A stretch of 64,000 bases of DNA, from positions 38,616-102,615 of the forward strand of contig JALONP010000008.1 of assembly GCA_025454875.1 (NCBI GenBank), in the 5' to 3' direction. Positions 1 to 64,000 of the stretch are shown one piece after another. Under the pieces are notes generated by a model, which was given only the letters and a program-made list of their open reading frames with translations, made no database searches and had not been told where the DNA came from. The DNA comes from Bacteroidia bacterium. Lineage in GTDB: Bacteria > Bacteroidota > Bacteroidia > UKL13-3. How positions within the stretch are numbered: the first letter of the stretch is position 1; each line of letters begins with the position of its first letter. A program made the position numbers and the translations under genes.

Positions 1-40
1 CAAAAGGTTCTGTAACAATTTTGGAACGATTATCGTTATA

Positions 41-127
41 TGTTCAGTATTGCATGAAGTAGTAAGTGCAATTGTTTCATAGGCTAGCGATTATCCCCCT
101 GAATAAGGGGGACATCGTTTTGACTGA
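41..127 (+). ncRNA. Candidate small-RNA-like element, copy 1: stem-loop (ATTGCA...TGCAAT), then 'GTTTCATAGGCTAG', then GC hairpin CCCCCTGAATAAGGGGG + T-run.
   Basis: Shares a ~75-nt conserved motif with 221-305. Ends in a terminator-like hairpin at ~103-122 followed by TCGTTTT. Confidence 0.3.
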
Positions 128-220
128 CAAATATCAGCAGTGGGTAGGTAAACTTTAATCTGTCTAAGTTGGGTTAAACATACTTAATCCCGTATCTTTG
201 AAGCAGTTATTTGGTTGACT

Positions 221-305
221 TAAAATATTGCATCTATGAGTAGAGGTGCAATTTGTTTCATAGGCTAGAAGAGCCCCCGCAAGGGGGCTTTTCGTTTGTA
301 TATGC
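221..305 (+). ncRNA. Candidate small-RNA-like element, copy 2: same motif, ending in hairpin GCCCCCGCAAGGGGGC + TTTTCGTTT.
   Basis: Aligns with 41-127. Conserved 'ATTGCA..(loop)..TGCAATT(T)GTTTCATAGGCTAG' followed by a GC hairpin and T-run. Confidence 0.3.
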
Positions 306-377
306 TTTTGCTTTCTATGAGCGGTTGTTGTTTTCAATCGGAATTGGCTTAAGTTTACCCCGTAAAATATTTCCCAA

Positions 378-1952
378 ATGAAAACAAAGCTGCTCCTGAT
401 TGTATCCTTTTCAGTTGCGTTTATAGCAACTGCGCAAAAAAAAGCACCTCAAAATTGGTTTAATCTTGACCCCAAACAACAAAAAACAATGGGCGTAAGC
501 AGTGACCGCGCTTACAAAGAATTGCTTCAAGGAAAAAACCCAAAAACCATAGTTGTTGCTGTAATTGATGGTGGTACTGATAACCTTCATGAAGATTTAA
601 AAGATGTTTTGTGGACCAACACTGATGAGATTCCTGATAACGGAATTGATGATGACAAGAACGGTTATGTAGATGATATACATGGTTGGAACTTTATTGG
701 TGGCCCTAAAGGTGATGTAAATGAAGATAACCTTGAAATTACGCGCTATTACGCTTTGCTCCAAAAACATTATAAGAGCAATACCCTCGATTCGTTAAAC
801 ATACCATACGCAACCTATAATGCAGTAAAAAAAGATTTTGAAACACGATTGGCTACTGCAAAAAACCAATACAACCAATATGTACAAATTGAGAAAGGTA
901 TAGATCAGGTATTGCAAACTTTGGGAACAAACAGCCCAACCACAGAGCAATTAAAGGCCTACAAACCTACAGGTACAGGCGATGCCATTGCTCAACAAGT
1001 ATTGTTAAATACAGCAAAAGCGAAAATGACACCTCAAGAATTAAAGAATGAACTGAAAGAGGCCGTGAACCATTTTAAAGCGCAAGTAGATTTTCATTAC
1101 AATGTATCACTCGACACACGCAGTTTGGTTGGCGACAATTATGATAATCCAAATGAACGTTATTATGGAAACAACCATTACAAAGGACCCGAAGCTGGCC
1201 ATGGAACACATGTTGCAGGGATTATTGCCGCTAACCGAAACAATGGAATTGGCATAGCAGGTGTATCGGCATCGGCCCAAATTATGATTGTGCGGGTTGT
1301 ACCTAACGGTGATGAGCGCGACAAAGATGTAGCCAACGCTATTCGCTATGCAGTAGATAATGGTGCCCAAATTATCAATATGAGTTTTGGTAAATCCATT
1401 TCGCCTCAAAAATCAGTTGTGGATGAAGCCGTAATGTACGCAGTATCGCGTAATGTATTGCTGGTGCATGCTGCAGGTAACGATCATAAAAACAACGACA
1501 GCATTCCAAGTTACCCTAATCGGTATTATCAAAACAGCATTGATTATCCTACTACTTGGGTAGAGGTTGGCGCTTCGGCATGGAAAAATGGAGCAACCCT
1601 ACCTGCCGATTTCTCAAACTATGGCGCTGTAACAGTTGATATTTTTGCACCTGGAGTGGATATTAACTCCACCCTACCAGATAATACCTATGGCGAAAAC
1701 AGTGGAACCAGCATGGCAGCTCCGGTATTTTCAGGTGTGGCTGCATTGGTATGGTCGTATTACCCATCACTCACAGCAGTTGAACTTAAATCGGTTTTGC
1801 TTAACAGTGCCATCCCAATTAAAGGTAAAGTTGTGGTTCCGGGTTCTAAAAAACGAAAAGTAAAAATGAAAGCATTGTGCAATACGGGTGGTGTGGTAAA
1901 TGCTTACTCAGCATTGTTGTATGCTGAAAAACAGTTTGGGGCAAAAAGATAA
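378..1952 (+). CDS. Secreted subtilisin-like serine peptidase (S8 family).
   Basis: N-terminal signal peptide. Catalytic motifs: Asp (VIDGGTD), His (HGTHVAGIIAA), Ser (GTSMAAPVFSG). Confidence 0.9.
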   Translation: MKTKLLLIVSFSVAFIATAQKKAPQNWFNLDPKQQKTMGVSSDRAYKELLQGKNPKTIVVAVIDGGTDNLHEDLKDVLWTNTDEIPDNGIDDDKNGYVDDIHGWNFIGGPKGDVNEDNLEITRYYALLQKHYKSNTLDSLNIPYATYNAVKKDFETRLATAKNQYNQYVQIEKGIDQVLQTLGTNSPTTEQLKAYKPTGTGDAIAQQVLLNTAKAKMTPQELKNELKEAVNHFKAQVDFHYNVSLDTRSLVGDNYDNPNERYYGNNHYKGPEAGHGTHVAGIIAANRNNGIGIAGVSASAQIMIVRVVPNGDERDKDVANAIRYAVDNGAQIINMSFGKSISPQKSVVDEAVMYAVSRNVLLVHAAGNDHKNNDSIPSYPNRYYQNSIDYPTTWVEVGASAWKNGATLPADFSNYGAVTVDIFAPGVDINSTLPDNTYGENSGTSMAAPVFSGVAALVWSYYPSLTAVELKSVLLNSAIPIKGKVVVPGSKKRKVKMKALCNTGGVVNAYSALLYAEKQFGAKR

Positions 1953-1992
1953 ATTTGACTATTTGGTAATATGCTTATGAAAGCTATCAAAC

Positions 1993-2020
1993 AAAAAAGG
2001 CTGCAATTGCAGCCTTTTTT
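1993..2020. terminator. Bidirectional rho-independent terminator between the convergent protease and aconitase genes.
   Basis: AAAAAAGGCTGCAATTGCAGCCTTTTTT: perfect hairpin flanked by an A-run and a T-run. Confidence 0.7.
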
Positions 2021-2038
2021 GTTTGATAAAAAATCACT

Positions 2039-4306
2039 TTAAGCAGAAATACTTGCCCTAATAATATTGAGCGCTCCTCCTGCTTTAAACCATTCGATTT
2101 GTTGTTCATTGTACGTATGGTTTACACTAATTTCATCTGTACTCCCATCCGCATGGTTAAGTACCAATACCAAAGGTTTATTTGGAGTAAATGATGTTAG
2201 TCCTTTGATATCGATTACATCGTCTTCTTTAATTTTATCGTAATCGTTTTTATCAGCAAAGGTGAGTGCAAGCATTCCTTGTTTTTTCAAGTTGGTTTCG
2301 TGAATACGTGCAAATGATTTAACCAATACAGCACGCACACCCAAATGCCTTGGCTCCATTGCGGCATGTTCCCTTGACGAACCTTCACCGTAATTTTCAT
2401 CACCCACTACTATGCTTCCAATTCCTTGTGCTTTGTATTGGCGTTGTACTTTAGGCACCGACTCATACGTTCCAGTTAATTGGTTTTTTACACTGTCGGT
2501 TTTTTCGTTGAAATAATTCACTGCACCAATCAGCATATTGTTGGAGATATTATCTAAGTGGCCACGGTATTTTAACCAAGGGCCTGCCATCGAAATATGA
2601 TCTGTTGTACACTTGCCTTTTGCCTTAATCAATAATTTAAGTCCAGTTAGGTCTGTACCTTCCCAGGCAGCAAATGGGTCTAACAATTGCAAACGATCAG
2701 ATGTTGGAGAAACAGCTACTTGAACCGTGCTACCATCAACAGCAGGTGCAATAAATCCTGCGTCTTCAACAGCAAATCCTTTGGTTGGCAACTCATCACC
2801 TGTTGGTGCATCCAAGGTTACTTGCTCACCTTTTTCGTTGGTAAGGGTATCGGTAAGTGGGTTAAAGGTTAAATCGCCTGCTATTGCCAAAGCTGTTACC
2901 AACTCTGGTGAACCCACAAATGCAAACGTGTTTGGATTGCCATCGGCACGTTTGGCAAAGTTGCGGTTAAATGAGTGTACGATGGTGTTTTTCTCAGCTT
3001 TTTCGGCACCAACACGGGCCCACATTCCAATACATGGACCACAAGCATTGGCAAATACTTTGGCACCAATCTTATCAAATGTTTCTAAAAATCCATCGCG
3101 CTCAATGGTGTACCTTACTTGCTCTGAACCTGGAGTAATGGTGAATTCTGCTTTGGTTTTTAACCCTTTTGCGGCAACTTGTTTGGCCAATGATGCAGCA
3201 CGCGCTATGTCTTCGTATGAAGAGTTGGTACATGAACCAATCAATCCTACTTCAACCTTGGTTGGCCAACCGTTTTTAACAGCTTCCTCTTTCATTTTAG
3301 ATATAGGAGTTGCCAAGTCTGGTGTAAACGGACCATTCAAATGCGGCTCCAACTCACTCAAGTTAATTTCAATAATTTGATCAAAGTATTGCTCAGGGTT
3401 TGCGTATACCTCTGGATCGCCTGTTAAATGTTCTTTAATGGCATTGGCAGCATCAGCCACATCTGCGCGGCCTGTGGCTCTTAGGTAACGCTCCATGCTT
3501 TGGTCGTAACCAAATGTAGAAGTAGTTGCCCCAATTTCAGCACCCATATTGCAAATGGTTCCTTTTCCAGTACAACTCATTGAAGTTGCTCCTTCGCCAA
3601 AGTATTCAACAATGGCACCTGTTCCACCTTTTACCGTAAGGATTCCGGCAACTTTTAAAATCACATCTTTTGGAGATGTCCAGCCGTTTAATTTACCCGT
3701 TAATTTCACCCCAATCAGTTTAGGCCACTTGAGTTCCCAAGGCAAGCCTGCCATTACATCACATGCATCTGCTCCTCCAACACCAATGGCAATCATTCCG
3801 AGTCCCCCGGCATTTACTGTATGCGAATCGGTACCAATCATCAATCCACCTGGGAATGCATAATTTTCGAGCACTACTTGGTGAATAATACCTGCACCTG
3901 CTTTCCAAAATCCAATTCCATACTTGTTTGAAACAGACGCTAAAAAATCGTACACTTCTTTGTTTTCAGTTACCGCTTTGGTTAAGTCGGTAGATGAACC
4001 AACTTGCGCTGTAATCAAGTGATCGCAGTGCACAGTTGAAGGAACTGCTACTTTGGGTCTACCCGCTTGCATAAATTGCAAAAGCGCCATTTGAGCTGTT
4101 GCATCTTGCATGGCTACCCTATCTGGTGCAAAATCAACATAACTTTTACCACGCTCAAATGCTTGAGTAGCTTTACCCGCACTTAAGTGGCTATACAAAA
4201 TTTTCTCAGCTAAGGTTAATGGTTTGTTTGTGGCTTTTCTAGCTGCTTCAATACGCTCCGCCATGCTTGCGTATACAGCCTTAATCATGTCTAAATCAAA
4301 TGTCAT
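2039..4306 (-). CDS. acnA: Aconitate hydratase (755 aa, Bacteroidota/mitochondrial type).
   Basis: Fe-S ligand and active-site motifs ([26 protein letters not shown]). 755-aa length. Confidence 0.9.
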
Positions 4307-4468
4307 ACAAAAATTGAATAGAAGGTTTATGTTAAGCTATTGACCAAAATGCTGAACAATTTACCATTACGTAAAGCGGTTTTGGAAAAAGCACTGCAAG
4401 TATACGGATTATTAGCTTCAAAGGCGATTCCGTTAACGAATTTATTGCAAACTTGATATACTTGTAAT

Positions 4469-6400
4469 ATGAAACAATTGAAATTAGGCACGCTACTCTG
4501 TTTAATTGGCTTTCAGCTTATTACAAATGCCACTCCTCTTACTGATAGTTTAAAACTACAACTTACTGGAAAAGCAGATACCAACCAAGTAAAGCTGTTA
4601 AGCGAGTTGTGTTGGCAGTATTGCACCCTTGCCACAGATACAGCAATTGTTTATGGAAACAAAGCGGTAAGCATGGCATTAACACTTAACGACTCTAACC
4701 ATATTGCACAAGCGTACAACGATTTAGGAATTGCCCATTATTATGCTGGCCATTTTAATGAGGCCATAGCCGCCTATGAACAATCACTTGCAATCCGACT
4801 AAAACTTGGAAATGTTCGGAATGTGGCGGCAGTGTACAACAAACTTGGCATCGTGTACCAAAAGTTATCAAAATTTACTGAAGCACTTTACTACAATTTA
4901 CTCGCGTTAAAATTATTCGAGTCGATAGGCTATAATATGGGCGTTTCGTATGGTTACAACAATATCGCCATTATTAACCAAAATTTAGGTGATTATAAAA
5001 AAGCGTTGTTTTACCACGAACGGAGTTTAGCCATCAAACAAAAAATGAACGACTCTAATGGATTGGCTGGCTCCTATTCGAATATGGCAAATATTTACAG
5101 GCAACTCCACCAATTTGACCAAGCATTGATATACTACAATAAAGCACTGGCCATGTTAACCTATACCAAGGATATGGAATACCTCTCTTCTACGTACAAT
5201 AATTTAGGAGAAACGTATGTGATGATGGAAAAACCCAAACAAGCAATACCCAACTTGCTTAAAGGAATTGCTATCCGCGAAAAAAATACGGATGTAAAAG
5301 CATTGGTGTCTTCGTATATCAATATGGCCGATGCTTATGCACTCTTGAACAATGCCAAAGAAGAGCGATATTATCTTGAAAAAGCAAAGATGCTCAGCAA
5401 GCAACTTCCCGGAATGCGTGAGCAGGCAGTATTGTATCTTAAATTGGCAAATGCTGCTTACCAATTAAAGGATTACCAGTCGGCAAGTAGGTATTACCAA
5501 CAACAAATTGCCCTTAATGATAGCTTGTTAAATGAAGAAGTGGTGCGTAAAGTAGCTGAAATGGAAACCCTTTATGAAACAGAAAAAAAAGAGGCTTTGA
5601 ATACCGTTTTGTTGCAAGAGAATAAAATTCAGCAATTGGCAATTGCTACCAAACGGTTTCAGTTGGGATTGCTTGCGGGTGTGCTTGCCTTGGTTTTGGT
5701 TACAAGTTTTTTGGTTTACAGCCGATACAAGCACAAAAAAGAACAAGAACTCATTACCACCAAAATTTATGCAGAACAGCAACGATTGCAATCCATGATT
5801 GCTACACAAGAAGAAGAACGTAAGCGTATTTCAGGTGAACTGCACGATGGTATTGGACAACTCTTATCGGTGGTGCGCATGAACCTTTCGGTTATCGAAC
5901 AACAAAACGTTTCTACCAATATCAACCAAACCATTCATTTGTTAGATAATGCTTGCAACGAACTCCGAACCATTTCGCACCAATTAATGCCAGCGGTTTT
6001 AATTAACAAAGGAATTGGCGGTGCCCTAGCCGAGTTAATTAGCAACCTAAGCAAAGCAAGCAAGTTGCATATAGATTATTATGCCGACCCTTTGGATGGA
6101 TTAAAACCTGAGCAAGAAATTCATTTGTTTCGAATCATACAAGAGCTGCTAAACAATGCAGTTAAGTATGCCGAAGCCACGGAACTGCATCTAACATTGC
6201 ATATTGAGGGCAATGCACTTAAGGTAATGGTAAGTGATAATGGTAAAGGATTTGACACAAAATTAGTAACCACCGGAACTGGAAATGGTTGGCACAATAT
6301 CAGCACACGCACAAGGCTTTTAAATGGTGTATTGGATATTGAATCAGCACCTAAGCAAGGAACTTCTGTATTTATTGAAATACCAATTACGCCTAATTGA
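4469..6400 (+). CDS. TPR-repeat sensor histidine kinase (HisKA_3/NarL-type DHp + HATPase_c). No cognate RR is adjacent.
   Basis: Signal peptide, about 8 TPR-like repeats, a TM helix, H-box ELHDGIGQLLS and ATPase motifs (DNGKGF). Confidence 0.8.
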   Translation: MKQLKLGTLLCLIGFQLITNATPLTDSLKLQLTGKADTNQVKLLSELCWQYCTLATDTAIVYGNKAVSMALTLNDSNHIAQAYNDLGIAHYYAGHFNEAIAAYEQSLAIRLKLGNVRNVAAVYNKLGIVYQKLSKFTEALYYNLLALKLFESIGYNMGVSYGYNNIAIINQNLGDYKKALFYHERSLAIKQKMNDSNGLAGSYSNMANIYRQLHQFDQALIYYNKALAMLTYTKDMEYLSSTYNNLGETYVMMEKPKQAIPNLLKGIAIREKNTDVKALVSSYINMADAYALLNNAKEERYYLEKAKMLSKQLPGMREQAVLYLKLANAAYQLKDYQSASRYYQQQIALNDSLLNEEVVRKVAEMETLYETEKKEALNTVLLQENKIQQLAIATKRFQLGLLAGVLALVLVTSFLVYSRYKHKKEQELITTKIYAEQQRLQSMIATQEEERKRISGELHDGIGQLLSVVRMNLSVIEQQNVSTNINQTIHLLDNACNELRTISHQLMPAVLINKGIGGALAELISNLSKASKLHIDYYADPLDGLKPEQEIHLFRIIQELLNNAVKYAEATELHLTLHIEGNALKVMVSDNGKGFDTKLVTTGTGNGWHNISTRTRLLNGVLDIESAPKQGTSVFIEIPITPN

Positions 6401-6450
6401 CAATAAACATTTAGATTGCACACAACAAATAACCTTAACAAAAACATCCT

Positions 6451-7422
6451 ATGGAATTAGTAGAAGAACCAAACAACAAACACAACAACCAAATTGAATT
6501 TGACGGACAAGGATTTGATTTATTTGGCATCTTGATTTTAAACTGGCTTTTAACGTTGGTAACATTGGGGTTGTATTACCCTTGGGCAAGGGTAAATTTA
6601 TTGCGTTTTTATTATGGCAATACATCCCTTAACAATACCTCATTTGTATTTGAAGGTAACGGACTCGAGTTGTTTAAAGGATTTATTCGGGTGTTTGCCC
6701 TTTTTGTTGGACTCTATGTATTGTTTATTTATGGAAACCTCACTCAGAATATTCCATTGATGCTCTCAGGTGCGGCATTGTTGGCCATTTGTTTTATTGC
6801 TGCTATACCATTTGCCTTGCATGGTGCAATGAAGTACAGGTTGGGTAGAACTTCGTGGAGGGGCATTTATTTTGGGTATCGTGGCAATCGAAACGAATTG
6901 TTGTACCGCACGTACACTGGATTGTTGCTCACCATTATCACACTTGGTATTTATTTTCCATGGATGGTAAACGACTTAAGGGTATATATAATCAGCAATA
7001 TGCGTTTTGGTAACCTAAGATTACGTTACCATGGCAAAGGATCGGAGTTGTTCATCATCTACTTAAAGGCATTTTTCTTAATGCCAATTACACTTGGGTT
7101 GTATAGTTTTTGGTTTCAAAAAGAATATTACAACTACCTTATCGAGTACACTTCCATTGAACAAGAGGGACAATCGCATTTATTGGGCAGTGAAATTTCG
7201 GGCATTGAATTACTCGAATTGGGATTTACTAATTTTTTCCTCGTAATCATTACCCTAGGTATTGGTGCACCTTGGGCGCAAATACGCAGAATAACCTATT
7301 TGATTAACCGAATTCAAATACCTGAAACGGTTAATTTTGATACCGTGCAACAAACTGAAGATGAATACAAGGATGCCACTGGTGAAGATTTATTAGACTT
7401 CTTAGATATAGGAATTGTTTAA
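6451..7422 (+). CDS. DUF898 (YjgN-like) multi-pass membrane protein.
   Basis: Repeated 'LGLYYPWA / LGIYFPWM / LGIGAPWA' membrane motifs typical of DUF898. Confidence 0.6.
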   Translation: MELVEEPNNKHNNQIEFDGQGFDLFGILILNWLLTLVTLGLYYPWARVNLLRFYYGNTSLNNTSFVFEGNGLELFKGFIRVFALFVGLYVLFIYGNLTQNIPLMLSGAALLAICFIAAIPFALHGAMKYRLGRTSWRGIYFGYRGNRNELLYRTYTGLLLTIITLGIYFPWMVNDLRVYIISNMRFGNLRLRYHGKGSELFIIYLKAFFLMPITLGLYSFWFQKEYYNYLIEYTSIEQEGQSHLLGSEISGIELLELGFTNFFLVIITLGIGAPWAQIRRITYLINRIQIPETVNFDTVQQTEDEYKDATGEDLLDFLDIGIV

Positions 7423-8509
7423 CATGGAACGTGCATACAAGGGTAGGTATTATGATGGGCTACAATCAACAGCCATTGTTGTATCGGTTTTTATTACCAA
7501 CACTACTTTAAACATTCAATACCAAGATGCAGATGAACAAACTGTGTTGATTGAATGGCCCAAAGAGGGCATCCAAAAAGTATCTCTCGCTTCTACACAT
7601 ATTGCACTTAAATACGGCAAAGAATATCCATACCAACAAGTTGAGTTAACCGATATTGATTTTATTGCCGCTTACCAAGATTGGACCGGTGGACAATTGA
7701 TGCAGCGTTGGTTGCAGATGAGTTCCACTACAATGGTATTGGCGCTATTGGCAGGCATTGTGGCCGTAATGGTGGGTTTGTATTTATGGGGTGTACCATG
7801 GATTGCTGATAAGGTCGCCCAACAAGTTCCTGTGGAATATGAAGTTGATTTAGGCAAAAGTATTGCAAGCCAAATTACCACAAACAAAACAATTGATAGT
7901 AACAGAACGGAAGCGATTAACCATTTTTTTGAGCAGCTTAAACTTGAAACAACTTACCCTGTTGCCATCACCGTTATTAAGAGTCCGGTAGTAAATGCAT
8001 TTGCATTGCCCGGTGGACAAATTGTAGTGTACGACTCGATGTTGGTTACCTTGCAAAAACCAGAAGAACTTGCTGCATTGTTGTGCCACGAGTTTGCCCA
8101 TGTGCAACTGAAACATTCAACTCGAAATATTTTTAGAACATTATCAGGATATTTATTTGTATCGGCATTGTTTGGCGATTTCAGCGGAATTTCTGCAGTA
8201 ATTATTGGCAATGCCAACGAGTTGCGCAATTTAAGTTACAGCCGCGAACTTGAGTCGGAAGCCGATGGATTTGCATTGGCACATCTCAAAAAACAACGTA
8301 TCGATATCAAGGGCATGATTGGGTTGTTTGAAAAATTGCAACAATCACAAACGGTAACCGTATCGGAATGGATGAGTACACATCCTGATTTATCAAACCG
8401 TATTCAAAAAGCAACCTATTACCAGCAAAACAATCCGTACACTGTTATTACAAACGACAGTATGCAATTTTATTTTAACCAATTGCAGCAATCCAATGAG
8501 TGGCAATAA
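7415..8509 (+). CDS. M48-family zinc metallopeptidase (membrane-anchored).
   Basis: HEFAH zinc-binding motif (LCHEFAHVQLKHS) and a downstream E; N-terminal TM segment. Overlaps the DUF898 stop by 8 bp. Confidence 0.75.
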   Translation: MFNMERAYKGRYYDGLQSTAIVVSVFITNTTLNIQYQDADEQTVLIEWPKEGIQKVSLASTHIALKYGKEYPYQQVELTDIDFIAAYQDWTGGQLMQRWLQMSSTTMVLALLAGIVAVMVGLYLWGVPWIADKVAQQVPVEYEVDLGKSIASQITTNKTIDSNRTEAINHFFEQLKLETTYPVAITVIKSPVVNAFALPGGQIVVYDSMLVTLQKPEELAALLCHEFAHVQLKHSTRNIFRTLSGYLFVSALFGDFSGISAVIIGNANELRNLSYSRELESEADGFALAHLKKQRIDIKGMIGLFEKLQQSQTVTVSEWMSTHPDLSNRIQKATYYQQNNPYTVITNDSMQFYFNQLQQSNEWQ

Positions 8510-8795
8510 CAAAGTATCTCGTATTGATGAGTTGTTTGAACTTGACGGTGCACACTCGTCCGAAAAACTGCGTGCTGCATTAACGGCTAAAATTGTGTAC
8601 CTCCTGATACATGATCTTGAACGGTTGTTATCCATCCTTTACCGAATTGATGTACGTGAATGTGATATTAAGGCCGCATTTGCGCAATCAAATCCAACAG
8701 CCATTGCTCCCATGCTAGCCGATGCTGTTTTAAAAAGAGAAGCCGAAAAAGAAATTACACGCGCACAATCCAAACAACACCATACTCCTAACTAA
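8496..8795 (+). CDS. Hypothetical 99-aa protein. Its start overlaps the M48 stop (ATGAGTGGCAATAA).
   Basis: Start overlaps the upstream stop, consistent with a co-transcribed small ORF. No recognisable motif. Confidence 0.35.
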   Translation: MSGNNKVSRIDELFELDGAHSSEKLRAALTAKIVYLLIHDLERLLSILYRIDVRECDIKAAFAQSNPTAIAPMLADAVLKREAEKEITRAQSKQHHTPN

Positions 8796-8899
8796 CTTGC
8801 TTACAATACCTAAACACCTTGCCTGTATAATTTGACAAATTTAATTGTCGTTGAAATAGGTGTAAGGCTTACATTTGCTTCTTACCATATCGACAAACG

Positions 8900-9634
8900 A
8901 TGGCTATACTTATTTTTTTTATTCTACACTGGTATTTATCCTTATTCGGACAAACATTTTTCTTACACCGTTATTCAGCTCACAAAATGTTCACCATGAG
9001 TAAAGGTTGGGAGCGTTTCTGGTATATTTTTTCATGGGTGTCTCAAGGTTCTTCTTATTTAAATGCAAGAGCATATGCTATTCTTCACCGCATGCACCAT
9101 GCTTACAGCGATACTGAAAAGGATCCGCACTCTCCTATTTTTTTCAAAGAAGTATTTACCATGATGTTGTACACCCGCAAAATTTACAATGGTGTATTGC
9201 ATGGAACCATGCAAGTTGAAGAAAAATTTGACCGCAATTTCCCGGAGTATGCTAAGATTGACCGCATTGCTGATGCTTGGCCAACACGTATTGGCTTCGG
9301 ACTTGCCTATGTTGCATTTTACGTTGCGTTTGCAACACAATGGTGGATGTACTTGCTGCTTCCCATTCATTTTTTAATGGGACCAGTGCATGGAGCAATC
9401 GTAAACTGGGCAGGACATAAATACGGATACCGTAATTTTGAAGAAGGCGATCATTCTAAAAACACATTGATTATCGACTTTTTGATGCTAGGCGAATTGT
9501 TCCAAAATAACCACCACCATGCAGGTTCACGACCAAATTTTGCTGCCAAATGGTGGGAAGTAGATCCTGTGTATCCAGTGATGCGCTTGTTTCACAAACT
9601 GGGAATCATCCAACTTGCGCCAGCAAAAAGTTAA
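8900..9634 (+). CDS. Acyl-CoA (delta-9-type) fatty-acid desaturase.
   Basis: Three histidine boxes: HRYSAHK, HRMHHAYSD, HNNHH. Confidence 0.8.
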   Translation: MAILIFFILHWYLSLFGQTFFLHRYSAHKMFTMSKGWERFWYIFSWVSQGSSYLNARAYAILHRMHHAYSDTEKDPHSPIFFKEVFTMMLYTRKIYNGVLHGTMQVEEKFDRNFPEYAKIDRIADAWPTRIGFGLAYVAFYVAFATQWWMYLLLPIHFLMGPVHGAIVNWAGHKYGYRNFEEGDHSKNTLIIDFLMLGELFQNNHHHAGSRPNFAAKWWEVDPVYPVMRLFHKLGIIQLAPAKS

Positions 9635-10612
9635 TTATTTATGGTATTGGTATTGGTAAGAGGTTACCAAAACTAATTTATCTTTTTGGTTGTACTGTAA
9701 CGTGCTCAATACAATGTTGGATTGTGCCTCATATTTACGTGCATATGATTTGGTAAACTTCGAACGCTGTTTATCCTTAAACTGATAACGTATAATGTTT
9801 TTAGCATCATCATATTCAAGCGTAGTCAATGATTCCAATTTGCCAGTGTAATCAAATTTTTCCAATTTGGTGAGCAAGCTATCAGCGGTGTAAGATGAAA
9901 CTACACGAACCACTCTGCTCTTTTGATCCCTATTTTCACTTACTACAACAAAACTTCCATCGGGGTATTGGTTGTAAGATTTGCAAATTTGGTGGTTTTC
10001 AACTGTTGATTTTATCTGTTCACCCGCTACGTTGCAAGCATAAGTATATCTTCTATAAAGCTTACTTCTTCTGTTATAATAACGCGATTCGGTTCGGTTT
10101 CCCAGAGAATCATAATCGCTCTCCACTTTAAAACTCGGCTTCCCCTTTGCCGTGATGGTTTCGCTTTTGATCATTTTACCAGCCGCATTGTACGAAAACA
10201 ACTGTGTGTTTAACAGTTTTCCATTTTTGCCCTTACAAACAACAGCCTCTATTTGGCCATTGTTATTGAGTTGGTAAGTATGATCGCGAATGGTATCTCC
10301 CTTTACAATGTAGATCATACGTGTGAGCGTAGAGTCGTTTGTGTATTCATTAATGGTTGTGCGCTGGGGTTTATTGTTTTTATATTGGGTAAATTGGATT
10401 TGTTGACCCACGCGGTTGTAACTGCCCGTACCAATAATAAATTGTTTGCCCTTTTTAGTTTGTGTTTCGGTTATTTCTTTAATCTGGTGTTGTTTAAAGT
10501 AAGTCGAATTGTATTTCCACCAAAAAAATTCATTGGAGCTCATTAAATGACCTTGAGCATACACATTCAAGAGGAAGCTAATCAATAGCAAAAACGAAGA
10601 AATTTTTTTCAT
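9635..10612 (-). CDS. Hypothetical secreted protein/lipoprotein.
   Basis: Signal peptide MKKISSFLLLISFLLNVYAQ. No recognisable catalytic motif. Confidence 0.5.
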   Translation of the reverse strand: MKKISSFLLLISFLLNVYAQGHLMSSNEFFWWKYNSTYFKQHQIKEITETQTKKGKQFIIGTGSYNRVGQQIQFTQYKNNKPQRTTINEYTNDSTLTRMIYIVKGDTIRDHTYQLNNNGQIEAVVCKGKNGKLLNTQLFSYNAAGKMIKSETITAKGKPSFKVESDYDSLGNRTESRYYNRRSKLYRRYTYACNVAGEQIKSTVENHQICKSYNQYPDGSFVVVSENRDQKSRVVRVVSSYTADSLLTKLEKFDYTGKLESLTTLEYDDAKNIIRYQFKDKQRSKFTKSYARKYEAQSNIVLSTLQYNQKDKLVLVTSYQYQYHK

Positions 10613-10689
10613 ATGGGTTAGGATTACATAGTTAAGTAAATTTATATGTATATCAAAGTAAAAATAATTCTTATCCTACCTCATCTATT

Positions 10690-11050
10690 CTTGGGGCTGG
10701 CCGCCCCAAACCGCCTCACTTTTTTTCTGTGAAAGAAGAAGTAAGCGCAACCTTCATGATACAGATACTTTTGTTACAAACTACATCATTTATTTCCCCC
10801 GCAACCCAAGCCACTTCGTTCGTGGGTTGCTTATCTAAGGCCACCGCTAAAATAAACGCTTTGTTTGTCACACAAAACAATCTAAGGCAAAGGAAGTGGT
10901 TAGGATTATTTTTTTTCGAGAGACAAAGTGCCGTTCCGATAGCTATCGGAATCCACCAATTGAGCGAAATCAACCCAAATTGGCCTAAGTAGCATTGGGC
11001 ATAGCATATAATGAGGGTTGATTTGGAATTGGTGGTCTGCTTTAAAAGGT
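10690..11050. repeat. Copy A of a ~360-bp structured non-coding repeat, in inverted orientation relative to copy B at 14465-14835.
   Basis: About 90% identical to the reverse complement of 14465-14835, with a near-identical ~170-bp core. Has a terminal GGGGC-TGGCC-GCCCC hairpin and a long imperfect inner hairpin (CCACCAATTCCAAATCAACCC ... GGGTTGATTTCGCTCAATTGGTGG). The ORFs across it are not conserved as proteins. Confidence 0.6.
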
Positions 11051-11129
11051 AACAAAAAGGACAGTTAAAGAACTTAAGGCTCCCTATTTATCATTTCAGT
11101 GTTACTGGTATTATTGCGGACATTCCTAT

Positions 11130-12803
11130 TTAAAACAGCCCGCTGATATTTCCATCAGCATCCACATCAATTTGCTCTGCCGCAGGATTATTTGGTAGAC
11201 CTGGCATACGCATGATTTCACCTGCCATTGGAATCATAAATCCCGCTCCAGCCGCCAATTCAATTTCACGAATGGTGAGGGTAAACCCAGAGGGCCTGTT
11301 TATCTTTTTTGCATCGTCAGAAAAAGAGTATTGCGTTTTGGCCATGCACACAGCCAAGTTTGCGTAGCCCAACTTTTCAATGCGTTTCATATCGGTAAGT
11401 GCTTTGGGTTGGTATGCTACAGAACCTGCTCCATAAATTTTAGTAGCAATGGCTTCAATTTTTTGTTTAATAGGCCAATCAAGTTCATACACATGGTTTA
11501 AATTCGTTGCATTGGTTTGGTCAAGAATTTGTTTGGCCTTGGTAGCTAAATCAATTGCGCCTTCACCTCCTTTTGCCCAAACCTGGCTGAGCGAAACTTG
11601 AATATTTTTTGCCTTACACAGTTCCAATAAAGCCTCCGTTTCTGCGGCCGTATCTGTTGGAAATTGGTTAATGGCAACCAATGCCTTTAATCCAAATGAT
11701 GCTACATTTTCAAGGTGCTTTTCGAGGTTGGCAAATCCAGCTTTAAGTGCGTCCACATTTTCGGCAGTGAGTTCTTCTTTGGCAACACCACCATGCGATT
11801 TTAATGCACGAATGGTTGCAACCAGTACCACTAATTGTGGCGCAATACCTCCCATTCGGCATTTGATATCCAGGAATTTTTCGCCACCCAAATCAAATGC
11901 AAACCCAGCTTCGGTTACCACGTAATCACTTAAACTCATTGCAGTTTTGGTAGCAATTAAAGTATTGGTTCCTTGTGCAATATTGGCAAACGGTCCACCA
12001 TGAATAATTGCAGGATTGCCTTCGAGTGTTTGCACCAAATTGGGCTTAATAGCATCTTTAAGCAAGGCAGCCATTGCACCATTCGCTTTTAAATCTTTGG
12101 CAAAAACGGCATTGCCATCTTTTGATTTACCAATATAAATATTGCCCAATCGTTCTTTAAGGTCTGTGAGGTTTTTGGATAAACACAAAATGGCCATTAC
12201 CTCTGATGCAACGGTTATATCAAATCCAGTTTCACGAGGAGATCCGTTGCTTTTGCCACCCATTGCAACCATGATGTGACGTAACGAACGGTCGTTCATA
12301 TCCATCACGCGTTTCCAAACAATACTAAGCGGATCAAGTTGTACCAAGGGATTTTTGGCTTGCAGTTGGTTTTCAATTAAAGCTGATAACAGGTTGTGGG
12401 CTTTTTCTACAGCTGCAAAATCACCTGTAAAATGTAGGTTGATATCTTCCATGGGAACCACTTGCGCATACCCACCGCCAGTGGCACCACCTTTCATCCC
12501 AAATACAGGACCTAATGATGGCTCACGCAATACAACCGTTGATTTAAGTCCAATTTTATTAAGCCCTTCATTTAACCCTACCGATGTGGTTGTTTTACCT
12601 TCACCAGCGGGAGTTGGAGTGATTGCAGATACCAAAATCAATTTGCACTGCTTTATTTTATTTTCGTCAATATAATGCAAGGGAAGTTTAGCCTTGTATT
12701 TACCGTAGGGAATTAAATCGTCAGCCGGAATATTGAGTTTGTTTGCAATTTGGGTAATGGGTTGCAACGTGGCTTTTTGTGCAATTTCAATATCTGTTAT
12801 CAT
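11130..12803 (-). CDS. fhs: Formate--tetrahydrofolate ligase.
   Basis: P-loop EGKTTTSVGL, length 557 aa, strong conservation throughout. Confidence 0.95.
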   Translation of the reverse strand: MITDIEIAQKATLQPITQIANKLNIPADDLIPYGKYKAKLPLHYIDENKIKQCKLILVSAITPTPAGEGKTTTSVGLNEGLNKIGLKSTVVLREPSLGPVFGMKGGATGGGYAQVVPMEDINLHFTGDFAAVEKAHNLLSALIENQLQAKNPLVQLDPLSIVWKRVMDMNDRSLRHIMVAMGGKSNGSPRETGFDITVASEVMAILCLSKNLTDLKERLGNIYIGKSKDGNAVFAKDLKANGAMAALLKDAIKPNLVQTLEGNPAIIHGGPFANIAQGTNTLIATKTAMSLSDYVVTEAGFAFDLGGEKFLDIKCRMGGIAPQLVVLVATIRALKSHGGVAKEELTAENVDALKAGFANLEKHLENVASFGLKALVAINQFPTDTAAETEALLELCKAKNIQVSLSQVWAKGGEGAIDLATKAKQILDQTNATNLNHVYELDWPIKQKIEAIATKIYGAGSVAYQPKALTDMKRIEKLGYANLAVCMAKTQYSFSDDAKKINRPSGFTLTIREIELAAGAGFMIPMAGEIMRMPGLPNNPAAEQIDVDADGNISGLF

Positions 12804-12967
12804 ATACTCACGAATGTAGGTAATTTACAGAAAAACGAAAGTGTCGGTTATTGCAGTAATATGCTCATATTACCACACACTTTTACATGATGTAAACGTT
12901 AATGTGACAATTCTCAGAACCAAATTGCAGATAAATTTCCCTATTGTTGTTTTTCTGAATTCAAGAA

Positions 12968-14041
12968 ATGGCTAAAATTAAATTTAACAACAGCAACCCC
13001 GAATTTTTTAACACCCTCAAAAGCCGTGTAAATGCTTACTTCGAAGACAAAAGCATTAAAGAAACTGGAAATTACAAGCTCTACACCAAAACGCTTATTC
13101 TTTCGGCCACGTTGGTTTTATCGTATTTGTGGATGGTATTTTTCACACCTGAATCAAACTTGCTTTCCATTTTGGTATGCATTGTAATGGGTGTAAATGT
13201 AGCCGCAATTGGTTTCAATGTAATGCATGATGGGGCTCACGGAAGTTATTCATCAAAAGAATGGGTAAATAAATTCATGGGCTTTAGCTTAAATATTTTA
13301 GGTGGCAATGTTTACTTGTGGAGCCAAAAACACAATATCAACCACCACTCATATACCAATGTTGAAGGTTTAGATGATGATATTGATATCAAACCGTTTA
13401 TTCGTGTGCACAGCACGCAAAAAAAGTATTGGTTCCACCGTTTCCAACATTATTACAGCTTGTTGCTTTATGGTTTAACGTATTTGTTTTGGGTTTTTAT
13501 GAACGACTTTAACAAATACTTTACCGGTAAAATTGCCTACCATACCAAAATGCGCAAAATGGATTTGCCAGAACATTTTAACTTCTGGATTTCGAAAGTA
13601 TTGTATGTGTTTTTCTTCATGATTTTGCCTTTTTATTTTGTGGGTATTGTACCAACCATTGTTGGGTATTTGGTAATGGCCTTTACCGCAGGTATTGTTA
13701 TTTCTATTGTGTTTCAATTGGCGCATGTGGTTGAAGAAGCAACCTTTGTTACTCCCACAAGTGATACAATGAAAATTGAAACTGAATGGGCCAAACACCA
13801 AATTAATACAACCGTTAATTTTGCTACACGCAGCAAAAGCATGAGTTGGTTATTGGGTGGATTGAACTTTCAAGTTGAACACCATTTGTTCCCACGCATT
13901 TCACATATTCACTATCCAGAAATCAACAAGATTGTGAAACAAACATGTGCTGAGTTTGGCATTATGTATAAAGAATTTCCAACGGTTTTAAGCGCTATTC
14001 GATCACACTTATTGCATTTGCGCTCGGCAGGTATTGCATAA
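12968..14041 (+). CDS. Membrane fatty-acid desaturase (front-end/acyl-lipid type, no cytochrome b5 domain).
   Basis: His boxes HDGAHGSYS, HNINHHSYTN, QVEHHLFP; multiple TM segments. Confidence 0.8.
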   Translation: MAKIKFNNSNPEFFNTLKSRVNAYFEDKSIKETGNYKLYTKTLILSATLVLSYLWMVFFTPESNLLSILVCIVMGVNVAAIGFNVMHDGAHGSYSSKEWVNKFMGFSLNILGGNVYLWSQKHNINHHSYTNVEGLDDDIDIKPFIRVHSTQKKYWFHRFQHYYSLLLYGLTYLFWVFMNDFNKYFTGKIAYHTKMRKMDLPEHFNFWISKVLYVFFFMILPFYFVGIVPTIVGYLVMAFTAGIVISIVFQLAHVVEEATFVTPTSDTMKIETEWAKHQINTTVNFATRSKSMSWLLGGLNFQVEHHLFPRISHIHYPEINKIVKQTCAEFGIMYKEFPTVLSAIRSHLLHLRSAGIA

Positions 14042-14464
14042 ACTACTCTTCGGTAAACTGGTCTGACTTGTTAGTTAAAAGTAGATCTAATCTGATACAT
14101 TCTAACACTTGTAGCATTTGATTTCAAATGATTCGAAAGCTGGAATAGTTAATACTTGTTTTTCTTCATAAGTTGTGATTCAATCTAATTCTTTATGCCG
14201 TCAAAACGCATTTTACTGACGCTTGCTTAAGGACGAAATCAGCCGTTCAACCTTTTACGAATTTGCTTCCAAATTCCGAAGGAGTTCGTTTTCTGGTGTG
14301 TATTAAAAGGATTATACCTTACCACCTGTTACCAAATAGTCAGCATTACAGAAATCTATTAGATGAAGTTGAATATTATATAGTACTCTTAACACTCAAA
14401 TCATATAGAAATGACGTTTTAAGTTCTTTAACTTTTCTTTTGTTACCTTTTGGTTCTGCAAAAG

Positions 14465-14835
14465 GTAACGCCAAAAGCAGACCACCAATTCCAAATCAAC
14501 CCTCATTACATGCTATGCCCAACGCCACTCAGGCCAATTCGGGTTGATTTCGCTCAATTGGTGGACCCCAACCGCACTTTGTCTATCAAAAGAAATAATC
14601 CGAACTAGAACCTTTGCCTTAGATGGTTTTGTGTAACAAACAAAGCGTTTATTTTAGCGGTGGCCTTCGATAAGCAACCCACGAACGAAGTGGCTTGGGT
14701 TGCGGGGGAAATAAATGATGTAGTTTGTAACAAAAGCATCGGTAGCATGAAGGTTGCGCTTACTTTTTCTTTCCCAGAGAAAAAGTAAGGCGGGTTTGGG
14801 GCGGCCAGCCCCAAGAGAACATCAAATACGGTATA
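14465..14835. repeat. Copy B of the ~360-bp structured non-coding repeat (inverted relative to copy A).
   Basis: Same conserved core and terminal GGGGCGGCCAGCCCC hairpin as copy A. Its inner end has a perfect 10-bp palindrome GTTACCTTTT...AAAAGGTAAC (14441-14470). Confidence 0.6.
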
Positions 14836-14909
14836 AATCCATTTTACTAGTAATGTAACGGAATACACATAACTTTAACATCAGAATCACCGTCAACTTA
14901 AAAAACCTA

Positions 14910-16181
14910 TTAAATCATCTCAAATCCAGTATACGGAACCAACGCCTTTGGGATGCGAATGCCTTCGGGTGTTTGGTTGTTTTCAAGTAAGGTCGCTACA
15001 ATACGTGGCAATGCCAAGGCACTTCCATTTAAAGTGTGCACCAATTGATTTTTACCCTCTTTGTTTTTAAACCTGCACTTTAACCTATTGGCTTGAAAGC
15101 TCTCAAAGTTCGAGGTCGAACTCACTTCAAGCCATCTTTTTTGTGCAGCACTGTATGTTTCAAAATCATAGGTCAATGCAGATGCAAAACTCATATCGCC
15201 TCCACACAAATGCAAAATGCGGTAAGGTAATTCCAGTTTTTCCAGTAACTGTTTTACATGCATAACCATTTCATCAAGTATGGCATACGATTGGTCGGGA
15301 TGTGCTATTTGCACAATCTCTACTTTATCAAATTGGTGCAAGCGGTTAAGTCCTCTTACATGTGCACCATAGCTTCCAGCCTCTCTTCTAAAGCAAGGAG
15401 TATAACCTGCGTTTTTAATCGGTAGCTCTTCTTCTTTTAAAATAACATCACGGTACAAGTTGGTAATAGGCACTTCGGCAGTTGGAATCAAGTACAAATC
15501 ATCTACACCAATATGGTACATCTGACCTTCTTTATCGGGCAATTGCCCAGTACCAAATCCACTCTCAGCATTTACAACATGCGGAGGCATTACTTCGTGG
15601 TACCCTGCCTTTATTGCTTCATCTAAAAAGAAGTTAATCAACGCACGTTGTAACCTGGCACCTTTGCCTTTGTACACTGGGAAACCTGCACCTGTAATTT
15701 TATTACCTAACTCAAAATCGATGAGTTGGTATTGAGCGGCCAATTCCCAATGTGGTTTGGCATCATCGGGCAATACAGGGATTGCACCGCTTTCAAAAAC
15801 AGTAATATTCTCTTCGGCAGTGCGTCCTTCGGGAACCGAAGCATGCGGCAAGTTGGGCAACGTAACCAACACGTCATAAACAGATTGTTCTAATTGTGTA
15901 AGTTGCTCCTCGAGTTGTTTGCCTTTTTCTTTTAGTGCTGCAGTTTGCATTTTAAGTTGTTCAGCTCCTGCTTTATCGCCTTTTTTCATCAACTCACCAA
16001 TTTGTTTGGCCAACACATTCCCATCGGCAAGTGTTGTTTCGAGTTGTACCTGTGCAGCACGTTTTTGTTCGTCTAATGCAAGCAGTTCATCAATAACCTG
16101 CGCTGCATTGGCAACATGTTTTTTAGCCAACCGCGTTTTAACATCGGCTGTATTTTCCCTTATGTAATTTAGTTGCAGCAT
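14910..16181 (-). CDS. serS: Seryl-tRNA synthetase.
   Basis: N-terminal coiled coil, class II aaRS core motifs, 423 aa. Confidence 0.95.
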   Translation of the reverse strand: MLQLNYIRENTADVKTRLAKKHVANAAQVIDELLALDEQKRAAQVQLETTLADGNVLAKQIGELMKKGDKAGAEQLKMQTAALKEKGKQLEEQLTQLEQSVYDVLVTLPNLPHASVPEGRTAEENITVFESGAIPVLPDDAKPHWELAAQYQLIDFELGNKITGAGFPVYKGKGARLQRALINFFLDEAIKAGYHEVMPPHVVNAESGFGTGQLPDKEGQMYHIGVDDLYLIPTAEVPITNLYRDVILKEEELPIKNAGYTPCFRREAGSYGAHVRGLNRLHQFDKVEIVQIAHPDQSYAILDEMVMHVKQLLEKLELPYRILHLCGGDMSFASALTYDFETYSAAQKRWLEVSSTSNFESFQANRLKCRFKNKEGKNQLVHTLNGSALALPRIVATLLENNQTPEGIRIPKALVPYTGFEMI

Positions 16182-16187
16182 TGGTTC

Positions 16188-16631
16188 TTAGTTGTTTTCG
16201 TTCACCACCACTTTGGTCATCACATCACCTTGTCTAATTTGGTCAATTACCTCAAGGCCTTCTACCACTTTACCAAACACCGTATGGTTGCGGTCGAGGT
16301 GTTGGGTATTTTGGCGGTTGTGGCAAATAAAAAATTGTGAGCCGCCTGTATTTCTTCCAGCATGTGCCATGCTCAATACCCCACGATCGTGGTATTGGTT
16401 ATCACCTGTAAGTTCGCAATCAATTTTATAACCCGGGCCACCAGCACCTGTTCCGGTTGGGTCGCCACCCTGAATCACAAAATCAGGAATTACACGGTGA
16501 AAACTCACGCCATCGTAAAAACCACTTTTGGCGAGCTTTACAAAATTAGCAACGGTATTGGGTGCATCTTTTTCAAAAAACTGAATTTTCATCACGCCCT
16601 TGGCTGTATGTATTTCGGCTGTTGTACTCAT
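16188..16631 (-). CDS. ppiB: Peptidyl-prolyl cis-trans isomerase, cyclophilin type.
   Basis: [19 protein letters not shown] cyclophilin signature. Confidence 0.9.
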
Positions 16632-16800
16632 ATTCGGTATATTTAGGGCAGCGAAAATACAGAATTCAGTTGATTATTATCAATCCAACACAAAATTGAA
16701 ACCCATTCAAATTCGTACCCTTTTTCAAAATCGTGTTTTGCTGCTAGTACAGTCTAAACTATATTCGCAAAGCTGCAAGAGCGGTTTAAACTTATTGTAA

Positions 16801-19014
16801 ATGAACCACGTTCCACACCTTATTTCTGATTTGGCGCTCATTTTATTGGCGGCTGCGTTTGTAACCTTACTGTTTAAATGGCTTAAGCAGCCGGTAGTGC
16901 TAGGTTATATTATTGCCGGATTGTTAGTGAGTCCGAACTTTACCTTGTTTCCAAGTGTGACCGAACTCAAAAGCATTCAGATTTGGGCCGAGATTGGTGT
17001 TATTTTTATGCTGTTCAGCTTGGGCTTGGAGTTTAGTTTTAAAAAACTACTTAAGGTTGGCAGCACAGCAACCATTACAGGTTTGTTCGAAATTACCTGT
17101 ATGTTGTTACTGGGTTTTGGGGTTGGCCAAGCATTGGCATGGAGCAAAATAGACAGCCTTTTTTTAGGAGGCATCATTGCCATTTCATCTACAACCATCA
17201 TCTTCAGAGCGTTTGACGAACTCAATATCAAAACCAACAAATTTGCAAGTTTGGTAATTGGCGTTTTGGTAATAGAAGACCTTGTTGCAGTATTGTTGTT
17301 GGTGCTTTTGTCAACAGTGGCGGTTAGTCCAACTGTTGAGGGTAGTGAGTTGGTAGGTTCTATTGTAAAGCTGCTTTTCTTTTTGGTGTTGTGGTTTATT
17401 TCAGGAATCTTTTTGTTGCCTACTTTCCTAAAAAAGGCAAGCAGGCTCATGAGTGACGAAACAACCTTAATTGTTGCAATTGGTTTGTGTTTAGGAATGG
17501 TATTGCTTGCAGCGGGTGTTGGTTTTTCAGCAGCATTAGGCGCCTTTATTATGGGCAGCTTGCTTGCCGAAACAACACATGCCGAACGCATTGAGCATGT
17601 ATTTAAACCAGTAAAAGATTTATTCGGGGCCATCTTCTTTGTATCGGTTGGAATGCTCATTAACCCCGAGGTGCTTTATGCCCATATTGGTCCTGTGCTT
17701 GCCATTACATTGGCTGTGGTTTTGGGTAAATTATTGTTTGTTACCATTGGCGCTTTGTTAAGTGGCCAACCTTTAAACCACGCCATACAAGCAGGAACAA
17801 GCATGGCCCAAATTGGCGAATTCTCTTTTATCATTGCTACCCTCGGACTTACCTTGGGTGTTACAGGTTCGTTTTTGTACCCCATCGCAGTTGGTGTTTC
17901 TGTAATTACCACTTTTGCTACACCGTACATGATTAAACTTGCCGATCCTCTTTACAACTGGCTGGTTAAACATTTACCGCAAAGGTGGACCAACTCCTTA
18001 AACCGCTACAGTGCAGGAACCCAACAAATAAAAGCTGAATCGGATTGGAAAGTGGTGTTCACTGCATTTACCCAAGTAATGGTTATAAACAGTGTGCTCA
18101 TTGTTGCCATCATTCTCATTTTTAAAAATGTGATTGAACCCGTATTTTGGATATCGGGGTCGGTTGGCAGTTTTGTAGTTGCCTTGTTAGCACTAGCAGC
18201 CATATCACCTTTTTGGTGGATGCTCACAGCTAAAAAAATCAATAAGCCCTCGTATACCCAATTGTGGCTTAACAAAAACAACCGAGGCCCCATTATCATG
18301 CTCGAAATTTTGCGCGTAAGCATTGGCATCATTCTCATTGGGGTATTGTTTGTACAGTTTTTTTCAACGGCCATTGCGTTTAGTCTTGCTGCAGGCATTA
18401 TGCTCATTGTTGGTTTTGTGTTTTCGCGCAAGCTGCATGCTTTTACCTTGCGCATCGAAAAACGTTTTTACCACAATTTGTATTTGCGCGAGTCGATGCA
18501 ACCCAAATCGGTGGTGTCGCATTTATTGCCTTGGGATGCACATTTGGCTTATGTAGATATTGAACCCAACTCTGATTGGCTTGGCAAACCTTTAGGTGCC
18601 TTGCAACTGCGCGAGCAATACGGTATTAATATTGCCATGATAGAGCGCGGAAACCAAACCTTGATGGTTCCAGGAAAAACGGAGCGCTTGTATCCGTACG
18701 ACCGCATTGCCTTAATTGGAACCGATGAACAAATTACCCAGTTTAAAGAAGCCCTGGCTGCAACTGCAGTGCCTCAAACCCAAACGCTTGCTGTTTCGGC
18801 AGTGGCATTGGTGCAGTTTAAAGTAAATCCGGGTTTTGTGTACTTGGGTAAAAGCATACGCGAAAGTGCCCTACGCGAACGGTCGCAAGGATTGGTTGTG
18901 GGCATTGAGCGCAACGGACAGCGGTATTTAAACCCCGAATCTACTTGGGTATTTGAGTTGGATGATGTGGTGTGGATTGTGGGCGATGAATCTAAAATAA
19001 AAGCGCTGTACTAA
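16801..19014 (+). CDS. CPA2-family monovalent cation:proton antiporter with C-terminal RCK/TrkA-C domains.
   Basis: About 12 TM helices, then two soluble TrkA-C-like domains; 737 aa. Confidence 0.75.
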   Translation: MNHVPHLISDLALILLAAAFVTLLFKWLKQPVVLGYIIAGLLVSPNFTLFPSVTELKSIQIWAEIGVIFMLFSLGLEFSFKKLLKVGSTATITGLFEITCMLLLGFGVGQALAWSKIDSLFLGGIIAISSTTIIFRAFDELNIKTNKFASLVIGVLVIEDLVAVLLLVLLSTVAVSPTVEGSELVGSIVKLLFFLVLWFISGIFLLPTFLKKASRLMSDETTLIVAIGLCLGMVLLAAGVGFSAALGAFIMGSLLAETTHAERIEHVFKPVKDLFGAIFFVSVGMLINPEVLYAHIGPVLAITLAVVLGKLLFVTIGALLSGQPLNHAIQAGTSMAQIGEFSFIIATLGLTLGVTGSFLYPIAVGVSVITTFATPYMIKLADPLYNWLVKHLPQRWTNSLNRYSAGTQQIKAESDWKVVFTAFTQVMVINSVLIVAIILIFKNVIEPVFWISGSVGSFVVALLALAAISPFWWMLTAKKINKPSYTQLWLNKNNRGPIIMLEILRVSIGIILIGVLFVQFFSTAIAFSLAAGIMLIVGFVFSRKLHAFTLRIEKRFYHNLYLRESMQPKSVVSHLLPWDAHLAYVDIEPNSDWLGKPLGALQLREQYGINIAMIERGNQTLMVPGKTERLYPYDRIALIGTDEQITQFKEALAATAVPQTQTLAVSAVALVQFKVNPGFVYLGKSIRESALRERSQGLVVGIERNGQRYLNPESTWVFELDDVVWIVGDESKIKALY

Positions 19015-19838
19015 ACACGGTAAATGCCATCGGGAGCGAGGCGAACCTGCTTGTTTTTGTAAAGCATGCCTATGGTCATCTTAAAGGTTTTTTTGCTCAT
19101 GCCAAATACTTGGTATATGGTTTCGGCATCGGTTTTATCGTGGTAAGGTAAAAAGCCATTTGCTTTTTCGAGCGCGTTTACAATTTTATCAGCTTCGGTT
19201 TCGGTGCGTTTGTAACCTGGCTTGCCCAACATCAAATCTATTTTGTGATCGTCTTTTATCTTTTTCACAAACGCAGTGAACTGCTCCCCTATTTCCAATT
19301 TTTTAAATACCTCATTGTAATGCAAAAGGCCAAGGTGTTTGGTATTGATGATGCACAAATAACCCAAATCTGTTTTGCGTAATACCATTGCCTTTACCAC
19401 TTCCAACTCTTTTACGGTAAGTGTTTCGTTCGAAAAATCATCATCAATTAACTCGGTTGCCGCAATGCGGTCGCTAAGCAAATCGTGTATGATTTTAACA
19501 ACCACGGTATCGCCCACTTCAGTATCAAACAATTGTTGGGGCAAGGGCAAAAACAAATCTTTTTTTAAACCCCAATCTAAAAATGCACCATCTTGGTTCA
19601 CTTCGCGTACTGTTAAGGCAACATAATCGCCCACTTGACCCTTGGGTTTAAGGGTGGTTACCGTACGTTGGCGGTTGGCATCGAGGTATACAAATACTTG
19701 CACATAACTGCCCACTTCGGTTTTGGGAGGGGCAAATTTTTGGTCAATGAGCACACCATCGGCACCATCATCGAGCATCAAATGCATTTTGGTTTTACCA
19801 ATAACTTTGAGGTTGTGAAATTTACCGAGTGCCAACAT
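19011..19838 (-). CDS. S1 RNA-binding domain protein (CvfB/YitL family).
   Basis: Tandem S1-like domains plus a C-terminal winged-helix-like region, about 275 aa as in CvfB. Confidence 0.6.
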   Translation of the reverse strand: MLALGKFHNLKVIGKTKMHLMLDDGADGVLIDQKFAPPKTEVGSYVQVFVYLDANRQRTVTTLKPKGQVGDYVALTVREVNQDGAFLDWGLKKDLFLPLPQQLFDTEVGDTVVVKIIHDLLSDRIAATELIDDDFSNETLTVKELEVVKAMVLRKTDLGYLCIINTKHLGLLHYNEVFKKLEIGEQFTAFVKKIKDDHKIDLMLGKPGYKRTETEADKIVNALEKANGFLPYHDKTDAETIYQVFGMSKKTFKMTIGMLYKNKQVRLAPDGIYRV

Positions 19839-20001
19839 ATTAACTAAAGTGAAGGCGCAATATTACGGAAACAAAAGGAGGATACCGCGGGGGTGGAGGT
19901 ACGGAATGCGACTAACATGAAGTAAAATCGGCTATAGTTTCTGATAATTTGCAAAATAATCACTCTCCAATTCATGGTAAAGTGCCTTAGCTGCTGCATT
20001 G

Positions 20002-20183
20002 TTATTTTATAGATTGTTTAATCAAGCTCATGATATACTCTAGGTCTTTATCTGTATCCACCTGAATTTGATAATCACCATTACCCCAATGCCCCTTCTC
20101 TAAAACATCTTCTGCCAGCTGCTTAGGCAAGTCAAAAGTGAGTATATTGAAAAATAGTTTTTTGTTATTGCATAGCTTTTTAT
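20002..20183 (-). pseudogene. Start-less C-terminal gene fragment (...LEKGHWGNGDYQIQVDTDKDLEYIMSLIKQSIK*) immediately downstream of the DGQHR gene.
   Basis: Open frame of about 60 codons ending in TAA at ~20002, with no in-frame ATG/GTG/TTG start. It sits in the +2 frame relative to the DGQHR stop. The motif HWGNGDYxIxV...DLEY...LIKQS resembles a conserved C-terminal module of DUF5655-like proteins; this is from memory and unverified. Confidence 0.3.
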
Positions 20184-21707
20184 TTAAGCTTGTTCACTTT
20201 CATTCTGAGGTTGTCTTAGTTTATAATAAATTTCCAAACTTTCAATTAATGCATCTTTAAGCTGCAATCCATTGTTAAATCGAAGTTGTTGCCAGTGTCG
20301 AAGATTAAATCCTACACTTGCATCTGTTTTTGCATCTGGCTGATTACGCATTAGTAAAATAAAATTCTCTTGCTCATACCCCTTTGCTCTATTCAGCCCC
20401 ATTAAAAAGCCCACTTCATGATAAACATTTATGTTTTTTGTACTGAGATCAGCAATAAGCAACCCGGTATTATTAATCAATTCGAGTATTTCATCTGATA
20501 TGGTATAGGCATGGCCTTTATTCACCTCATCAATACGAATATGCTTTATTTTCAAATCAAGGTTGTGTCTACGGTTTGCCTCAGCTATTGCTTCCTCAAT
20601 GGCCTGCTTTACTTCTTTAGATGCTTCATCAAACTGCATAGAGATAAATACATTGCGTGACCGTGCCTTTAGAATTGTATCGTATACTACAATTAAGTCA
20701 TTGGCTGTAATATCAGCAATCGTGTAAATGTGGTTATAGAGTACCCAGTTTTTGAACGACTTCCTGAAATCACCATGCTGTAAGTTCAACTCGTAATAAA
20801 CAAATGCACTAAATAAAGCAGGGCTATTACATTCTTTCAAAACAGCATGTTGTTGATAGATTACATTGACATTATTAACAGCCTGCATTACTTTATTTAT
20901 TTCTGCATCATTGTTCTGGATAATCTTCTTTTGCAGCAATAACTTGAACAGTTCCAAAAGCACTGTACGCTTTATAATTACTTCTTCACCATTATCCTTC
21001 CATGTTTTGAACGATTCAGAAATTGCCTGTAATACTTCTAAATCAACTCTGTCCTTTACTTTTCTTGCAAAATAAAAATGAGGGCCAAAAGATGGATTAT
21101 TCTTTAATTTTTCATCAGTGAATATGTCTACTTCATCCAATATCAACCTTAAATTTTCTTCCGATGTAAGCGGTACAGACTTACTATTAATGTTATGGAA
21201 AATCACTCTTTTATACTCTTCACTTTGGGGTGTATCTGGAAAGAGAATTAAACAAAAGGGTGTCATATAATCATTAAACTCTGCCGCTTCAGGAGCTGCA
21301 CTCAGTCGGTGGTTTCCATCTATTCTGAAAAAAGGCTTATTTGTTTTCAACCAACCTTCTGGTATGTCAATAATTACTTTGTGTACCCCAGATTGAGTGG
21401 ATTTAATGCTAAAAGAATCCACATTCGATTTAAATGTTTTTCGGTCAAGAATATTCTTTAGCGGGTCAATGCCGGAAAGCCCTTTTGTAAAATCATATTT
21501 GAGGTTGTATGACAGTATTACCTCAGGAAAGAATAGATACTCTTTATCTTTTAAAAAGTTTACGATTGCTTCCCGTTGTTCGTCAATTAAGTTACGCTGA
21601 TAGCTAAGATCAGCTTCAGAACTTCTTGCTAAATCACCCATTGGGGCAAAGCCCCGAACGCAGGTGAAACCGCCTAAGGATTGTGATAATATGCCTTCTA
21701 ATCTCAT
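20184..21707 (-). CDS. DndB-like DGQHR-domain (ParB/Srx-fold) protein fused to a C-terminal nucleoside-2-deoxyribosyltransferase/SLOG-like Rossmann domain.
   Basis: The N-terminus matches the DGQHR family pattern: QRNLIDEQREAIVNFL...FFPEVILS, then FFRIDGNHRLSAA. The last ~150 aa follow the NDT-like pattern NVFISMQFDEASKE...LLIADLS..NINVYHEVGFLMGL. Confidence 0.6.
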   Translation of the reverse strand: MRLEGILSQSLGGFTCVRGFAPMGDLARSSEADLSYQRNLIDEQREAIVNFLKDKEYLFFPEVILSYNLKYDFTKGLSGIDPLKNILDRKTFKSNVDSFSIKSTQSGVHKVIIDIPEGWLKTNKPFFRIDGNHRLSAAPEAAEFNDYMTPFCLILFPDTPQSEEYKRVIFHNINSKSVPLTSEENLRLILDEVDIFTDEKLKNNPSFGPHFYFARKVKDRVDLEVLQAISESFKTWKDNGEEVIIKRTVLLELFKLLLQKKIIQNNDAEINKVMQAVNNVNVIYQQHAVLKECNSPALFSAFVYYELNLQHGDFRKSFKNWVLYNHIYTIADITANDLIVVYDTILKARSRNVFISMQFDEASKEVKQAIEEAIAEANRRHNLDLKIKHIRIDEVNKGHAYTISDEILELINNTGLLIADLSTKNINVYHEVGFLMGLNRAKGYEQENFILLMRNQPDAKTDASVGFNLRHWQQLRFNNGLQLKDALIESLEIYYKLRQPQNESEQA

Positions 21708-21712
21708 ACTTG

Positions 21713-22549
21713 CTATTTTATGATTTCACTCATTATTTCAAATTTCTCAAGCAATGTTTCTACAAACTGCTGCTTGGTAATGAAATACTTTTTGTATTTA
21801 CTTTCTAATGCTTTGCTGTAAGTAACATTAATGCGATAGTACTCTTTACCATTTGCCTTAACTGTTGTTGACATTTCAATAACTTTTGCCGAAGGCATAA
21901 ACAAAATGTGTTCGCCAATTTCAGCCTTATCAGGATCATAGGCGATGCCTACCAAATAAAAAGCATGATGTGCCCGGAAAGTGTTCTTGCCTATACTTAA
22001 AATAAGCTGGTCTGCTTTTTTTACCTGAAACCTTGATTTTACCTGTAAGTATATTGGGAGAAAAACTCCTTCTTTCAAGATAATTAAATCTATTCCCCTA
22101 GTATCTATGACAGGTCGGTACACATTTAATAACCCCTGGCTATTGAGCAAAATAATTTCTTTCACTCTGTCTTCAGCTATATTGCCTTTGGCCTGACTTG
22201 ACAAACCTGAAATATCTACGAGTGTTTCGTCTTCTTCTTCCTCCGCATCTTCAATTGATGGGGCAGCAGTCTTTGAAATAGTAATCAACTGCTGTGTTAC
22301 ATTTACTGACACTACATCACCCGGCTTTAATTTGTTACGCTTGTAAAATGTAGTAAGGCCAAATATGCGGTAATGATCTGCATTGTAATTTTTTGAAGCT
22401 ACTTGCTTCTCATCATAAAGTTTCACCTGCACCTGTGCAGTTTCATTAGGTAAGAGATCTCGTACCTGAGCCGGTACGTAAATAAACCCAAGACGGGTTT
22501 CTACCTCTATCAACTTTCGCTGGTATGTTATGGTTTGGGTATCTTTCAT
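21713..22549 (-). CDS. Small predicted nuclease: N-terminal B3-like (EcoRII-N/BfiI-like) DNA-binding pseudobarrel plus C-terminal PD-(D/E)xK nuclease core.
   Basis: N-terminal region LGFIYVPAQVRDLLP...YRIFGLTTFYKRNKLKPGDVVSV looks B3-like. C-terminal ...IDTRGIDLIIL...YLQVKSR fits a D-x(n)-(E/Q)xK core. The start overlaps the S-gene stop by ATGA. Confidence 0.5.
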   Translation of the reverse strand: MKDTQTITYQRKLIEVETRLGFIYVPAQVRDLLPNETAQVQVKLYDEKQVASKNYNADHYRIFGLTTFYKRNKLKPGDVVSVNVTQQLITISKTAAPSIEDAEEEEDETLVDISGLSSQAKGNIAEDRVKEIILLNSQGLLNVYRPVIDTRGIDLIILKEGVFLPIYLQVKSRFQVKKADQLILSIGKNTFRAHHAFYLVGIAYDPDKAEIGEHILFMPSAKVIEMSTTVKANGKEYYRINVTYSKALESKYKKYFITKQQFVETLLEKFEIMSEIIK

Positions 22550-23955
22550 GATGCTGTATTTAAAATCAGTTTTTCAATTTCCTTTTTGGCAGCTTCAAAA
22601 TCCATTTTCGCTTGTACCAAAAGTTGATGAGCTTCTTCTGTTCTCACTCTTACTTCCTTGGCAATCATTTGCTGAACCGATAGTGGTGGGGAAGGAATAA
22701 GTAAATGCTTTACATCATCCGGAGACAAATGCCCATTTGTAGCACCGGTTACATTACGTTTGATTTCAATTTGCGATGGTTTGCACCGTAAAAAAGCATA
22801 CACAAAATAAGGATCGAACTTGCTTTTATCGGTTAGAAACTTTACGATATCACCCCCTAAATAATATTTGCCAGGATATGACCAGTAACCCACCTTACCG
22901 ATAGTAGCTCCGGTGATTACTACCAAAATATCATCTTGCTTTAGTTCCTGATAAGCATTGAACACATCTTTTGCAGTTAATAGATTATCAAGGTCAATTG
23001 TGCCATCCATATTAATGGAGTTAATCTGCACAACTTTATTATCTCCTTCTTTTTCCTCCTGCTTTGGTAAATAGCCTTTCACTAAAAGGCCGGATAATAT
23101 TTGCTTCAGAAACACTGCACCATAATTCCCTTTTGCTATTGATTCCTTTACATCGTAGAAATAGGTTTTATTAAAAAATGGATCAAACCTATTACCCGAA
23201 ACTTTGGTAAAGGAGGTATTGAATGTTCGGTTTTCAATTGTATTTGCAGGTTCTGGTGGTAAGGAAATACCCAACTCATTCAAAAGGTAATCATCAATAC
23301 CATCTAACAGCTTTGCCGATTGATGTTCAGTAGACTTTCTTTGTATTCTTGCTTCAGTATAAAGTTTAGCAATTCGCTCTTGTTCATCAATTGGTGGTAC
23401 TGGGATTTTAAGAGCCCTTACTTCCTGTGCATTGACATTAGTCATTCCTGCTATTTGACGACTAACTGCATCAATTTGCATTCTGCCAATACTTGAGTTT
23501 ATAAAAAATGAAACATATTCAGGTAGCAACTTTGAATTATCCAATTCTACTCGAATAAAGTATGAAGCAAAAACCCAATCGCCATCTTCATGAAAAACAG
23601 CACATTTACCAACAAGCTCCTTAGAGTTTGTTCTGTTGAAAAGAATATCTCCTTTTCTGACTTTGTAACGTTTAAATTCTATCTCATCAAACTGAATGTA
23701 TTTCAAATCGTTTAATCTCCATTCCTCATCTTGCAGGTTTAGCATCCGAAGCATCGGATAGCCTCCATTTTCTTTGCTTGCAAGCGAAGAAGAGCCATAT
23801 TGTAGGCGTAAAATTGCTTTGCCTAAACGCTCAATCTTGTAAGGCGATTTCTCAATGGTTTTTAGAAACTTCTCATAAAGTAAATGGTAATTGGGATCCC
23901 ATCTAATAATTCCAAGCTCGCCCCGATTAAGTAAGAAATACTTATCTACACTCAA
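22546..23955 (-). CDS. hsdS: Restriction-modification specificity (S) subunit with two target-recognition domains.
   Basis: Two TRDs, each followed by a conserved helical spacer (IPVPPIDEQERIA / LIPSPPLSVQQMIA); 469 aa. Confidence 0.85.
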   Translation of the reverse strand: MSVDKYFLLNRGELGIIRWDPNYHLLYEKFLKTIEKSPYKIERLGKAILRLQYGSSSLASKENGGYPMLRMLNLQDEEWRLNDLKYIQFDEIEFKRYKVRKGDILFNRTNSKELVGKCAVFHEDGDWVFASYFIRVELDNSKLLPEYVSFFINSSIGRMQIDAVSRQIAGMTNVNAQEVRALKIPVPPIDEQERIAKLYTEARIQRKSTEHQSAKLLDGIDDYLLNELGISLPPEPANTIENRTFNTSFTKVSGNRFDPFFNKTYFYDVKESIAKGNYGAVFLKQILSGLLVKGYLPKQEEKEGDNKVVQINSINMDGTIDLDNLLTAKDVFNAYQELKQDDILVVITGATIGKVGYWSYPGKYYLGGDIVKFLTDKSKFDPYFVYAFLRCKPSQIEIKRNVTGATNGHLSPDDVKHLLIPSPPLSVQQMIAKEVRVRTEEAHQLLVQAKMDFEAAKKEIEKLILNTAS

Positions 23956-23963
23956 ATCGGGGC

Positions 23964-26171
23964 TTAGACGAAAAAACGATCTTGGCCTTGAATTACTTGC
24001 TCGATGAAAACCTTTAACTGGTCCGCAGCAGTTTCCAATTCATTAATGCCTGATTTTCTCCCGACAGCATCATAGCCAATATTCTCAGCAATCACCATCA
24101 GTATTGGGTAATTGGTTACTTCATCGGCTATTAGCTTCAGATATTCATCTTGCAGATTCTCTTTAATTTCATTTATCTGCTCATTGTACAATTGTGTGAT
24201 GTCGGCCTTCCATGCTTTAAACTCTTCCGTTTTCTCTGCTACTTTTTTACCCTTAGCACCCCATTGGGTGGGTGGAGCAGCTCCATCCAATACAGCAACA
24301 TTTTCGGCCAATTCCCAATTAATGGCATTGTAATCAAAACCCTTATGCTCTTTGAGTACCTGTTTCTTTTCTTCATCAAGCCTTTTTATTTCATCGGCAA
24401 ATTGCGGCTGAACAAATAAGCGGTCTTGCAGCTTTTCCTTTGCATCAATGATTTTTTTAGATTCCTTATCAGACAGCTTTCTCAAGAAGAGAACAGAACT
24501 TTTTACACCAGCACCATTTGCAGTGAAAGCGGTTTGGGGCAGAGATACAACCGCTACAATACGGTAGTGCTCTTCTATCCAATCTCTAACATATTGGGAA
24601 CTGCTATTGGTTAGTATTCCATCAGGAATTACTACCGCCAAAAAGCCGCCCGGCTTTAAAAATCTGTGGCATTGCTCAATAAACAACACCTCTGTACTTT
24701 GGCTGGTACGAGTACCCAGCGTGTAGTTACTTTTCTGGCGTTTATCAATCCAGTTTACATCGGTAATACCCAGTTTATAATTTTTGAGGTATGCCTGTTC
24801 AGTTTGCTTGATGCTGCTACCAAAAGGCGGATTGGTAATGATGAAGTCAAAATTATTTCGTTGAAAACCTTTGTTTCCAGTACGTTCAGCAATCACTTCA
24901 GGATCGTACAAACCATCAATCGCCACAACATTCGTATGACCATCATCGTGAATAATCATGTTCATTTTGGCGGTACGTGCTATGCCTTCAGAAATCTCTA
25001 TTCCATAGAGATTGTTTTCAGCAAAGTCGTGCCAGTATTTGTGGTGTTGTACAGAGCCCTTCTTGAAGTAACCTTCTTCTGCTTTTTTATCGGCTTGCTT
25101 TCTTACCTTATCCAATGCATAGAGCAAGAAACCACCAGAGCCGCAGGACGTATCTAATACAAGACTGTCATTTTCTATCGGCAATACCTTCACAATAAAA
25201 TCAACTACTTCCCGAGGAGTAAAATATTGACCAAAATCACCCCTGAAAAATGAACCAAGGAATGTTTCAAAAGCCCGGCCTTTGCTATCGAGGTCTGTAT
25301 CGTGCAGGTTAAGTTCTGCTAAATACCCAACTATTGTTTTTAGTTCATTTGCTGATAACCTGATTGGTTCTTTAAATACTTCGGGATCTTTCTTTTTGCC
25401 CTCCTCATATATTCCCTGAATACGTTTTAACAATTCATCGGGATGTTCACCAGTGTATTCCTGGAAGTCGTATGGCTGTCCTGATTTTCGGGGTTTACGT
25501 TCATCCCAAATTTTACAAAAGATGAGTTTATCAAGTTCGTCAAATGCTTCAGATGGATTACGCTTTCCACCAGCCCAAAGTGCCTGATGGGCTTGTTCAA
25601 AAACTTTGGTCAAATCGCTTTGCTCTACAATCTTTATATCCCTTGCAGGATTTCCAACTTCATCCCTACCACCCTTGTAAAACTTGGCAAGTGTAATGCC
25701 TGTTTGCCCAAATCTGGGAATATCAGCAATGATGTTTTGTACCCGTTCTAATGTCGGATAGTTTTTTACATCATAAGATTTTGTTTTAATGCCAGATGTT
25801 ATCTGAACGAAACGAGCACCCAAAGCAACAGCATTGCCAAAGCCTTGCTCAATTGCCTGATTGAACTCTGCTTCTGATATTTTTTGCTTTTTGCATTCTA
25901 TAACGATGTAAGGCTTCTTCTTTTCATCATCCTCAAAAACGACAATATCCGCCAAATCGCTTGGAGTTCTTTTGGGTACAATAAATTCCAAACTGATTCG
26001 CTGTGGTTTATACCCGTATTCGATTATCAAGGACAGATAAGTCTCTGCTCTCACTTGCTCTTCAGGGTCAGAGAAACGATACCGCTTGCCCTGTGCCTGA
26101 TAGATTATGTATTTGTCATCATCTTCAAACGAAACGTGACCGAGTTCAATGCCTTTACCTATTATATTCAT
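23964..26171 (-). CDS. N6-adenine DNA methyltransferase (gamma class, HsdM-like) with an N-terminal HsdR-N-like PD-(D/E)xK nuclease domain. Architecture is BcgI-A-like (Type IIB) or a Type I M subunit without a separate R.
   Basis: MTase motifs: motif I-like LVLDTSCGSGGFL and motif IV NPPFG. N-terminal ~190 aa match HSDR_N-like: ETYLSLIIEYGY...ADIVVFEDD...YIVIECKK (E...D...ExK). I chose the start at the internal Met (MNIIGKG) to avoid a 44-bp overlap with abiEii; the ORF could extend to 26225. Confidence 0.8.
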   Translation of the reverse strand: MNIIGKGIELGHVSFEDDDKYIIYQAQGKRYRFSDPEEQVRAETYLSLIIEYGYKPQRISLEFIVPKRTPSDLADIVVFEDDEKKKPYIVIECKKQKISEAEFNQAIEQGFGNAVALGARFVQITSGIKTKSYDVKNYPTLERVQNIIADIPRFGQTGITLAKFYKGGRDEVGNPARDIKIVEQSDLTKVFEQAHQALWAGGKRNPSEAFDELDKLIFCKIWDERKPRKSGQPYDFQEYTGEHPDELLKRIQGIYEEGKKKDPEVFKEPIRLSANELKTIVGYLAELNLHDTDLDSKGRAFETFLGSFFRGDFGQYFTPREVVDFIVKVLPIENDSLVLDTSCGSGGFLLYALDKVRKQADKKAEEGYFKKGSVQHHKYWHDFAENNLYGIEISEGIARTAKMNMIIHDDGHTNVVAIDGLYDPEVIAERTGNKGFQRNNFDFIITNPPFGSSIKQTEQAYLKNYKLGITDVNWIDKRQKSNYTLGTRTSQSTEVLFIEQCHRFLKPGGFLAVVIPDGILTNSSSQYVRDWIEEHYRIVAVVSLPQTAFTANGAGVKSSVLFLRKLSDKESKKIIDAKEKLQDRLFVQPQFADEIKRLDEEKKQVLKEHKGFDYNAINWELAENVAVLDGAAPPTQWGAKGKKVAEKTEEFKAWKADITQLYNEQINEIKENLQDEYLKLIADEVTNYPILMVIAENIGYDAVGRKSGINELETAADQLKVFIEQVIQGQDRFFV

Positions 26172-26181
26172 GCCGATATTT

Positions 26182-27012
26182 TTATTGTTTTTTGAATTCT
26201 TTAAAGTCAATGGAAGTTTCCTCAATTTTCTCCAGCAACTCCGTTCGCACTAATTCAAAAGCGGTTGCCTGGTCGTATTTTTCTGTTGGACGTATGAGGG
26301 CTGCTATGTCTCCTATAAATTCATCGTCCTGCATTTTGGCCTCCATGTTTTGCAGATAAACCTTTTGCGTAGGTGGTTCATCTACCACAAAATCCATGTA
26401 GGCATGATAGCATTGCAACAGGGCGTCTTTATCCATGCCTGGCACTTGCACCAGTGCCTTGTACATGTCGTATAAATCACGGCCTTTTCTGCGTTGGTAT
26501 AAGGCCCTGAGTTTTGTACCCAGCAGTTCTTCCAATTGGTAAGTGGTGATGTTGCAGGCACCGGTAAACCATGAGGAATTTACCTGAAAGGGAAATTGCT
26601 GGTAGCCCAATACAGTGAAATGTTCCCGGCAATTGGTTTCTACTTTGAGGCGGAGGTTTTGCACCGGAGGGAACTCAGATTCAAAACGGTAATGCAGGGT
26701 AAAATTGTTTTCTTTCTGCTTGCGGGCAGGGTCACCTAAAAAGGCCAGCCTCTCTCGTAAACGGTCCACCACAGGGCCGAATGGTTCTGCGGTGATTTGA
26801 ACCAAATCAATATCCTCAGAATATCTGGGTTGAGGCTGTAAATACAATTTGTGCAAAGCCGTCCCCCCTCTGAATGCTAAACTTGATGCTAACCATTCAT
26901 CTGAAAAGATTTCTACCAAGGAACGACAAATCACCAGGTCTTGCTCCACCTGTTCGTTGGTTTGCCAGGGTACCTGACTGGCCCATTCTGTTATGTATGC
27001 CTGTGGTATCAT
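26182..27012 (-). CDS. abiEii: AbiEii/AbiGii-family nucleotidyltransferase toxin (type IV TA / abortive infection).
   Basis: Signature FRGGTALHKLYL ... RYSEDIDL (DUF1814 nucleotidyltransferase motif). Confidence 0.85.
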   Translation of the reverse strand: MIPQAYITEWASQVPWQTNEQVEQDLVICRSLVEIFSDEWLASSLAFRGGTALHKLYLQPQPRYSEDIDLVQITAEPFGPVVDRLRERLAFLGDPARKQKENNFTLHYRFESEFPPVQNLRLKVETNCREHFTVLGYQQFPFQVNSSWFTGACNITTYQLEELLGTKLRALYQRRKGRDLYDMYKALVQVPGMDKDALLQCYHAYMDFVVDEPPTQKVYLQNMEAKMQDDEFIGDIAALIRPTEKYDQATAFELVRTELLEKIEETSIDFKEFKKQ

Positions 27013-27064
27013 TCGTCAAGTTATCTCGGTCATTTTTATTTTTTATTGGTCTCGATGAATCGAC

Positions 27065-27979
27065 CTATAGGTCGATTTCAATTGTAGTGTTTACGATTAC
27101 TTTCCATCTTTCGTCTGATGCAAAACCTTTGGCCGGAGCTGAGGCTTTCAGCGGTATCCGAAACAAAGGGGCATTGTTATTTTGTAAGGCCATGTATAAG
27201 GCGTTAGCCAGCGGCTGGTTGTCAAATATTTTATCCAACAGATAGCCCAAACGCTGCAAGGCAGTTACCGGAACATGCTGCAGCAGATTGGCATTAAATG
27301 CGTTGGGTTGAATACTTTCGGCTAATTCAGCCAAAACGGTGGCCACCCTGTTGATGCCACCTACCCGTTTGGCGTACTGTATCAGATCGGTGGCGGTTAA
27401 GGCAGGGTTTGAAATTTTTAAGTATCCGGTCTCGGTTTTCCGGGTGTCTAACAGTGTTGCAGGTATTTCCTTTTTGCTGATGTAGTTCAGCTTCAGCCCT
27501 TTTTTCTGCATAGGTCGCAGCACGGGAAAGCCGGTAACCACAAAAAACTCCTGTGGCTGCTGGTGCGATGCTCCATGATAGGCGGCTGCGTTTAGTAAAG
27601 CCAGGTAATAAGGCCGGTCTAATTCCTTCATAAACGCATCTAAAAACAAGGTGGGGGGAAGGATTCCCTTTGACCTGTATTGGGGCGGTATAATGAGGTA
27701 ATACCCTTTATGGATGGAAATGATCTGCTCTTTATCTACCAGCCTTTTCAAGGCGAACTTATTGGCCGTATCTGACTGCCCGGGAAAATCGGCACGGAAC
27801 TGGTGCAGGGCAAAAGCATATTTACCCTTTGCCAGCAGGTGGTTTACCCAATCTTCTGCACTCTTATATTGCCTTGAATCTTCCAAGAGAGTAATTTTTT
27901 GCGAAAGGTAGTGAAAACTACTACCTTTTGCAAATGTTTTCTCTTTATTTTTTGCTTTGCTTATCATATAGAGTAGCAA
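27065..27979 (-). CDS. abiEi: AbiEi-family antitoxin/transcriptional regulator.
   Basis: Immediately upstream of abiEii on the same strand. About 300 aa with an N-terminal wHTH-like and C-terminal AbiEi-like region. Confidence 0.65.
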   Translation of the reverse strand: MLLYMISKAKNKEKTFAKGSSFHYLSQKITLLEDSRQYKSAEDWVNHLLAKGKYAFALHQFRADFPGQSDTANKFALKRLVDKEQIISIHKGYYLIIPPQYRSKGILPPTLFLDAFMKELDRPYYLALLNAAAYHGASHQQPQEFFVVTGFPVLRPMQKKGLKLNYISKKEIPATLLDTRKTETGYLKISNPALTATDLIQYAKRVGGINRVATVLAELAESIQPNAFNANLLQHVPVTALQRLGYLLDKIFDNQPLANALYMALQNNNAPLFRIPLKASAPAKGFASDERWKVIVNTTIEIDL

Positions 27980-28280
27980 ACAAAGTCTATGAATAAACGT
28001 ATTTTAGCTAAGAACGGTAAAGGCCATTCGCAAATTGTAATTGCCCAAATCGATAGTCAATGTAGTTTAGTTATTGCTTGACTTTAGACACCATTTGGTA
28101 AAGCTATTGCTTGACTGAATTGGCAGAATAATACTAATATACATTTGCTATACAAACAAAAGAAGATAAGATGGTTGCGGTTTTCGGTAGTAGGCGCCTT
28201 TCAGCTTTTCCAAAGCCTTTGTTACTATTCATTTTTGTTGCTTAATCTATGGGCAACAAGAACTAAGAAAAGAAGGATAC

Positions 28281-29657
28281 TTACTTACCGATACAAAACT
28301 TACTAAAGATATTGCCCAACAAATCATCGGTGGTGATTTGCCCTGTGATTTCGCCCAGGTGGAAAATGGCTTTACGGATATCGAGCGCCAGTAACTCGCC
28401 ACTAAACCCATTCTGAATGGCATTAAGTACTTGCGTTAAGGCCTGATACGACAACTGAAACGACTCGTAATGCCGCGTATTGGTTACCACCAAGTTATTG
28501 CTGCTTTGGTTGTATGCAGTAAACTGTTGGAGCGCTTGCAGCAATTGCTCCATGCCTTGTTTATGCAATGATGAAATGGGAATAACCTGCTGCCCGTTTG
28601 CAGCTGCTGTGTTTCCTAAATCAATTTTATTGGCCACCAACAATAAGGTGTAATTGCCTTTAGGCAGTTGGGCCAACTCCTCGTTTAATTGGTTTTGGGT
28701 GGTATTGCTTGCATCAAACACGTACAGCACCAGTGCTGCTTTTTCAATGGCTTCGTACGTACGCTCAATGCCAATGGCCTCAATGGTATCGGCTCCTTTG
28801 CGTATACCTGCTGTATCAATTAACCTAAACACAATGCCATTCACCACAAAGGTTTCTTCGATGGTATCGCGTGTGGTGCCTGCAATATTGCTTACAATGG
28901 CGCGTTCCTCGTTTAACAATGCATTAAGCAAGGTAGATTTACCTGCATTGGGCTTACCTGCAATAACAGTAGGCACTCCATTTTTAACCACATTGCCGTA
29001 CTGAAACGATTGCAACAGCTGTTCTAACAATTGGTGTATTTGGGTTACCAATGCATGCAGTTCGGTTTTACTTGCAAAGGCAACATCTTCTTCGGCAAAA
29101 TCGAGTTCGAGTTCAATAAGCGAAGCAAAGTTAATCAGTTGCTCACGTAGGTGCTCAATTTGTTTAGAGTAACCGCCTCGCATCTGTTGCATGGCTGTTT
29201 GGTGTGCCGCTGCACTCTCGGCAGCAATTACATCGGCAACGGCTTCGGCTTGGGCCAAGTCCATTTTTTTGTTTAAAAATGCACGCAGGGTAAACTCGCC
29301 CGGCTTTGCCAAGCGCATTCCAGAGCGCACTAGCAACTCCAATACTTTTTGCAAAATATAGGTTGATCCGTGGCAACTAATTTCTACCGAATCTTCGCCC
29401 GTAAACGAAGTTGGGTTGCGAAACACACTCACCAATACTTCATCTAACAGAATATTGCCATCTTTAATTTTACCAAAATGAACCGTATGTGATGCGGCTG
29501 CTTCGAGGTTTTTGCCTGCAAACAATTGGTTAACGATGGCAATGGATTGTGGCCCACTGATGCGGATAACACCAATTGCTCCAACACCACTTGGGGTGGC
29601 CAGGGCGCAAATGGTATCCGACAAATCGGTATGAGGAAAATGGTTCATGCGCGGCAA
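28281..29657 (-). CDS. mnmE: tRNA modification GTPase MnmE (TrmE).
   Basis: G-domain motifs GKPNAGKSTLLNAL, DTAG; C-terminal CIGK. Confidence 0.95.
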   Translation of the reverse strand: MPRMNHFPHTDLSDTICALATPSGVGAIGVIRISGPQSIAIVNQLFAGKNLEAAASHTVHFGKIKDGNILLDEVLVSVFRNPTSFTGEDSVEISCHGSTYILQKVLELLVRSGMRLAKPGEFTLRAFLNKKMDLAQAEAVADVIAAESAAAHQTAMQQMRGGYSKQIEHLREQLINFASLIELELDFAEEDVAFASKTELHALVTQIHQLLEQLLQSFQYGNVVKNGVPTVIAGKPNAGKSTLLNALLNEERAIVSNIAGTTRDTIEETFVVNGIVFRLIDTAGIRKGADTIEAIGIERTYEAIEKAALVLYVFDASNTTQNQLNEELAQLPKGNYTLLLVANKIDLGNTAAANGQQVIPISSLHKQGMEQLLQALQQFTAYNQSSNNLVVTNTRHYESFQLSYQALTQVLNAIQNGFSGELLALDIRKAIFHLGEITGQITTDDLLGNIFSKFCIGK

Positions 29658-29680
29658 AAATAGGCAAACCCTATTGAATA

Positions 29681-31024
29681 TTATGCGCGGCCAAGGTGGA
29701 ATTCAATTAAGGGTTTGCGCCAGTTGCGCACGCCAGTTTGCACTTTGGCTTGCAATACATTTAAAATGGAATACAACCCAAAATACGTGCGGTTAATATA
29801 CAAGGCATGTTGCGATCCTCTGCCTTCTTTTGATTTTTTGAGTTCTTCCATTTTACTCACTTCTTCACCCATAGCATAAATAGCATCGATGTATTGGTTG
29901 TTACCAAAATCAAAGTACTCGTAATCAAATGGGGTGCGAAGCAGGTTGGTCATTTTCACAAACGCATCGGTAATATTGGCTTGTGTTTGTGGCGAGTCGC
30001 TGGCATTGATAATTTGTTGCTGCTCCATGATATACCGAATGCGCTCGGGACTGCTCATAATTTCTGGAACAAGCAGGGCAAAATAATTGAGGTAAAAATC
30101 TTCGGGAATTTCCTTAACGCAACCAAAATCAATTACACCCAACACGCCATCGGCACGCATTAAAAAATTGCCCGGATGTGGATCAGCATGTACTGCTTTG
30201 AGTTCATGCACTTGCATATCGTAAAAATCCCACATGGCCTGCCCTATTTTGTTGCGCACCTCTTGCGATGGATTGGTTTTGAGGAAATCATCCAAATGCA
30301 ATCCATCAAGCCAGTCCATGGTTAATACACGTTTAGAGGTAAACTGGCGGTAATATTGGGTAAATGCAAGGTTGGGAATATGCTTGCAGGCTTCGGTGAT
30401 ATGCAAGCTGCGCTCATACTCCAACTCATAGTCTGTTTCTTCAATCAGTTTGCCTTCTACTTCTTTGATGTATTTATCAAGCTCCTTTTCATTCATATCG
30501 AGCAACCTGAATGCAATGGGTTTTACGATTTTTAAATCGCTCTTGATGCTTTCGGCCACACCCGGATACTGAATTTTAACAGCCAGCTGTTGGCCATTGA
30601 GTGTTGCTTTGTGCACTTGGCCAATGCTAGCGGCATTGCTTGCTTTCATTTCAAATGAATCGAACAAGGCTTGAGGTGTTTTGCCAAACGATTTAACAAA
30701 GGTTTGTACAATAAGTGGCCCCGATAACGGAGGTGCACTGTACTGTGCCATTTGAAATTTATTGGTATACTGACGCGGCAATACATTTTTTTCCATGCTT
30801 AGCATTTGGGCAACTTTTAAGGCACTGCCTTTAAGTTCACTTAATGCATTGTACACATCGGTTGCATTGTCTTCGTGCAGTTCATCTTTGCTTAAACTGG
30901 GATCTACAATTTTTTTGGAGTAATGCTTGATGTAGTTGCCACCTATTTGCGCACCTGTTTTAACAAAGCGCATGGCGCGTTCAACTTTAGAACTGGGAAT
31001 TCGGTTTTGTTCCATGTTTAACAA
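29681..31024 (-). CDS. ABC1/UbiB-family atypical protein kinase.
   Basis: ABC1 signature AASIGQVHKA...HADPHPGN...IDFG. Confidence 0.8.
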   Translation of the reverse strand: MLNMEQNRIPSSKVERAMRFVKTGAQIGGNYIKHYSKKIVDPSLSKDELHEDNATDVYNALSELKGSALKVAQMLSMEKNVLPRQYTNKFQMAQYSAPPLSGPLIVQTFVKSFGKTPQALFDSFEMKASNAASIGQVHKATLNGQQLAVKIQYPGVAESIKSDLKIVKPIAFRLLDMNEKELDKYIKEVEGKLIEETDYELEYERSLHITEACKHIPNLAFTQYYRQFTSKRVLTMDWLDGLHLDDFLKTNPSQEVRNKIGQAMWDFYDMQVHELKAVHADPHPGNFLMRADGVLGVIDFGCVKEIPEDFYLNYFALLVPEIMSSPERIRYIMEQQQIINASDSPQTQANITDAFVKMTNLLRTPFDYEYFDFGNNQYIDAIYAMGEEVSKMEELKKSKEGRGSQHALYINRTYFGLYSILNVLQAKVQTGVRNWRKPLIEFHLGRA

Positions 31025-31069
31025 AGGAGATTAACGGAAAGCGAAAGTGAAGGGAAAGAGCGTAACGTA

Positions 31070-31705
31070 TTACGAGCCTGTTTTTTGCTGAAACAAAAAT
31101 TTACCAAAATCAAGTGCTGCATCCAGCGGCCCTTTTCCAATTAAGTCGGTAGCAAGGTTCACTGATTTTTCGATAGCGGCATCGGTTTTTTCAAAGCCCG
31201 CACTTTGGTCGTTAAGCCAAAACGTAAGCACAAACAAAAAGTTGAGCCACAAGCCATCGGCATAACGCTCATCGAGCCATTTGCGCTCGGCAAACTCTTT
31301 GTTCATGATACCCTCTTGCACAATTGGCTTAACCAATTCAATAAAACGCTTATGCAAACCCGATAAATAGGCAGGCCATTTAGGTAACTTTACGGTATCT
31401 CTGTTTTTTAAGAACACAGCGAAGGTGCGGTTGGGTTTCACCGTTTCAATAAACGTGTAAAACAACGACAGCAGTTTTTCGCGCGTTGAGTAACCTTGCC
31501 AAGGTTCGCTTTGGCTGCATTGTTCATACGCTTGGGTAAGCCAGTTTGCATAAATTGCCTTTTCGAGCGCCTCTAAACCTGAGTAATGCTCATAAAAAGC
31601 TTGCTCGGTGGTATTGGCATATTTGGCAAATACATAAACGTTGGCTGGAGCGGCATTGTGCTCTAACGTATAGGTAATATAAGCGTTAATGAGTGTTGGT
31701 TCCAT
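31070..31705 (-). CDS. TetR/AcrR-family transcriptional regulator.
   Basis: N-terminal HTH (NVYVFAKYANTTEQAFYEHYSGLEAL) plus a helical ligand-binding domain. Confidence 0.55.
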   Translation of the reverse strand: MEPTLINAYITYTLEHNAAPANVYVFAKYANTTEQAFYEHYSGLEALEKAIYANWLTQAYEQCSQSEPWQGYSTREKLLSLFYTFIETVKPNRTFAVFLKNRDTVKLPKWPAYLSGLHKRFIELVKPIVQEGIMNKEFAERKWLDERYADGLWLNFLFVLTFWLNDQSAGFEKTDAAIEKSVNLATDLIGKGPLDAALDFGKFLFQQKTGS

Positions 31706-31791
31706 ATACTTTTAAACAGCCCACAGGTGCGAATGTTTTGGTTTGGTTTCACAATTGACACAAGGGCATTATATTTGGAAACGATTATACC

Positions 31792-32937
31792 ATGAGATTA
31801 CGCCTGTTAGGGTTGCACCTGTTCATTTGCTTGAGCCCCATATTTGCTCAAACGTTCGAAATAGCCGAAGGCGATACCATTAACTTTACATCAGCATCTG
31901 GGGTTAAAAGTGGCTTTTGGCGTTACTACTGGCCCAATGGCGATTTAAAATATGAAGTATTCTACGAACAAGGCGAAAAAGATGGATTGGAGATACGGTA
32001 TTATGATGGGCAAGATTGCATTGAGTTTTCGAATACGTACCGCAAGGGAATGCTAGATGGACCCAGTGTTACGTTTCACCCAAATTGCAGTACCAAATGC
32101 GAAGAAATTTACAAAGAGGGCAAGAAACAAGGATACGAAAGGTGTTACGATCAAAACGGACTTATTCAAACTGAAGCCAATTTTGATAAAGGCGATTTGG
32201 TAGGAACCTATTCCCATTTCGACAAAAAAGGATTTGTAACCTACGAGTCGCCTACCAAAGAAACCACCCTTAAGTTTGACAAATTTATTAGTGGAGAATA
32301 CAAGATTAAAGATTCGACCATTTTTAATGTGTTTAAGCGAAACCCACAGTGGAAAAAAACAATGCTGGTGGTGGATATGACGGGGAGCATGTTCCCATAT
32401 ATTGGTCAGTTGCTGGTATGGTACAAAATGAACTTTGAAACCGAAATTGTAAAATACTATACGCTTTTTAATGATGGCGACAATATTCCGGATTCAAAAA
32501 AAGTAATTGGCTTAACGGGAGGCGTGCACACCTTTGACGCCAAGGATTTTAAAAAGTTTAAGAAAGATATTGAAGAGGTGCGTAAGCTTGGCGAGGGTGG
32601 CGATGACCCTGAAAATGACATGGAAGCCATTATCAAATCCATAACCTCACGCAGAGATTTTGGTGACTTAATTTTAATAGCTGACGATAGTGAAGTGCGC
32701 GATATGAAATTGCTGAAGCGCATAAAAAAACCCGTGCACATTATTTTGTGTGGAACCAAAAAAGGGATTAATCCACAGTACTTGCAATTAATGCAAAGCA
32801 CCAAAGGCAGCATTCATACGAGCCAGCACTCAGTTTTTTTTAAGCAGCTCAAAGATGGAGACGAATTTGTACTTGACAACGATGTGTTTGTGTACCGAAA
32901 TGGTGAAATTGTTTGGGTTGAAATGGTAGCTGATTAA
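31792..32937 (+). CDS. Secreted MORN-repeat (YwqK-like) protein with a C-terminal vWA-like domain.
   Basis: Signal peptide. MORN-variant repeats (GFWRYYWPNGDLKYEVFYEQGEKDG...). MIDAS-like VVDMTGSM. Confidence 0.55.
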   Translation: MRLRLLGLHLFICLSPIFAQTFEIAEGDTINFTSASGVKSGFWRYYWPNGDLKYEVFYEQGEKDGLEIRYYDGQDCIEFSNTYRKGMLDGPSVTFHPNCSTKCEEIYKEGKKQGYERCYDQNGLIQTEANFDKGDLVGTYSHFDKKGFVTYESPTKETTLKFDKFISGEYKIKDSTIFNVFKRNPQWKKTMLVVDMTGSMFPYIGQLLVWYKMNFETEIVKYYTLFNDGDNIPDSKKVIGLTGGVHTFDAKDFKKFKKDIEEVRKLGEGGDDPENDMEAIIKSITSRRDFGDLILIADDSEVRDMKLLKRIKKPVHIILCGTKKGINPQYLQLMQSTKGSIHTSQHSVFFKQLKDGDEFVLDNDVFVYRNGEIVWVEMVAD

Positions 32938-32938
32938 G

Positions 32939-33481
32939 TTGGATATAATGGTAAATTGGCAACCCATATTGGCAAACGAATACATTGAATTAACTCCACT
33001 GCAGCAATCGGATTGGGATGTTTTGTATGCTGTTGCCAGCGATCAATTAATTTGGGAACAACACCCCGAATCAAACAGGTACCAAGAAGCAGTATTTGCA
33101 TTGTTTTTTGAAAAAGCCATTGCCGATGGTGCACTGCTTATCATCCACAAACCAAGCGGATCCGTAATTGGCAGTACGCGTTTTTATGACGAAAAACCAA
33201 ACGTATCCATCGCCATTGGTTACACATTTTTAAGCAGAAGTTATTGGGGAAACAGAACCAACTTATGGGTAAAAAAATTGCAGCTGGACTATGCGTTTCA
33301 GTTTGTGCCAAAAGTGGTATTTCATGTTGGCTCAACCAACAGGCGCTCTCAAAAAGCCGTTACCAAATTAGGCGCAGTTCAAGTGCAGCATATTCTTTTT
33401 GAACGGCCTAACGGCTCTCAAACACCATCCATCGAATTTGAATTAACAAAAGAAGTATGGTTAAGCCAGCAAGGGCTTTAA
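32939..33481 (+). CDS. GNAT-family N-acetyltransferase.
   Basis: About 180 aa with a GNAT-like core. Acetyl-CoA-site residues not verified. Confidence 0.5.
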   Translation: MDIMVNWQPILANEYIELTPLQQSDWDVLYAVASDQLIWEQHPESNRYQEAVFALFFEKAIADGALLIIHKPSGSVIGSTRFYDEKPNVSIAIGYTFLSRSYWGNRTNLWVKKLQLDYAFQFVPKVVFHVGSTNRRSQKAVTKLGAVQVQHILFERPNGSQTPSIEFELTKEVWLSQQGL

Positions 33482-34369
33482 GGTAGCTGATTTTGTGGTA
33501 ACCTCTAATTGGTAGGTTGCACCAAACACCAATGGACAATTTTTGGCCTCATGCCCCGCAGGAAACCCCATTGCAACAGGATACGAAAATGCGGCAACAT
33601 GCTCAGCAATAATCGCTTCAGCCGATTTGCCAAACGGAACGGCATTGTCTTTCATATCGCTCATTCCACCAACAATTAATCCTGCCAGTTTGCTTAATTT
33701 TCCGTTGCGTTTGAGGTTTACCACCATTCGGTCTATATGGTAAAGGTATTCGTCTAAATCTTCTACAAACAATATGCAACCTTCGGTATCCATATCAGAG
33801 GCTGATCCGAGCAATGAATACAGTACCGACAAATTTCCACCAACCAATTTGCCCCTTACCAAACCTACGCGGTTAAATGCAGTGGGGGCGGTTTCATTCA
33901 GTGGTAGGTTGCCCAAAACAGCATCTCGCAGCAGTTGTAAACTTTCGGCATGCTGCAAATGCGTTTGCATATTAATGGGCATAGGCGCATGCAAAGTTGC
34001 AATACCACAATGCTTGGCAATATGCGAATGCAATACCGTGATATCGCTGTAACCTATAATCCATTTGGGGTGTTGGGTAAATGTTTCCCAGTTTAATGCA
34101 TCAACCATGCGTACGGTACCATAACCACCTCTTGCACAAAAAATAGCCTTTATGGTTCTATCGTCTAACAACCTCTGAAAACTGGCTGTGCGGTTGGCAT
34201 CTGACCCAGCAAATTGGTTTTGGATACTGTACAACTCAGGCTGAACCACAACCGAAAAACCCCAACTCTGCAACAGATCTATGGCAGGTTGCATTTCTTC
34301 TGGCGACACCTTACGTGCTGTTGCAGCAATTGCCACCGTATCTCCGGGTTGTAAAAAAGGAGGCAACAT
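33461..34369 (-). CDS. ldcA: LD-carboxypeptidase (peptidase S66, LdcA-like).
   Basis: Motif IGYSDITVLH with the nucleophile Ser in GYSD; about 300 aa. Confidence 0.8.
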   Translation of the reverse strand: MLPPFLQPGDTVAIAATARKVSPEEMQPAIDLLQSWGFSVVVQPELYSIQNQFAGSDANRTASFQRLLDDRTIKAIFCARGGYGTVRMVDALNWETFTQHPKWIIGYSDITVLHSHIAKHCGIATLHAPMPINMQTHLQHAESLQLLRDAVLGNLPLNETAPTAFNRVGLVRGKLVGGNLSVLYSLLGSASDMDTEGCILFVEDLDEYLYHIDRMVVNLKRNGKLSKLAGLIVGGMSDMKDNAVPFGKSAEAIIAEHVAAFSYPVAMGFPAGHEAKNCPLVFGATYQLEVTTKSATLKPLLA

Positions 34370-35463
34370 TAGGTGTACTTTTCGTCAAATTTGAGTTTAA
34401 TATCTGTTACAATTTGCTTCACTTCTTGTTCGTGTTGTTTGTCGCAAATCATCAATACATCTGGCGTGTCAACAATGATGAGGTTGTTTGCACTTTTAAC
34501 CACAACCAATCGGCCATCTTTGCCATTGGCGCTTATCATGGAATTGGTTGTATCGTACGCAAAAATATTCTTACCCTTTAGCACATTTCCGTTCGCATCC
34601 TTATCCGAAATTTCGTACAACGATGTCCAAGTACCCAAGTCGCTCCAACCAAAATCACTTGGAATCACAAACACATTTGATGCCTTTTCCATGATTCCAT
34701 AGTCGATTGAAATGCTTCTGCATTGCTCATAAGCCTTTTGCAATTCAGCCAGCTCCGTTGGCGTACCATAGTGCTTTGAAACTTCTTGGAACAACGCATG
34801 CATTTCGGGTAAATGGTTTTTAAACGCACGCCTAATAGCTGAGCCACTCCAAACAAAAATACCTGCATTCCATAAAAAGTCGCCAGACTCAATAAAGGTT
34901 TGCGCTATTTCGAGGGTTGGTTTTTCGGTAAATGTTTTAACCTTGTATATGTTGCTTTCTTGATCGTGTTCGATGTACTGAATATAACCATATCCCGTAT
35001 CAGGCCTATTTGGGCGAATTCCCAACGTAATCAATGCATCATTTTTTTGGGCATAACCTAACGCCTCACGGATATAATCCATAAACTTGTTTTCATCCAA
35101 GATAAGGTGATCCGATGGCGCTACAACGCAAACAGCATGTGTATTGATTTCATGAATTTTACTACTGGCAAAGGCAATGCATGCGGCTGTATTTTTTGCA
35201 GCAGGTTCGCCCAACACGCAGGCTTCATTAATCTCAGGCAATTGTTCTTTAACCAAACCCAAATAGTGCTGGTTGGTTACAATGAAAATATTGTCTTTTT
35301 CAAAGTGTTGTAAAAACCGTTTATATGTAAGCTGTAATAAGCTGCTGCCAATGCCAAGTATATCTAAAAATTGTTTGGGGTAAGTGCTTCTGCTTGATGG
35401 CCAAAAGCGAGTGCCAATTCCACCAGCCATAATGATGGCATAATGATTTTTATTTTTTTCCAT
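34369..35463 (-). CDS. manC: Mannose-1-phosphate guanylyltransferase.
   Basis: N-terminal IMAGGIGTRFWPSSR nucleotidyltransferase motif; 364 aa. Confidence 0.85.
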   Translation of the reverse strand: MEKNKNHYAIIMAGGIGTRFWPSSRSTYPKQFLDILGIGSSLLQLTYKRFLQHFEKDNIFIVTNQHYLGLVKEQLPEINEACVLGEPAAKNTAACIAFASSKIHEINTHAVCVVAPSDHLILDENKFMDYIREALGYAQKNDALITLGIRPNRPDTGYGYIQYIEHDQESNIYKVKTFTEKPTLEIAQTFIESGDFLWNAGIFVWSGSAIRRAFKNHLPEMHALFQEVSKHYGTPTELAELQKAYEQCRSISIDYGIMEKASNVFVIPSDFGWSDLGTWTSLYEISDKDANGNVLKGKNIFAYDTTNSMISANGKDGRLVVVKSANNLIIVDTPDVLMICDKQHEQEVKQIVTDIKLKFDEKYT

Positions 35464-35656
35464 TAACTGTTATCTTCACACCATGTTCACCGCAAATACC
35501 TATTTCCTGCGGCTATGATTTATGTCACAAAGAAAGATTTTATATTCCATATTTTCAAAAAATGGCAGAAGCGTTTAACTTCGTGCCCCTTTTTGTTAAA
35601 AACCAACATAATGCAACTTTAACACCACCGCATTATGCTACTAAAACAACGCAAGT

Positions 35657-37900
35657 ATGAAAGCAGCGAAACCGGCAAAAAAAACTGCAACCAAAGTTCC
35701 CTCTTCAAATGGCTCCAAAAGCTATAACGCTAAACAAAGCCTGCAAGAGTTTTTTGGCTTTGATAGTTTTAAAGATGAGCAAGAGCAAATCATTAACAGC
35801 TTGCTTGACGGCAACGATTTGTTTGTGATTATGCCAACAGGTGGTGGTAAAAGTTTATGCTACCAATTGCCTGCGCTCATGATGCCTGGAACTGCTATTA
35901 TCATTTCTCCGCTCATTGCGTTGATGAAAAATCAAGTAGATCAAATTCGCTCATTTAGCCACGATAATGTTGCTCATTTTTTAAACTCATCGTTAACCAA
36001 AACAGAAATTACCAAGGTTAAAAAAGATGTTACAGATGGCAATACCAAAATGCTTTACATTGCTCCTGAAACGCTCAAAAAGGATGAAACGCTTGACTTT
36101 TTAAAAAGCATCAACATCTCATTTGTAGCAGTAGATGAAGCGCATTGTATTTCGGAATGGGGACATGATTTTAGACCTGAATACAGGCGCATCAAATTGA
36201 TGGTAAAAGAGATTAAGGATGTACCCATGATGGCTTTAACTGCCACTGCAACACCAAAGGTTCAACAAGATATTCAGAAGAACTTGCAAATGAACGATGC
36301 ATTGGTGTTTAAATCGTCCTTTAACCGCAGCAACCTGTACTACGAAGTTCGGCCTAAAGGTAAAAAAGCCGATGTAATGAAAGATTTGGTGAGTTATGTA
36401 AAAACCAAAAAAGGGAAATCAGGTGTTATCTATTGTTTAAGCCGCAAAAAGGTTGAAGAAATTGCCGAGGTGCTTAAAGCAAATGGCATTAAAGCATTAC
36501 CTTACCATGCAGGCTTAGACGCCAAAACACGCGCTGCACACCAAGATGCCTTTTTGATGGAAGATACCGATGTGATTGTGGCTACTATCGCATTCGGGAT
36601 GGGAATTGATAAACCAGATGTACGCTTTGTTATTCATTACGATGTTCCAAAGAGCATTGAAGGGTATTACCAAGAAACGGGTAGGGCTGGACGAGATGGA
36701 ATAGATGGCGACTGTATTTTGTATTACAACCCAGCTGATATTGACAAGTTAGAAAAGTTTATGAAAGACAAGCCAGTTGCTGAACGCGAAATTGGCGAGT
36801 TATTGATTTTTGAAACACAAGCTTTTGCTGAAACCGCAGCATGCCGCAGAAAATTCTTACTCCATTATTTTGGTGAAGAGTTTAATGATCAACATTGCGA
36901 CAAAATGTGCGACAACTGCCGCCACCCTAAGCAAAAAGAAGACGCAAAAGCATCGGCTGTAATGGCCCTTGAACTGATCAAAACCATTTCTGAAAAACAC
37001 GTACTCAAGCATGTTGTGGATGTTTTGGTTGGAAACAAAACACATGAGGTTACATTAAACGACCACCATAAATCGCCCTTTTTTGGCAAAGGCAAAAAGC
37101 ATGACGAAAACTACTGGAAATCCTTGATAAGGGTATTGTTGCTGCAAGGGTATGTAAATAAGAATATTGAAAATTATGGTTTGTTAAGCATCAGTGCCAA
37201 AGGTGAAGCCTACCTTAAAAAACCAACTAAGCTTGAAATTGCCATAGACCAAACATTTGAACGTGTGCTCGACTCTGATGAAGACTCGAATGTAGAAACG
37301 GAGAATGTGTATGACGAAGTATTGTTTGGCATGCTCAAAGACCTTACAAAAAAGGTAGGTAAACAATTAAACTTGCCACCCTATGTAATTTTTCAAGAAC
37401 CATCACTTGAAGAAATGGCATTTAAATTTCCGATTACCATTGATGAGTTGAGTAAAATTTCGGGAGTAAATAAAGGCAAGGCCACCAAGTACGGCAAACC
37501 ATTTATTGACCTAATTGGCAAGTATGTTGAAGACAACCAAATTGAGCGATCAGAAGATGTGGTTGTAAAATCAGTTGTAAATAAATCCGCTAAAAAAATT
37601 GCCATCATCACCAATATTGACAAAAAGCAAAGCCTCGAAGACATTGCACGCAGCATTGGAATGAATATGCAAGAATTGTTAGATGAGATTCAGAACATTG
37701 TGTACTCAGGTACCAAGCTTAATTTAAAAACCTATATCAACGACATAGCTGATGAAGACATTCAAGATGAAGTGATGGACTTTTTTAGAAAAAGCCAAAA
37801 CGATTCGCTTGAAGAAGCATTGGCCGAATATGGAACCGAATTTTCAAAAGAAGATTTGCAACTGCTACGCATTCATTTTATTTCGGAAGTTGCATATTAA
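35657..37900 (+). CDS. recQ: ATP-dependent DNA helicase RecQ.
   Basis: Helicase motifs (MPTGGGKSLCYQLPA, DEAHCISEWGHDFRPEY), Zn-binding Cys cluster, HRDC-like C-terminus. Confidence 0.95.
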   Translation: MKAAKPAKKTATKVPSSNGSKSYNAKQSLQEFFGFDSFKDEQEQIINSLLDGNDLFVIMPTGGGKSLCYQLPALMMPGTAIIISPLIALMKNQVDQIRSFSHDNVAHFLNSSLTKTEITKVKKDVTDGNTKMLYIAPETLKKDETLDFLKSINISFVAVDEAHCISEWGHDFRPEYRRIKLMVKEIKDVPMMALTATATPKVQQDIQKNLQMNDALVFKSSFNRSNLYYEVRPKGKKADVMKDLVSYVKTKKGKSGVIYCLSRKKVEEIAEVLKANGIKALPYHAGLDAKTRAAHQDAFLMEDTDVIVATIAFGMGIDKPDVRFVIHYDVPKSIEGYYQETGRAGRDGIDGDCILYYNPADIDKLEKFMKDKPVAEREIGELLIFETQAFAETAACRRKFLLHYFGEEFNDQHCDKMCDNCRHPKQKEDAKASAVMALELIKTISEKHVLKHVVDVLVGNKTHEVTLNDHHKSPFFGKGKKHDENYWKSLIRVLLLQGYVNKNIENYGLLSISAKGEAYLKKPTKLEIAIDQTFERVLDSDEDSNVETENVYDEVLFGMLKDLTKKVGKQLNLPPYVIFQEPSLEEMAFKFPITIDELSKISGVNKGKATKYGKPFIDLIGKYVEDNQIERSEDVVVKSVVNKSAKKIAIITNIDKKQSLEDIARSIGMNMQELLDEIQNIVYSGTKLNLKTYINDIADEDIQDEVMDFFRKSQNDSLEEALAEYGTEFSKEDLQLLRIHFISEVAY

Positions 37901-37950
37901 AAATACATTTGCTTAACAAAACAAACCTACTTACCTAACCAACCAAAACC

Positions 37951-39897
37951 GTGCAAGACCATCACAATAGCCACCTGTCGAAACTGAGTTTTGCAGGATT
38001 ATTGATAACCCTCGGAATTATTTATGGAGATATTGGAACTTCGCCACTTTACGTGATGAAGGCCATTGTAGCCGATAAGATTATTACTAAAGATTTGGTG
38101 CTAGGTGGTCTCTCTTGTGTGTTTTGGACCCTGACTTTACAAACAACTTTAAAATATGTAATTATTACCCTGCGCGCTGATAACAATGGTGAGGGTGGAA
38201 TTTTTTCATTGTATGCGCTTATTCGCAGACGCAGACCTAAGTTGATTTTACCGGCTATTATTGGCGGTTGTGCGTTGTTGGCTGATGGGATTATTACTCC
38301 ACCCATTTCTGTATCGTCTGCCATTGAAGGGTTACGCATGCTAAACCCAGATATCCCAACAGTTCCAATTGTATTGGCAATTATCACCACCATTTTTATC
38401 ATTCAACGTGTTGGTACCAGCATTGTGGGTAAGGCCTTTGGCCCTATCATGTTTATTTGGTTTGGTATGTTGGCTGTTTTAGGTGTGAATTCCATCATGT
38501 TGAATCCAGCCATTATTGAGGCACTCAACCCATACTATGCTTACAATTTATTGGTGAATTATCCGCATGGATTTTGGATATTAGGTGCTGTATTTCTTTG
38601 TACAACAGGAGCCGAGGCACTTTATTCGGACTTAGGCCATTGCGGCAAAAAGAATATACGGGTAAGCTGGATTTTTGTTAAAATCGCATTGGTTCTTAAC
38701 TACCTCGGACAAGGTGCATATATCCTGCAATTTGAAGGGCAAGATATCACTGCCATGAATCCCTTCTTCTCTTTAATGCCTGATTGGTTCTTGCTTTCGG
38801 GAATTGTGATTGCAACTTCGGCAGCTATTATTGCGAGTCAAGCCCTGATTAGCGGATCATTTACGTTAATATCAGAGGCACTGCGGTTAAATGTATGGCC
38901 TAAAGTTACCATTAAATACCCATCAGAAGCCAAAGGACAATTGTATGTGCCAAGTGCTAACTGGATGCTGTGGGCAGGATGCGTGGGTGTTGTATTGTAT
39001 TTTAAAGAATCGTCAAACATGGAGGGAGCATATGGTTTGGCCATTACCATTGCCATGCTCATGACCACCATTTTGCTTGCCAACTACCTACGTAAAATTC
39101 ACATCCCACGTTGGGCAGCAGGCTCTATTTTATTAGTATATTTTGCTATTGAAGGCTCTTTCTTGATAGCGAACTTGAGCAAGTTTAAACATGGCGGTTG
39201 GGTTTCGCTTGTTATTGGATTGGCATTTATTGCCGTAATGTGGGTATGGTTTAAAGGCCGTAAAATTAAAAACAGGCTTACAGAGTTTGTAAATCTAAAA
39301 AAGTACTTACCTATTTTGCATGAACTTAGCCACGACCAATCTGTTCCGAAGTTTGCAACCCACTTAGTGTTTCTAACAAGTGCCGATCATTTAATGGAAG
39401 TAGAAAACAAAGTGATTTACTCTATTTTACAAAAACAACCGAAACGTGCGGATATTTATTGGTTCCTTCACATTCATGTAGATGACCAGCCTTACACCAT
39501 GCAATACAAAGTAGATATTGTGGTGCCTCAAGATGTAATTAAAGTTGAGTTTAGACTTGGATTTAAAGTTGAGCAAAAAATCAATTTTTACTTTCGCAAA
39601 GTGGTTGAAGAGTTAATGAAAAATAAAGAAGTGGATGTGACTTCACGCTACGCTTCATTAAACAAACAAAATATTACTGGTGATTTCCGTTTTGTAGTAC
39701 TCAAACGCCATTTGTCAAATGAGAATGAACTCTCGTTATATGAGCGCTTAATTATGGATGCTTACTTTATGTTAGATAAATTAAGTTTAAGCGAAGAGAA
39801 AGCATTTGGACTTGATACGAGTTCGGTAATTGTAGAAAAAGTGCCAATGGTGATAGCTCCTTTAAAAGATTTTAAATTGAAGCGCGTGTATAAGTAA
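37951..39897 (+). CDS. kup: KUP/HAK/KT potassium uptake transporter.
   Basis: GDIGTSPLYV signature; 12 TM helices plus a cytosolic C-terminal domain. Confidence 0.9.
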   Translation: MQDHHNSHLSKLSFAGLLITLGIIYGDIGTSPLYVMKAIVADKIITKDLVLGGLSCVFWTLTLQTTLKYVIITLRADNNGEGGIFSLYALIRRRRPKLILPAIIGGCALLADGIITPPISVSSAIEGLRMLNPDIPTVPIVLAIITTIFIIQRVGTSIVGKAFGPIMFIWFGMLAVLGVNSIMLNPAIIEALNPYYAYNLLVNYPHGFWILGAVFLCTTGAEALYSDLGHCGKKNIRVSWIFVKIALVLNYLGQGAYILQFEGQDITAMNPFFSLMPDWFLLSGIVIATSAAIIASQALISGSFTLISEALRLNVWPKVTIKYPSEAKGQLYVPSANWMLWAGCVGVVLYFKESSNMEGAYGLAITIAMLMTTILLANYLRKIHIPRWAAGSILLVYFAIEGSFLIANLSKFKHGGWVSLVIGLAFIAVMWVWFKGRKIKNRLTEFVNLKKYLPILHELSHDQSVPKFATHLVFLTSADHLMEVENKVIYSILQKQPKRADIYWFLHIHVDDQPYTMQYKVDIVVPQDVIKVEFRLGFKVEQKINFYFRKVVEELMKNKEVDVTSRYASLNKQNITGDFRFVVLKRHLSNENELSLYERLIMDAYFMLDKLSLSEEKAFGLDTSSVIVEKVPMVIAPLKDFKLKRVYK

Positions 39898-39926
39898 GTT
39901 CTCTCTTATATAAATAGACACCCGAA

Positions 39927-40619
39927 ATGAAAATAAGCAAGATAACCAATAAAGAAATTCAGAAGGGTGAAGAGGTAAAAGGACAAGACATAAGAGAAGG
40001 CATCTTTAATCTTATAAAAAACGACTTTCCAGACTTTGAAAAGCATCACTTTATATCAATAGCTGAACTTAACAAATACAGGCGGCTTTACCTTACATCA
40101 CTAATAATTCAAGAGAAAGGCGAAATAGCAGCGATTGACAGAGACGTAATAGAAGCTATCAAAAACAACTCCATATTATCTGAAAACATTCAAGACGAAA
40201 TTGAAGCCGAACTCACTTTTGGACAAAAACTTGCCGACAAAGTTGCCGCCTTTGGTGGTAGTTGGACTTTTATCATCACATTTTTTTCATTCATCTTAAT
40301 TTGGATGTTGATTAATATTTGGTTTCTCACAACAAAACCTTTTGACCCCTTCCCTTTTATCTTATTAAATCTCATACTTTCTTGTTTAGCCGCTATTCAA
40401 GCGCCTATTATTATGATGAGCCAAAATAGACTGGAACAAAAAGACAGACTACGGGGTGAACACGATTATAAAATCAACTTAAAAGCAGAACTCGAAATAA
40501 AATTATTAAGTGAAAAAATAGACCACCTTTTGGTTCATCAAAATAAAAAACTTCTCGAAATTCAAGAGGTCCAAACTGACTATCTTGAAGACTTAATGAA
40601 AGAGATGAAAAAGAAATGA
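39927..40619 (+). CDS. DUF1003-family membrane protein.
   Basis: FGGSWTFII...FDPFPFILLNLILSCLAAIQAPIIMMSQNRLEQKDR matches DUF1003. Confidence 0.6.
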   Translation: MKISKITNKEIQKGEEVKGQDIREGIFNLIKNDFPDFEKHHFISIAELNKYRRLYLTSLIIQEKGEIAAIDRDVIEAIKNNSILSENIQDEIEAELTFGQKLADKVAAFGGSWTFIITFFSFILIWMLINIWFLTTKPFDPFPFILLNLILSCLAAIQAPIIMMSQNRLEQKDRLRGEHDYKINLKAELEIKLLSEKIDHLLVHQNKKLLEIQEVQTDYLEDLMKEMKKK

Positions 40620-40836
40620 AATTAGAAGGAAGTTATTGAAAATTAGGTGCAGCCTAGTGAAGCGGAACGGCAACTGGTATTGCGTTTATGCTACCAGTGA
40701 TTGACTATCAAAAACAATCGATTAGATTGTCATCATTGTAAGCTAAGATAGCATCCAACCCACAACCAAACACCTCGTACATTCTTTACAACTTCTTTAT
40801 ACTGTAATATCTACTTTTGTACCAAACAGCAACCGA

Positions 40837-41913
40837 ATGCTTTCTTCATTTCATTTTCGGCATTTTAAACCAATCACACAGTATATAATTAGTTTAGGCT
40901 TAGTAATGCTCATTACTAGCTTATGCTTTATCGCTTCAGATTATATTGGCTATCGAATTGTAGCACTTGTATTATTGGTTGTGGTTTCATTGCTTTCGCT
41001 TTTATTTGATATGATACCTGTTATTTCAGCTGCAACCTTAAGCGCCTTAATATGGAACTTCTTTTTTATTCCGCCATTGTTCACGTTTCACATTTCGAAT
41101 GCCGAAGATTTATTAATGTTTTTACTCTATTTTGTGATTGCACTAGTGCATGCGGTATTAAGTGCAAACATTAAGCGAGCAGAAGAGAAAATTAGGGAAA
41201 AAGAAGAGCAAGCAAGAACGTTGATGTTATACGATTCGTTACTTAACTCCTTATCACACGAACTTAGAACACCACTTGCTGCTATTATTAGTGCCGTTGA
41301 TGTGTTAAAAGAAAATCAAGATAAACTCTCTACAGAAAGTCATGAAGAATTACTCCAACAAATAGATACTGCTGCAATGCGATTGAACAGGCAAGTAGAA
41401 AACTTGTTAAATATGAGTAGACTTGAAAGTGGTCAGTTGGCATTGCATTTAGATTGGTGTGATGTAAACGAACTAATTCACAATGTTTTGCAAAAGCTTG
41501 AAACTACCGGACACTCTACCCAATTTAAACACAACGATGAATTGCCTTTGTTTTTGGTTGATTCTGGTCTTTTACAACAAGCTATTTACAATATTGTACA
41601 CAATGCGGTATTATATACACCACCAAAATCAGTTATAGAAATAGAAACCACTCAAACTAAAAAGGGATTAAAAATTACAATCAGCGATAATGGCGAGGGA
41701 TTGTCACCGGAAGCACTTGCTAAAGTATTTGATAAATTTTACCGCGCTAATCAATCTAAAACGGGAGGTAGTGGTTTGGGTCTGTCTATTGTTAAAGGAT
41801 TTATTGAAGCCCATCATGGAAGTATTGACGTTGTGCAAAACTCAAAGGGTGGACTTCAATTTACCATTCAAATTCCATCACCCGTAATGAGCGTAGCATA
41901 TGAACAAAACTGA
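40837..41913 (+). CDS. Sensor histidine kinase, KdpD C-terminal-like (4-TM + HisKA + HATPase_c).
   Basis: N-terminal 4-TM module, H-box LSHELRTPLAAI, G-boxes. Confidence 0.8.
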   Translation: MLSSFHFRHFKPITQYIISLGLVMLITSLCFIASDYIGYRIVALVLLVVVSLLSLLFDMIPVISAATLSALIWNFFFIPPLFTFHISNAEDLLMFLLYFVIALVHAVLSANIKRAEEKIREKEEQARTLMLYDSLLNSLSHELRTPLAAIISAVDVLKENQDKLSTESHEELLQQIDTAAMRLNRQVENLLNMSRLESGQLALHLDWCDVNELIHNVLQKLETTGHSTQFKHNDELPLFLVDSGLLQQAIYNIVHNAVLYTPPKSVIEIETTQTKKGLKITISDNGEGLSPEALAKVFDKFYRANQSKTGGSGLGLSIVKGFIEAHHGSIDVVQNSKGGLQFTIQIPSPVMSVAYEQN

Positions 41914-42586
41914 GGTATTGGTCATTGATGATGAACCACAAATTCAAAAATTGCTTCAAATTACTTTGGAGAGCAATGATTACAAAGTGCGTTTGGCAAG
42001 TAATGGTAAAGAGGGAATTGCATTGGCGGCAAACCATACTCCAGACTTAATTTTACTCGATATTGGATTACCAGATATTAACGGACAAGAAGTACTAAAA
42101 ACACTCAGAACTTGGTATACCAAAGGAATTGTGGTTTTATCTGTTCAAAATACAGAATCGGCAATTGTAACTGCACTTGATAATGGTGCAACGGATTATT
42201 TAACCAAACCATTTCGCAACGCAGAGCTATTAGCACGTATTCGGGTTGCCCTCAGAAACCATCAGACTGTTGCTATTTCGAGTAAACTTGTATTAGGTGA
42301 ATTGCAACTTGATATTGCTGGAAGAACGGTAATAAAAAATGGAGAACTGCTTAAATTAACTGCAACAGAATTTAATTTGTTGGCTTTGTTTGCCAAAAAT
42401 GAAGGAAGGGTTTTAACACATCAATACATTTTAAAAGAGGTTTGGGGTGTAGGGTATCAAAGCGAAACACAATACTTGAGAGTATTTATCGGAAGCCTTC
42501 GGAAAAAGATTGAAGCAAATCCAAATCAACCTAAATACTTGATTACAGAGAGTGGAGTAGGTTACCGTTTGATGGCGTCTTTATAA
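41900..42586 (+). CDS. OmpR/KdpE-family response regulator.
   Basis: Receiver domain (DDEP...D in LLDIGLPD) plus a winged-helix C-terminus. Overlaps the HK stop. Confidence 0.85.
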   Translation: MNKTEVLVIDDEPQIQKLLQITLESNDYKVRLASNGKEGIALAANHTPDLILLDIGLPDINGQEVLKTLRTWYTKGIVVLSVQNTESAIVTALDNGATDYLTKPFRNAELLARIRVALRNHQTVAISSKLVLGELQLDIAGRTVIKNGELLKLTATEFNLLALFAKNEGRVLTHQYILKEVWGVGYQSETQYLRVFIGSLRKKIEANPNQPKYLITESGVGYRLMASL

Positions 42587-42669
42587 TTTCTTTATGTAAA
42601 CGCGTATTCATTTTAGTTCTTGCCTATAGCATTGTAGCGAATTTTGCATGCGAAAAATTAAACCAATCC

Positions 42670-44043
42670 ATGCAATTACATTTTCAATCAAACCTTAAAT
42701 CGCTGTTCGTATTTCTTGTACTTTCTTACCATACCTTATTGGTTGCCCAACAAGTTGGAGAACCTTTTGAAGGCATTGATCAAACATGGCAAAATGGTAG
42801 CGACCGGAGAGATTCATCTGTATTTAAAAACTTACCTCATTTTACACCTACCATCTTGATCGATGCAAACTATACCTATTCGTTTAACAACCCAAACGAC
42901 AATACCGTTGTAGGTTCTACAGCTTTGGCCCGCAACAATGAGGTGCAACTTTCGGCAATCCATTTTGGTGGCGATTTTTTTTACAACAACACACGGGCAC
43001 GTATAATGACTCAATTTGGAACCCGCTCAACTGTAGTACCTCGCAACGACTTTAGTCCATACAGAGGCCAACATGATTTGGCCAGTGTATACCGTTATTT
43101 AAGTGAAGCATACGCAGGTTACCATATCAATAAGTGGCATGGCATTAACGTAGATGCTGGTTTATTTATGAGTTATATTGGACTCAACTCATTTTACCAA
43201 GCCGAAAATTGGGAATACCAAGCATCTTTTACTTCTGACAATACCCCGTGGTTTTTTAATGGCATTCGCATTCAGATTTTCCCAAATAAAAACTGGAAAA
43301 TCGAACCTTGGATTATTAATGGCTGGCAAAGCTATGGTAAATTTAACAGCATGCCCGGAATAGGAGGAAATATTACCTACATGAGCAGCAATAGCAAGTT
43401 CAAGGCACTTACCAACAACTATTACGGAACAGATGCTGCTGGCATTCCCAACAGGGTACGTTTTCACTCCGACAACAGTATCTTATTCAAATATTTTACA
43501 AACCCTGTTAAAAAAGGCATTACCAAAGCTGCGTTTTCGCTTACAGGCGATATAGGTTTTGAACGCGGTGGAGGCGTAAATGGTTTTAATACCGATGCCA
43601 ACAAAGGTCCTGCACAATATTTTGCAAGCATTATGTTTTACAACCGTATTTGGTTTGCCAAAAACAAAATGGCTTGGACGATTGGCGGAGGTTATATGGA
43701 AAACCCAGGAAGGTATTTGGTGTTATTGCCAACAGGCCAAGCGAGTGCATTACCCAATCCAAACAATCCAACACAAACAGCAGGTGCTTTCCCATTTACT
43801 GCCAACCCTGGTGATGCATTTAGTGGTTGGGATATTTCAACAAACATTGATTTTATGCCAAGCGATAACTTTACCATTCGCTGTGAACTTGTTCACCGAA
43901 ACTCGAGTGTTCCATACTTTGCTGGTAAAGGAGGAGTGACCTCACAAACTGGATTTACCACTACCCCGCTAGACCCTAACTGGCGACCCGACTTGGTTAA
44001 ACAAGAAACACGTGTGATTTTAGCAATGCTATTTCGATTGTAG
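42670..44043 (+). CDS. Outer-membrane porin (beta-barrel).
   Basis: Signal peptide, alternating beta-strand pattern, C-terminal aromatic residue (ends ...MLFRL). Confidence 0.5.
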   Translation: MQLHFQSNLKSLFVFLVLSYHTLLVAQQVGEPFEGIDQTWQNGSDRRDSSVFKNLPHFTPTILIDANYTYSFNNPNDNTVVGSTALARNNEVQLSAIHFGGDFFYNNTRARIMTQFGTRSTVVPRNDFSPYRGQHDLASVYRYLSEAYAGYHINKWHGINVDAGLFMSYIGLNSFYQAENWEYQASFTSDNTPWFFNGIRIQIFPNKNWKIEPWIINGWQSYGKFNSMPGIGGNITYMSSNSKFKALTNNYYGTDAAGIPNRVRFHSDNSILFKYFTNPVKKGITKAAFSLTGDIGFERGGGVNGFNTDANKGPAQYFASIMFYNRIWFAKNKMAWTIGGGYMENPGRYLVLLPTGQASALPNPNNPTQTAGAFPFTANPGDAFSGWDISTNIDFMPSDNFTIRCELVHRNSSVPYFAGKGGVTSQTGFTTTPLDPNWRPDLVKQETRVILAMLFRL

Positions 44044-44256
44044 TATTAAGTTCAGCCCTTGGGCGGTAATCAGGCAAGAGATAAATTTGTCGGTACATTC
44101 ACTTTGTATTATCCGGGCTAAATGACCATACAAACTAAAACTGATTGAAAATCAGGAGCTGATTAAAAAGCTAAAACCAACTGCAAAAAAATTTGTCAAT
44201 TCTGTAGTATCACATTTGCATGTATGTTTCCTTTTCATACATTTGCAGCCCAAGAT

Positions 44257-44329
44257 TGTCCGATGGTGTAACTGGCAACACGTCTGATTTTGGTTCAGAA
44301 GAGTCTAGGTTCGAGCCCTAGTCGGACAA
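44257..44329 (+). tRNA. tRNA-Gln (anticodon TTG).
   Basis: Cloverleaf: acceptor TGTCCGA/TCGGACA, D-arm GTGT-AACTGGCA-ACAC, anticodon stem TCTGA/TCAGA with loop TTTTGGT, T-arm CTAGG-TTCGAGC-CCTAG. CCA not encoded. Confidence 0.8.
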
Positions 44330-44340
44330 CAGAAAGGTAA

Positions 44341-44376
44341 GTGTCGGGTTTTTTATCAAAATCCGACATTTTTTTT
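44341..44376 (+). terminator. Rho-independent terminator after the tRNA-Gln.
   Basis: GTGTCGGGTTTTTTATCAAAATCCGACA followed by TTTTTTTT. Confidence 0.6.
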
Positions 44377-44408
44377 ACTACCATGTGAAACCATAAAAAA
44401 ACAGAGCC

Positions 44409-45350
44409 ATGCCAACGCCACGCAATGAAGTAAAACTGTTCTCGGGACGCAACTCCCTTTATTTAGCCGAAAAAATTGCTGCTTCGTATGGCCAGCCATT
44501 AGGCGATATCACCGTTTCACAATTTAGCGATGGCGAAATCCAGCCCAGCATTAACGAATCGGTAAGGGGCTCAGATGTGTTTTTAATTCAAAGCACCTTC
44601 CCGAGTGCCGACAACTTATTGGAACTGTTGCTCATGATTGATGCCGCCAAACGCGCATCTGCACATTATATTACAGCTGTTATCCCTTATTTTGGGATGG
44701 CTCGCCAAGATCGTAAAGACCGTCCGCGGGTGTCGATTGGCTCCAAAGTAGCAGCTGATTTGCTCAAAGCAGTTGGTGTGAGCCGCGTAATGACCATGGA
44801 TTTGCATGCCCCACAGATTCAGGGATTTTTTGAAGTACCCGTTGACCATTTAGACTCATCGGTGATTTTTATCCCTTATATCCGTGGTTTAAAGGAAGAT
44901 AATTTAATTTTAGCTTCTCCAGATATGGGAAGTTCGAATAGAACCCGTACATTTGCCCGCTCTTTGAACTTGGATATGGTTATCTGTGACAAAGAGCGTA
45001 AGCGTGCCAACGAAATTGCATCGATGACATTGATTGGGGATGTGGCAGGAAAAGATGTGATTTTGATTGACGATATTATCGATACAGGAAACACCTTAGC
45101 TAAATCGGCCCAAATGCTTAAAGATAAAGGAGCATTGAGCGTGAGAGCCATGTGTACACATCCGGTACTATCGGGCAAAGCCTACGAAACGTTGGAAGCT
45201 TCGGTGATAGACGAGTTGGTGGTATGTGATACCATTCCGTTAAAACACCAAAGCCCTAAGATAAAGGTATTAAGTGTTGCAGATTTGTTTGCAAATGCAA
45301 TTAAAAATGTAACCGAGTTTGGATCGATTAGCTCGCTGTTCAGCGTTTAA
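44409..45350 (+). CDS. prs: Ribose-phosphate pyrophosphokinase.
   Basis: PRPP-binding motif DLHA...DDIIDTGNT; 313 aa. Confidence 0.95.
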   Translation: MPTPRNEVKLFSGRNSLYLAEKIAASYGQPLGDITVSQFSDGEIQPSINESVRGSDVFLIQSTFPSADNLLELLLMIDAAKRASAHYITAVIPYFGMARQDRKDRPRVSIGSKVAADLLKAVGVSRVMTMDLHAPQIQGFFEVPVDHLDSSVIFIPYIRGLKEDNLILASPDMGSSNRTRTFARSLNLDMVICDKERKRANEIASMTLIGDVAGKDVILIDDIIDTGNTLAKSAQMLKDKGALSVRAMCTHPVLSGKAYETLEASVIDELVVCDTIPLKHQSPKIKVLSVADLFANAIKNVTEFGSISSLFSV

Positions 45351-45447
45351 CCAACCAAATAAAGATTTATCCGCATTTATAAATCAACAATGCGAAACCA
45401 AGGTGATGCGGATGCACTGAGGTAGCGCAACAAAAAAAAACAACACA

Positions 45448-46029
45448 ATGAAATCAATAGCCATGTTTGGTTACTTGCGGGACGGAGTGGGAAAAGCTTC
45501 TGCTAAATCGCTTCGAAACGAGGGTAAAGTGCCGTGCGTATTGTATGGTGGTAACGAGAACATCAACTTTTCAATGTACTCGGCTGACTTTAAAAAATTG
45601 GTGTACACACCTGACACCTACAAAGTAAAATTGGATTTGGATGGCAAAACGTACAAAGCCATTTTAAAAGACATCCAGTTTCATCCAGTTAACGATTCTA
45701 TTCTTCATGCTGATTTCCAAGAAATTCATGACGATAAGGAAATCGTATTGCAAGTACCTGTTAAAATGGTAGGAAACTCGGTAGGTGTGCGTGCGGGTGG
45801 TAAATTAATTATCAAGTCGCATAAGCTAAAAGCAAAAGGTTTACCTGCTAACTTCCCTGATCATATTGAGGTGAACATCGAAAACCTAGAGATTGGAAAA
45901 GCAATTAAAGTAGGTGAAGTTGCAGTATCAAACTTAACATTGTTGGATTCACCAAACAACCCAGTTGTAACGGTTAAAACAACACGTGCTGCCGCAGCTG
46001 CTGCTCAAGCAGACGAGAAAAAGAAATAA
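45448..46029 (+). CDS. rplY: 50S ribosomal protein L25/general stress protein Ctc.
   Basis: L25 N-domain plus beta-barrel C-domain; usual prs-rplY neighbourhood. Confidence 0.9.
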   Translation: MKSIAMFGYLRDGVGKASAKSLRNEGKVPCVLYGGNENINFSMYSADFKKLVYTPDTYKVKLDLDGKTYKAILKDIQFHPVNDSILHADFQEIHDDKEIVLQVPVKMVGNSVGVRAGGKLIIKSHKLKAKGLPANFPDHIEVNIENLEIGKAIKVGEVAVSNLTLLDSPNNPVVTVKTTRAAAAAAQADEKKK

Positions 46030-46048
46030 GTATATTTCTGTGATACCC

Positions 46049-46084
46049 AAAAGCCCGAAACTAAGGTGTTTCGGGCTTTTTTTA
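46049..46084. terminator. Bidirectional terminator between rplY and the convergent protease gene.
   Basis: AAAAGCCCGAAACTAAGGTGTTTCGGGCTTTTTTT. Confidence 0.7.
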
Positions 46085-47626
46085 TTGGTTACGGTAATCG
46101 ATATTCATTAACTGAATAGCTTTATAGGCAGGAATGGCGAAACCTAAGCCTTCTAGTCCCCTACCCGAAATCTTCATAGCTACAATGCCTACAACTTCTC
46201 CCTGCTCATTTAAAAGCGGCCCACCACTGTTTCCAGGATTAATACTGACATCTGTTTGTATCAACTCTCTAAGTTCAATTTTTCTAACACCACTAATAAT
46301 GCCTTTTGATACCGTTTGACCTAAATCCTTTGAAGCTGGTGTACCAATGGCAACAACCGACTCTCCAACCTCATAGTTACTTTCATTGCTTAGTTGTAGA
46401 TAAGGGGTATTGTATTTGGGGATCTGAATAAGTGCTAAGTCATTGAAGATATCGTATCGCACAAGTTCGGCTATAAAAGAGGTGGTATCTTTACCAACAC
46501 GCACCTTGATTTCGTTTGCATCTTCAATAACGTGGTAATTGGTGAGAATATAACCTGAGTCGTTGATTAAAAAACCACTTCCAAAACTATTTTCAGCTCC
46601 ATCTATTGTTACAACCGATTGGATGTTTCTTCGTATTTGTTCCTTAAGTTCGATTCCCTTTACTGCAGGCAATGTTTTAATTGGTAAACGATACTGTTCA
46701 TATTCCAATTTGTAGGCATCATTGGCTGCATTAATCTTCCTGATTAAAGAAGAGTCGCTAATACAAATACTTGCATTATCAAAAATTGCTTTGTTAAACA
46801 ATACATTGGGTTCACTTGCATTGTAAAAACCATAATTTACAATATCAACAGACTCTGACTTTCCATTACCAAAATCAAAAACATACCGCATACGCAGATT
46901 GTAAAATCCATATTTGTAGTAATCCGATTTAAAGAGGTAATAAAATGTTTTAAAGACAAAATCTTCAATAACAGGTTTTACGGTTACAAACTGCCTATGC
47001 CTTGTTTTTGGTCCGTAGTCTTTAGAAATTAAACCATCACAGTTAACGATGAGTATGTTGTTTACCCCTAATAAATTACACATTTGCTTTCTTAAGTTTC
47101 GGTTTGCACCAAAAATTGGATCATATGCCATTCCTTCTGCAACCGTGCTAAATGTTTGCCCAGATTGATCTTTCCCAATCAACGTTCCGTTTTTGATGCG
47201 ATTTTCAATCGGCAACAGAATAAGCTTAAGTGGATCTTGTAATGATTCCGAGGCCTTAGGCAACATAAATACATCACAAACTGTAGGTTTAATAGTTGAA
47301 ATACCCGAATATGGAATAAAACGTTCAGCGGCAATTTTGGCCTTATGTACCTCGAATACATTAATTTCAAGCACTTCTTTGGTAGGAAGCACAATGGTTA
47401 AATCAAGAAGCCCTTCTCCCTTTAACGTAATCCTTACTTCCTTTAAAGTCGATTTTGTAAATGTGATTGGAAGGGTTCCAATCAATTCTTCCGTTTCTGT
47501 ATTGTAGGCCTCAATTTTCTTTTCAGAAAATGCTTGAACAACCAGTTTCTTGGTGTCTTTATTTTGGGCATTTGCGGTTAACGTAAAAATGCAAAAACAA
47601 ATTAAGGTTGTTAGGGTAAATTTCAT
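46082..47626 (-). CDS. Secreted protein with a C-terminal trypsin-like (S1/S1C) serine peptidase domain and an uncharacterised ~330-aa N-terminal region.
   Basis: Signal peptide. C-terminal ...TNYHVIEDA...DLALIQI...INPGNSGGPLLN catalytic triad context. Confidence 0.7.
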   Translation of the reverse strand: MKFTLTTLICFCIFTLTANAQNKDTKKLVVQAFSEKKIEAYNTETEELIGTLPITFTKSTLKEVRITLKGEGLLDLTIVLPTKEVLEINVFEVHKAKIAAERFIPYSGISTIKPTVCDVFMLPKASESLQDPLKLILLPIENRIKNGTLIGKDQSGQTFSTVAEGMAYDPIFGANRNLRKQMCNLLGVNNILIVNCDGLISKDYGPKTRHRQFVTVKPVIEDFVFKTFYYLFKSDYYKYGFYNLRMRYVFDFGNGKSESVDIVNYGFYNASEPNVLFNKAIFDNASICISDSSLIRKINAANDAYKLEYEQYRLPIKTLPAVKGIELKEQIRRNIQSVVTIDGAENSFGSGFLINDSGYILTNYHVIEDANEIKVRVGKDTTSFIAELVRYDIFNDLALIQIPKYNTPYLQLSNESNYEVGESVVAIGTPASKDLGQTVSKGIISGVRKIELRELIQTDVSINPGNSGGPLLNEQGEVVGIVAMKISGRGLEGLGFAIPAYKAIQLMNIDYRNQ

Positions 47627-47674
47627 TTGGATTGTTGGTTACGAATCAAGTTGTTTGCAATAAAATACAACCTT

Positions 47675-49243
47675 ATGAAAAATAAAATACTTAACACTTT
47701 AATTTTAGTCTTTTTCTTCACAACTACTTATGCTCAAGAAGTTGATTTCAAATGGGGTAAATCTGATAAAATTAGCAAAACAAGTGCTTCACCTGAAATA
47801 CTTGGTATACGTGAAGGCAAAACTTATATCCTTAAATCAGATAAGCCGAAAGACTTAGGTACTTATTACATTTCAGCCATTGAACTTGATGATTTAAATT
47901 CAGAAAAGAAGATTGAACTCGGTAAAATTCTTCCAAAAGATGTTGCCTCAAACAATATTTATGGAGCATACATCATCAAAGACAATATCATTGTAGTGAG
48001 CACCACAAAGAACAAGGAACTCATCGGTAGCATTTTAGACTTAAATGGCAAAGTGATTAAGGGCAAAATTAATATTGACAGAGCAGATGCGAAAGACAAA
48101 GAATTTGATGGTTTTAGTGTAGAACTATCTTCTGATGAGTCAGTGATATTAGGCTATCGAAAAACAAAAGGTAAAGACAAAAAATCAACTGGGTTTGTAT
48201 TTTCAACCTTTAATCCTGAATTGAAACGATTAAACAGTGCAAAAGTTGAACTCCCGTATGATGAAGATAATATCGACATAGGTAAAGTTAGAATAGATAA
48301 CTCGAGCAACGTTTACATTGTAGCAAACTTAACAATTGAAGGTAAGCGCAAAAAATTTGATGTTATAAAGTCTGTACTGTTGCATTTACCAATGGATAAG
48401 CAAAAACCTGAATTGAATGAAGTTGCCCTTCCTTTAGAAAAAAGACTCGCAACCTCTATGTCCTTTTTAGTACTGAACGATAAGATTGTGATTACTGGGA
48501 TGTATGCATCAAACGCTGATGCCGAATTCTTGGAAGGTGTTTTTTATACAGAACTTTCAAAGGGTTCATTAGAGGTCGTAAATTCGTCATATCAAAAATT
48601 TAAACCTGGTTTACAAACCAGAAAGGCCGCTTCAAATAAGTTTGAGAACAAACCTGGGTTTGGTTATAAGCTGCAAGAGATCATCCTAGAAGATTCTAAA
48701 GAAAAGTTGCTAATCTTCGAAAACAGATACGCAACATTTTCAACTGACAATCAAGGTAACGTATCCAAATATACTTATGCACTCGATTTTATTGTAGTTA
48801 AACTTGATGCTGAAAACAAAATTGAATGGAACACTATGATTTATAAAAACCAGGCTCTTAGGGTTCCATACTCTTCTGTAGCTGGTATTGGCCCATTAGC
48901 TATTAGCACAAATGTGTACCGTTATTATAGAAAGTTTGAAAGTGTTGTAGGTTATTGTTCAATTTATAAAAACGGTAAACTGTATTTGGTGTTTAATGAT
49001 CATAACGATAATATGAAGAGTAAAAACGCTGATGAGGTTTACAACAATTCAAAAAAGTCATACTCTGCGATGGTTGCCTTGGATGCAAAAACAGGTAAGT
49101 GGGAAAAGAAACCTTTGTTTAAATCAAAAGAATCACAGCGTATACTAGCTCCTGATAATTCAATGGTTATTTCTCAAAATAAGATTCTCTTGTTTAGTTT
49201 TGAAAAGAAAGGGATGCCAGTTGGTATTTTTTCAATTGAATAA
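47675..49243 (+). CDS. Hypothetical secreted protein. The ORF extends upstream to 47627; the signal-peptide start MKNKILNTLILVFFFTTTYAQ is preferred.
   Basis: Clear signal peptide at the internal Met. No recognisable motif. Confidence 0.5.
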   Translation: MKNKILNTLILVFFFTTTYAQEVDFKWGKSDKISKTSASPEILGIREGKTYILKSDKPKDLGTYYISAIELDDLNSEKKIELGKILPKDVASNNIYGAYIIKDNIIVVSTTKNKELIGSILDLNGKVIKGKINIDRADAKDKEFDGFSVELSSDESVILGYRKTKGKDKKSTGFVFSTFNPELKRLNSAKVELPYDEDNIDIGKVRIDNSSNVYIVANLTIEGKRKKFDVIKSVLLHLPMDKQKPELNEVALPLEKRLATSMSFLVLNDKIVITGMYASNADAEFLEGVFYTELSKGSLEVVNSSYQKFKPGLQTRKAASNKFENKPGFGYKLQEIILEDSKEKLLIFENRYATFSTDNQGNVSKYTYALDFIVVKLDAENKIEWNTMIYKNQALRVPYSSVAGIGPLAISTNVYRYYRKFESVVGYCSIYKNGKLYLVFNDHNDNMKSKNADEVYNNSKKSYSAMVALDAKTGKWEKKPLFKSKESQRILAPDNSMVISQNKILLFSFEKKGMPVGIFSIE

Positions 49244-49267
49244 TGCATAAATCTAAAGCTATCGAAC

Positions 49268-49302
49268 AAAAAAAGCCGCTTCTTCGAAGCGGCTTTTTTT
49301 TA
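49268..49302. terminator. Bidirectional terminator between convergent genes.
   Basis: AAAAAAAGCCGCTTCTTCGAAGCGGCTTTTTTTT. Confidence 0.75.
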
Positions 49303-49313
49303 ACTTATTCCTG

Positions 49314-49841
49314 TTAGTTTACAGTCATCATCCCTGATGCTGTTTTAGTAATTGATTGGTCAGTAATTAAACGGAAGGTTGCGTTATTAAAGGATACACG
49401 CACCTTATTGTTCACCAAGGTACATTTTACACTTCCCGTAATACCAACGTATATCGCTCCATCTAACGTAAGTAATACTTGAGCAGAACCATCATTAATG
49501 GTTCCATCTATTGGAAAGGTAGAGTTGTTTTCAGGTGCTGTTGTTCCTAGAAGATTCACCGCTAAAATTTTTGTAAAGTCAACACTTGAACCTTGCACCG
49601 AATAACGACTTTGACCTATTGTTAGAATAGTGCCGGTTACAGTTTGTAAGTTAATGGTATCGCCATCAACAATCATTGTATTGTTAGCTATAACGGGGTT
49701 CGTGGTAGTAGAATCAGTTGGTTTAGGACTTGGGGTTTCTATTTTGGGTGTTGAATCTGGTGTTTCTTCTTTTGAGCACGAAAAAAGAACCAATGTGATA
49801 CTGCTTAGTAGCAAAATTACAAGTGCGTTACGGGTATTCAT
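49314..49841 (-). CDS. Hypothetical lipoprotein.
   Basis: Lipobox ...LVLFSC after the signal peptide; Thr/Pro-rich linker. Confidence 0.5.
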   Translation of the reverse strand: MNTRNALVILLLSSITLVLFSCSKEETPDSTPKIETPSPKPTDSTTTNPVIANNTMIVDGDTINLQTVTGTILTIGQSRYSVQGSSVDFTKILAVNLLGTTAPENNSTFPIDGTINDGSAQVLLTLDGAIYVGITGSVKCTLVNNKVRVSFNNATFRLITDQSITKTASGMMTVN

Positions 49842-49960
49842 ATGTTATTATTTTGGTTCAATAATAACCTATGCAAACACGCTGTGGCAATACGTTAATT
49901 AACGTAATTATATGTTATTATGAGACTCTTGTAAATTAAAAATTAGATGACTCCATCAAC

Positions 49961-49993
49961 AAAAAAAGCCCGAAACATTCCTGTTTCGGGCTT
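49961..49993 (-). terminator. Terminator downstream of the acyl-CoA dehydrogenase gene.
   Basis: AAAAAAAGCCCGAAACATTCCTGTTTCGGGCTTT hairpin. Confidence 0.6.
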
Positions 49994-50017
49994 TAACATT
50001 TTTATTTAATACGTTTC

Positions 50018-51157
50018 CTATTTTAACACTTCACGCGAAATGACAATACGCTGTACCTCTGAAGTTCCTTCGTAAATTTGGGTGATTTTGGCATCGCGCA
50101 TCAAGCGCTCTACATGGTACTCTTTTACGTATCCGTAACCACCGTGTATTTGCACGGCTTCGGTTGTTACCCACATGGCTGTTTCTGATGCGTATACTTT
50201 TGCCATGGCACTGGCCATATCATAGTTTTGTCCTGCATCTTTGAGCGCGGCTGCTTTTAAACACAATAACCTTGCTGCTTCAATTTGTGTTGCCATATCG
50301 GCTAACTTAAACTGAATGGCTTGGTGGTGCATAATTTCTTTGCCAAATGCTTTACGCTCTTTCGAATATTTAAGTGCCAACTCATATGCTCCGCTAGCTA
50401 TACCCAATGCTTGGGCTGCAATACCAATACGGCCTCCTGACAATACTTTCATAGCAAACTTAAACCCAAATCCATCTTCACCAATGCGGTTTGCTTTAGG
50501 CACTTTTACATCTTGAAACATGATGGAATGTGTATCGCTACCGCGTATTCCCATTTTATCTTCTTTTTTGCCAACGGTTACGCCTGGCCAACTTTTTTCA
50601 ACAATAAATGCATTGATTCCTTTGTGTTTTTTATCAACATCGGTTTGAGCAATTACCAAATAATAGGTTGCTGAGTTGCCGTTGGTAATCCAGTTTTTGG
50701 TTCCATTTAAGATATAGTGATCGCCTGCATCAATTGCAGTTGTTTTTTGTGAAGTGGCATCGCTGCCCGCTTCCGGCTCACTTAACAAAAATGCACCATG
50801 CACTTGGCCACTTGCCATGGGTACAAGGTATTTTTGTTTTTGCTCTTCGGTACCATAGGTTTCAAGTCCCCAACATACCAATGAGTTATTAACCGATACC
50901 ACCACAGAAGCAGAGGCATCTACTTTCGACAATTCTTCCATTGCCAATACGTATGAAATCGAATCCATACCCGAGCCTCCATATTTTGGGTCCACCATCA
51001 TACCCATAAATCCAAGCTCGCCTAATTTTTTAATTTGTTCGGCTGGAAATTTTTGATGTTCGTCACGTTCAATTACGCCCGGTAGCAATTCGGTTTGGGC
51101 AAAATCGCGCGCTGCTTGTTGCACATTTAAATGCTCTTCTGTTAGTTCAAAATTCAT
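50018..51157 (-). CDS. Acyl-CoA dehydrogenase (short/medium-chain type).
   Basis: The start is placed at the internal Met MNFELTEEHL (380 aa) rather than the 478-aa ORF start. ACAD motifs present (catalytic E near YEGTSEVQ). Confidence 0.85.
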   Translation of the reverse strand: MNFELTEEHLNVQQAARDFAQTELLPGVIERDEHQKFPAEQIKKLGELGFMGMMVDPKYGGSGMDSISYVLAMEELSKVDASASVVVSVNNSLVCWGLETYGTEEQKQKYLVPMASGQVHGAFLLSEPEAGSDATSQKTTAIDAGDHYILNGTKNWITNGNSATYYLVIAQTDVDKKHKGINAFIVEKSWPGVTVGKKEDKMGIRGSDTHSIMFQDVKVPKANRIGEDGFGFKFAMKVLSGGRIGIAAQALGIASGAYELALKYSKERKAFGKEIMHHQAIQFKLADMATQIEAARLLCLKAAALKDAGQNYDMASAMAKVYASETAMWVTTEAVQIHGGYGYVKEYHVERLMRDAKITQIYEGTSEVQRIVISREVLK

Positions 51158-51310
51158 AGGTTTATACTTTTTAAAAAATGAAGCGGGTGTGCGAAAATAC
51201 CGATATGCGGGTGAATTCCAAACCAATGATTGTAAAAGAAAAATGGGCCTTGCAGATGGGGTGCGCCAGGGATTGAAACGACATCCTTTTGTGCAACAAA
51301 AGATAAAGTA

Positions 51311-51420
51311 CTTTGCTTCGCTGAAGCTTCGCGAAAGTGAGCTTTGCTCTGCTGAAGCTACGCGAAAGCGAGCTTTGCTCTGCTGAAGCTTCGCGAAAGT
51401 GAGCTTTGCTCTGCTGAAGG
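51311..51420. repeat. 31-bp direct tandem repeat x3.5 (CTTTGCTCTGCTGAAGCTTCGCGAAAGTGAG), followed by hairpin CCCGCCATAGGCGGG.
   Basis: Units at 51311-41, 51342-72, 51373-403 and a partial unit at 51404-20. Each unit contains an AAGCTT/TCGCGA palindrome and a CGCGAAAGCG (GNRA-like) mini-hairpin. Confidence 0.7.
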
Positions 51421-51444
51421 CCCGCCATAGGCGGGAGGCGCCCA

Positions 51445-52341
51445 CTATAACCACCCTTTGCGTTTAAACCAACTCCAAACCACAATGGTAATACCCAGCA
51501 TTAAACCAAGCACTCCCGGATAGCCCCAGGGATATTGGAGTTCGGGCATAAATGCGAAGTTCATCCCATATACGCCAACAATGAAGGTTAGGGGTAAAAA
51601 AAATGCAGTGAATACCGTGAGTGTACGCATAACCTCGTTGGTGCGTTGTGACGAAACCGAAATGTAAATGTTCATAAGTGATACAATGCTATCGTATACT
51701 TCTTCTATTTGGGTGTCGGTTTTGATATAATAATCTTTCAGGTCTTGCGAAAACGGACTGCCTTTGCTATTGGTTTCAGTGGTTTTTTCGATGATTTCTT
51801 TGGTTAGGTTCACTACCTTGCGCACCACATACACCTGACGCTTAATGCGGTAGAGGCTTTTAAGCAAATCGGGGATGCGTTTTTTGAGAAAGATTCGCGA
51901 TTCGTAGAAGGCAATTTCATCATCTAACTTGGCCACGGGAGCCTCAAATGTGGCAAGACATGACTTAACAAGTTGGCAAACAACATCAATTGGGTTGGGG
52001 TGGTTTTGGTATTTTTGAACCACCTCATTAAACAATAGCAGTTCTTTGCGGTGAATGGTAATGAGTACGTTTTTATTGTAAAAAATGGCAAGCTTAGAAG
52101 TAAGCGCCCTGATGGAGTCGGCTTGCTTATCGCAATGCTCATCGTATGCCCTGCAAATAATGAAATGAAATTTTTCGAGTTGTTCGTATTTGGGTAAATG
52201 TTCGGGCTGAAGGCAATCTTGAATGGCCGAGGGGTGAATATTGAACTGCTCGCCAATTTGTTCGAGTTCGGCAGCATCAGGATTGATAACATCAATCCAC
52301 TCAAAATGGGCATCTTTTTTAGACCTAAAAGGATTAATCAT
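51445..52341 (-). CDS. corA: Magnesium/cobalt transporter CorA.
   Basis: YGMNF (GMN) motif before the two C-terminal TM helices. Confidence 0.9.
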   Translation of the reverse strand: MINPFRSKKDAHFEWIDVINPDAAELEQIGEQFNIHPSAIQDCLQPEHLPKYEQLEKFHFIICRAYDEHCDKQADSIRALTSKLAIFYNKNVLITIHRKELLLFNEVVQKYQNHPNPIDVVCQLVKSCLATFEAPVAKLDDEIAFYESRIFLKKRIPDLLKSLYRIKRQVYVVRKVVNLTKEIIEKTTETNSKGSPFSQDLKDYYIKTDTQIEEVYDSIVSLMNIYISVSSQRTNEVMRTLTVFTAFFLPLTFIVGVYGMNFAFMPELQYPWGYPGVLGLMLGITIVVWSWFKRKGWL

Positions 52342-52625
52342 ACCTCAAATATACCGTTCGAAATGAATGATTTGATTCAATTTAGTCTAAGTATTTGAGG
52401 AAGCAATTGTCATATTTTGATGACACAAAAACTTTTGGGGAACTTTATTCGTCTTTATGTTTGAGTAAATATTTCATAATTGTGGGTATTGGTTTGCAAA
52501 AACCAAGGAGAAGCCCCGGGGGAGCCCGGGGTTTTCTTTCAAATCCTTTTGATAGAAAACACAGTTTGCCACCCCTATTTTGGTAAGGGTAAAAGTTAAA
52601 AGAGTCACGACATTTAAGCAGAAAC

Positions 52626-53246
52626 CTAGTGAATATGGTAGGTTAATGACAAGCCGTTACCATTTGGTCGAAAACTAATGGATTTATTGGTTTTACGCTG
52701 GGCTTGTATCATTTCGGATTGGGCCACAAGCATAAAAACTGAGCCTAACCCTATGGAAGTAATTGCTCCTGCAACTATTAACTTTTGAGAGTATTCGTAA
52801 GATTCTAATTCTGCTTGATACATTATTTGATCTAAGGCATAGTTCCCGTAAACGGATTCAAAGGTAGGAGGTTCATTGAATGCATAAACTCCAGCTAAGG
52901 TTATACCTCCCAGAAGAAAAACTCCTGATACCAATTGGAATGCCCTTGCAGTTTGTAAATGCGCTTCAGGAGTAATAACTACTGGCGTGTGCTTTAACAA
53001 AGGGGGCTTTAGCGTGTCTTTTAAATATTGGTTACTCCTCTTACTTGGCTCTTGGTTGTACATTATCTGCTCTACCTTATTAACATTGATGGTAACATCG
53101 CTGCCTTGGTGTCGGTAAGTCATTAAGGAATCCTTAACTTGGATTATTTTAACATTCAGTTCTTTTCCATCAGTAAGTTTCAAGTAATCTTGGCTATGCA
53201 CTAAATAGGTAATGTGAGCCAAAAGGAGCAATGTTATTGTTTTCAT
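52626..53246 (-). CDS. Hypothetical secreted/membrane-anchored protein.
   Basis: Signal peptide plus hydrophobic stretches in the C-terminal half. Confidence 0.4.
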   Translation of the reverse strand: MKTITLLLLAHITYLVHSQDYLKLTDGKELNVKIIQVKDSLMTYRHQGSDVTINVNKVEQIMYNQEPSKRSNQYLKDTLKPPLLKHTPVVITPEAHLQTARAFQLVSGVFLLGGITLAGVYAFNEPPTFESVYGNYALDQIMYQAELESYEYSQKLIVAGAITSIGLGSVFMLVAQSEMIQAQRKTNKSISFRPNGNGLSLTYHIH

Positions 53247-53283
53247 AGGGGAACATTTTTATGTGAAGCTACACTTTTTTATT

Positions 53284-53323
53284 AAAAAAGCCACTTTTTT
53301 TGGAAGTGGCTTTTGTTTTTTTT
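53284..53323 (-). terminator. Terminator downstream of typA.
   Basis: AAAAAAGCCACTTTTTTTGGAAGTGGCTTTTGTTTTTTTT. Confidence 0.6.
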
Positions 53324-53341
53324 CAGAAATAAATCAAACTT

Positions 53342-55153
53342 TTATGCAGATGCCATCATGTTCTTTTGGCGCTTACGCTCGTTTTCATCGAGGTAAATTT
53401 TACGTAAACGAAGGGATTGAGGTGTAATTTCAACGTACTCATCTCCTTGAATATACTCCATGCATTCTTCTAAACTCATATTGATTTTAGGGGCAATACG
53501 TGTTTTATCATCTGATCCTGATGCACGCATATTGGTTAATTTTTTCTCTTTGGTAATGTTCACCACCAAATCATCTTGGCGGTTATTCTCGCCAATTACC
53601 TGCCCCATGTATACTTGTTCACCTGCTTCTACAAAAAAGCTACCGCGGTCTTGCAATTTATCAATCGAGTAAGCAATGGCCGTTCCTTGTTCACCGCTAA
53701 TCATTACTCCCGCCAAACGACCCGGGATTGGTCCGCGCCATGGTTCAAAGGCTTTAAAGCGATGCGCCATAATAGCTTCACCAGCAGTAGCTGTAAGTAC
53801 GTTGTTACGCAAACCAATAATACCTCTTGAAGGAATTTCGAACTCTAAGTGAATCAAATCGCCTTTAGGTTCCATCACCAACATATCGCCTTTGCGTTGG
53901 CTAACCAACTCGATTACTTTACCCGAAACATGCTCCGGCACATCAACAGTAAGTATTTCGATTGGCTCACATTTTTGCCCGTCAATTTCTTTTACAATTA
54001 CCTGCGGTTGCCCAACTTGCAACTCGTACCCTTCACGCCTCATGGTTTCGATAAGCACGGATAAATGCAAGATACCTCTTCCAAAAACCAAGTACGAATC
54101 TGCTGCATCTGTTTCTTCAACCCTTAACGCCAAGTTTTTTTCTAACTCTTTATACAACCTGTCGCGCAAATGCCTTGAGGTTACAAATTTTCCTTCTTTA
54201 CCAAAAAATGGAGAGTTGTTAATGCAGAACAACATGTTCATGGTTGGCTCATCAATGGTGATTGGCGTTAATCCTTCTGGATTTTCAAAATCGGCAATGG
54301 TATCACCAATTTCAAAACCTTCAATACCCATTACCGCGCATATATCACCTGCATGCATTTCTTCCACTTTAGCTTTACCCAATCCTTCAAACGTGTACAA
54401 TTCTTTCACACGTGATTTTTGGATGCTGCCATCTCGTTTAACCAAACTAATAGGTTGGTTCACTTTAATACTACCGCGCAAAATACGGCCAATGGCAATA
54501 CGACCTGTAAATGAAGAGTAGTCGAGTGAAGTAATTTGCATTTGCAACGTACCTTCTTCTACATGAGGTGCCGGAATTTCGGAAATAATATCATCGAGCA
54601 ATGAAGTGAAATCTTCGGTTGGGGTTTTCCAATCGCGCCCCATCCAACCTTGCTTCGAACTACCATAAATGGTATGGAAATTTAATTGCTCTTCTGTTGC
54701 ATCGAGGTTAAAAAACAAATCAAATACTTGGTCGTGAATTTCATCAGGACGGCAATTGGGTTTATCTACTTTATTAATAACCACAATTGGCTTTTTTCCC
54801 AATGCCAATGCCTTTTGCAATACAAAACGGGTTTGAGGCATTGGCCCTTCAAACGCATCAACCAACAATAGTACACCATCAGCCATGTTTAATACACGCT
54901 CTACCTCGCCACCAAAATCAGCGTGACCAGGTGTGTCGATAATATTGATTTTGGTACCTTTATATTGTACTGAAATGTTTTTGGCTAAAATGGTAATGCC
55001 ACGTTCACGCTCTAAGTCGTTGTTATCCAAAATGAGTTCACCAGTTTGTTGGTTTTCTCTGAACAATTGGGTTTGGTGAATAATTTTATCAACTAGCGTT
55101 GTTTTGCCGTGGTCAACGTGAGCGATAATGGCGATGTTGCGAATGTTTTGCAT
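53342..55153 (-). CDS. typA: Translational GTPase TypA/BipA.
   Basis: NIRNIAIIAHVDHGKTTLVD G-domain; EF-G-like domains. The ORF extends to 55189, but MQNIRN is the likely start. Confidence 0.95.
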   Translation of the reverse strand: MQNIRNIAIIAHVDHGKTTLVDKIIHQTQLFRENQQTGELILDNNDLERERGITILAKNISVQYKGTKINIIDTPGHADFGGEVERVLNMADGVLLLVDAFEGPMPQTRFVLQKALALGKKPIVVINKVDKPNCRPDEIHDQVFDLFFNLDATEEQLNFHTIYGSSKQGWMGRDWKTPTEDFTSLLDDIISEIPAPHVEEGTLQMQITSLDYSSFTGRIAIGRILRGSIKVNQPISLVKRDGSIQKSRVKELYTFEGLGKAKVEEMHAGDICAVMGIEGFEIGDTIADFENPEGLTPITIDEPTMNMLFCINNSPFFGKEGKFVTSRHLRDRLYKELEKNLALRVEETDAADSYLVFGRGILHLSVLIETMRREGYELQVGQPQVIVKEIDGQKCEPIEILTVDVPEHVSGKVIELVSQRKGDMLVMEPKGDLIHLEFEIPSRGIIGLRNNVLTATAGEAIMAHRFKAFEPWRGPIPGRLAGVMISGEQGTAIAYSIDKLQDRGSFFVEAGEQVYMGQVIGENNRQDDLVVNITKEKKLTNMRASGSDDKTRIAPKINMSLEECMEYIQGDEYVEITPQSLRLRKIYLDENERKRQKNMMASA

Positions 55154-55319
55154 GGTGCCTTGTAAAAATTGAGGCGCGAAAATAGGCATTAATCCTTATA
55201 CATCTATAAAAGAATGGTGATGAAGTTGTTAAAACCTGCTGATAAAAATCAGCAAGCTACCCCATTTCCTCTATCCAAACACCCTTGATTATCAATTTCA
55301 TTGTTGTATTTTCGAAACT

Positions 55320-55694
55320 GTGATTCGGTCAATTATATCCTTTTGCCTTGCATTTGTGTACCTGCTTCTGAGTTTAGGAGCTGTTGCACAAATACATTAT
55401 TGCGGAAGCAAGGTGTCGCGTATTGGATTGTTTGAAACAGCTGCTACTGCTTGTTCTTGTGCAGTATTGGCCAAATCTGATTGTTGCCATGAAGCAACGG
55501 TTGATTTTTCCTTCGAAACACAATCAACCATAACAACCAGCACTGAAACGCCAAACCCAATTGCCATTCTTCCGCTGGGCTTATATTTGGCAAATCATCA
55601 ACTGCCATTGTTTAACGAAACAAGTAAACCTACAAGTCAATGGCATCCTCCACAATATTTGCGACTCCCCTTATTGGCTACTTGGCGAATTTGA
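55320..55694 (+). CDS. Hypothetical small secreted Cys-rich protein.
   Basis: Signal peptide; multiple Cys (HYCGSK, CSCAVLAKSDCCHE). Confidence 0.35.
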   Translation: MIRSIISFCLAFVYLLLSLGAVAQIHYCGSKVSRIGLFETAATACSCAVLAKSDCCHEATVDFSFETQSTITTSTETPNPIAILPLGLYLANHQLPLFNETSKPTSQWHPPQYLRLPLLATWRI

Positions 55695-55748
55695 TTTGAA
55701 AGTGTTCTCCACTTTTTTTTAATCAATCATTTTTAACCAAGTAACAAC

Positions 55749-56114
55749 ATGAAAAATATTTTTATTGCAATGCTAATGTGTTGCGCAACCTTGAGCGTAA
55801 TGGCTCAACAAACGACCCCTCAAAACAAAAAAGTTGAAACGCTCACAATGAAAGTATTGGGTAACTGCACCCAATGCAAAAACCGAATCGAAACCGCTTG
55901 CGAAGTAAAAGGTATCAAAGAGGCTGTATGGGATATTGATACCAAAATGTTAAAAGTAGTATATGTGCCCGGTAAAATTACGCCTGAAGCCATACACAAA
56001 TTGGTATCGGGAGTTGGCCACGATACTGAATTAATGCGTGCGAGCGACAGTGCCTACTATGCGATGCCTGATTGTTGCTTGTACAGGCAAAATCCGAATA
56101 CCCACCACGATTAA
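55749..56114 (+). CDS. Heavy-metal-associated (HMA) domain protein.
   Basis: Signal peptide; GNCTQCKNRIE (MxCxxC-like) metal-binding motif; C-terminal Cys/His-rich tail. Confidence 0.6.
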   Translation: MKNIFIAMLMCCATLSVMAQQTTPQNKKVETLTMKVLGNCTQCKNRIETACEVKGIKEAVWDIDTKMLKVVYVPGKITPEAIHKLVSGVGHDTELMRASDSAYYAMPDCCLYRQNPNTHHD

Positions 56115-56123
56115 GTTTTACAA

Positions 56124-58382
56124 ATGATGTACAAACGAATCGCCATTACTGCATGGTTGATTGTTTTTTGCATGCACTTTATTGCTGCGCAACAACCAAC
56201 CATGCTCACTGGGCTCGTGCTCGAAACAAACGCCAAAGGAACCATTGAACCCGTTCAAGGTGCGTTGGTGCATTGGGCTGGAACAAGCATAGGTACTGCC
56301 ACCGACTCTGCTGGTGTATTCACCATTGCTACGCATCCAACTGCTCGTTTGTTGGTGATACAGGCTATCGGGTACCAAACCGACACCATAGTAGTTGCTG
56401 CAAAAAACTTTGTTAAAGTGATGCTAATTAACAAAACCAAACTTGGTGAGGTTACCATTGCTTATGAGCGCAAAGCCACCGAAATCAATTACCTAGACCC
56501 ATGGAAAACGCAAGTAATGAATGAACAAGAATTGTTTAAAGCTGCATGTTGCAATTTGAGTGAAAGTTTTGAAACCAATCCATCAGTAGATGTAAGTTAT
56601 ACCGATGCGCTCACCGGAACCAAACAAATTCAGCTATTGGGATTGGCAACCCAATACACACAAGTTACACAAGAAGCCATTCAAGGCATTAGAGGACTGG
56701 CAAGTGTAAGTGGATTTGTATACACACCGGGTACGTGGGTTAAACAAATACAACTTACCAAAGGCGTGGGTTCGGTGGTAAATGGATACGAAAGTATTGC
56801 AGGGCAAATTAATGTTGACCTGCATGCGCCAACAGAATCAGAAAAACTATACCTGAATGGTTATGCAAGTGAAGGTGGCCGGTTTGAAACCAATATTGTG
56901 TTGAACAATAAAGTCAATTCTAAATTTAGCCAAGGTGTATTAATGCATGCAAGTGGGTATACCTTGCGCATGGATCGTAACGAAGATGGGTATTTGGATA
57001 ATCCGTTAGGCTCTCAATACAATTTACTTTACCGTTTCGGATACAACAACCAAAAAGGTTGGGTACTCATGGGAGGCGCACGTGTATTAAGTGATAGCAA
57101 AATAGGCGGACAAGAGCAAATTACCCAATCGGTATTCGACAACCCTGCGCCCACACTTTACGGAACCCAAATTGTAGCCAATAGAAAGGAAGCTTGGCTT
57201 AAAACCGGTTATGTGTTTCCGAAGAAAAAATACAAAAGCATTGGTGTGCAACTGCAAACGGTGAACCAAACCTACCGCTCTATTTTTGGCTTAAATAGGT
57301 ATAATGGCAACCAGCAATCAGGTTATTCAAACCTTATTTACCAAACCATTATTGGATCAACCAATCATAAAATTAGAACGGGTATTAGTAATTTATATGA
57401 TTATTACGATGAACGGTTTTTGAACCAACAAATACCATACACTTTTAACCGTACAGAGTGGGTAACGGGCGCATACCTAGAATATACCTATAGTTACCTT
57501 GCCTTATTTACGTTGGTTGCTGGGTGGCGCAGTGATTACCACTCCTTATTTGGATGGCAACATGTTCCGCGTTTGCATGTACGGTATGCCTTATCTGAAA
57601 AAACGGTACTACGCGGTTCAGCAGGTAAAGGTTGGAGAACACCTAATGTATTAGCCGAAAATACTGGATTGATGATTAGTTCACGTACATGGAATTTTAC
57701 AACCACCCACCTAAACAATCCGCTCACCCTTTCGCCCGAGATTGCATGGAACTATGGTTTAAACCTTACCCATACATTCAAACTTAATTACCGCCCTGGA
57801 ACATTGAGCGTGGATTACTACTATACCGATTTTACTAAACAATTTGTGATTGACCGTGATGCCAATGCACAACAAGTAAATGTATATGCACTAAACGGAG
57901 CATCGTATTCAAACAGCTTGCAGGCCCAACTTGATTACCAACCTATACGCAGGTTTGATGTGCGCATGGCATACAGGTGGTTTGATGTACGACAACAACT
58001 CAACCAAGGTGCTTTGCAAATGCCATTGATTGCAACACACCGTGCGTTTGGAAATTTGGAATACAAAACCAAAACCAAGTGGAGTTTTGATGCAACGGTG
58101 CAATGGACAGGTGCTAAAAGATTACCCAATACCCAATCGAACCCTGAAGGTAAAAGACTCAACGATTATTCGCAACCATTTTGGATTGTAAATACACAAG
58201 TTACAAAGGGTTTTGCTTCGCGTTGGGATGTGTACCTAGGCATTGAAAATGTGTTCAACTTTAAACAACCCAATGCCATTGTGGATAGCGCCAATCCATT
58301 TGGGCCTTACTTTGATGCAAGTATGATTTGGGGACCTGTATTTGGCCGAATGGTGTATGTTGGGTTTAGGTTTAAGAGGTAA
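56124..58382 (+). CDS. TonB-dependent outer-membrane receptor with an N-terminal carboxypeptidase-regulatory-like domain.
   Basis: Signal peptide, plug plus 22-strand barrel pattern, C-terminal ...GFRFKR. Confidence 0.8.
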   Translation: MMYKRIAITAWLIVFCMHFIAAQQPTMLTGLVLETNAKGTIEPVQGALVHWAGTSIGTATDSAGVFTIATHPTARLLVIQAIGYQTDTIVVAAKNFVKVMLINKTKLGEVTIAYERKATEINYLDPWKTQVMNEQELFKAACCNLSESFETNPSVDVSYTDALTGTKQIQLLGLATQYTQVTQEAIQGIRGLASVSGFVYTPGTWVKQIQLTKGVGSVVNGYESIAGQINVDLHAPTESEKLYLNGYASEGGRFETNIVLNNKVNSKFSQGVLMHASGYTLRMDRNEDGYLDNPLGSQYNLLYRFGYNNQKGWVLMGGARVLSDSKIGGQEQITQSVFDNPAPTLYGTQIVANRKEAWLKTGYVFPKKKYKSIGVQLQTVNQTYRSIFGLNRYNGNQQSGYSNLIYQTIIGSTNHKIRTGISNLYDYYDERFLNQQIPYTFNRTEWVTGAYLEYTYSYLALFTLVAGWRSDYHSLFGWQHVPRLHVRYALSEKTVLRGSAGKGWRTPNVLAENTGLMISSRTWNFTTTHLNNPLTLSPEIAWNYGLNLTHTFKLNYRPGTLSVDYYYTDFTKQFVIDRDANAQQVNVYALNGASYSNSLQAQLDYQPIRRFDVRMAYRWFDVRQQLNQGALQMPLIATHRAFGNLEYKTKTKWSFDATVQWTGAKRLPNTQSNPEGKRLNDYSQPFWIVNTQVTKGFASRWDVYLGIENVFNFKQPNAIVDSANPFGPYFDASMIWGPVFGRMVYVGFRFKR

Positions 58383-58388
58383 ATGCGC

Positions 58389-59807
58389 TTAATGCGAAAT
58401 GGATTGTGTACTCATTGAAACGCCTTGTTTCGTGAGCACATTTTTCACCCTCACTGCAAAATAAACCAAGTAACCAAAACAAGGAATGGTAACAATGTAT
58501 GAAAGGTGGATGCCAATACTTGGTGAGTCGCCTAGCAAGCCTTGTAATGGTGGTATAATGGCTCCACCTAAAATCATCATGATTAAAAATGCTGAACCTT
58601 GAGAGGTATGTTTGCCTAAACCTTGAATGGAAAGGCTAAAAATACAAGGCCATAGTACCGAACATGCCAATCCTCCACTTATTAAACTCAAGATAGCTAT
58701 TTGCCCAGTGGTTGCCAAACCTATAACCATGCAAACCAATCCAAATGCCGAAAACAAATACATGCCACGTTGCTGGTTATCGCCAGCCAAATAAGCAAGC
58801 AACGCCATTAACCCAACAGGAATGGTATAAGCCAAAAAGGTTTGCACATTGCTCCCATTGAGTGCATTTACCCCAAGTACCAATGCAAAGCCAACCAACG
58901 GAACAGCTATATGCGCTGCCTGCTTTTGGGTTGTAGTTAAGTTAAACATTCCGATGGCACCTGTCCACCTGCCCACTAACAAACTACCCCAAAAAAGGGA
59001 AATAAACGGAGCCAATTGCGACTCTTGGTAACCGCCAAATTCGGGAAGCTGGAGCAGTGCACCCAAATTGCTCTGAATGGTTACTTCAACCCCTACGTAT
59101 AACAAAATGGCAAGCATGCCCAACCGCAATTGCGGAAATTGAAGGGCACCCATTCCGGGTTCAATTGTTTCGGTATTGGTAATATTGGGTAGCGCAGATG
59201 CGCCAAAAAAAAGAGCCATCAACACAAACAAACATGCCACACCAATATACAATCCGATAATGGCTTGTAATGAAGTCGAACTTACAGAGGCATGCACACT
59301 TCCAAACAAAACATAACTTACAACCAAAGGCCCAATGGTGGTTCCAAATGAATTAACTCCACCAGCTAAGTTAAGCCGCGTAGCTCCTGTTTCGGGCGAA
59401 CCCAACGCAATTACATAAGGTTGTGCGCAGGTTTGTTGGAGTGAAAAACCAAGTGCAAGTAAAAAATAAGAGGCTAAAATACTCGCATAAGAACCCATTT
59501 GTACTGATGGAATGATGGCCAAAGCTCCGAATGCTGATAACAATAATCCATAAACAATGCCCTTTTTATAGCCAATTCGATTTAGCAAGTCGGCTCCAGA
59601 AAGTTTCGCATACAAAAACAACAGCAGCGAACCAATAAAATAACCACCATAAAAAGTTAAGTCGATTAATTGGGATTGAAACTGGCTTAACGAAAAATAA
59701 CTTTTGCAAAAAGGAATAAAGATGCCATTGGATGCGGCTATAAAGCCCCAAAAGAAAAATACAACTACAAGAGAGTACAACTGAGATTTTTGTGTGGCTG
59801 TTTGCAT
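58389..59807 (-). CDS. MFS transporter (FucP/GluP-like sugar:H+ symporter).
   Basis: 12 TM helices; MFS-like topology. Confidence 0.65.
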   Translation of the reverse strand: MQTATQKSQLYSLVVVFFFWGFIAASNGIFIPFCKSYFSLSQFQSQLIDLTFYGGYFIGSLLLFLYAKLSGADLLNRIGYKKGIVYGLLLSAFGALAIIPSVQMGSYASILASYFLLALGFSLQQTCAQPYVIALGSPETGATRLNLAGGVNSFGTTIGPLVVSYVLFGSVHASVSSTSLQAIIGLYIGVACLFVLMALFFGASALPNITNTETIEPGMGALQFPQLRLGMLAILLYVGVEVTIQSNLGALLQLPEFGGYQESQLAPFISLFWGSLLVGRWTGAIGMFNLTTTQKQAAHIAVPLVGFALVLGVNALNGSNVQTFLAYTIPVGLMALLAYLAGDNQQRGMYLFSAFGLVCMVIGLATTGQIAILSLISGGLACSVLWPCIFSLSIQGLGKHTSQGSAFLIMMILGGAIIPPLQGLLGDSPSIGIHLSYIVTIPCFGYLVYFAVRVKNVLTKQGVSMSTQSISH

Positions 59808-60119
59808 AAAATGCGAATTGTTTGTTCAATGTTCGTTTTTTATACCTGTATTCCCAATCTGCATTACCCACATTTGGTTTAGGCTGACCAATTAACCATT
59901 CAGTGCAATTTTCCGCTCAACCTGCTATTTTTCCATTGGTGGAATCATGTATGGTATTTTCAGTCAATTCCATTTACATTCGAATGGTAACCAGTGTAAT
60001 GACATGAAAACAACCACACTTATTTTATTATTGGGTTTTGGCTCATTGATACCCACTAAATGCAGCATTGCCAAAAAAGAACCTAAACCAGTTGAAAAGC
60101 CGACCTCTGCGGTATTGGA

Positions 60120-61235
60120 TTGCAATGCAAAACAACAACTAGCCTTGGGTGGAATGCCCTTTGTATTGGTAAATGCAAGAGGCAAAGCTGCAGCATGATC
60201 AATGCAATTAAAAAAGAAAAGCTGTATTGGATTTGCCAAGTTGGTGGTTGGTTCTTATTTACCATCCTCGAACTTTCGACCTATATAGATATCGATGGCT
60301 TAACCCCAAAACTGATTAACAATGCAATTGCATTTTATTTTTTAGGCATATCGGTTACGCATTTCTATCGCCTACTCCTTATCAAACTGGGATGGTTGCA
60401 ACTGCCATTATACAAAATTATTCCAAGAGGATTGATAGGTGTATTGCTCATGTCTGTTCTTTTAAGCATAATCAATATCCAACTCGATCAATACACTTAC
60501 AGTCGACTTGAATCGATGGTTATAACTGTTCCCATTTTTTTAGGGTACTTTTTTAACCTTAGCAAATACATTTTATTATGGTCGCTCACCTATCATTTGT
60601 TCCAATACTGGGAACGGTCACTCAAAGCCGAAAGAGATAGGTATCAACTCGAAGCGGTGCTCAAAGACAATCAATACCAAAATTTAAAGACCCAATTAAA
60701 CCCACACTTTTTATTCAACTCGTTAAACAGCATTCGTACATTAATTGATATGGATCCTGAGTTGAGTAAAACGGCCATTACCAAATTGTCGGGTTTATTA
60801 AGAAGCTCGCTGCAAGCAGGTAAACACAAAACGGTAACATTGGAGCAAGAGTTGCAAACTGTAACCGATTACCTTGCAATTGAAAAGATTCGGTTTGACG
60901 AACGTTTACAGATTGAGTTTGATATTGCACCTGAAACGAATAACCTTCAAGTGCCACCATTAATGATTCAAACCTTGGTTGAAAATGCAGTAAAACACGG
61001 AATTTCAACGTTGAAACAAGGGGGTGCCATTCGTATTAAATCAATGGTTGTAAATGAACGGCTTGTGATTTCAATCACTAACTCTGGACAATATATACCT
61101 AAAATAAACCACGATGGTTTAGGAATTGAAAACACCAAACAACGGCTTGCTATTTTGTTCGATGAACAAGCAAGCTTTACCATCGAAAATATTGACCCAA
61201 CAAATGTAAAAGCGACTTTATCTATTCCAATATGA
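60120..61235 (+). CDS. LytS/YehU-family sensor histidine kinase (His_kinase PF06580-like).
   Basis: KTQLNPHFLFNSLNSI H-region plus HATPase_c. The start may be the internal Met at ~60196. Confidence 0.8.
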   Translation: MQCKTTTSLGWNALCIGKCKRQSCSMINAIKKEKLYWICQVGGWFLFTILELSTYIDIDGLTPKLINNAIAFYFLGISVTHFYRLLLIKLGWLQLPLYKIIPRGLIGVLLMSVLLSIINIQLDQYTYSRLESMVITVPIFLGYFFNLSKYILLWSLTYHLFQYWERSLKAERDRYQLEAVLKDNQYQNLKTQLNPHFLFNSLNSIRTLIDMDPELSKTAITKLSGLLRSSLQAGKHKTVTLEQELQTVTDYLAIEKIRFDERLQIEFDIAPETNNLQVPPLMIQTLVENAVKHGISTLKQGGAIRIKSMVVNERLVISITNSGQYIPKINHDGLGIENTKQRLAILFDEQASFTIENIDPTNVKATLSIPI

Positions 61236-61960
61236 ACCAAACCATAAAAGCAGTTATCGTTGATGATGAAAAACTAGCTCGTGAAGGGCTCAAGTCATTG
61301 CTCAAATCTTTTCCGGAAATTGAATTGGTGGGCGAAGCAAGCAATGTTGATGAAGCATTGGATGTAATTGATGAAAACAAACCTGAATTGCTTTTTTTAG
61401 ATATTGAAATGCCAGAAAAGTCAGGCTTTGATTTATTGGAAGAACTCATTGAAACTCCTTGTGTAATCTTTACAACGGCCTACAACGAATTTGCTATCAA
61501 AGCATTTGAAGTGAACGCGCTTGATTATTTGCTAAAGCCAATACAACCACAACGGTTAAGTGAAGCCATTGCCAAGGTAAAAAAACAACTAATTGATATT
61601 GGCAGCGAAAAAACCAAGAACACTTTAGGTGAGAGCGACCAAGTATTTATTAGAGATGGCGATAGGTGTTGGTTTGTTAAATTAACAGATATTCGGCTTA
61701 TCGAGAGTGCTGGCAATTATGCTAAGTTGCACTTTGAAAACAACCAGCCACTTATTCACAAAACACTCAACGCACTCGATGAGCGCTTAAGTCCCGGTTT
61801 GTTCTTTAGGGCTAACAGACAACAAATCATCAACCTCAAATACATTGATAAAATAGAACCCTTCTTTAATTCAGGATTTCTGATTTACATGAAAGATGGC
61901 AAGAAAGTAGAAGTGAGCAGAAGACAATCGGTTAAGTTTAAAGAGATGATGAGTTTGTAA
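61232..61960 (+). CDS. LytTR-family response regulator.
   Basis: Receiver domain (VDDE...D in FLDIEMP) plus a C-terminal LytTR DNA-binding domain. Confidence 0.85.
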   Translation: MNQTIKAVIVDDEKLAREGLKSLLKSFPEIELVGEASNVDEALDVIDENKPELLFLDIEMPEKSGFDLLEELIETPCVIFTTAYNEFAIKAFEVNALDYLLKPIQPQRLSEAIAKVKKQLIDIGSEKTKNTLGESDQVFIRDGDRCWFVKLTDIRLIESAGNYAKLHFENNQPLIHKTLNALDERLSPGLFFRANRQQIINLKYIDKIEPFFNSGFLIYMKDGKKVEVSRRQSVKFKEMMSL

Positions 61961-61974
61961 CAACTACAACCTCA

Positions 61975-63006
61975 TTATGGTGTTAACGGAAATACAATTT
62001 CGGTTAACCACTTATTGGTATCAGGCTCCAACTCTGGGTCGGTTATATAATATTCAATAGGTGATGCTTGCGATTTTAATTGTTTCGACTCAAGATAGAT
62101 ATAGGTTGTTTCATACACAGCTTCCATGTTTCCATAACCTCCTTTGTGCTTTACAACAAAAGCTTTAAAGCCACCAAACTCTCTAAAAGCAACATTACCA
62201 GTTTTACTGCCTGCCTTTTCAACAGGAATAGCCGTTTCCAAAGTTACCCTGCTTGGTTCATATTCATGATAAATGGCCATTGGCACTCCAGCAGGTTTTA
62301 ATTTTTGTGAAGAAATGGCTTGGGCAATTTGTCCAAACCATTTGGCAAATGAATTGCTACTCAATTCGGCTGGTTTTAATGTAGAAGTAATGGAAGCAAT
62401 TTGTGTGATTGGGAAATCACGCATCTCTGTTTCAAAACTCATAATACGATCTGATGGCTCAGTCGACTCACTAATTTCTTTCAGTTTCGCAAGCCCCTTC
62501 TCATAATCTTTACCAATCATTTTATCCATCATCAGGTTAAAATATTTGCCTGGTATTTTCCAAAACCACGGCATACCTTCACCATTGCCTTCAAGCGTCC
62601 AAGTAACTTTTGTTCCTCCCTCAACTGGTTCAAATAGGTATTTAGCAGTTGAAACACCCATGCCATCGAACTCGAGTTTGTTTTCTATAAATTCATTAGC
62701 CGACATATTTACTATGGTTACCTTTCCTTTACCAGCGTCTGGATTCTTACTATCCCAAGTATAATAAGAACCAACCTCGCCTTGCACCTCACTATAGGTT
62801 TTAACCATTGCAGTATCTATTTCATGCCAAGGCGACCATCGATCCCAAGCCCTGAAATCTTTTGCTAATCCAAACGGAACTGCAACATCTGACTGAATTA
62901 CAATTGAACGTTCAACATAAAAGCCACTTGGCAAGAAGAACGAAATAAGCACTGCAAGCAATAACAAGCTCGCAATTACCAATCCAATGGTTTTAATCAC
63001 TTTCAT
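61975..63006 (-). CDS. Hypothetical membrane-anchored protein, possibly of the SRPBCC/GyrI-like ligand-binding fold.
   Basis: N-terminal TM anchor (MKVIKTIGLVIASLLLLAVLISFFL). The fold assignment is a guess from length and composition. Confidence 0.35.
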   Translation of the reverse strand: MKVIKTIGLVIASLLLLAVLISFFLPSGFYVERSIVIQSDVAVPFGLAKDFRAWDRWSPWHEIDTAMVKTYSEVQGEVGSYYTWDSKNPDAGKGKVTIVNMSANEFIENKLEFDGMGVSTAKYLFEPVEGGTKVTWTLEGNGEGMPWFWKIPGKYFNLMMDKMIGKDYEKGLAKLKEISESTEPSDRIMSFETEMRDFPITQIASITSTLKPAELSSNSFAKWFGQIAQAISSQKLKPAGVPMAIYHEYEPSRVTLETAIPVEKAGSKTGNVAFREFGGFKAFVVKHKGGYGNMEAVYETTYIYLESKQLKSQASPIEYYITDPELEPDTNKWLTEIVFPLTP

Positions 63007-63068
63007 AATGGATATTGATTTGTTATAACCAAAACTAAGCATAAAAATGAACTTCTAAAAATGGGTTA

Positions 63069-64000
63069 TCTTTGCTCCATGCAAAAAAAGCGGGTTGTAT
63101 TATCCTTTATTCTTTTATCAGTTGGTTTCATTGTATCGTTGCTATTTACCCAATCAACTCCTACCGATGAACACAAAGCTGCAAATGAGTTTAAAGAATA
63201 TTACAGAATATACTCCTTAAAACAACCAGACAAATTATGGTTTGCAGGCGAACCTGTACCAATGCAAGAATGGGAAATTGCTGAACGGTATGATCGTGAA
63301 ATGCTTACCAACGTATATTGGCAATCGCAAACAATTTTATTAATTAAACGCGCCAATCGCTTTTTCCCAATTATTGAACCTATTCTAAAACAACACGGCA
63401 TTCCTGATGATTTTAAATATTTAGCAGTTGCTGAAAGCGGTCTGCAAAATGTAACATCACCTGCGGGAGCAAATGGTTATTGGCAATTTTTAGACAAAAC
63501 AGGGCAACGATATGGGCTTGAAATTACAGAAGAAGTAGACGAACGTTTGCATCTTGAAAAAGCAACGCATGCAGCATGCGCTTACTTTAAAGAAGCCTAT
63601 AGAGAATTGCAAAATTGGGCATTGGTAGCTGCCTCATATAATATGGGAATAGAGGGCATTAAAAAACAATTACAACAACAACAAGTAAACTCTTACTATG
63701 ATTTGTATTTAAATTCTGAAACATCTAGGTATGTGTTAAGGGCTATTGCACTTAAAAGAATCATACAACACCCACAATCTTTTGGATTTTACTTACCTAA
63801 AAGTCACCTCTATCAACCCATTCAATCCAAATCAATCACTATTGAAACAAGTATTACCGACTTAGCAATTTTTGCTAAATCATTAGGTGTAAGTTACAAA
63901 ATGCTGAAAGTTTTTAATCCGTGGCTTCGTAAAAATACGCTAACCGTTACTGCTTCTAAATCTTATAAACTCGCTATCCCGTTAGATACTCTCAAAGCAG
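63069..64000 (+). CDS. Lytic transglycosylase (MltD-like; SLT domain, then start of LysM repeats). Partial: it runs off the window end.
   Basis: Open frame from the ATG at 63069 to the window end. AESGLQNVTSPAGANGYWQF SLT catalytic motif; LysM-like GVSYKMLKVFNPWL near the end. It is not in the ORF track because there is no stop codon inside the window. Confidence 0.7.

Follow-up and report, generated by a model that had tools for sequence, protein, structure and literature searches.

The window analysed here is a 64-kb stretch of DNA from a metagenome-assembled Bacteroidia genome. Within it, fhs (11130-12803, minus strand) and a gene for a 357-aa fatty-acid desaturase (12968-14041, plus strand) form a divergent pair (11130-14041), treated here as context for the repeat that brackets it. 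The sequence-only reading had placed two inverted copies of a repeat on either side of this pair, and blastn showed that they are real, with 89% identity over 355 nt (E about 1e-133). The repeat search returned two pairs of inverted arms, 10704-10916/14588-14800 (213 nt, 92%) and 10952-11043/14474-14565 (92 nt, 95%), and pairwise alignment of the two copies, A and B, showed a central stretch of 68 identical nt. However, the boundaries first given to the copies (10690-11050 and 14465-14835) were too narrow, and alignment with three more copies moved them to 10647-11126 and 14370-14869. Copy A (plus strand, about 480 bp) lies between the start of an adjoining 325-aa hypothetical gene (9635-10612, minus strand) and the fhs stop codon (11130-11132), which is next to its right end. 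Copy B (minus strand, about 500 bp) lies between the stop of the desaturase gene (14041) and the stop of serS (14910). No third copy was found by blastn inside the 64-kb window. A weak blastn and inverted-repeat match at 61940-61997, which falls within two convergent genes or at their ends, was judged to be due to chance.

Both copies are rich in hairpins. The GGGGC-loop-GCCCC hairpin noticed in the initial description (H1, TTGGGGC-TGGCC-GCCCCAA) was found in both (A 10691-10709, plus strand; B 14796-14814), as was the long hairpin described there as CCACCAATT...AATTGGTGG (H3, CCACCAATTGAGCGAAATCAACCC...GGGTTGATTTGGAATTGGTGG; A 10953-11035, plus strand; B 14482-14564). Between these lie hairpin H2 (CTCACTTTTTTTCT...AGAAGAAGTAAG; A 10713-10746, plus strand; B 14758-14791) and a conserved core (A 10767-10908, plus strand; B 14596-14737), which in A includes an invariant hairpin at 10801-10830 on the plus strand (GCAACCCAAGCC...GTGGGTTGC). 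An 18-nt perfect hairpin, TTCCGATAGCTATCGGAA (10934-10951, plus strand), had been taken as exclusive to A. It is present in A and absent from B, L011 and L012, but it also occurs in copy L010, and it is thus a polymorphism of the family and not an insertion private to A. Hairpin H4 (GTTACCTTTTG-CAGAAC-CAAAAGGTAAC; 14442-14469, minus strand) has lost one half in A, whereas the other four copies (B, L010, L011 and L012) have it whole. The element may be pictured as a chain of palindromic modules: H1, H2, the core hairpin, the 18-nt hairpin where present, H3, a further optional module (about 100 nt) and H4.

The copy-number check showed that the repeat belongs to a dispersed family, represented at least six times in the source genome. 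Five are available as DNA (A and B in the window, and L010, L011 and L012), all from the same metagenome (JGI 3300037462), and a spurious ORF (P0122) is the sole trace of a sixth from that metagenome. Contig L004, which comes from a relative about 90% identical, adds at least two copies at other sites, located at its two ends. Copies measure 480-617 bp, all are intergenic (three of five between convergent genes), and whole hairpin modules have been gained and lost among them. Searches of GTDB genomes, JGI metagenome contigs, phages, plasmids and 1.8 billion protein representatives returned no copy outside the sample, which fits a young, lineage-restricted family, and the family is limited to one genus-level lineage. 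Among these searches, blastn found nothing similar in PLSDB plasmids or INPHARED phages, and the single IMG/VR match to the hairpin pattern (L003) was a palindromic chance match. The exact 21-mer TTTATTTCCCCCGCAACCCAA, which spans a C/T site polymorphic among the copies, had no matches in metagenome and genome contigs, and degenerate seeds, back-translated from an alignment of the spurious ORFs, yielded no match that could be confirmed in either. An HMM of the spurious ORFs, run against the 1.8 billion protein representatives, recovered the same sample and one other entry, a repetitive protein (P0126) that was judged spurious. The 51-aa ORF was a singleton on exact-cluster look-up.

The ends of the copies were compared. 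Alignment of left ends with reverse-complemented right ends gave a single motif that fits all copies, 5'-TG(T/A)ATATCCG..TAC(C/T)AGTAA...CGGATAT(A/T)CA-3'. The terminal inverted repeats are imperfect and about 27-30 bp long, and the termini of the element are TG...CA. The left repeat of B (14842-14869, minus strand) reads TGTGTATTCCGTTACATTACTAGTAAAA, and the right repeat of A (11100-11126, minus strand) reads GGAATGTCCGCAATAATACCAGTAACA, with 4 mismatches to the family right-end consensus. The other two ends are degenerate: the left end of A (repeat at 10647-10672, plus strand; TGTATATCA...AAGTAAAA) carries a 9-nt deletion and many substitutions, and the right repeat of B (14370-14396) reads TGAATATTATATAGTACTCTTAACAC on the plus strand. 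In L010 the repeat search found terminal arms of 11 nt with 91% complementarity.

Copy L010 is a clean insertion, a 617-bp element with TTAGCCTAA on each side as a 9-bp target-site duplication. The filled site reads ...ATCA TTAGCCTAA, then the element (TGTATATCC...GGATATTCAT), then TTAGCCTAA AATGGATAGCC. The corresponding site is empty in two relatives (L013 and L014), where two convergent genes meet with an overlap of 4 nt. The junction as read in L013 is ...ATCT TTAGCCTAA AACGGATAGCC, with a single TTAGCCTAA. Among the copies, the duplication is perfect in L010 only; around A nothing better than a degenerate 6/8 match can be made out, and none was seen on reading the flanks of B, L011 and L012. 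Integration sites are AT-rich and lie at or directly after stop codons and terminators.

The 9-bp duplication of L010 together with the empty sites in relatives identifies the repeat as a non-autonomous DNA transposon of the MITE type. It shows features by which MITEs are recognised, namely short length (about 50-1000 bp), no transposase gene, terminal inverted repeats, a duplication with an empty site, and dispersed, variable copies, and its presence at given sites varies among closely related genomes. We consider it very likely that A and B are two independent insertions of this lineage-specific MITE (480-617 bp). The sequence-only reading was right to take the sequence for a hairpin-rich, non-coding repeat with a probable link to mobile DNA, and its call to check relatives for copy number and context was sound. 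The element would be moved in trans by a DDE-type transposase of a parent IS that makes 9-bp staggered cuts. No transposase domain was found in the Pfam-scanned ORFs of the window (all but four ORFs at 58389-63042, those at 378-6400 and 16801-19014 being covered by precomputed Pfam entries). Neither the window nor roughly 200 kb of other loci searched yielded a parent IS whose ends match, or any further match to the end motifs, so mobilisation in trans is a step that we infer.

Other bacterial MITEs offer a comparison by features, not by sequence. Correia/NEMIS of Neisseria and RUP of Streptococcus pneumoniae are examples. In common with bacterial MITEs in general, the element is shorter than 1 kb, has no transposase, carries terminal inverted repeats flanked by a target-site duplication, is present in several copies per genome almost exclusively between genes, forms hairpins, and is found at sites that are filled in some strains and empty in others. 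Among them, however, it is one of the larger (480-617 bp), and its interior is better conserved than its ends. REP/BIME and ERIC repeats are also modular intergenic palindromes, often found downstream of genes and with possible terminator or mRNA-stabilising side effects, and REPs are moved by RAYT. The likeness to them lies in the palindromic intergenic units, but they are much shorter, lack inverted ends with a target duplication and move by a different route. Within the Bacteroidota, the MITEs of Porphyromonas gingivalis (MITE239, MITE464, MITE700 and BrickBuilt) have inverted repeats of the IS5-family type (GAGACCTTTGCA) and duplications of 2-5 bp (PMC4596501). The element described here differs from them in its 9-bp duplication and TG...CA termini.

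The interior of the element was examined for coding potential and for RNA identity. The earlier observation that translations are not conserved held, with A frameshifted upstream of the core relative to the other copies and B carrying an in-frame stop. Two frames are open through the core by chance, and nearly all substitutions are non-synonymous in both. We rejected the core as a small protein in either the plus frame (MLLLQTTSFI...) or the minus frame (CVTNKAFILAV...): the start is not conserved, A and B contain stops or frameshifts, and non-synonymous changes exceed synonymous ones by about 2:1 or more. Pfam gave no match to ORFs internal to the element. The proposal of a known structured RNA family also failed, since neither A nor B matched Rfam 15 at the gathering score or at E<=10; HEARO and the other Rfam families gave no match, and the long form L010 returned a chance miRNA match alone (E = 0.6). 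Manual inspection for Bacteroidota-type TAnnTTTG sites, together with a sigma-70 and terminator scan, revealed no conserved promoter or terminator.

The rate of change along the element is uneven. The hairpin-rich core diverges by 3-8% between copies (0-8% when H3 is included), whereas the ends diverge by 23-55%. As a neutral measure, 4-fold sites differ by 33-39% between the two species. An interior better conserved than the ends is the opposite of the usual MITE pattern, and a neutral, dead MITE would be expected to diverge evenly. Similarity among the copies is also mosaic: A and B group against L010, L011 and L012 at alignment columns 76-178, and A and L010 group against B, L011 and L012 at columns 316-376. 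The copies thus exchange sequence by recombination or gene conversion, and this exchange makes A and B, 3.2 kb apart, nearly identical in their left and central parts. Either conversion or selection slows the core; the mosaic demonstrates gene conversion, and selection may act as well.

These rates bear on the strongest rival explanation, in which the copies are paralogous genes for a structured ncRNA, or a MITE with a selected functional RNA or cis-element core, the inverted ends being secondary. In its favour, the core and H3 change far less than the ends and the neutral sites, the other species' copy differs over H1 and H2 at only 2-4 of 42 positions, and the plus strand of A folds with z = -3.5 vs -1.6 for the minus strand. 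Under a local-hairpin model 96.8% of cells are paired, with one compensatory CG-to-AU change in H2 of L011, and several A/G differences are changes from A-U to G-U on the plus strand. However, span-limited folding of the five copies gave about equal results for both strands (plus lower in three, minus in two), and the main stems are perfect Watson-Crick palindromes, as hairpins acting at the DNA level would be. Covariation was assessed from five sequences in which most pairs are invariant; two pairs changed on both sides, a number equalled by 21 of 500 shuffles. The lack of a match in Rfam and of a conserved promoter-like or terminator-like site, the coming and going of hairpin modules between copies and the confinement to one genus-level lineage also count against it, and gene conversion alone can keep a core uniform. 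We therefore regard this explanation as unlikely. Similarly unlikely is the reading in which the core (A 10767-10908) with H3 would be a functional passenger under selection that spreads on a MITE chassis, whether as a structured RNA or as a module that acts in cis on DNA or in transcription termination. Such a passenger would account for an interior that evolves at no more than about one fifth of the neutral rate, in contrast to the decaying transposon ends.

The inverted arrangement itself might instead serve as a switch in which recombination flips the 3.2-kb segment with fhs and the desaturase. The repeats are inverted, about 480 bp long and 89% identical with a 68-nt identical stretch, and lie 3.2 kb apart, which could support this; A and B also share private variants in their left halves, which shows past exchange between them. 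However, no inverted isoform was seen; the sole other assembly (L002) breaks inside both repeats and is therefore uninformative on the orientation of the segment. The gene pair is divergent and self-contained, so that an inversion would alter neither gene's own promoter. We also asked whether an inversion between A and B converts the window arrangement into that of L004. In L004 the fhs stop is followed 6 nt away by the left end of a copy, while in the window it is followed 3 nt away by the right end. The inversion cannot produce this, and the copy after fhs in L004 is thus an independent insertion, 4 nt away and in the opposite orientation. A switch at this locus is improbable.

Synteny decided against A and B as arms of a composite transposon, or other bracketed mobile unit, that brought in fhs and the desaturase, as had been suggested. 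As in composite transposons, two inverted copies of one mobile element, both with left ends outward, bracket exactly two genes. However, the arms encode no transposase, and the supposed cargo occupies the same place in relatives that lack one or both arms. The divergent pair is conserved in relatives with 83-87% FHS identity and no element nearby (L005-L008). In L004 (roughly 90% identical) the order serS-desaturase-fhs and the orientation of the genes are the same, and the spacer between serS and the desaturase gene is a 44-bp terminator with no copy B. Since serS and the desaturase are already adjacent there, copy B inserted between existing neighbours. A point against a simple MITE insertion here is that copy B does not cleanly interrupt the terminator seen in the relative but stands in its place, with 327 bp (14042-14369) unexplained. 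The 9-nt outer flanks, AAATTTATA and TAACTTTAA, are AT-rich and agree at only 5 of 9 positions, which is not a convincing outer duplication around A-fhs-desaturase-B. From this conservation of gene order, fhs and the desaturase are judged to be an ancestral divergent pair and not cargo of the element, and a composite origin is very improbable.

Equally improbable is the proposed derivation from an IS200/IS605 palindrome-associated element (PATE) or from a leftover omega or guide RNA of a TnpB/IscB element. PATEs of IS200/IS605 lack terminal inverted repeats, leave the target unduplicated and integrate on the 3' side of a fixed tetra- or pentanucleotide. The element resembles these and the omega RNAs in its intergenic position, its many hairpins, its lack of coding sequence, its length of a few hundred bp and its origin in mobile DNA, but its terminal inverted repeats of about 27-30 bp and its 9-bp duplication contradict the assignment, since single-strand Y1 transposition yields neither; TnpA, TnpB and IscB genes were absent from the Pfam-scanned ORFs of the window, and no RNA family was matched.

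Two independent MITE insertions explain the inverted repeat around fhs and the desaturase. The inverted layout is then a by-product of insertion into the two 3' flanks of the pair, and the palindromic modules may let the element sit harmlessly between convergent genes, possibly as a terminator-like spacer. This finding removes the idea of a mobilised metabolic gene pair and, likewise, that of a new regulatory RNA at the repeats. The repeats have two practical consequences: contigs L002 and L004 both end inside them, which shows that they break short-read assemblies, and, as homologous tracts of about 480 bp in inverted orientation, they can promote both inversion and gene conversion. The family is a previously undescribed one of MITEs, an ordinary kind of selfish DNA, and it provides a clean pair of filled and empty sites in an uncultured Bacteroidia lineage whose mobile elements are poorly catalogued. 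Its slower core raises the small question of whether MITEs can carry selected non-coding passengers.

Copies A and B, which flank fhs and the 357-aa desaturase gene, were compared by inverted-repeat search, blastn and pairwise alignment. The inverted-repeat search paired 10704-10916 with 14588-14800 (213 nt, 92%) and 10952-11043 with 14474-14565 (92 nt, 95%), and blastn aligned 355 nt of A and B at 89% identity (E about 1e-133). These results bore out the sequence-only reading that one sequence is present as two inverted copies; blastn showed no third copy in the 64-kb window. The pairwise alignment also recovered the near-identical centre, the GGGGC/GCCCC hairpin (H1), the long CCACCAATT...AATTGGTGG hairpin (H3) and the 18-nt perfect hairpin at 10934-10951, which within the window occurs in A only. 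The boundaries first proposed were too narrow, and a five-copy alignment extended A to 10647-11126 and B to 14370-14869. Neither copy matched a known RNA family in Rfam, at gathering score or at E<=10.

Exact and degenerate sequence scans of genome and metagenome collections returned no copies. When a spurious 85-aa ORF on the minus strand of A was used as a protein query, four other 'hypothetical proteins' came up. Three are encoded by further long contigs of the source metagenome (L010, L011 and L012); the remaining one, P0122, represents a sixth copy known from its ORF alone. An HMM of the spurious ORFs found no family member beyond the source sample among 1.8 billion protein representatives. 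On contig L004, from a relative at about 90% nucleotide identity (Logan SRR24300498), a left end of the element closes one end of the contig and a right end closes the other, and L002, an assembly of identical sequence from another sample, is broken within both repeats, as is usual for assemblies at dispersed repeats. The L011 copy lies in a 1093-bp intergenic region, in which about 470 bp (L011 10428-10895) past the left end of the element and upstream of a NifU-like gene are unannotated. The hairpin pattern CCCCCGCAACCCA...TGGGTTGC had a single match, on both strands, in an IMG/VR contig (L003 2164-2201), which we rejected as a family copy and took as a chance match to an unrelated palindrome.

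The L010 element occupies the gap between convergent dipeptide epimerase and Omp85-family genes. L013, from the sample that also gave L004, and L014, from a further relative (epimerase 76% identical), lack the element, and there the two genes share a 4-nt overlap (overlap/target positions L013 10979-10987 and L014 3356-3359). The empty site in L013 reads ...ATCT TTAGCCTAA AACGGATAGCC..., and the filled site in L010 reads ...ATCA TTAGCCTAA, then the element (TGTATATCC ... GGATATTCAT), then TTAGCCTAA AATGGATAGCC.... Both stop codons fall within one 9-mer (TTAGCCTAA in L013), and the duplication in L010 preserves both stops and leaves the genes intact. L010 thus shows a textbook 9-bp target-site duplication with its empty site, and its insertion postdates the split of the window species from that of L004/L013. 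When flanks were read by eye, the duplication was perfect in L010 only, with at best a 6/8 match in A and none in the others.

The element ends are TGTATATCCG.../...CGGATATTCA, and in every copy the left end and the reverse complement of the right end align to the motif TG(T/A)ATATCCG(Y)(W)A..TAC(Y)AGTAA. These terminal inverted repeats are imperfect, span about 27-30 bp and terminate in TG...CA; the terminal arms of L010 are 91% complementary. Between the ends lie palindromic modules in the order H1, H2, core, an optional 18-nt hairpin (A and L010), H3, an optional ~100-nt module (seen in L010 and in the copy that opens L004) and H4, which is half-deleted in A. The core carries a hairpin that is invariant in the five-copy alignment. 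The element has no conserved reading frame: A carries a frameshift upstream of the core, a stop interrupts the frame in B, and nearly every substitution in both open frames alters the amino acid. Target-site duplication with an empty site, inverted repeats, lack of coding capacity and multiple copies together place the element within the MITE feature list that we used as a working definition (PMC4596501). The element is therefore a bacterial MITE, previously undescribed and lineage-restricted, a reading we hold with high confidence; MITEs themselves are well known. The sequence-only reading was right that the repeat is non-coding and derived from a mobile element, and none of the specific identities it offered (known structured RNA family, IS200/IS605- or omega-RNA-like remnant, composite-element ends) held.

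Any two copies diverged by 23-55% over the terminal 50-60 nt, against 3-8% over the 142-nt core and 0-8% over H3. In the terminal inverted-repeat region, 6-28 of 54 positions separated the L004 fragment from the window copies; in H1-H2 only 2-4 of 42 did. In fhs, serS and the desaturase and epimerase genes, the window and L004/L013 species differ at 33-39% of 4-fold-degenerate sites; by this standard the interior evolves at a rate several-fold below that of neutral sequence. The copies are mosaic, alignment columns 76-178 grouping A and B against the rest and columns 316-376 grouping A and L010 against B, L011 and L012. The copies therefore exchange sequence by recombination or gene conversion, which is one demonstrated cause of the slow interior and accounts for the near-identity of the neighbours A and B across the left and centre of the element. 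Selection on the core, as a functional RNA or cis-element riding on the MITE, is an unlikely further cause: copy A by itself did fold with z = -3.5 on the + strand, compared with -1.6 on the - strand, but local folding found both strands about equally stable, the main stems pair perfectly as Watson-Crick palindromes, and entire modules are gained or lost between copies. Changes on both sides of a stem were seen in two pairs only, a count equalled by 21 of 500 shuffles.

The sequence-only reading had also proposed a composite element mobilising fhs (11130-12803, - strand) and the desaturase gene (12968-14041, + strand; FA_desaturase, 135.6 bits). The divergent pair is kept in relatives with 83-87% FHS identity, among other neighbours and with no element nearby. 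L004 has the serS-desaturase-fhs order of the window and lacks copy B, its serS/desaturase gap holding only a 44-bp bidirectional terminator; copy B therefore came between already neighbouring genes. Downstream of the fhs stop, the right end of A lies 3 nt on in the window and a left end lies 6 nt on in L004. The two insertions are independent, oppositely oriented and a few nt apart. Both copies are inserted within a few nt after a terminator-like hairpin in the last codons of fhs (11141-11160, - strand), whose T-run contains the stop codon. Inversion between A and B cannot convert the window arrangement into that of L004. With the pair and its synteny ancestral, the hits after fhs independent and the two arrangements not interconvertible by inversion, the composite transposon was rejected. 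A 327-bp non-coding stretch (14042-14369) separates the desaturase stop from the right end of B. It is absent from L004, where the 44-bp terminator stands, and matches no other fetched locus; it came either with copy B or separately.

Genes on the 360-kb contig that includes the window (JGI metagenome 3300037462) were identified by Pfam. The conserved partner of fhs in relatives is the 357-aa desaturase only, not the 244-aa one (8900-9634, + strand; FA_desaturase, 43.7 bits). An unannotated 325-aa ORF (9635-10612, - strand) has its ATG at 10612, and 35 nt upstream of this ATG the degenerate left end of A begins; JGI calls this hypothetical gene at 309 aa with its start at 10564. With either start, copy A occupies its promoter region (10565-10646). 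Beyond B lie serS (14910-16181) and cyclophilin (16188-16631), both on the - strand. The stretch 20184-27979 looks like a defence island, with two large ORFs without Pfam match (20184-21707 and 21713-22549), a type I specificity subunit (Methylase_S, 22546-23955), an N6_Mtase plus HSDR_N gene (23964-26225) and an AbiEii/AbiEi toxin-antitoxin pair (26182-27012 and 27065-27979), all on the - strand. The sole Rfam or ARAGORN match in the window was a tRNA-Gln (anticodon TTG, 44257-44330).

All examined copies of the MITE are intergenic, three of five between convergent genes, and insertion sites differ between sister species. A DDE transposase acting in trans from a parent IS would cut AT-rich targets near stop codons with a 9-bp stagger, and the stacked hairpins may render the element tolerable at gene ends, possibly as terminator-like structures. 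The window ORFs scanned contained no transposase domain, and no additional end motifs were found in the window or the fetched loci. Duplications of 9 bp are typical of IS4, IS1, IS256 and ISLre2-type elements; TG...CA termini occur more typically in IS3, IS21 and IS481. We assign no parent IS family. The clean pair of filled and empty sites is a useful demonstration of insertion, and the slow-evolving core is the sole point that might reward follow-up.

Follow-up and report, generated by a model that had tools for sequence, protein, structure and literature searches.

The closest described relatives of the locus treated here are the Type IIB restriction-modification (R-M) enzymes BsaXI and BcgI, two-gene systems of (RM)2S composition in which one protein joins an N-terminal PD-(D/E)xK nuclease to a gamma-type N6-adenine methylase (RM), a separate subunit carries two target-recognition domains (S), and neither helicase nor translocase is present. 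Enzymes of this kind cleave DNA to both sides of a bipartite site and need no ATP-driven translocation. Extra effector genes fixed inside R-M operons are also known, as in EcoprrI-PrrC. Other proteins that bear on the locus include GmrSD, BrxU and SspE, in which a DUF262 ParB-like NTPase is combined with an HNH nuclease, the restriction endonucleases EcoRII, BfiI, NgoAVII and UbaLAI with their B3-like domains, and AbiE, a type IV toxin-antitoxin or abortive infection system whose AbiEi component is known to autoregulate. The locus lies in a 64,000-nucleotide stretch of Bacteroidia DNA, here called the window, where RM, S and a third gene, g6, constitute a conserved, widespread three-gene module that shares a defence hotspot with an AbiE pair and a further predicted nuclease gene, g5.

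The cvfB-mnmE Hotspot

In the gap between a cvfB-like gene and mnmE lie six intact genes, all on the minus strand, and the remnant of one further gene. The features of the site are:

19011-19838, CvfB-like flanking gene with S1_2 and CvfB_WH domains
19895..28280, no strand, variable interval of the cvfB-mnmE hotspot, delimited by divergence from contig L163 and by the mnmE stop
20002..20139, minus, start-less gene remnant outside the mobile block, recognized from its translation, which ends ...HWGNGDYQIQVDTDKDLEYIMSLIKQSIK*
20181..27944, minus, 7.76-kb six-gene block (AbiE to g6) moving as a unit, delimited by blastn against L001
20184-21707, minus, g6, with a ParB/DGQHR-like N-domain, a helical middle region and a TIR/NDT-like C-domain
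21713-22549, minus, g5, with a B3-like DNA-binding domain and an I-Ssp6803I/Hjc-like PD-(D/E)xK nuclease
22546-23955, minus, S (specificity) subunit, two target-recognition domains (two Methylase_S stretches; PADLOC Specificity_I 2e-72)
23301..23910, minus, first recognition domain of S, exchanged relative to L001; all other parts of the block align with L001
23964-26225, minus, RM open reading frame, likely ATG at 26171, a fusion of HSDR_N_2 (1e-14) and N6_Mtase (3e-37)
26182-27012, minus, AbiEii nucleotidyltransferase toxin (Pfam AbiEii 1.2e-31; PADLOC 1.4e-115)
27065-27979, minus, AbiEi antitoxin (Pfam AbiEi_1 4.6e-26; PADLOC AbiEi 7e-100)
27898..27934, no strand, palindrome (16-bp stem) marking the upstream margin of the block, a candidate AbiEi operator
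28281-29657, mnmE flanking gene, stop at 28281

All open reading frames of an earlier note on this DNA were recovered on the minus strand, and its domain calls for the six intact genes all proved correct. The spacings calculated from the coordinates (8 bp between RM and S, a 4-bp overlap of S and g5, 5 bp between g5 and g6) bear out its view of the distal genes as one tight operon; the AbiEii-RM gap is 10 bp, provided that RM starts at 26171. The start-less fragment that it described is likewise present as an open frame without a start codon ending at 20002, with no significant Pfam or family match. Decayed copies resembling this remnant lie downstream of g5 homologues in loci L083 and L085.

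The description of the region as a variable defence island at a hotspot lacking integrase and tRNA also stands. A tRNA scan of 15-33 kb and an Rfam scan found nothing, the genes called in the 10 kb to each side of the island include no integrase or transposase, and a search for attachment sites or flanking repeats returned only short repeats at chance level. Variability of the interval among relatives, as had been supposed, is documented by a near-identical strain: L163, a contig obtained from a different sample, matches the window at 99.1% identity over 18806-19894 and then carries different cargo, namely another AbiE pair and an MmeI-type enzyme. The cvfB-mnmE gap is thus a true defence hotspot. 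L165 (100% identical) represents the strain of the window itself and adds no independent observation.

The cargo is also mobile as a block. In L001, a Chitinophagaceae metagenome-assembled genome, exactly the span 20181..27944 recurs at 92-94% identity between unrelated flanks. One S recognition domain has been swapped between the two copies, and S is only 61% identical to its L001 counterpart, against 94-96% for the other five block proteins. Composition, suggested earlier as a check, gave a weak signal: relative to the 31 other long open reading frames in the window, GC3 is 2.0 to 2.4 SD above the mean for the AbiE pair and 0.2 to 1.5 SD below it for RM, S, g5 and g6. It was set aside as an island marker, the RM cassette lying within 1.5 SD of other window genes. 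A scan for sigma-70 promoters and terminators, a model unsuited to Bacteroidota promoters, gave fewer matches than shuffled sequence and was uninformative.

The AbiE Pair

The genes for AbiEi and AbiEii, 52 bp apart, are an adjacent antitoxin and toxin with strong profile matches and a palindrome upstream, a complete and ordinary member of the AbiE family from which nothing notable differs. The true AbiEi start is probably downstream of 27979; the profile match begins only at residue 40, and the L001 open reading frame is shorter. The palindrome at 27898..27934 is kept in L001, whose similarity to the window starts only a little upstream of it, and since AbiEi is known to autoregulate, it may by analogy serve as the AbiEi operator. 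The role of AbiE is probably to stabilize the block.

The RM and S Subunits

RM is an N-terminal PD-(D/E)xK nuclease fused to an N6-adenine methyltransferase, and among solved structures it comes closest to RM.BsaXI (8w0p, E 9e-35, alignment of residues 53-589), the match spanning both domains. The catalytic residues of BsaXI are E73, D90, E105 and K107 (PMC11997821). These correspond to E56, D93, E110 and K112 of RM, and 65-66 of the 66 module RM proteins retain E55/E56, D93 and E110-x-K112. As in BsaXI and BcgI, S is separate and has two domains, and the block contains no helicase gene. Judged by sequence, then, the RM fusion and S have a BsaXI-like Type IIB architecture, and the earlier statement that the combination matches none of the canonical Types I to IV does not hold for this pair. 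The island RM is shorter (735-753 aa versus 916 aa for BsaXI), and the C-terminal "paddle" of BsaXI is not evident in it, because the match ends at residue 589. The island further differs in its constantly attached third gene, g6, of which no equivalent was found reported for BsaXI or BcgI.

Two other assignments were considered and rejected. The locus lacks HsdR, which rules out a Type I R-M system; neither the island nor the DNA within 10 kb of it encodes an SF2 helicase. RM and S are homologous to MAD2 and MAD5 of the methylation-associated defence system (MADS), but they score far below the cut-offs (325 bits against an equivalog cut-off of 720 for MAD2, 88 bits against 400 for MAD5), the other MADS genes are absent from the island, and g5 and g6 match no MADS model. 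PADLOC 2.0 names AbiE and a "Type I MTase/S" in the island, filing RM under "Type I methyltransferase", and returns nothing above noise for g5 and g6; the outcome that the earlier note named as a refutation, one known system accounting for all genes, did not occur.

The Third Gene, g6

Clustered at 50%, the g6 family comprises 569 representatives, which come from many phyla and almost all measure 470-550 aa; it is unnamed in Pfam, NCBIfam and PADLOC 2.0. A search of a plasmid collection gave a single match, a gene of Leisingera in which a deletion seems to have joined the methylase to the back half of g6. The protein shares the layout of GmrSD, BrxU and SspE: an N-terminal DGQ(H/Q)R ParB-like domain with F-x-N-I-N...L, a helical linker, a C-terminal effector domain and a link to a DNA-modification module. 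Its own motif, however, is DGNHR, its C-domain has a TIR/NDT-like flavodoxin fold rather than DUF1524/HNH, all its scores fall under the cut-offs, and the DUF262 plus DUF1524 HNH combination of those proteins is not found; GmrSD_N matches are weak (7 of 14 family members, best 0.0065). Against TIGR03187, g6 scores 32.5 bits, below the cut-off of 58.85 for a DGQHR domain, and DndB and DpdB are matched by 3 and 7 of 14 members, only at E ~3e-3. These comparisons place the kinship of g6 to the DGQHR/DndB/DpdB ParB-like proteins at superfamily level only.

The C-domain has a predicted flavodoxin/TIR/NDT-like fold. A TIR effector model is matched by 12 of 14 members, and E431 together with the motif N-x-N-V-Y-x-E-x-G stands without variation where NDT/TIR proteins have their catalytic glutamate. 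In this superfamily of TIR proteins and nucleoside 2-deoxyribosyltransferases (NDTs) that glutamate follows the fourth strand of a flavodoxin-like fold. Profile searches of g5 and g6 against PDB sequences gave no usable match. The packing of the g6 domains is uncertain because the predicted model has a pTM of 0.52. Read instead as a DndB- or controller-like regulator, g6 would use its ParB-like domain to bind DNA and would adjust the balance of methylation and restriction, with the C-domain as a ligand-sensing, receiver-like module. The invariant residues and the TIR effector matches make this unlikely, as do the position of g6 at the end of the operon and, in some loci, a separate HTH gene already upstream.

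The g5 Nuclease and the S-g6 Slot

Like the B3-domain restriction endonucleases, g5 joins a B3-like pseudobarrel to a nuclease domain, whose PD-(D/E)xK core is closest to I-Ssp6803I. Its putative catalytic motif is D154...Q169-x-K171, with Q169 at the third position rather than D/E. The I-Ssp6803I fold has also been described for the SPARDA DREN effector (bioRxiv 10.1101/2025.04.08.647717). At the sequence level g5 matches none of EcoRII, BfiI, NgoAVII, UbaLAI, I-Ssp6803I or DREN, and its domain order and partner genes differ from theirs.

The neighbours of g5 include Type I, II and III R-M genes, HipA and pAgo; a DNA methylase is adjacent for only ~14 of 99 g5 neighbour proteins, and only ~4 of 80 metagenome loci have g5 adjoining an RM+S pair. 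It roams among defence islands. Bacteroidota often have it in a variable slot between S and g6, the contents of which may be p144 and g5, 8xMP, or p144, 8xMP and g5 together. In this slot g5 would act as a separate, B3-guided nuclease.

Linkage of RM, S and g6

The linkage census started from g6, which was used as the query to retrieve 80 genome loci. Across many phyla, S neighbours g6 in 76 and RM in 70 of these 80, and most of the g6 loci without detectable RM or S end at a contig edge. In 44 of 77 loci the preceding gene and the start of g6 share 4 bp, and in 64 of 77 the two are no more than 5 bp apart. Gene order is permuted to RM-g6-S in L062 and L078, and RM and S are fused in L039, the set of parts remaining unchanged; only three genes are shared across module loci. 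Pairwise identities of RM and g6 are correlated (Pearson 0.78, Mantel p 0.001; Spearman only 0.32). RM-S-g6 is a conserved and widespread three-gene module because g6 adjoins RM and S in the retrieved loci, often with a 4-bp overlap. From the RM side the linkage is not absolute, as in L092 an RM 73% identical to that of the island is accompanied by S and g6 is absent. Cultured organisms with the module include Acinetobacter sp. ANC 4470, Novosphingobium mangrovi, Flavobacterium piscinae, Methylobacter tundripaludum and Roseivirga seohaensis. The module is unnamed in Pfam, NCBIfam and PADLOC 2.0, and a published description was not found in open-access papers and bioRxiv, an absence that is no proof.

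Of the two "orphan effectors" proposed earlier, g5 fits that description in roaming freely and g6 does not, being the constant third partner of RM and S in the 80 loci retrieved with it. The broader form of that proposal, in which AbiE, an R-M-like pair and orphan g5 and g6 (for example Type IV-like enzymes) are independent systems merely side by side, draws on the tendency of defence genes to cluster without functional coupling, as g5 does; Mrr or GmrSD genes also lie directly downstream of g6 in other loci, as in any defence island, and none of the other 79 g6 loci contains AbiE. Such a reading is nevertheless improbable given the association of g6 with RM and S across phyla in its 80 loci, none of which shows a g6 homologue away from the pair. 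A start/stop overlap as the commonest g6 junction and permuted orders that keep the gene set are likewise unlike chance clustering.

The genes found around the module also bear on a dual-modification system, in which g6 would add or remove a second DNA mark by base exchange, a DpdA/DpdB-like transglycosylation through its NDT-type domain. NDTs are transglycosylases, the DpdB resemblance extends to 7 of 14 members, and the top Foldseek matches of g6, MilB and DNPH1, act on 5-hydroxymethyl pyrimidine nucleotides. These matches are weak, however (E above 1e-3), and no conserved genes for modified-base synthesis occur near the module; neither dnd nor dpd modification genes were found beside g6, where only RM and S are conserved as neighbours, and base exchange is accordingly very unlikely. 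Slightly less probable still is an RM that is a methylase only, with a vestigial nuclease fold and with g5 or g6 cutting DNA, for which the PADLOC label and a dedicated nuclease gene in the operon could be cited, against the conserved PD-(D/E)xK residues of RM and the lack of g5 in most module loci.

A Possible Second Effector Arm

The reading that on balance appears somewhat the more probable is that the hotspot block consists of an AbiE pair and a four-gene operon with RM-S-g6 as its core and g6 as a second effector arm. It adds a proposed mechanism to the observed architecture, tight linkage, conserved catalytic residues and mobility of the block. An RM2S complex would methylate a bipartite site on host DNA and cut unmethylated DNA. 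BsaXI and BcgI work as two-gene systems, and g6 would therefore be unnecessary for Type IIB restriction as such. The third protein may represent the GmrSD/SspE layout with a TIR/NDT-like domain in place of the HNH nuclease, acting with, or controlled by, the RM-S complex. Its proposed activity is N-glycosidic cleavage of NAD+, nucleotides or DNA bases, set off by the sensing of foreign DNA or by a block to restriction. This role would be analogous to that of PrrC embedded in a Type Ic R-M locus. Like g6, the PrrC/RloC anticodon nucleases are extra effectors fixed in R-M operons and offer a model for "guard" logic, but PrrC is an ABC-ATPase-like RNase with no sequence or fold relation to g6, and the likeness would be functional only.

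More tentatively, RM-S-g6 might be a distinct, phylum-spanning defence class in which a Type IIB-like complex licenses a ParB-like NTPase-TIR/NDT N-glycosidase, with the Bacteroidota slot (g5, 8xMP, p144) adding effectors. That possibility is the more doubtful one; if true, sequence-specific self/non-self marking would be coupled directly to the destruction of NAD+ or nucleotides or to the excision of DNA bases.

As a site, the island is a clean case of an integrase-less hotspot with cargo swapped between near-identical strains. Because the g6 family is unnamed in Pfam, NCBIfam and PADLOC 2.0, current defence-finding pipelines see in such loci only a plain "Type I" methylase with its S gene and overlook g6. 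If g6 does work with RM-S, the module would be an R-M lineage with a built-in second effector of the TIR/NDT kind, linking the oldest form of self/non-self marking to the NAD+- and nucleotide-targeting logic of newer defence systems.

Gene Content and Borders of the Island

The interval from a CvfB-like gene (19011-19838) to mnmE (28281-29657) contains six intact ORFs, all on the minus strand. They comprise an AbiE pair, a restriction-modification (RM) fusion, its specificity (S) subunit and two further genes, here called g5 and g6.

Intact ORFs of the cvfB-mnmE gap
27065-27979, minus strand: AbiEi (Pfam AbiEi_1, 4.6e-26; PADLOC, 7e-100)
26182-27012, minus strand: AbiEii (Pfam, 1.2e-31; PADLOC, 1.4e-115)
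23964-26225, minus strand: RM fusion, 753-aa ORF, with an HSDR_N_2 nuclease domain (1e-14) and an N6_Mtase domain (3e-37)
22546-23955, minus strand: S subunit with two recognition domains
21713-22549, minus strand: g5, 278 aa, no match at curated thresholds in Pfam, NCBIfam or PADLOC
20184-21707, minus strand: g6, 507 aa, no match at curated thresholds in Pfam, NCBIfam or PADLOC

Spacing is close, with 8 bp between RM and S, a 4-bp overlap of S and g5, and 5 bp between g5 and g6. With the ATG at 26171 as the RM start, which is the choice of one gene call, the AbiEii-RM gap is 10 bp. At the distal end a start-less reading frame terminating at 20002 represents a gene remnant without a family match. 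Searches of the borders for a tRNA, an Rfam RNA, an integrase, a transposase and a flanking repeat found none of these. An earlier note had described a defence island with this gene content and spacing, a start-less distal fragment and borders free of integrase, transposase or tRNA; its observation is therefore confirmed. In the compositional check that it had proposed, GC3 of the AbiE pair lies 2.0 to 2.4 SD above the mean of the 31 other long ORFs in the window, and that of RM, S, g5 and g6 falls 0.2 to 1.5 SD below that mean. The block is a compositional mosaic, yet not a strong outlier, and composition adds little.

The remnant (20002-20139; ...HWGNGD...EYIMSLIKQ...) has similarly decayed relatives on two metagenome contigs (L083, 5719-5844; L085, 4524-4649), each with an in-frame stop and each just downstream of a g5 homologue. 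Elsewhere in the window, a ~350-bp intergenic element occurs in two copies (10689-11043 and 14474-14816; 89% identical, 3.8 kb apart), one flanked by an FTHFS gene and a 309-aa ORF and the other by serS and a desaturase gene. No Rfam match was obtained for either copy.

RM and S as a Type IIB-Like System

Among solved structures the RM fusion is best matched by RM.BsaXI (8w0p, E 9e-35), in an alignment that spans the nuclease domain through the methylase. The catalytic residues identified in BsaXI, E73, D90, E105 and K107, are conserved throughout the Type IIB enzymes (PMC11997821). The equivalent positions of the RM fusion, E55/E56, D93 and E110-x-K112, are conserved in 65, 66 and 66, respectively, of 66 RM proteins encoded at related loci. 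No helicase subunit is present in the island. PADLOC and NCBIfam classify the two proteins as 'Type I' methylase and S or as weak relatives of MAD2/MAD5 (325 bits against a cut-off of 720). The architecture of RM and S is that of Type IIB, and the claim that the cassette fits no canonical type therefore fails. On these sequence criteria the two appear to form a Type IIB-like system, a new member of that kind. By analogy with BsaXI, an RM2S complex would methylate a bipartite site and cut unmethylated DNA.

A Constant Third Partner, g6

Clustering at 90% leaves more than 1,400 relatives of g6 and clustering at 50% leaves 569; nearly all measure 470-550 aa and carry the label 'hypothetical.' With one genome scanned per species, 80 g6 loci were recovered, from Bacteroidota, several classes of Proteobacteria, Firmicutes, Verrucomicrobiota, Planctomycetota, Thermotogota, and others. 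Of these, 76 have a detectable S and 70 the RM fusion; a contig end truncates most of the exceptions. Besides these partners, no gene family is common to more than roughly one locus in four. In 44 of 77 loci the upstream gene and the g6 start overlap by 4 bp, and in 64 the distance between them is at most 5 bp. RM and g6 show correlated pairwise identities (Pearson 0.78, Mantel p 0.001; Spearman 0.32). Variants include the order RM-g6-S (L062, L078) and an RM-S fusion of 951 aa (L039). Locus L092 carries an RM 73% identical to that of the window together with S, an 8xMP membrane protein, g5 and a prokaryotic Argonaute (pAgo) and has no g6, so the RM-to-g6 link is not absolute from the RM side. 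Mere co-location of g6 with RM and S accords poorly with linkage over 80 loci, and we conclude with high confidence that RM, S and g6 constitute a three-gene module. The description of g6 as an orphan effector does not hold.

The N-terminal part of g6 is ParB/DGQHR-like, with sub-threshold DGQHR matches (TIGR03187, 7e-8). Across 14 family members tested, GmrSD_N was matched in seven, DpdB in seven and DndB in three, and the motifs RIDGNHRLS and FHNIN-K--PLT-EE are invariant. The C-terminal domain is TIR/NDT-like; the PADLOC TIR effector model weakly matches 12 of the 14. Within the motif N-x-N-V-Y-x-E-x-G, E431 is invariant and would occupy the position of the NDT/TIR catalytic residue. The layout is that of GmrSD and SspE, with a TIR/NDT-like domain in place of their HNH nuclease.

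On the Leisingera thetidis plasmid pBMJM1_1 (L161, 5891-8134), the 3' end of an 'N-6 DNA methylase' gene corresponds to g6-homologue residues 113-497, apparently the product of a deletion that took out S and joined the RM gene to g6. A distinct 387-aa protein with an NDT-like N-terminal domain is encoded two genes downstream of g5 homologues (L146, 5588-6751; also L147 and L149). It matches PF05014 weakly and is 33% identical to g6 residues 391-454.

The Roaming Nuclease g5 and the Variable S-g6 Slot

The structure model of g5 (pLDDT 80.5) has two domains, a B3-like domain and an I-Ssp6803I/Hjc-like PD-(D/E)xK nuclease, and E126, D154 and Q169-x-K171 are invariant. In a search from g5, it adjoins an RM-S pair in only about 4 of 80 metagenome loci. 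Its 99 neighbouring proteins include N4/N6 methylases (8), Type III Res (5), Dam-type methylases (4), Type I HsdR (4), HipA (3), and pAgo (2). In the module's Bacteroidota branch, g5 is found repeatedly between S and g6 (L001-L003, L089), and relatives of g5 and g6 are found on common contigs across both homologue lists. The S-g6 slot holds a 144-aa protein and g5 in L002 and L003, a 159-aa protein and an 8xMP membrane protein in L021, and a 222-aa protein in L026. Thus g5 is a roaming nuclease occupying a variable slot, where it may serve as an added nuclease effector. In Roseivirga seohaensis (L166, 1976-13069), nine co-directional, tightly spaced genes run in the order HTH, RM, S, 144-aa protein, 8xMP, g5, g6, pAgo (Piwi-domain) and SF2 helicase, an arrangement suggesting that some Bacteroidota carry a larger, composite defence operon.

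Homologues of g5 also lie directly upstream of pAgo genes (L092, 8828-10909; L093, 8869-10956). An I-Ssp6803I-like fold, as in the g5 nuclease, has been reported in the DREN effector of SPARDA, an Argonaute system (bioRxiv 10.1101/2025.04.08.647717).

Cargo Exchange and Movement of the Block

The window derives from JGI metagenome contig Ga0392395_0000018. A sister-strain contig from another sample (L163) encodes an identical CvfB protein, and its DNA is 99.1% identical to window positions 18806-19894 and completely divergent beyond. The cargo there has the opposite orientation and comprises a different AbiE pair (AbiEii 28% identical) and a split enzyme of the MmeI family. The presence/absence comparison proposed in the earlier note thus reveals variability between near-identical strains; the cvfB-mnmE site is a hotspot at which cargo is exchanged. 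The MmeI-family enzyme of L163 (2-2469) is divided into two ORFs, one with the N-terminal, helical and part of the methylase regions and the other with the remaining methylase and the TRD, reflecting either a frameshifted pseudogene or an assembly error.

A Chitinophagaceae MAG (L001) has only positions 20181-27944 in common with the window, at 92-94% identity, between unrelated flanks (HycI-like and TPR genes at one end, a GH32 hydrolase at the other). The common stretch starts just upstream of a palindrome ahead of the likely AbiEi start and stops right after the g6 stop codon; the AbiE-to-g6 block moves as a unit. Within it only 23301-23910, the first recognition domain of S, fails to align, and S is 61% identical between the two while the other five proteins are 94-96% identical. 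Such a recognition-domain swap between cassettes that otherwise nearly match typically marks an R-M system selected for new specificity. A third contig carrying the island (L165) is 100% identical to the window and hence not an independent observation.

The palindrome, near-perfect with a 16-bp stem (27898-27934), is kept in L001. It falls within the AbiEi ORF as annotated, at the 5' end, which suggests that the true start lies further downstream and that the palindrome is a putative AbiEi operator. The AbiE pair is an ordinary family member and may act as an addiction module that stabilises the block.

Proposed Function of the Module

We propose that g6 would be a second arm working with the RM-S complex. 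In this scheme the ParB-like domain of g6 would sense either DNA or the condition of the RM complex, and cleavage of an N-glycosidic bond in NAD+, nucleotides or DNA would fall to the TIR/NDT-like domain. The nearest functional precedent for such an arm is PrrC within a Type Ic R-M locus, and effectors of the NDT-like and TIR kinds are already known from retron and Thoeris-type defence. This effector mechanism is tentative; g6 might instead be a regulator or a base-exchange enzyme. Since high confidence in the three-gene module is combined with this doubtful mechanism, the overall picture is only marginally favoured.

Neither the fixed RM-S-g6 combination nor the g6 architecture was found in Pfam, NCBIfam or PADLOC 2.0, among solved structures or in the searchable open literature. 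The island as such is ordinary, and it is the RM-S-g6 module that is the point of interest.

Follow-up and report, generated by a model that had tools for sequence, protein, structure and literature searches.

Proteins of the DndB, DpdB and DGQHR group (TIGR03187, PF14072 and NF041060) are predicted ParB/Srx-type modules of DNA-modification-based defence. Three motifs define the DGQHR domain, namely an FxxxN motif, a QR pair and a DGQHR pentapeptide that hardly varies; the enzyme of which the GmrS domain forms part is modification-dependent (PMC4619093). The exchange of bases in DNA that DpdA catalyses is supported by DpdB, a ParB-like ATPase (PMC12839542), and the dnd operon is under negative control by DndB (PMC4507180, PMC3632139). 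In GmrSD, BrxU and SspE, which reside in defence islands, often beside RM or BREX systems, an N-terminal ParB-like sensor (a DUF262 NTPase) is joined to a C-terminal effector (an HNH/DUF1524 nuclease).

The nucleoside 2-deoxyribosyltransferase (NDT) family (PF05014, comprising NDT, Rcl/DNPH1 and MilB) has a flavodoxin-like fold with a Glu at the catalytic position, which is E98 in LlNDT; in retron Ec86, an NDT-like effector, likewise equipped with a catalytic Glu, depletes the cell of adenine derivatives (10.1101/2023.08.16.553469), so that domains of this kind are known to act as anti-phage toxins. NDT, TIR, HEPN and REase domains are interchangeable effectors of Abi-type proteins, and toxins of the PrrC/RloC type are embedded in RM operons (PMC3710099). 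The latter lie next to hsdS, serve as accessories of an RM system whose function does not depend on them, and join an N-terminal regulatory domain, an ABC-type ATPase, to a C-terminal HEPN anticodon nuclease. In the type IIB enzymes BsaXI and BcgI, a nuclease-MTase RM subunit works with an HsdS-like S subunit, a separate protein carrying two target-recognition domains. RM.BsaXI, with the nuclease residues D90/E105/K107, cleaves DNA as an (RM)2S assembly (PMC11997821); the passages of that report that were consulted do not mention a translationally coupled third gene.

A locus that resembles each of these systems in part lies in the window, the whole stretch of 64,000 nucleotides that was analysed. 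It encodes, after RM and S subunits that appear to be type IIB-like, a 507-residue protein, T507, in which a DGNHR ParB-like domain, a helical region and an NDT/TIR-like domain follow one another from the N- to the C-terminus. The features are as follows:

23964 to 26225, minus strand: RM subunit, with Pfam HSDR_N_2 and N6_Mtase in one 753-aa protein
22546 to 23955, minus strand: S (specificity) subunit, 469 aa, with two target-recognition domains (Pfam Methylase_S, PADLOC)
21713 to 22549, minus strand: 278-aa ORF between S and T507 (ORF list)
20184 to 21707, minus strand: T507, 507-aa ORF with an ATG start (ORF list and translation)
20922 to 21707, minus strand: DGQHR/DndB-homology region of T507, aa 1-262 (profiles and invariant columns)
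21300 to 21326, minus strand: RIDGNHRLS, aa 128-136, a variant of the DGQHR signature with Q replaced by N (translation)
20697 to 20921, minus strand: all-helical stretch between the T507 domains, aa 263-337 (AF2 secondary structure)
20187 to 20696, minus strand: NDT/TIR-like flavodoxin-fold domain of T507, aa 338-507 (170 aa; profiles, AF2 and alignments)
20409 to 20450, minus strand: motif DLSTKNINVYHEVG with Glu431 (nt 20415-20417; translation)

Apart from T507, the 278-aa ORF, S and RM, the operon includes just AbiEi and AbiEii. The original prediction placed T507 last in the operon, and it is indeed the final gene of the same-strand cassette, separated by a 345-nt gap from the next, unrelated gene. 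The ORF, for which no strand had been stated, is real: positions 20184-21707 hold a single 507-aa frame on the minus strand, with its stop codon at 20184-20186, and a plus-strand reading was ruled out, its translation being riddled with stops. There are more than 1471 homologues, nearly all of them full length (490-545 aa), the relatives are encoded in at least 201 bacterial species genomes, and 24 residues are invariant in an alignment of 70 sequences from many phyla; because of this, we do not regard the ORF as a product of chance. Bacteroidota, Proteobacteria, Firmicutes, Thermotogota, Verrucomicrobiota, Planctomycetota and Spirochaetota are among the host phyla, and the invariant set includes R128, G131-N-H-R134, F170, N174, F354, S356, M357, D393, N425, N427, V428, E431 and G433. 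In the conservation analysis, W321, in the inter-domain helical stretch, is likewise invariant. The AF2 model of T507 has a pLDDT of 81.6. Phages and plasmids were rejected as the home of T507: relatives turned up in no phage records, in a single plasmid record, that of a degenerate fusion, and in 5 contigs among the 2.9 million of IMG/VR. A scan for promoters and terminators gave counts at or below the shuffle expectation, Bacteroidota promoters lying outside its coverage.

No whole-length model of the T507 family is present among curated Pfam, NCBIfam and PADLOC, and every source that gives the protein a name calls it 'hypothetical'. Neither a DGQHR-NDT/TIR protein nor an RM-S-T507 cassette came to light in the literature, of which subscription journals were poorly covered, such that an earlier description is possible; within the libraries and literature searched, the protein is undescribed, as had been supposed.

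The N-terminal region was correctly anticipated to be DGQHR/DndB-like, and both profiles and motifs bear this out. TIGR03187, the NCBIfam DGQHR model, matches aa 28-262 of the window protein (E = 7e-8, 32.5 bits, below the curated cut-off of 58.85) and 66 of the 70 family members at E<=0.01, with a best E of 2.6e-16. Pfam DndB (PF14072) matches 18/70 members, with no match to the window protein itself, and DpdB models match 15-17/70; similarity to GmrSD_N is marginal (11/70 members, best E 0.0015). The QR pair (Q37 R38) is conserved to at least 90%, and F170 and N174, which form the FxxxN motif within FHNIN.K..PLT.EE (170-184), are invariant. The pentapeptide is present as the variant DGNHR, and R128, G131, N132, H133 and R134 are found in 70/70 sequences. 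The quoted motif FFPEVIL is present at aa 59-65 (FFPE, 59-62), as is RIDGNHRLS at aa 128-136, whereas the quoted pattern QR.LxxxRxxxIxxFL is off by one residue, the actual sequence being QRNLIDEQREAIVNFL. These comparisons show the T507 N-terminus to be homologous, at the level of sequence, to DGQHR/DndB proteins, outside curated TIGR03187 or PF14072 membership, and the module is predicted to be of the ParB/Srx type, binding NTP and DNA. In contrast to DndB-type proteins, the T507 pentapeptide is invariantly DGNHR rather than DGQHR, the partners are a type IIB-like RM and S, and the protein is longer (507 aa, with the extra NDT/TIR-like domain, as against 338 positions for PF14072 and 381 for TIGR04172).

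The AF2 secondary structure of the C-terminal domain runs b-a-b-a-b-a-b-b-a, giving a flavodoxin-like alpha/beta fold, and this pattern, together with the NDT and TIR profile matches, marks it as a domain of its own and not the ordinary DndB helical tail that had been considered as an alternative. Some 2,600 more distant relatives of the C-terminal domain fall between E 1e-10 and 1e-3. PF05014 (Nuc_deoxyrib_tr) matches 35/70 members (best E 3e-7) over profile positions 7-102 of 117; the best scores are 28.7 (Firmicutes), 27.9 and 27.0 bits, at or below the Pfam gathering threshold of 28.8. The PADLOC model PDLC00733, 'Effector TIR', matches 52/70 members (best E 3.6e-6), and neither of these two models matches the window protein itself. 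Pfam TIR-type models match few members (ThsB_TIR 4/70 and CAP12-PCTIR_TIR 2/70, all with E>=0.013). Searches of PDB sequences with the whole of T507 and with C-terminal profiles gave nothing useful; with a divergent Firmicutes member, 15 of 16 weak sequence matches were to NDT-family enzymes, and the four NDT-family alignments shown all pair the invariant Glu with the catalytic Glu. This residue, Glu431, is invariant in 70/70 sequences, lies at the position of the NDT-family catalytic Glu, and aligns with the Glu of MELGYA in LlNDT, GYELG in Rcl, AFEVG in TbNDT and HIEIG in the CMP N-glycosidase 4jen. T507 has the NDT-family-like motif [A][D/E][L/V][T/S]..x..[G/N]V.[Y/H]E.G; the two stretches originally quoted for this domain, FDEA and LLIADLSTKNINVYHEVGFLMGL, are present at aa 359-362 and aa 416-438, respectively. 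Unlike the glycine-rich NDT loop, the first strand, F[IV]SM.F, is TIR-like ('FISY'), and D393, G398, N425, N427 and N468 are invariant residues particular to the T507 family. The top Foldseek match is the CMP N-glycosidase MilB, although E-values are only ~0.01.

The domain had been described as NDT/SLOG-like. The first half of this description survives, as profiles, alignments and the AF2 model agree on an NDT/TIR-type Rossmannoid; the second does not, LOG structures scoring below other fold classes. REC and SLOG were both set aside as primary assignments, there being no match to either when the members were scanned one by one against the profiles, and the alignment shows that the acidic pair expected after beta1 of a REC domain is absent. 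CARF was also rejected as the primary assignment, as the matches to Pfam Csa3_N (17/70) and PADLOC CARF2 (14/70) are fewer than those to NDT and TIR; nevertheless, these weak matches may leave room for a C-terminal role in ligand sensing rather than catalysis. On sequence grounds, therefore, the C-terminal domain is of the NDT/TIR type, with NDT and TIR as its closest families. The homology of the two domains and the conservation of the residues at the catalytic position are shown at the level of sequence. Unlike the retron Ec86 effector, the NDT-like domain of T507 shares a chain with a ParB-like domain and has RM, not a reverse transcriptase, as its partner, and in contrast to the TIR effectors of CBASS, Thoeris, Pycsar and SPARTA, T507 is without cyclic-nucleotide, SAVED, STING or Argonaute partners. 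Relative to GmrSD, whose layout of a ParB-like sensor followed by an effector it shares, its putative effector is an N-glycosidase-type Rossmannoid instead of a nuclease, and its gene is operonic with S instead of standing alone.

The partner RM subunit fuses an N-terminal PD-(D/E)xK nuclease (D93, E110, K112) to a gamma-class N6-adenine MTase (TNPPF, 464-468). Its best PDB relative is RM.BsaXI (type IIB; E 9e-35 over aa 53-589), with whose D90/E105/K107 the three nuclease residues align; 60-61 of 61 sequences retain them. The true start of the RM subunit is likely to be the ATG at 26171, and, at 735-753 aa, the protein is shorter than RM.BsaXI (916 aa). In the S subunit, Pfam Methylase_S has two matched stretches, and PADLOC Specificity_I scores 242 bits. 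By subunit architecture, RM and S form a type IIB-like (BsaXI/BcgI-type) cassette and, if this reading is right, a self-sufficient restriction-modification enzyme, the motifs of both nuclease and MTase being intact. The original prediction had spoken of an 'M/S pair'; its 'M' is itself a nuclease-MTase fusion related to RM.BsaXI, with conserved nuclease residues, and the cassette is therefore not without a restriction nuclease. A type I RM system was rejected, since M carries its own nuclease and no HsdR-like gene is found in the window operon or conserved across the 80 loci compared below. Membership of MADS (methylation-associated defence system) was also rejected: RM scores 325 bits against the MAD2 cut-off of 720, S scores 87.6 bits against the MAD5 cut-off of 400, no MADS model matches T507 or the 278-aa ORF, and the other MAD genes are absent.

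The gene order RM-S-T507 recurs across many phyla, with T507 as the conserved third gene. In a comparison of 80 loci, T507 relatives from different phyla are immediately preceded by S; RM and/or S is directly upstream in all 63 of the 63 loci having at least 4.2 kb of upstream sequence. The stop codon of S and the start codon of T507 overlap by 4 bp in 48/67 loci, the pairwise distances of T507 and RM correlate (r=0.77), and the only gene clusters common to more than 8 of the 80 loci within +/-10 kb are RM (MTase)/S and T507. Both the synteny of T507 and its translational coupling are thus established. No dnd, ssp or dpd genes accompany T507 in the window operon or within +/-10 kb of the 80 loci, which confirms over this range the earlier remark that DndACDE and SspABCD are missing. 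Single-chain fusions of an RM-like part with T507 occur in two cluster representatives, and fusions of an S target-recognition domain with an NDT-like domain in two others; some of the fusion proteins are known from single metagenome contigs, and at least one of them, P0376, seems to have arisen by deletion. RM+S pairs without T507 also exist, at 55-58% identity to the window RM, and because of these close relatives T507 is accessory rather than core, a status resting on two informative loci. The cassette has a defence-island setting, with AbiEi and AbiEii adjoining it in the window and a GC content of 0.34-0.38, compared with 0.42-0.44 in the flanks. At other loci the neighbours of T507 include integrases, and type IV genes (Mrr and GmrSD) are frequent immediate neighbours.

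The 278-aa ORF is present in 3/80 T507 loci, and its family (175 proteins) also adjoins canonical type I and type III RM systems. It had been counted as a small nuclease belonging to the system, a view that this distribution does not support; it is a Bacteroidota-specific, RM-linked accessory insert outside the conserved cassette. As to its being a nuclease, no sequence match was found in Pfam, NCBIfam, PADLOC or PDB; the stretch E...GIDLI...QVK aligns with the Mrr_cat motif, although with an hhalign probability of only 1% (E 0.05), such that an Mrr-like nuclease is possible. Without the Bacteroidota insert, the cassette measures ~5 kb; a Pannonibacter locus is among those that lack the insert.

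We tentatively propose that T507 is an NTP-gated N-glycosidase effector that docks on the type IIB-like RM complex and acts as a PrrC-like backup. T507, translated in step with S, would probably dock on the RM-S complex. Its N-terminal DGNHR domain would be an NTP-binding, DNA-sensing module of the ParB/Srx type, as in DndB, DpdB, the GmrS of GmrSD, and SspE, and its C-terminal domain an N-glycosidase of the NDT/TIR type with Glu431 as the putative catalytic residue. Foreign or restriction-evading DNA, signalled by the N-terminal domain or by the RM-S complex, would release the glycosidase from an inactive state; NAD+ or a nucleotide may then be cleaved at its N-glycosidic bond, and the depletion of this essential metabolite would abort the infection. 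As such a second line of defence, T507 would resemble PrrC with EcoprrI, TIR effectors and the NDT-like effector of retron Ec86. The pairing of domains and the conserved third-gene place, across at least 200 species, make T507 a good candidate for a backup anti-phage effector. Like PrrC and RloC, it lies inside an RM operon next to the S gene, is accessory, and has an NTPase-type regulatory domain followed by a proposed toxin domain. In contrast, it has no sequence relationship to them, being ParB-like plus NDT/TIR-like where they are ABC-type ATPase plus HEPN nuclease, and its RM partner is of a different type.

Alternatively, T507 could be directed against DNA itself or against modified nucleotides, which we consider unlikely. 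In the DNA-directed form, the DGNHR domain or S would guide the NDT-fold enzyme to DNA, where bases would be excised or exchanged, making it a 'restriction glycosylase', a type IV-like enzyme for hypermodified phage DNA or a case of DpdA/DpdB-like chemistry on a new fold. The DndB/DpdB/GmrS type of the N-terminal domain and its matches to DpdB models are in keeping with this, as is the fusion of an NDT-like domain to the DNA-recognition domain of S in some relatives; however, no enzyme of the NDT fold is known to us to use polymeric DNA as its substrate. The Mrr and GmrSD genes so often found immediately beside T507 would also fit, but in any defence island such neighbours are to be expected. 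In a variant of this reading, T507 would destroy pools of hydroxymethyl-pyrimidine nucleotides, as do MilB (hmCMP) and DNPH1 (hmdUMP), and so complement RM against modified phages; the reach of the cassette would then extend to phages that evade the type IIB nuclease through hypermodified DNA. MilB and DNPH1, whose PDB titles name them as hmCMP and hmdUMP hydrolases, are indeed among the top relatives of T507, yet no phosphate- or base-binding residue of either could be mapped onto it.

An improbable reading, too, is that T507 is a regulator or sensor only, exerting DndB-like control over transcription or over RM activity (for example, restriction alleviation), with a C-terminal Rossmannoid that binds a small ligand, as do CARF, REC and SLOG domains, and performs no catalysis. 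The repression of the dnd operon by DndB, the weak CARF matches and the existence of RM+S pairs without T507 are all consistent with such a role. Against it, Response_reg accounts for 0 of 70 among the reported families, compared with 35/70 for NDT, and the REC signature residues are absent; moreover, no helix-turn-helix domain was detected in T507, and the residue at the catalytic position and the N.NV.HE.G motif are invariant across phyla, which would be unusual for a pure ligand sensor. Finally, that T507 is a core restriction subunit replacing HsdR, on which M/S would depend, as the original prediction implied, is highly improbable: the lack of any conserved HsdR-like helicase-nuclease in the 80 loci and the fixed, translationally coupled place of T507 after S would suit it, but 'M' has its own conserved nuclease homologous to RM.BsaXI, close RM+S pairs do without T507, and neither a nuclease nor a translocase domain can be recognised in T507 itself.

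Routine annotation labels the 'M' gene as a type I M subunit; given this mislabelling and the lack of a Pfam, NCBIfam or PADLOC model for T507, defence annotation misses both the RM nuclease and the third component. Nucleases are known partners of ParB-like domains, as are other sensors of NDT/TIR domains; we found no description of the two paired. Should the proposed role of T507 as an N-glycosidase effector hold true, a widespread three-gene module, present in at least 201 species, would couple a type IIB-like RM enzyme to a dedicated N-glycosidase sensor-effector, and a second, metabolite-directed layer of defence would thereby be bolted onto the RM complex.

T507 is a single ORF of 507 aa, read from the minus strand and opening with ATG (20184..21707; ORF list and translation); the plus strand of this interval, when translated, is riddled with stops. 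It is the last gene of a same-strand block, as the original prediction had it:

27065-27979, minus strand, AbiEi (PADLOC, 332 bits)
26182-27012, minus strand, AbiEii (PADLOC, 384 bits)
23964-26225, minus strand, 753-aa methyltransferase-type protein (RM)
22546-23955, minus strand, S subunit, 469 aa
21713-22549, minus strand, 278-aa ORF without a family match
20184-21707, minus strand, T507

The block lies between housekeeping genes, an mnmE-like one upstream and one with an S1 domain downstream, and the GC content of 0.34-0.38 across 20-24 kb of the window, against 0.42-0.44 outside, is consistent with an acquired island. The longest RM ORF (TTG start, 26225) runs 44 nt into the end of AbiEii and, therefore, the ATG at 26171 is probably the true RM start. 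AbiEi and AbiEii, a toxin-antitoxin (abortive-infection) pair, lie directly upstream of the RM gene; among 80 related loci, only L001 has AbiE. The motifs first read in T507 are present in its translation, namely FFPEVIL (residues 59-65), RIDGNHRLS (128-136), FDEA (359-362) and LLIADLSTKNINVYHEVG... (416-433).

The reading of the N-terminal part as a DGQHR, or DndB-like, domain is borne out across the family. The window protein itself has no match in Pfam or PADLOC, and NCBIfam TIGR03187 (DGQHR domain) aligns with residues 28-262 at E 7e-8, under the curated cut-off; scanned member by member, 66 of 70 relatives match TIGR03187 (best E 2.6e-16), 18 match Pfam DndB, 15 a DpdB model and 17 the PADLOC DpdB model. 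In its published definition (PMC4619093), the domain is marked by a QR pair, an FxxxN motif and the pentapeptide DGQHR; all three are found in the T507 family, where the pentapeptide is an invariant DGNHR.

The C-terminal domain is a predicted NDT/TIR-type N-glycosidase module, on the following evidence: Pfam PF05014 (nucleoside 2-deoxyribosyltransferase) matches 35/70 members, with those from Firmicutes 0.1-2 bits short of the gathering threshold; the PADLOC 'Effector TIR' model matches 52/70; the top Foldseek match is the CMP N-glycosidase MilB (E 0.01); and the invariant Glu431 aligns with the catalytic Glu in all four NDT-family alignments displayed. A Firmicutes member gave 16 weak matches to PDB sequences, of which 15 were NDT-family enzymes (LlNDT, TbNDT, Rcl/DNPH1 and a CMP N-glycosidase); the catalytic residues are E98 in LlNDT and E106 in the retron effector (10.1101/2023.08.16.553469). 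In AlphaFold models of both full-length T507 (pLDDT 81.6) and residues 338-507 (pLDDT 76.7), this region is flavodoxin-like (b-a-b-a-b-a-b-b-a); the sequence profiles are discriminating. From the predicted NDT/TIR/SLOG-like C-terminus, NDT/TIR is retained on the profiles and the Glu431 alignment, but SLOG is not: neither SLOG nor receiver-domain families were among those matched in the members' profile scans.

More than 1471 relatives came up in the protein search, almost all of them 490-545 aa long and aligning end to end; each named one is labelled 'hypothetical protein'. When genomes were scanned, one for each species, 201 species had a relative, the nearest being from a Chitinophagaceae MAG (96% identity). 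An alignment of 70 sequences that spans many phyla has 24 invariant positions, which form two blocks: R128-x-x-G-N-H-R134 and F170/N172/N174/E183 in the N-terminal part, and F354/S356/M357, D393, G398, N425/N427/V428/E431/G433 and N468 in the C-terminal part; domain identity and conservation of the catalytic positions are direct observations. The family is almost missing from mobile-element collections, with no match in phage genomes, one degenerate match in plasmids and five contigs in IMG/VR. The plasmid match, on the Leisingera thetidis plasmid NZ_CP109788.1 (L081, 6891-9134), is a CDS of 747 aa with the annotation 'N-6 DNA methylase'; it includes T507 residues 113-497, adjoins an integrase fragment and looks like a deletion joining an RM gene to T507. 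Recurrently found near the cassette in the 80 loci retrieved are genes for tyrosine integrases (8 loci), for Mrr-type nucleases (6) and for GmrSD (5).

The proposed M/S pair holds for S; the 753-aa protein is not a plain methyltransferase but a fusion, with Pfam HSDR_N_2 (a PD-(D/E)xK nuclease) N-terminal to N6_Mtase. Its best solved relative, RM.BsaXI (E 9e-35 over residues 53-589), belongs to a type IIB enzyme as its nuclease-methylase subunit, and RM D93, E110 and K112 align with BsaXI D90, E105 and K107, mutation of which abolishes BsaXI cleavage (PMC11997821). These three residues and TNPPF are kept in 60-61 of 61 T507-linked RM homologues, and RM with the two-domain S is predicted to form a complete type IIB-like enzyme rather than an M/S pair that lacks a nuclease. 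A strongly conserved C-terminal motif, ...AENIGYDA.G..., lies well past the methyltransferase domain of RM (residues ~705-735; window 24000-24100). In BsaXI, the C-terminal 'paddle' is required for cleavage.

Tabulating the neighbourhoods of homologues, as had been suggested, revealed that RM-S-T507 recurs across phyla, in lineages that include Bacteroidota, Proteobacteria, Firmicutes, Thermotogota, Verrucomicrobiota, Planctomycetota and Spirochaetota. Both RM and S are near T507 in 67/80 loci, and wherever the sequence extends 4.2 kb or more upstream (63 loci), one or both directly precede it; this conserved order demonstrates synteny. The genes are also coupled: a 4-bp overlap joins the stop codon of S to the start of T507 in 48/67 loci, and pairwise distances for T507 correlate with those for RM (r=0.77). 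Two distant relatives, L084 (3825-8823) and L067, have the order RM-T507-S, the alignment of the L084 protein stopping at query residue 440.

The small nuclease originally counted as part of the cassette does not belong to it: among the 80 loci, the 278-aa ORF is confined to the three closest ones, from Bacteroidota, and is an independent RM-linked accessory gene inserted between S and T507. Its family (175 proteins, mostly Bacteroidota, without a Pfam domain) is also found beside a canonical type I M-S-R and a pentapeptide protein (L087, 7001-7825), and in an island with type III Mod/Res, AbiC and pAgo (L088, 7001-7825). Members share a conserved N-terminal domain of ~95 aa and an invariant E...GIDLI...QVK motif; since this aligns with the Mrr catalytic motif at an hhalign probability of 1%, calling the protein a nuclease is a guess. 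Between S and the 278-aa gene, the two other Bacteroidota loci with this gene, L002 (8696-9145) and L003 (8710-9144), have an extra ORF of ~145 aa with a weak AAA_22 match (E 2e-4), absent from the window.

T507 itself shows the pattern of an accessory dependent on the RM system. Every T507 whose surroundings are long enough for a check has RM or S with it. Among RM homologues of 55-66% identity sampled for its presence (L096-L099), L097 encodes T507 with an Mrr gene next after it, and the L096 contig ends before T507 would appear; L098 and L099 have RM and S with no T507 within 3-6 kb downstream, being followed by a RelB/ParE pair and by reverse-transcriptase and insertion-sequence genes, respectively, and, therefore, RM+S occurs without T507. 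L098 (GCA_035639395.1; an 8-kb contig of an archaeal MAG labelled Nitrososphaera sp., also encoding a transpeptidase and an esterase) has an RM 55% identical to that of the window, and may be either a bacterial contaminant of the bin or a case of horizontal transfer.

Fusion proteins agree with the RM-S-T507 linkage, and are supporting rather than decisive evidence because some are known from single metagenome contigs only and one, P0376, has clearly arisen by deletion from a neighbouring arrangement. An RM-like N-terminus and a complete T507 share one chain of ~1190 aa in two cluster representatives, and an S target-recognition domain is joined straight to an NDT-like domain in two. In partial fusions, the T507 part starts at residue ~338, except in a HEPN fusion (P0382; L094, 174-2057; 627 aa, single 7-kb contig), where a Hypoth_Ymh domain, predicted to be a second toxin domain on the T507 scaffold, precedes residues 94-497. 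A gut-metagenome element (L092, 2143-9075) encodes TnpV, an AAA_14/DUF4143 protein, a 613-aa RM, a 431-aa S target-recognition/NDT-like fusion, T5orf172 and a 986-aa SIR2_2 protein; its sister contigs (L089-L091, 7001-8344) have, in the same context, a 447-aa RM N-terminus/NDT-like fusion, as if a single cassette had undergone deletions one after another. The 1192-aa RM-like/T507 chain of L093 (1910-10778) lies in a defence island with patatin/TPR-S, MAP3K_TRAF_bd/TPR-S, ThsB_TIR and integrase genes; just upstream, a 302-aa gene encodes a second NDT-like domain (T507 residues 347-439, E 5e-8).

We tentatively propose, as the best supported of the readings, that T507 is a sensor-effector docked on the type IIB-like RM complex; we infer that it docks, and likewise what its activity, substrate, trigger and outcome are. 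The DGNHR domain would be an NTP-dependent sensor of DNA state, by analogy with DndB, DpdB (a ParB-like ATPase required for DpdA action; PMC12839542) and GmrS (which has an NTPase domain; PMC10952713), and the NDT/TIR-type domain, with Glu431, would supply the output by cleaving the N-glycosidic bond in NAD+ or a nucleotide, aborting infections that escape restriction. Each element of this model has a precedent: the NDT-like effector of retron Ec86 (catalytic E106) depletes adenine derivatives (10.1101/2023.08.16.553469), NDT, TIR, HEPN and REase domains replace one another as C-terminal effectors in Abi-type proteins, and PrrC/RloC-type toxins sit embedded within RM operons (both PMC3710099).

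That T507 is instead a DNA-directed glycosidase, or destroys modified nucleotides, is unlikely, although its DpdB/GmrS-like N-terminus, MilB and DNPH1 as nearest enzymes, type IV genes among the neighbours and fusion of an NDT-like domain to the S target-recognition domain all point that way. It is likewise unlikely that T507 is a regulator or sensor of the DndB kind whose Rossmannoid domain has no catalytic role; REC-like and CARF-like resemblances, in structure and in weak profile matches, favour this reading, and the invariant catalytic-position motif speaks against it. A core restriction subunit in place of HsdR is very hard to credit, as RM carries its own nuclease and RM+S pairs occur without T507.

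No family in Pfam, NCBIfam or PADLOC spans T507, and neither a DGQHR-NDT/TIR protein nor the RM-S-T507 cassette is described in the literature searched, in which subscription journals are thinly covered so that a prior description is possible. The components are each of a known class (ParB-like sensor, NDT/TIR effector, type IIB RM and RM-embedded accessory toxin); their combination in one protein, and the conserved RM-S-T507 unit, appear to be new.

Follow-up and report, generated by a model that had tools for sequence, protein, structure and literature searches.

Which protein, if any, cuts DNA for a methylase locus that has M and S genes and lacks an HsdR? The window analysed here, a stretch of DNA of 64 kb, contains no HsdR-sized open reading frame, and a small gene on the minus strand begins within the last codons of its S gene. 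The initial annotation suggested that the 278-residue product of this gene, here X278, may be a cleavage component recruited by the M/S complex or coordinated with it, standing in for HsdR, with an independent EcoRII-like effector as the fallback. The open reading frame and its ATGA coupling to the S gene were confirmed from the sequence, the open reading frame list giving an ATG start and the plus strand reading TCAT at 22546-22549, that is, ATGA on the coding strand. All four peptides quoted for the protein were found (FIYVPAQV at residue 22, YRIFGLTTFYKRNKLKPGDVVSV at residue 60, GIDLIIL at residue 152 and LQVKSR at residue 168). X278 has 175 homologues at E ≤ 1e-3, nearly all of 268-280 residues (90% clustering), and a search with the family profile matched 511 representative clusters at 50% identity. 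Thus, X278 is a real gene. Its homologues, among the matches listed, were unnamed or called only "hypothetical protein".

No model in Pfam, NCBIfam or PADLOC covers the X278 family, and X278 itself matched nothing above threshold in these databases or in PHROGs. PDDEXK_5 (PF11645) scored 14 bits (E = 0.054) against a gathering cut-off of 26.1. The Pfam EcoRII-N, EcoRII-C, B3 and BfiI DNA-binding domains were absent at E ≤ 0.1, there was no Pfam match to Mrr_cat or to a ResIII/DEAD motor domain, and comparison with PDB chains, using the single sequence (phmmer) and the family profile, returned chance matches only. The AlphaFold model of X278 has two domains (pLDDT 83.9), and their placement relative to each other is uncertain (pTM 0.56). 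Residues 97-111, in the linker between them, have a pLDDT below 50. The linker is acidic, with Asp or Glu at 8 of the 15 residues of PSIEDAEEEEDETLV, and is the least conserved segment of the protein (mean pairwise identity of 26%).

Table 1 Features of X278 and its operon, in window coordinates.
Feature	Position	Strand	Basis or remark
X278, complete CDS, predicted B3 domain and PD-QxK nuclease, 278 aa and stop codon	21713..22549	-	ORF list, homologues, AlphaFold model
ATGA start/stop overlap, X278 ATG over TGA of the 469-aa S gene	22546..22549	-	sequence read directly
B3-type DNA-binding pseudobarrel, residues 7-93	22271..22531	-	predicted fold, conservation
Interdomain linker, acidic, predicted disordered, residues 94-111	22217..22270	-	pLDDT, composition, conservation
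Minimal PD-(D/E)xK nuclease domain, residues 112-278	21716..22216	-	predicted fold, invariant motif
Predicted catalytic E126	22172-22174	-	helix 1
Predicted catalytic D154	22088-22090	-	
Predicted catalytic Q169	22043-22045	-	
Predicted catalytic K171	22037-22039	-	
S subunit, 469 aa, two recognition domains	22546..23955	-	Pfam Methylase_S E=2e-22; PADLOC Specificity_I
M protein, N-terminal HSDR_N_2 nuclease and N6-adenine methyltransferase	23964..26225	-	Pfam
DGQHR-domain protein, 507 aa, third gene of the M/S type	20184..21707	-	NCBIfam TIGR03187 E=7e-8, below cut-off

Plant transcription factors are the best-known users of B3 domains; among the restriction enzymes of bacteria, few are known to contain one. 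The N-terminus of X278 is predicted to form a seven-stranded open β-barrel with two short helices, like solved B3 domains, and it is this predicted fold, rather than any sequence-family match, that bears out the B3-like assignment of the initial annotation. The invariant residues of the domain are R11, E17, G21, F22, P34, Y55, R61, G64 and T66. From comparison of the model with the B3 domains described in PMC3973309, we infer that E17, G21 and F22 belong to a helix-strand unit equivalent to the N-arm and that Y55, N56 and R61 belong to a β4-β5 hairpin equivalent to the C-arm. The putative C-arm carries the motif YNADxxR, in which the Asn and Arg are invariant and the Asp is mostly conserved, reminiscent of the base-reading residues of BfiI-C and EcoRII-N (PMC3973309).

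The C-terminal domain has a predicted α-β-β-β-α-β core, with the acidic residues and the lysine positioned on helix 1, strand 2 and strand 3. E126, D154, Q169 and K171 are invariant in 45 diverse homologues and, together with the predicted fold, uphold the earlier reading of this region as a PD-(D/E)xK nuclease with a D...QxK pattern. Both folds appear in the structure prediction, and X278 joins a B3-type pseudobarrel to a minimal PD-(D/E)xK nuclease with a complete E-D-QxK site. In structure comparison the nuclease matched the homing endonuclease I-Ssp6803I best and Holliday-junction resolvases next. With Gln at the place of the second acidic residue, catalysis could be weak or altered.

The same nuclease module is found alone, as tandem duplicates (nine representatives) and fused to HARE-HTH; all 12 of the tested relatives with a different N-terminus combine HARE-HTH with an X278-type nuclease. 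These relatives give weak signals for DUF4365, Mrr_cat_2 and PDDEXK_5 (20-25 bits for the latter). One B3-like domain is fused to a CAP12/Pycsar TIR domain. The surroundings of the HARE-HTH and B3-TIR relatives lay on short contigs and added little.

We then compared the genomic contexts of the family. Peptide patterns taken from its nuclease domain matched 50 loci among 185,579 species genomes; related genomic islands among these do not count as independent samples. The loci are scattered over Bacteroidota, Omnitrophota, Planctomycetota, Actinomycetota, Proteobacteria and archaea, a distribution typical of a horizontally moving defence gene. At least 34 of the 48 family loci from other genomes have a restriction-modification (R-M) gene within 10 kb. 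These R-M genes comprise 19 cases of HsdR, 7 of the HSDR_N_2-methyltransferase type and 5 of type III, plus fused or MmeI-like enzymes. In 19 of the 48 loci the X278 gene stands behind a complete type I system that includes HsdR; elsewhere it follows type III Mod/Res, fused R-M-S (IIG-like) enzymes or an MmeI-like enzyme. Three to four loci have no R-M gene within 10 kb, and intact orphan copies, in Sinomicrobium, Bacteroides and Chitinophagaceae loci, sit among housekeeping genes.

X278 is co-oriented with the R-M operons that it follows, which fall into four or more unrelated classes, and is tightly packed there as the last or near-last gene. Of 36 co-directional cases, 23 have a gap of no more than 24 nt to the gene before it, and the upstream genes belong to more than 13 unrelated families, among them S, HsdR, YgjP peptidase, AbiV, RhuM, Roc-COR, pentapeptide, AAA_13 and HerA-like proteins. 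Since tight spacing holds whatever gene lies upstream, the ATGA overlap with S is not evidence of partnership. Orthologues that are 80-84% identical follow four different R-M classes. We sought a conserved small partner between the R-M genes and X278, and the intervening genes were heterogeneous (unknowns of 144-149 and 100 residues, YgjP peptidase, AbiV, an integron-cassette protein and a C92 amidase). Genes for pAgo proteins lie downstream in only five loci. A link to the long-B Argonaute nucleases was rejected, as bAgaN is larger and different and the nearby pAgos have their own helicase and 377-aa partners.

A near-identical operon (L001) shows how the locus changes. The first recognition domain (TRD1) of its S subunit has been exchanged relative to the window, while X278 is 96% identical between the two, with only 4 substitutions in its B3 domain. 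Since the DNA-reading surface is constant and the neighbour specificities vary, self-protection would not come from the adjacent methylase. On balance, we favour X278 as an autonomous two-domain restriction-type DNA endonuclease and not a subunit of the M/S methylase; of the two roles first proposed, the independent EcoRII-like effector is the better description. X278 is probably indifferent to the methylation of its neighbour. It is possibly modification-dependent, by analogy with type IV enzymes, with which the X278 loci share the lack of a constant methylase partner.

In the mechanism that we propose, X278 would be co-transcribed with whichever defence operon lies upstream. It would form a dimer or oligomer through its nuclease domain, as do Hjc, I-Ssp6803I and the SPARDA nuclease, and select DNA with the B3 domain via the conserved N-arm and C-arm residues. 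The B3 domain and acidic linker may restrain the nuclease until DNA is bound, as in EcoRII. The most likely logic would be that of a type IV/Mrr-like second-line nuclease, which would target DNA with a feature absent from the host, such as a modification, and would complement the R-M system, much as mrr lies beside hsdRMS in E. coli K-12. A bolder version, which we offer tentatively, is a new stand-alone restriction class in which the B3 domain reads a modification or a DNA end or structure made by infection and the enzyme serves as a universal backup at the tail of R-M operons. A fully autonomous model leaves unexplained why the gene lies so consistently 3' in R-M operons, a placement that suggests some functional synergy with R-M.

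The tail position behind any type of R-M system would be accounted for if X278 were an abortive-infection or guard effector, that is, an auto-inhibited non-specific DNase acting through oligomerisation, like SPARDA or the long-B Argonaute nucleases. Its release would come once an anti-restriction protein blocks the defence encoded upstream, or on meeting the DNA ends or branched intermediates of infection. Hjc and the SPARDA DREN/DUF4365 domain, both similar to the X278 nuclease, work as oligomers or on DNA structures, and the linker, acidic and predicted to be disordered, could act as a DNA mimic that covers the surface of the B3 domain or of the nuclease. The gene also occupies a slot common to Abi-type R-M hitchhikers, namely AbiV, RhuM and an AAA_13 ATPase, the last presumably like the ATPases of PrrC/RloC-type anticodon nucleases. 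In EcbAgaN, a C-terminal PD-(D/E)xK domain is known to be autoinhibited by the N-terminal part of the protein (PMC13535254). However, X278 has no sensor domain aside from its DNA-binding fold, the intact orphans have no system to guard, and the invariance of the B3 arm residues points to a particular DNA ligand and away from non-specific binding. We therefore consider such a role unlikely.

X278 could also be a classical type II/IIE enzyme, with a B3 domain that reads a fixed short unmodified site and a neighbouring methyltransferase that protects the host. A methyltransferase is usually nearby, the domains are in the order of EcoRII, and the C-arm motif recalls the base-reading residues of BfiI-C and EcoRII-N (PMC3973309). 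Set against these likenesses, the neighbouring methyltransferases differ in class and their specificities change fast, whereas the B3 arms are invariant across phyla; the orphan loci have no adjacent methyltransferase, and the Pfam models for EcoRII-N, EcoRII-C and B3 do not match. Such an enzyme seems distinctly unlikely.

This leaves the proposal with which the locus was first described, that X278 is the DNA-cleaving subunit recruited by M/S in place of the absent HsdR. Besides the lack of an HsdR-sized reading frame and the overlap with S, it can draw on the complete nuclease motif of X278 and on apparent co-transcription. No terminator-like site was found between the S and X278 genes on the minus strand, in a sigma-70 promoter and terminator scan that was uninformative, gave fewer sites than shuffled sequences and does not cover Bacteroidota promoters. 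In 19 loci, however, the family stands behind type I systems in which HsdR is present. X278 also follows type III and fused enzymes, exists as orphans, is tightly spaced to unrelated upstream genes, has no motor domain and, in related operons, is separated from S by other genes. The M protein, moreover, carries a nuclease domain of its own. Pfam assigns HSDR_N_2 (E = 1e-14) and N6_Mtase (E = 3e-37) to it, and the nuclease motif E...D...ExK is invariant in 10 of 10 homologues. These 10 homologues begin at the position of an internal ATG, so the true M start is likely, from sequence comparison, the ATG at 26171.

The constant partner of this M/S type is the downstream 507-aa DGQHR protein, whose gene starts 5 nt past the X278 stop. 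The protein has at least 1471 homologues, and profile search found no solved relative of its family. Two distant sampled loci (L059 and L060) have the trio of HSDR_N_2-methyltransferase, S and DGQHR without X278; in a third (L061) the DGQHR gene lies next to no more than a fragment of S and is followed by an Mrr_cat gene. S is the upstream neighbour of X278 and not its specific partner. With HsdR in 19 loci, orphan copies, a nuclease motif within M, a trio that occurs without X278 and a TRD1 swap that leaves the B3 domain nearly unchanged, the HsdR-replacement proposal is not supported and we regard it as very improbable. When an M/S pair lacks HsdR, a small nuclease encoded beside it is easily taken for its cutter. 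This locus corrects that inference, since here the methylase brings a nuclease domain of its own and its constant partner is another protein. Linked to the bolder version of the X278 proposal given above is the possibility that restriction at this locus is really the work of the trio of HSDR_N-methylase, S and 507-aa DGQHR protein.

We also considered an assignment of the locus to MADS. The M and S proteins resemble MAD2 and MAD5, below cut-off (NCBIfam), and X278 and the 507-aa protein match no mad model in NCBIfam or PADLOC. MAD6, MAD7 and MAD8, mandatory in the model of the MADS authors (bioRxiv 10.1101/2023.03.30.534895), are missing, and the assignment was rejected.

Least probable of all is a role outside defence, whether as a selfish homing endonuclease that is free-standing and inserts at the ends of operons or as a protein with housekeeping duties in junction resolution or regulation: the structural matches to I-Ssp6803I and Holliday-junction resolvases, the tight insertion between unrelated genes and the orphans among housekeeping genes would fit, but k-mer sharing in the flanks of 39 loci revealed no common DNA word and hence no shared homing or attachment site, no copies were found in 50,697 phage and 72,556 plasmid records, the gene is free-standing in operons outside introns and inteins, its presence at so few loci is not that of a housekeeping gene, its neighbours are overwhelmingly defence genes, and controller proteins normally precede rather than trail R-M genes.

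X278 adds a conserved bacterial and archaeal family, outside the current Pfam, NCBIfam and PADLOC models, to the few B3 restriction enzymes, and connects its nuclease to the module of the uncharacterised HARE-HTH restriction nucleases. That its members lie, as a rule, at the tail of type I, type III and fused R-M systems suggests a nuclease with a general second-layer role. The family could yield a new DNA-reading specificity and possibly a tool enzyme. We know of no B3 domain that reads a modified base, and the characterised B3 restriction domains (EcoRII-N, BfiI-C, NgoAVII and UbaLAI) read unmodified sequences, which speaks against modification dependence; if X278 does target a modification, its B3 domain would be the first.

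HsdR has about 1000 residues and an SF2 translocase motor, whereas X278 has 278 residues and no motor. I-Ssp6803I, archaeal Hjc and the SPARDA DREN (DUF4365) nuclease all lack the B3 domain, and X278, unlike I-Ssp6803I and SPARDA, is neither in an intron nor fused to APAZ/Argonaute. The third catalytic position of X278 is Q, judged against the canonical PD-(D/E)xK motif, whereas that of Hjc is E. The long-B pAgo-associated bAgaN has 390 residues, a 220-aa N-domain and a D-EVK nuclease (PMC10620215, PMC13535254), compared with 278 residues, a B3 domain of about 90 residues and a D-QVK motif in X278.

Among the B3 restriction enzymes, the type IIE enzyme EcoRII shares the order of an N-terminal B3 domain and a C-terminal nuclease, but its EcoRII-type C-terminal catalytic domain is not found in X278. 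EcoRII-family enzymes have a cognate methyltransferase, whereas those near X278 are of several classes and changing specificity, and none lies beside the orphans. UbaLAI, BfiI and the NgoAVII/CglI R-proteins have the reverse order, with a C-terminal B3 domain. The BfiI nuclease is of the PLD type. The NgoAVII nuclease is also of the PLD type (PMC4267654), NgoAVII requires an ATPase partner (PMC4267654, PMC4267653), and UbaLAI is described as monomeric (PMC5766183).

Mrr and X278 each combine a small N-terminal DNA-binding domain with a C-terminal nuclease, and neither needs a cognate methylase, as far as gene context indicates for X278. The N-domain of Mrr is a winged helix and not a B3 domain. 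The E. coli Mrr motif, GID-x14-QAK, has the same variant and spacing as GID-x14-QVK in X278, and the Mrr catalytic domain has been termed "PD-QXK" (PMC11037411). In E. coli K-12 mrr adjoins hsdR, so that Mrr and X278 both adjoin a type I R-M operon. Membership of X278 in the Mrr family was rejected, with an hhalign probability of 1.7% against E. coli Mrr and only GID-x14-QxK in common.

By sequence profile, the closest relatives of X278 are the HARE-HTH restriction nucleases (about 250-275 residues, PF05066 plus PD-(D/E)xK), none of which, to our knowledge, has been characterised biochemically. The X278 family profile matches them with E values of 1e-14 to 1e-29 over profile positions of about 93-269, and their nuclease module is the same. 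They differ in the N-terminal reader, which is a winged-helix-like HARE-HTH and not a B3 pseudobarrel. HARE-HTH is mentioned as a proposed DNA-modification reader in a passage of PMC11037411 that cites Aravind and Iyer 2012. The HARE-HTH nucleases and X278 are of the same size and share one architecture, a small DNA-binding domain joined by a linker to the nuclease.

The 278-aa ORF described in the initial annotation (X278) is present on the minus strand and opens with an ATG. Its reported ATGA coupling to the S gene is also found, with TCAT on the plus strand at 22546-22549 and the ATG of X278 overlapping the TGA of the 469-aa S subunit, and the peptides quoted for it are located at residues 22, 60, 152 and 168. 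The gene belongs to a minus-strand array in the order AbiEi, AbiEii, methyltransferase, S, X278 and a 507-aa DGQHR protein. The array is flanked by two large ORFs without annotation (19011-19838 and 28281-29657), which are taken to be housekeeping genes. The G+C content is 34-38% over ~20.0-24 kb, spanning the 507-aa gene, X278 and S, compared with 42-45% in the flanks, consistent with a horizontally acquired island. The mechanical methylase ORF opens at a TTG (26225) and overlaps AbiEii; however, the starts of its homologues match an internal ATG at 26171, thus the true product is probably ~735 aa long. The AbiEi/AbiEii pair (26182-27979) sits immediately ahead of the methylase, co-oriented with it, and also occurs in L001, a locus from another genome.

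Features of the X278 array in the window
Feature	Position	Strand	Basis
AbiEi antitoxin	27065-27979	minus	ORF list + Pfam
AbiEii nucleotidyltransferase toxin	26182-27012	minus	ORF list + Pfam
Methyltransferase M, 753 aa as mechanical ORF	23964-26225	minus	ORF list + Pfam
S subunit, 469 aa	22546-23955	minus	ORF list + Pfam
X278 CDS, ATG start, 278 aa	21713-22549	minus	ORF list
507-aa DGQHR protein	20184-21707	minus	ORF list + Pfam

A search of 5.8 billion proteins returned 175 homologues of X278, nearly all of 268-280 aa. The 120 listed were all unnamed or "hypothetical protein", and none had a precomputed Pfam domain (0/120). The family profile matched 511 of 1.84 billion cluster representatives (E<=1e-3). 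The only family-scan match for X278 was a sub-threshold one to PDDEXK_5 (residues 118-181, E=0.054), scans of NCBIfam, PADLOC and PHROGs gave no match worth naming, and neither the sequence nor the profile matched PDB chains by sequence. The family is found in 50 of 185,579 species genomes, scattered across many phyla. Two gene copies, in L020 (9998-10823) and L044 (9989-10802), carry frameshifts that split the gene and probably represent pseudogenes.

We used AlphaFold2 to predict the structure of X278 from a 45-sequence alignment (mean pLDDT 83.9; pTM 0.56, leaving the domain arrangement uncertain). The model comprises a β-rich domain (residues 7-93), a disordered, acidic linker (97-111, D/E at 8 of 15 residues) and an α/β domain (118-277). 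The N-domain was most similar to BfiI-C (score 9.7), FUS3 (9.7), At1g16640 (9.5) and VRN1 (9.5), followed by LlaJI.R1-N (8.2), RAV1 (8.1), EcoRII-N (8.0), NgoAVII-B3 (6.5) and UbaLAI-B3 (6.0). Foldseek returned the same two sets of matches, together with the SPARDA nuclease domain. Glu126, Asp154, Gln169 and Lys171 are invariant in the alignment and lie on helix 1, the start of strand 2 and strand 3 of the model, the canonical PD-(D/E)xK positions. The proposed B3-like N-terminus and PD-(D/E)xK C-terminus with a D...QxK motif are thus both confirmed by the model and the invariant motif residues, and X278 belongs to the B3 pseudobarrel and PD-(D/E)xK superfamilies at the fold level only. Invariant residues of the N-domain cluster in a helix-strand unit (Glu17, Gly21, Phe22) and in the β4-β5 hairpin (Tyr55, Asn56, Arg61). 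In BfiI-C and EcoRII-N, bases are read by an N-arm and a C-arm (PMC3973309), to which we infer that these clusters correspond.

Comparison of the best 150 of the 511 representatives indicates that the nuclease domain occurs alone (~160 aa, some being fragments), as tandem duplicates (~340 aa, 9 clusters) or behind a different N-terminus. The duplicates argue for a dimer as the working unit. The alternative N-terminus of ~90 residues is a HARE-HTH domain in all 12 proteins tested, and these relatives show weak DUF4365, PDDEXK_5 and Mrr_cat_2 signals. Short Argonautes are associated with the DUF4365 nuclease domain (PMC10810196), in keeping with the SPARDA matches. The nuclease domain of X278 is a mobile module. 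The B3-like domain also occurs elsewhere, fused to a CAP12/Pycsar-type TIR domain in P0267 (L058, 8001-9221), where a second TIR protein adjoins the gene, and as a tandem pair in the 332-aa protein P0179.

Next, we compared 50 loci fetched from one-genome-per-species collections, with genes mapped by tblastn, ORF calling and clustering and key neighbours annotated with Pfam. Peptide patterns from the nuclease domain served to retrieve the loci, and related islands do not count as independent samples. At least 34 of the 48 family loci have a restriction-modification (R-M) gene within 10 kb of the homologue. Nineteen loci carry a type I system with a genuine HsdR, seven the HSDR_N_2-methylase type of the window, five type III Mod + Res, one a 1301-aa fused nuclease-methylase-S protein, and one an MmeI-like enzyme together with a large helicase. 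For example, L003/L051 have the order HsdM, HsdS, FRG, HsdR, a 149-aa protein and the homologue X277, and Aquimarina has M, S, R, a pentapeptide protein and the homologue X274. Intact homologues with no R-M nearby are found in Sinomicrobium, Bacteroides and Chitinophagaceae loci; the rest are mostly short contigs.

The initial annotation had suggested that X278 may be the cleavage component recruited by, or coordinated with, the M/S pair, in place of HsdR. The family, however, also trails HsdR-bearing type I systems, type III systems and fused enzymes, and includes orphan copies. The ATGA overlap is no evidence of a partnership with S. In 36 of 41 cases the gene upstream runs in the same direction, with a gap of <=24 nt in 23 of these 36 (six overlaps included), and the tightly spaced genes encode S, HsdR, a YgjP-like peptidase, AbiV, RhuM, a Roc-COR GTPase, an AAA_13 ATPase or a HerA-like ATPase. 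Close spacing is therefore a habit of the family, whatever gene precedes it. Moreover, orthologues 80-84% identical to one another stand behind four R-M classes. The L001 operon is nearly identical to that of the window (M 95%, X 96%, DGQHR 96%), but the first ~210 residues of S (8613-10004 in L001) are only 16-33% identical against 80-100% for the remainder: its first recognition domain has been swapped. Yet in X278 only 11 residues differ, of which just four are in the B3 domain. Finally, the window methylase has its own N-terminal HSDR_N_2 domain (Pfam), whose PEE...AD(I/L)V...E-x-K motif is invariant in 10/10 homologues, and a different partner. The DGQHR family is much larger than that of X278 (at least 1471 homologues). 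Two sampled distant members (L059, L060) lie directly behind an HSDR_N_2-methylase and S with no X278, and a third (L061) lies behind a 171-aa S fragment only, again with no X278 and with an Mrr_cat gene next. Thus, from contexts, spacing, partner switching, the S domain swap and the methylase's own nuclease and partner, the HsdR-replacement reading is not supported.

The HSDR_N_2-methylase, S and a ~505-540-aa protein form a recurring three-gene unit (window 20184-26225, L059, L060, L056). An RIDGNHRLS (DGQHR/ParB-like) motif is invariant in the third protein, and its C-terminal half (FISMxF ... LLIADL ... NVYHExG) is conserved. The 120 homologues listed are unnamed or "hypothetical", the family profile matched no PDB chain, and the window protein had no match in PADLOC. 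The actual restriction machinery at this locus may be this unit, which looks unstudied.

Other genes recur on these islands. An ORF of 144-149 aa lies upstream of the homologue in the loci nearest the window (L002 9546-9980, L004 9531-9980, L019 9551-9988, L003 9540-9989, L056 7807-8241), placed after S, after the DGQHR gene (L019) or after HsdR (L003). A weak AAA_22 match was obtained for one copy, and both the window and L001 lack the ORF. Piwi-domain Argonautes lie 1-3 genes downstream of the homologue in five loci (L003/L051, L014, L016, L018, L056), followed in L016 and L018 by ~575-aa and ~380-aa proteins, the former being, in the one copy scanned (L016), a UvrD-like helicase. Several Argonaute-bearing islands also have a PriCT_2/DUF3987 primase-like gene. 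The homologues of L014, L016 and L018 are 83-84% identical with different upstream R-M classes. In L027, a gene (6264-7541) in the defence array upstream of the homologue encodes a fusion of a PfkB kinase and a nucleoside 2-deoxyribosyltransferase domain.

The best-supported reading of X278, drawn from its predicted structure and its gene neighbourhoods, is an autonomous enzyme that combines a reader with a nuclease. It would be co-transcribed with whichever defence operon stands upstream, work as a dimer or oligomer, and have its target set by the B3 domain. Since the B3 arms are invariant while neighbour specificities vary, and orphans are intact, the adjacent methylase cannot be what protects host DNA. 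X278 could then be type IV-like, targeting a feature absent from the host; be autoinhibited like EcoRII, requiring several sites; or be released upon infection. We favour the type IV-like logic with modest confidence. We know of no B3 domain that reads a modification; the HARE-HTH domain has been proposed as such a reader (PMC11037411, citing Aravind and Iyer 2012). It is possible that X278 is an abortive-infection or guard effector, as its slot is common to AbiV, RhuM and the AAA_13 ATPase, its acidic linker could mask the DNA-binding surface, and EcbAgaN is a documented case of a PD-(D/E)xK domain autoinhibited by the N-terminal part of the protein (PMC13535254). X278 is unlikely to be a selfish homing endonuclease or a housekeeping resolvase, given that the flanks share no common DNA word across 39 loci, no copies were found in phage or plasmid collections, and so few species genomes, over many phyla, carry the gene.

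Comparison of X278 with known systems reveals that E. coli Mrr has the same motif variant and spacing (GID-x14-QAK, against GID-x14-QVK in X278), named "PD-QXK" (PMC11037411). X278 resembles Mrr in this motif, in having no cognate methylase and in its neighbourhood, as mrr adjoins hsdR in E. coli K-12. However, hhalign found no homology between the two, and X278 is not an Mrr member. The initial alternative of an independent EcoRII-like effector fits better than HsdR replacement: the contexts favour autonomy and the domain layout is EcoRII-like, but X278 is not an EcoRII member. It is most closely related to the uncharacterised HARE-HTH nucleases. To our knowledge, and in our searches, no characterised enzyme pairs a B3 domain with this Hjc/DREN-like nuclease. 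From fold and context, we rate X278 as a putative member of the B3-guided restriction nucleases.
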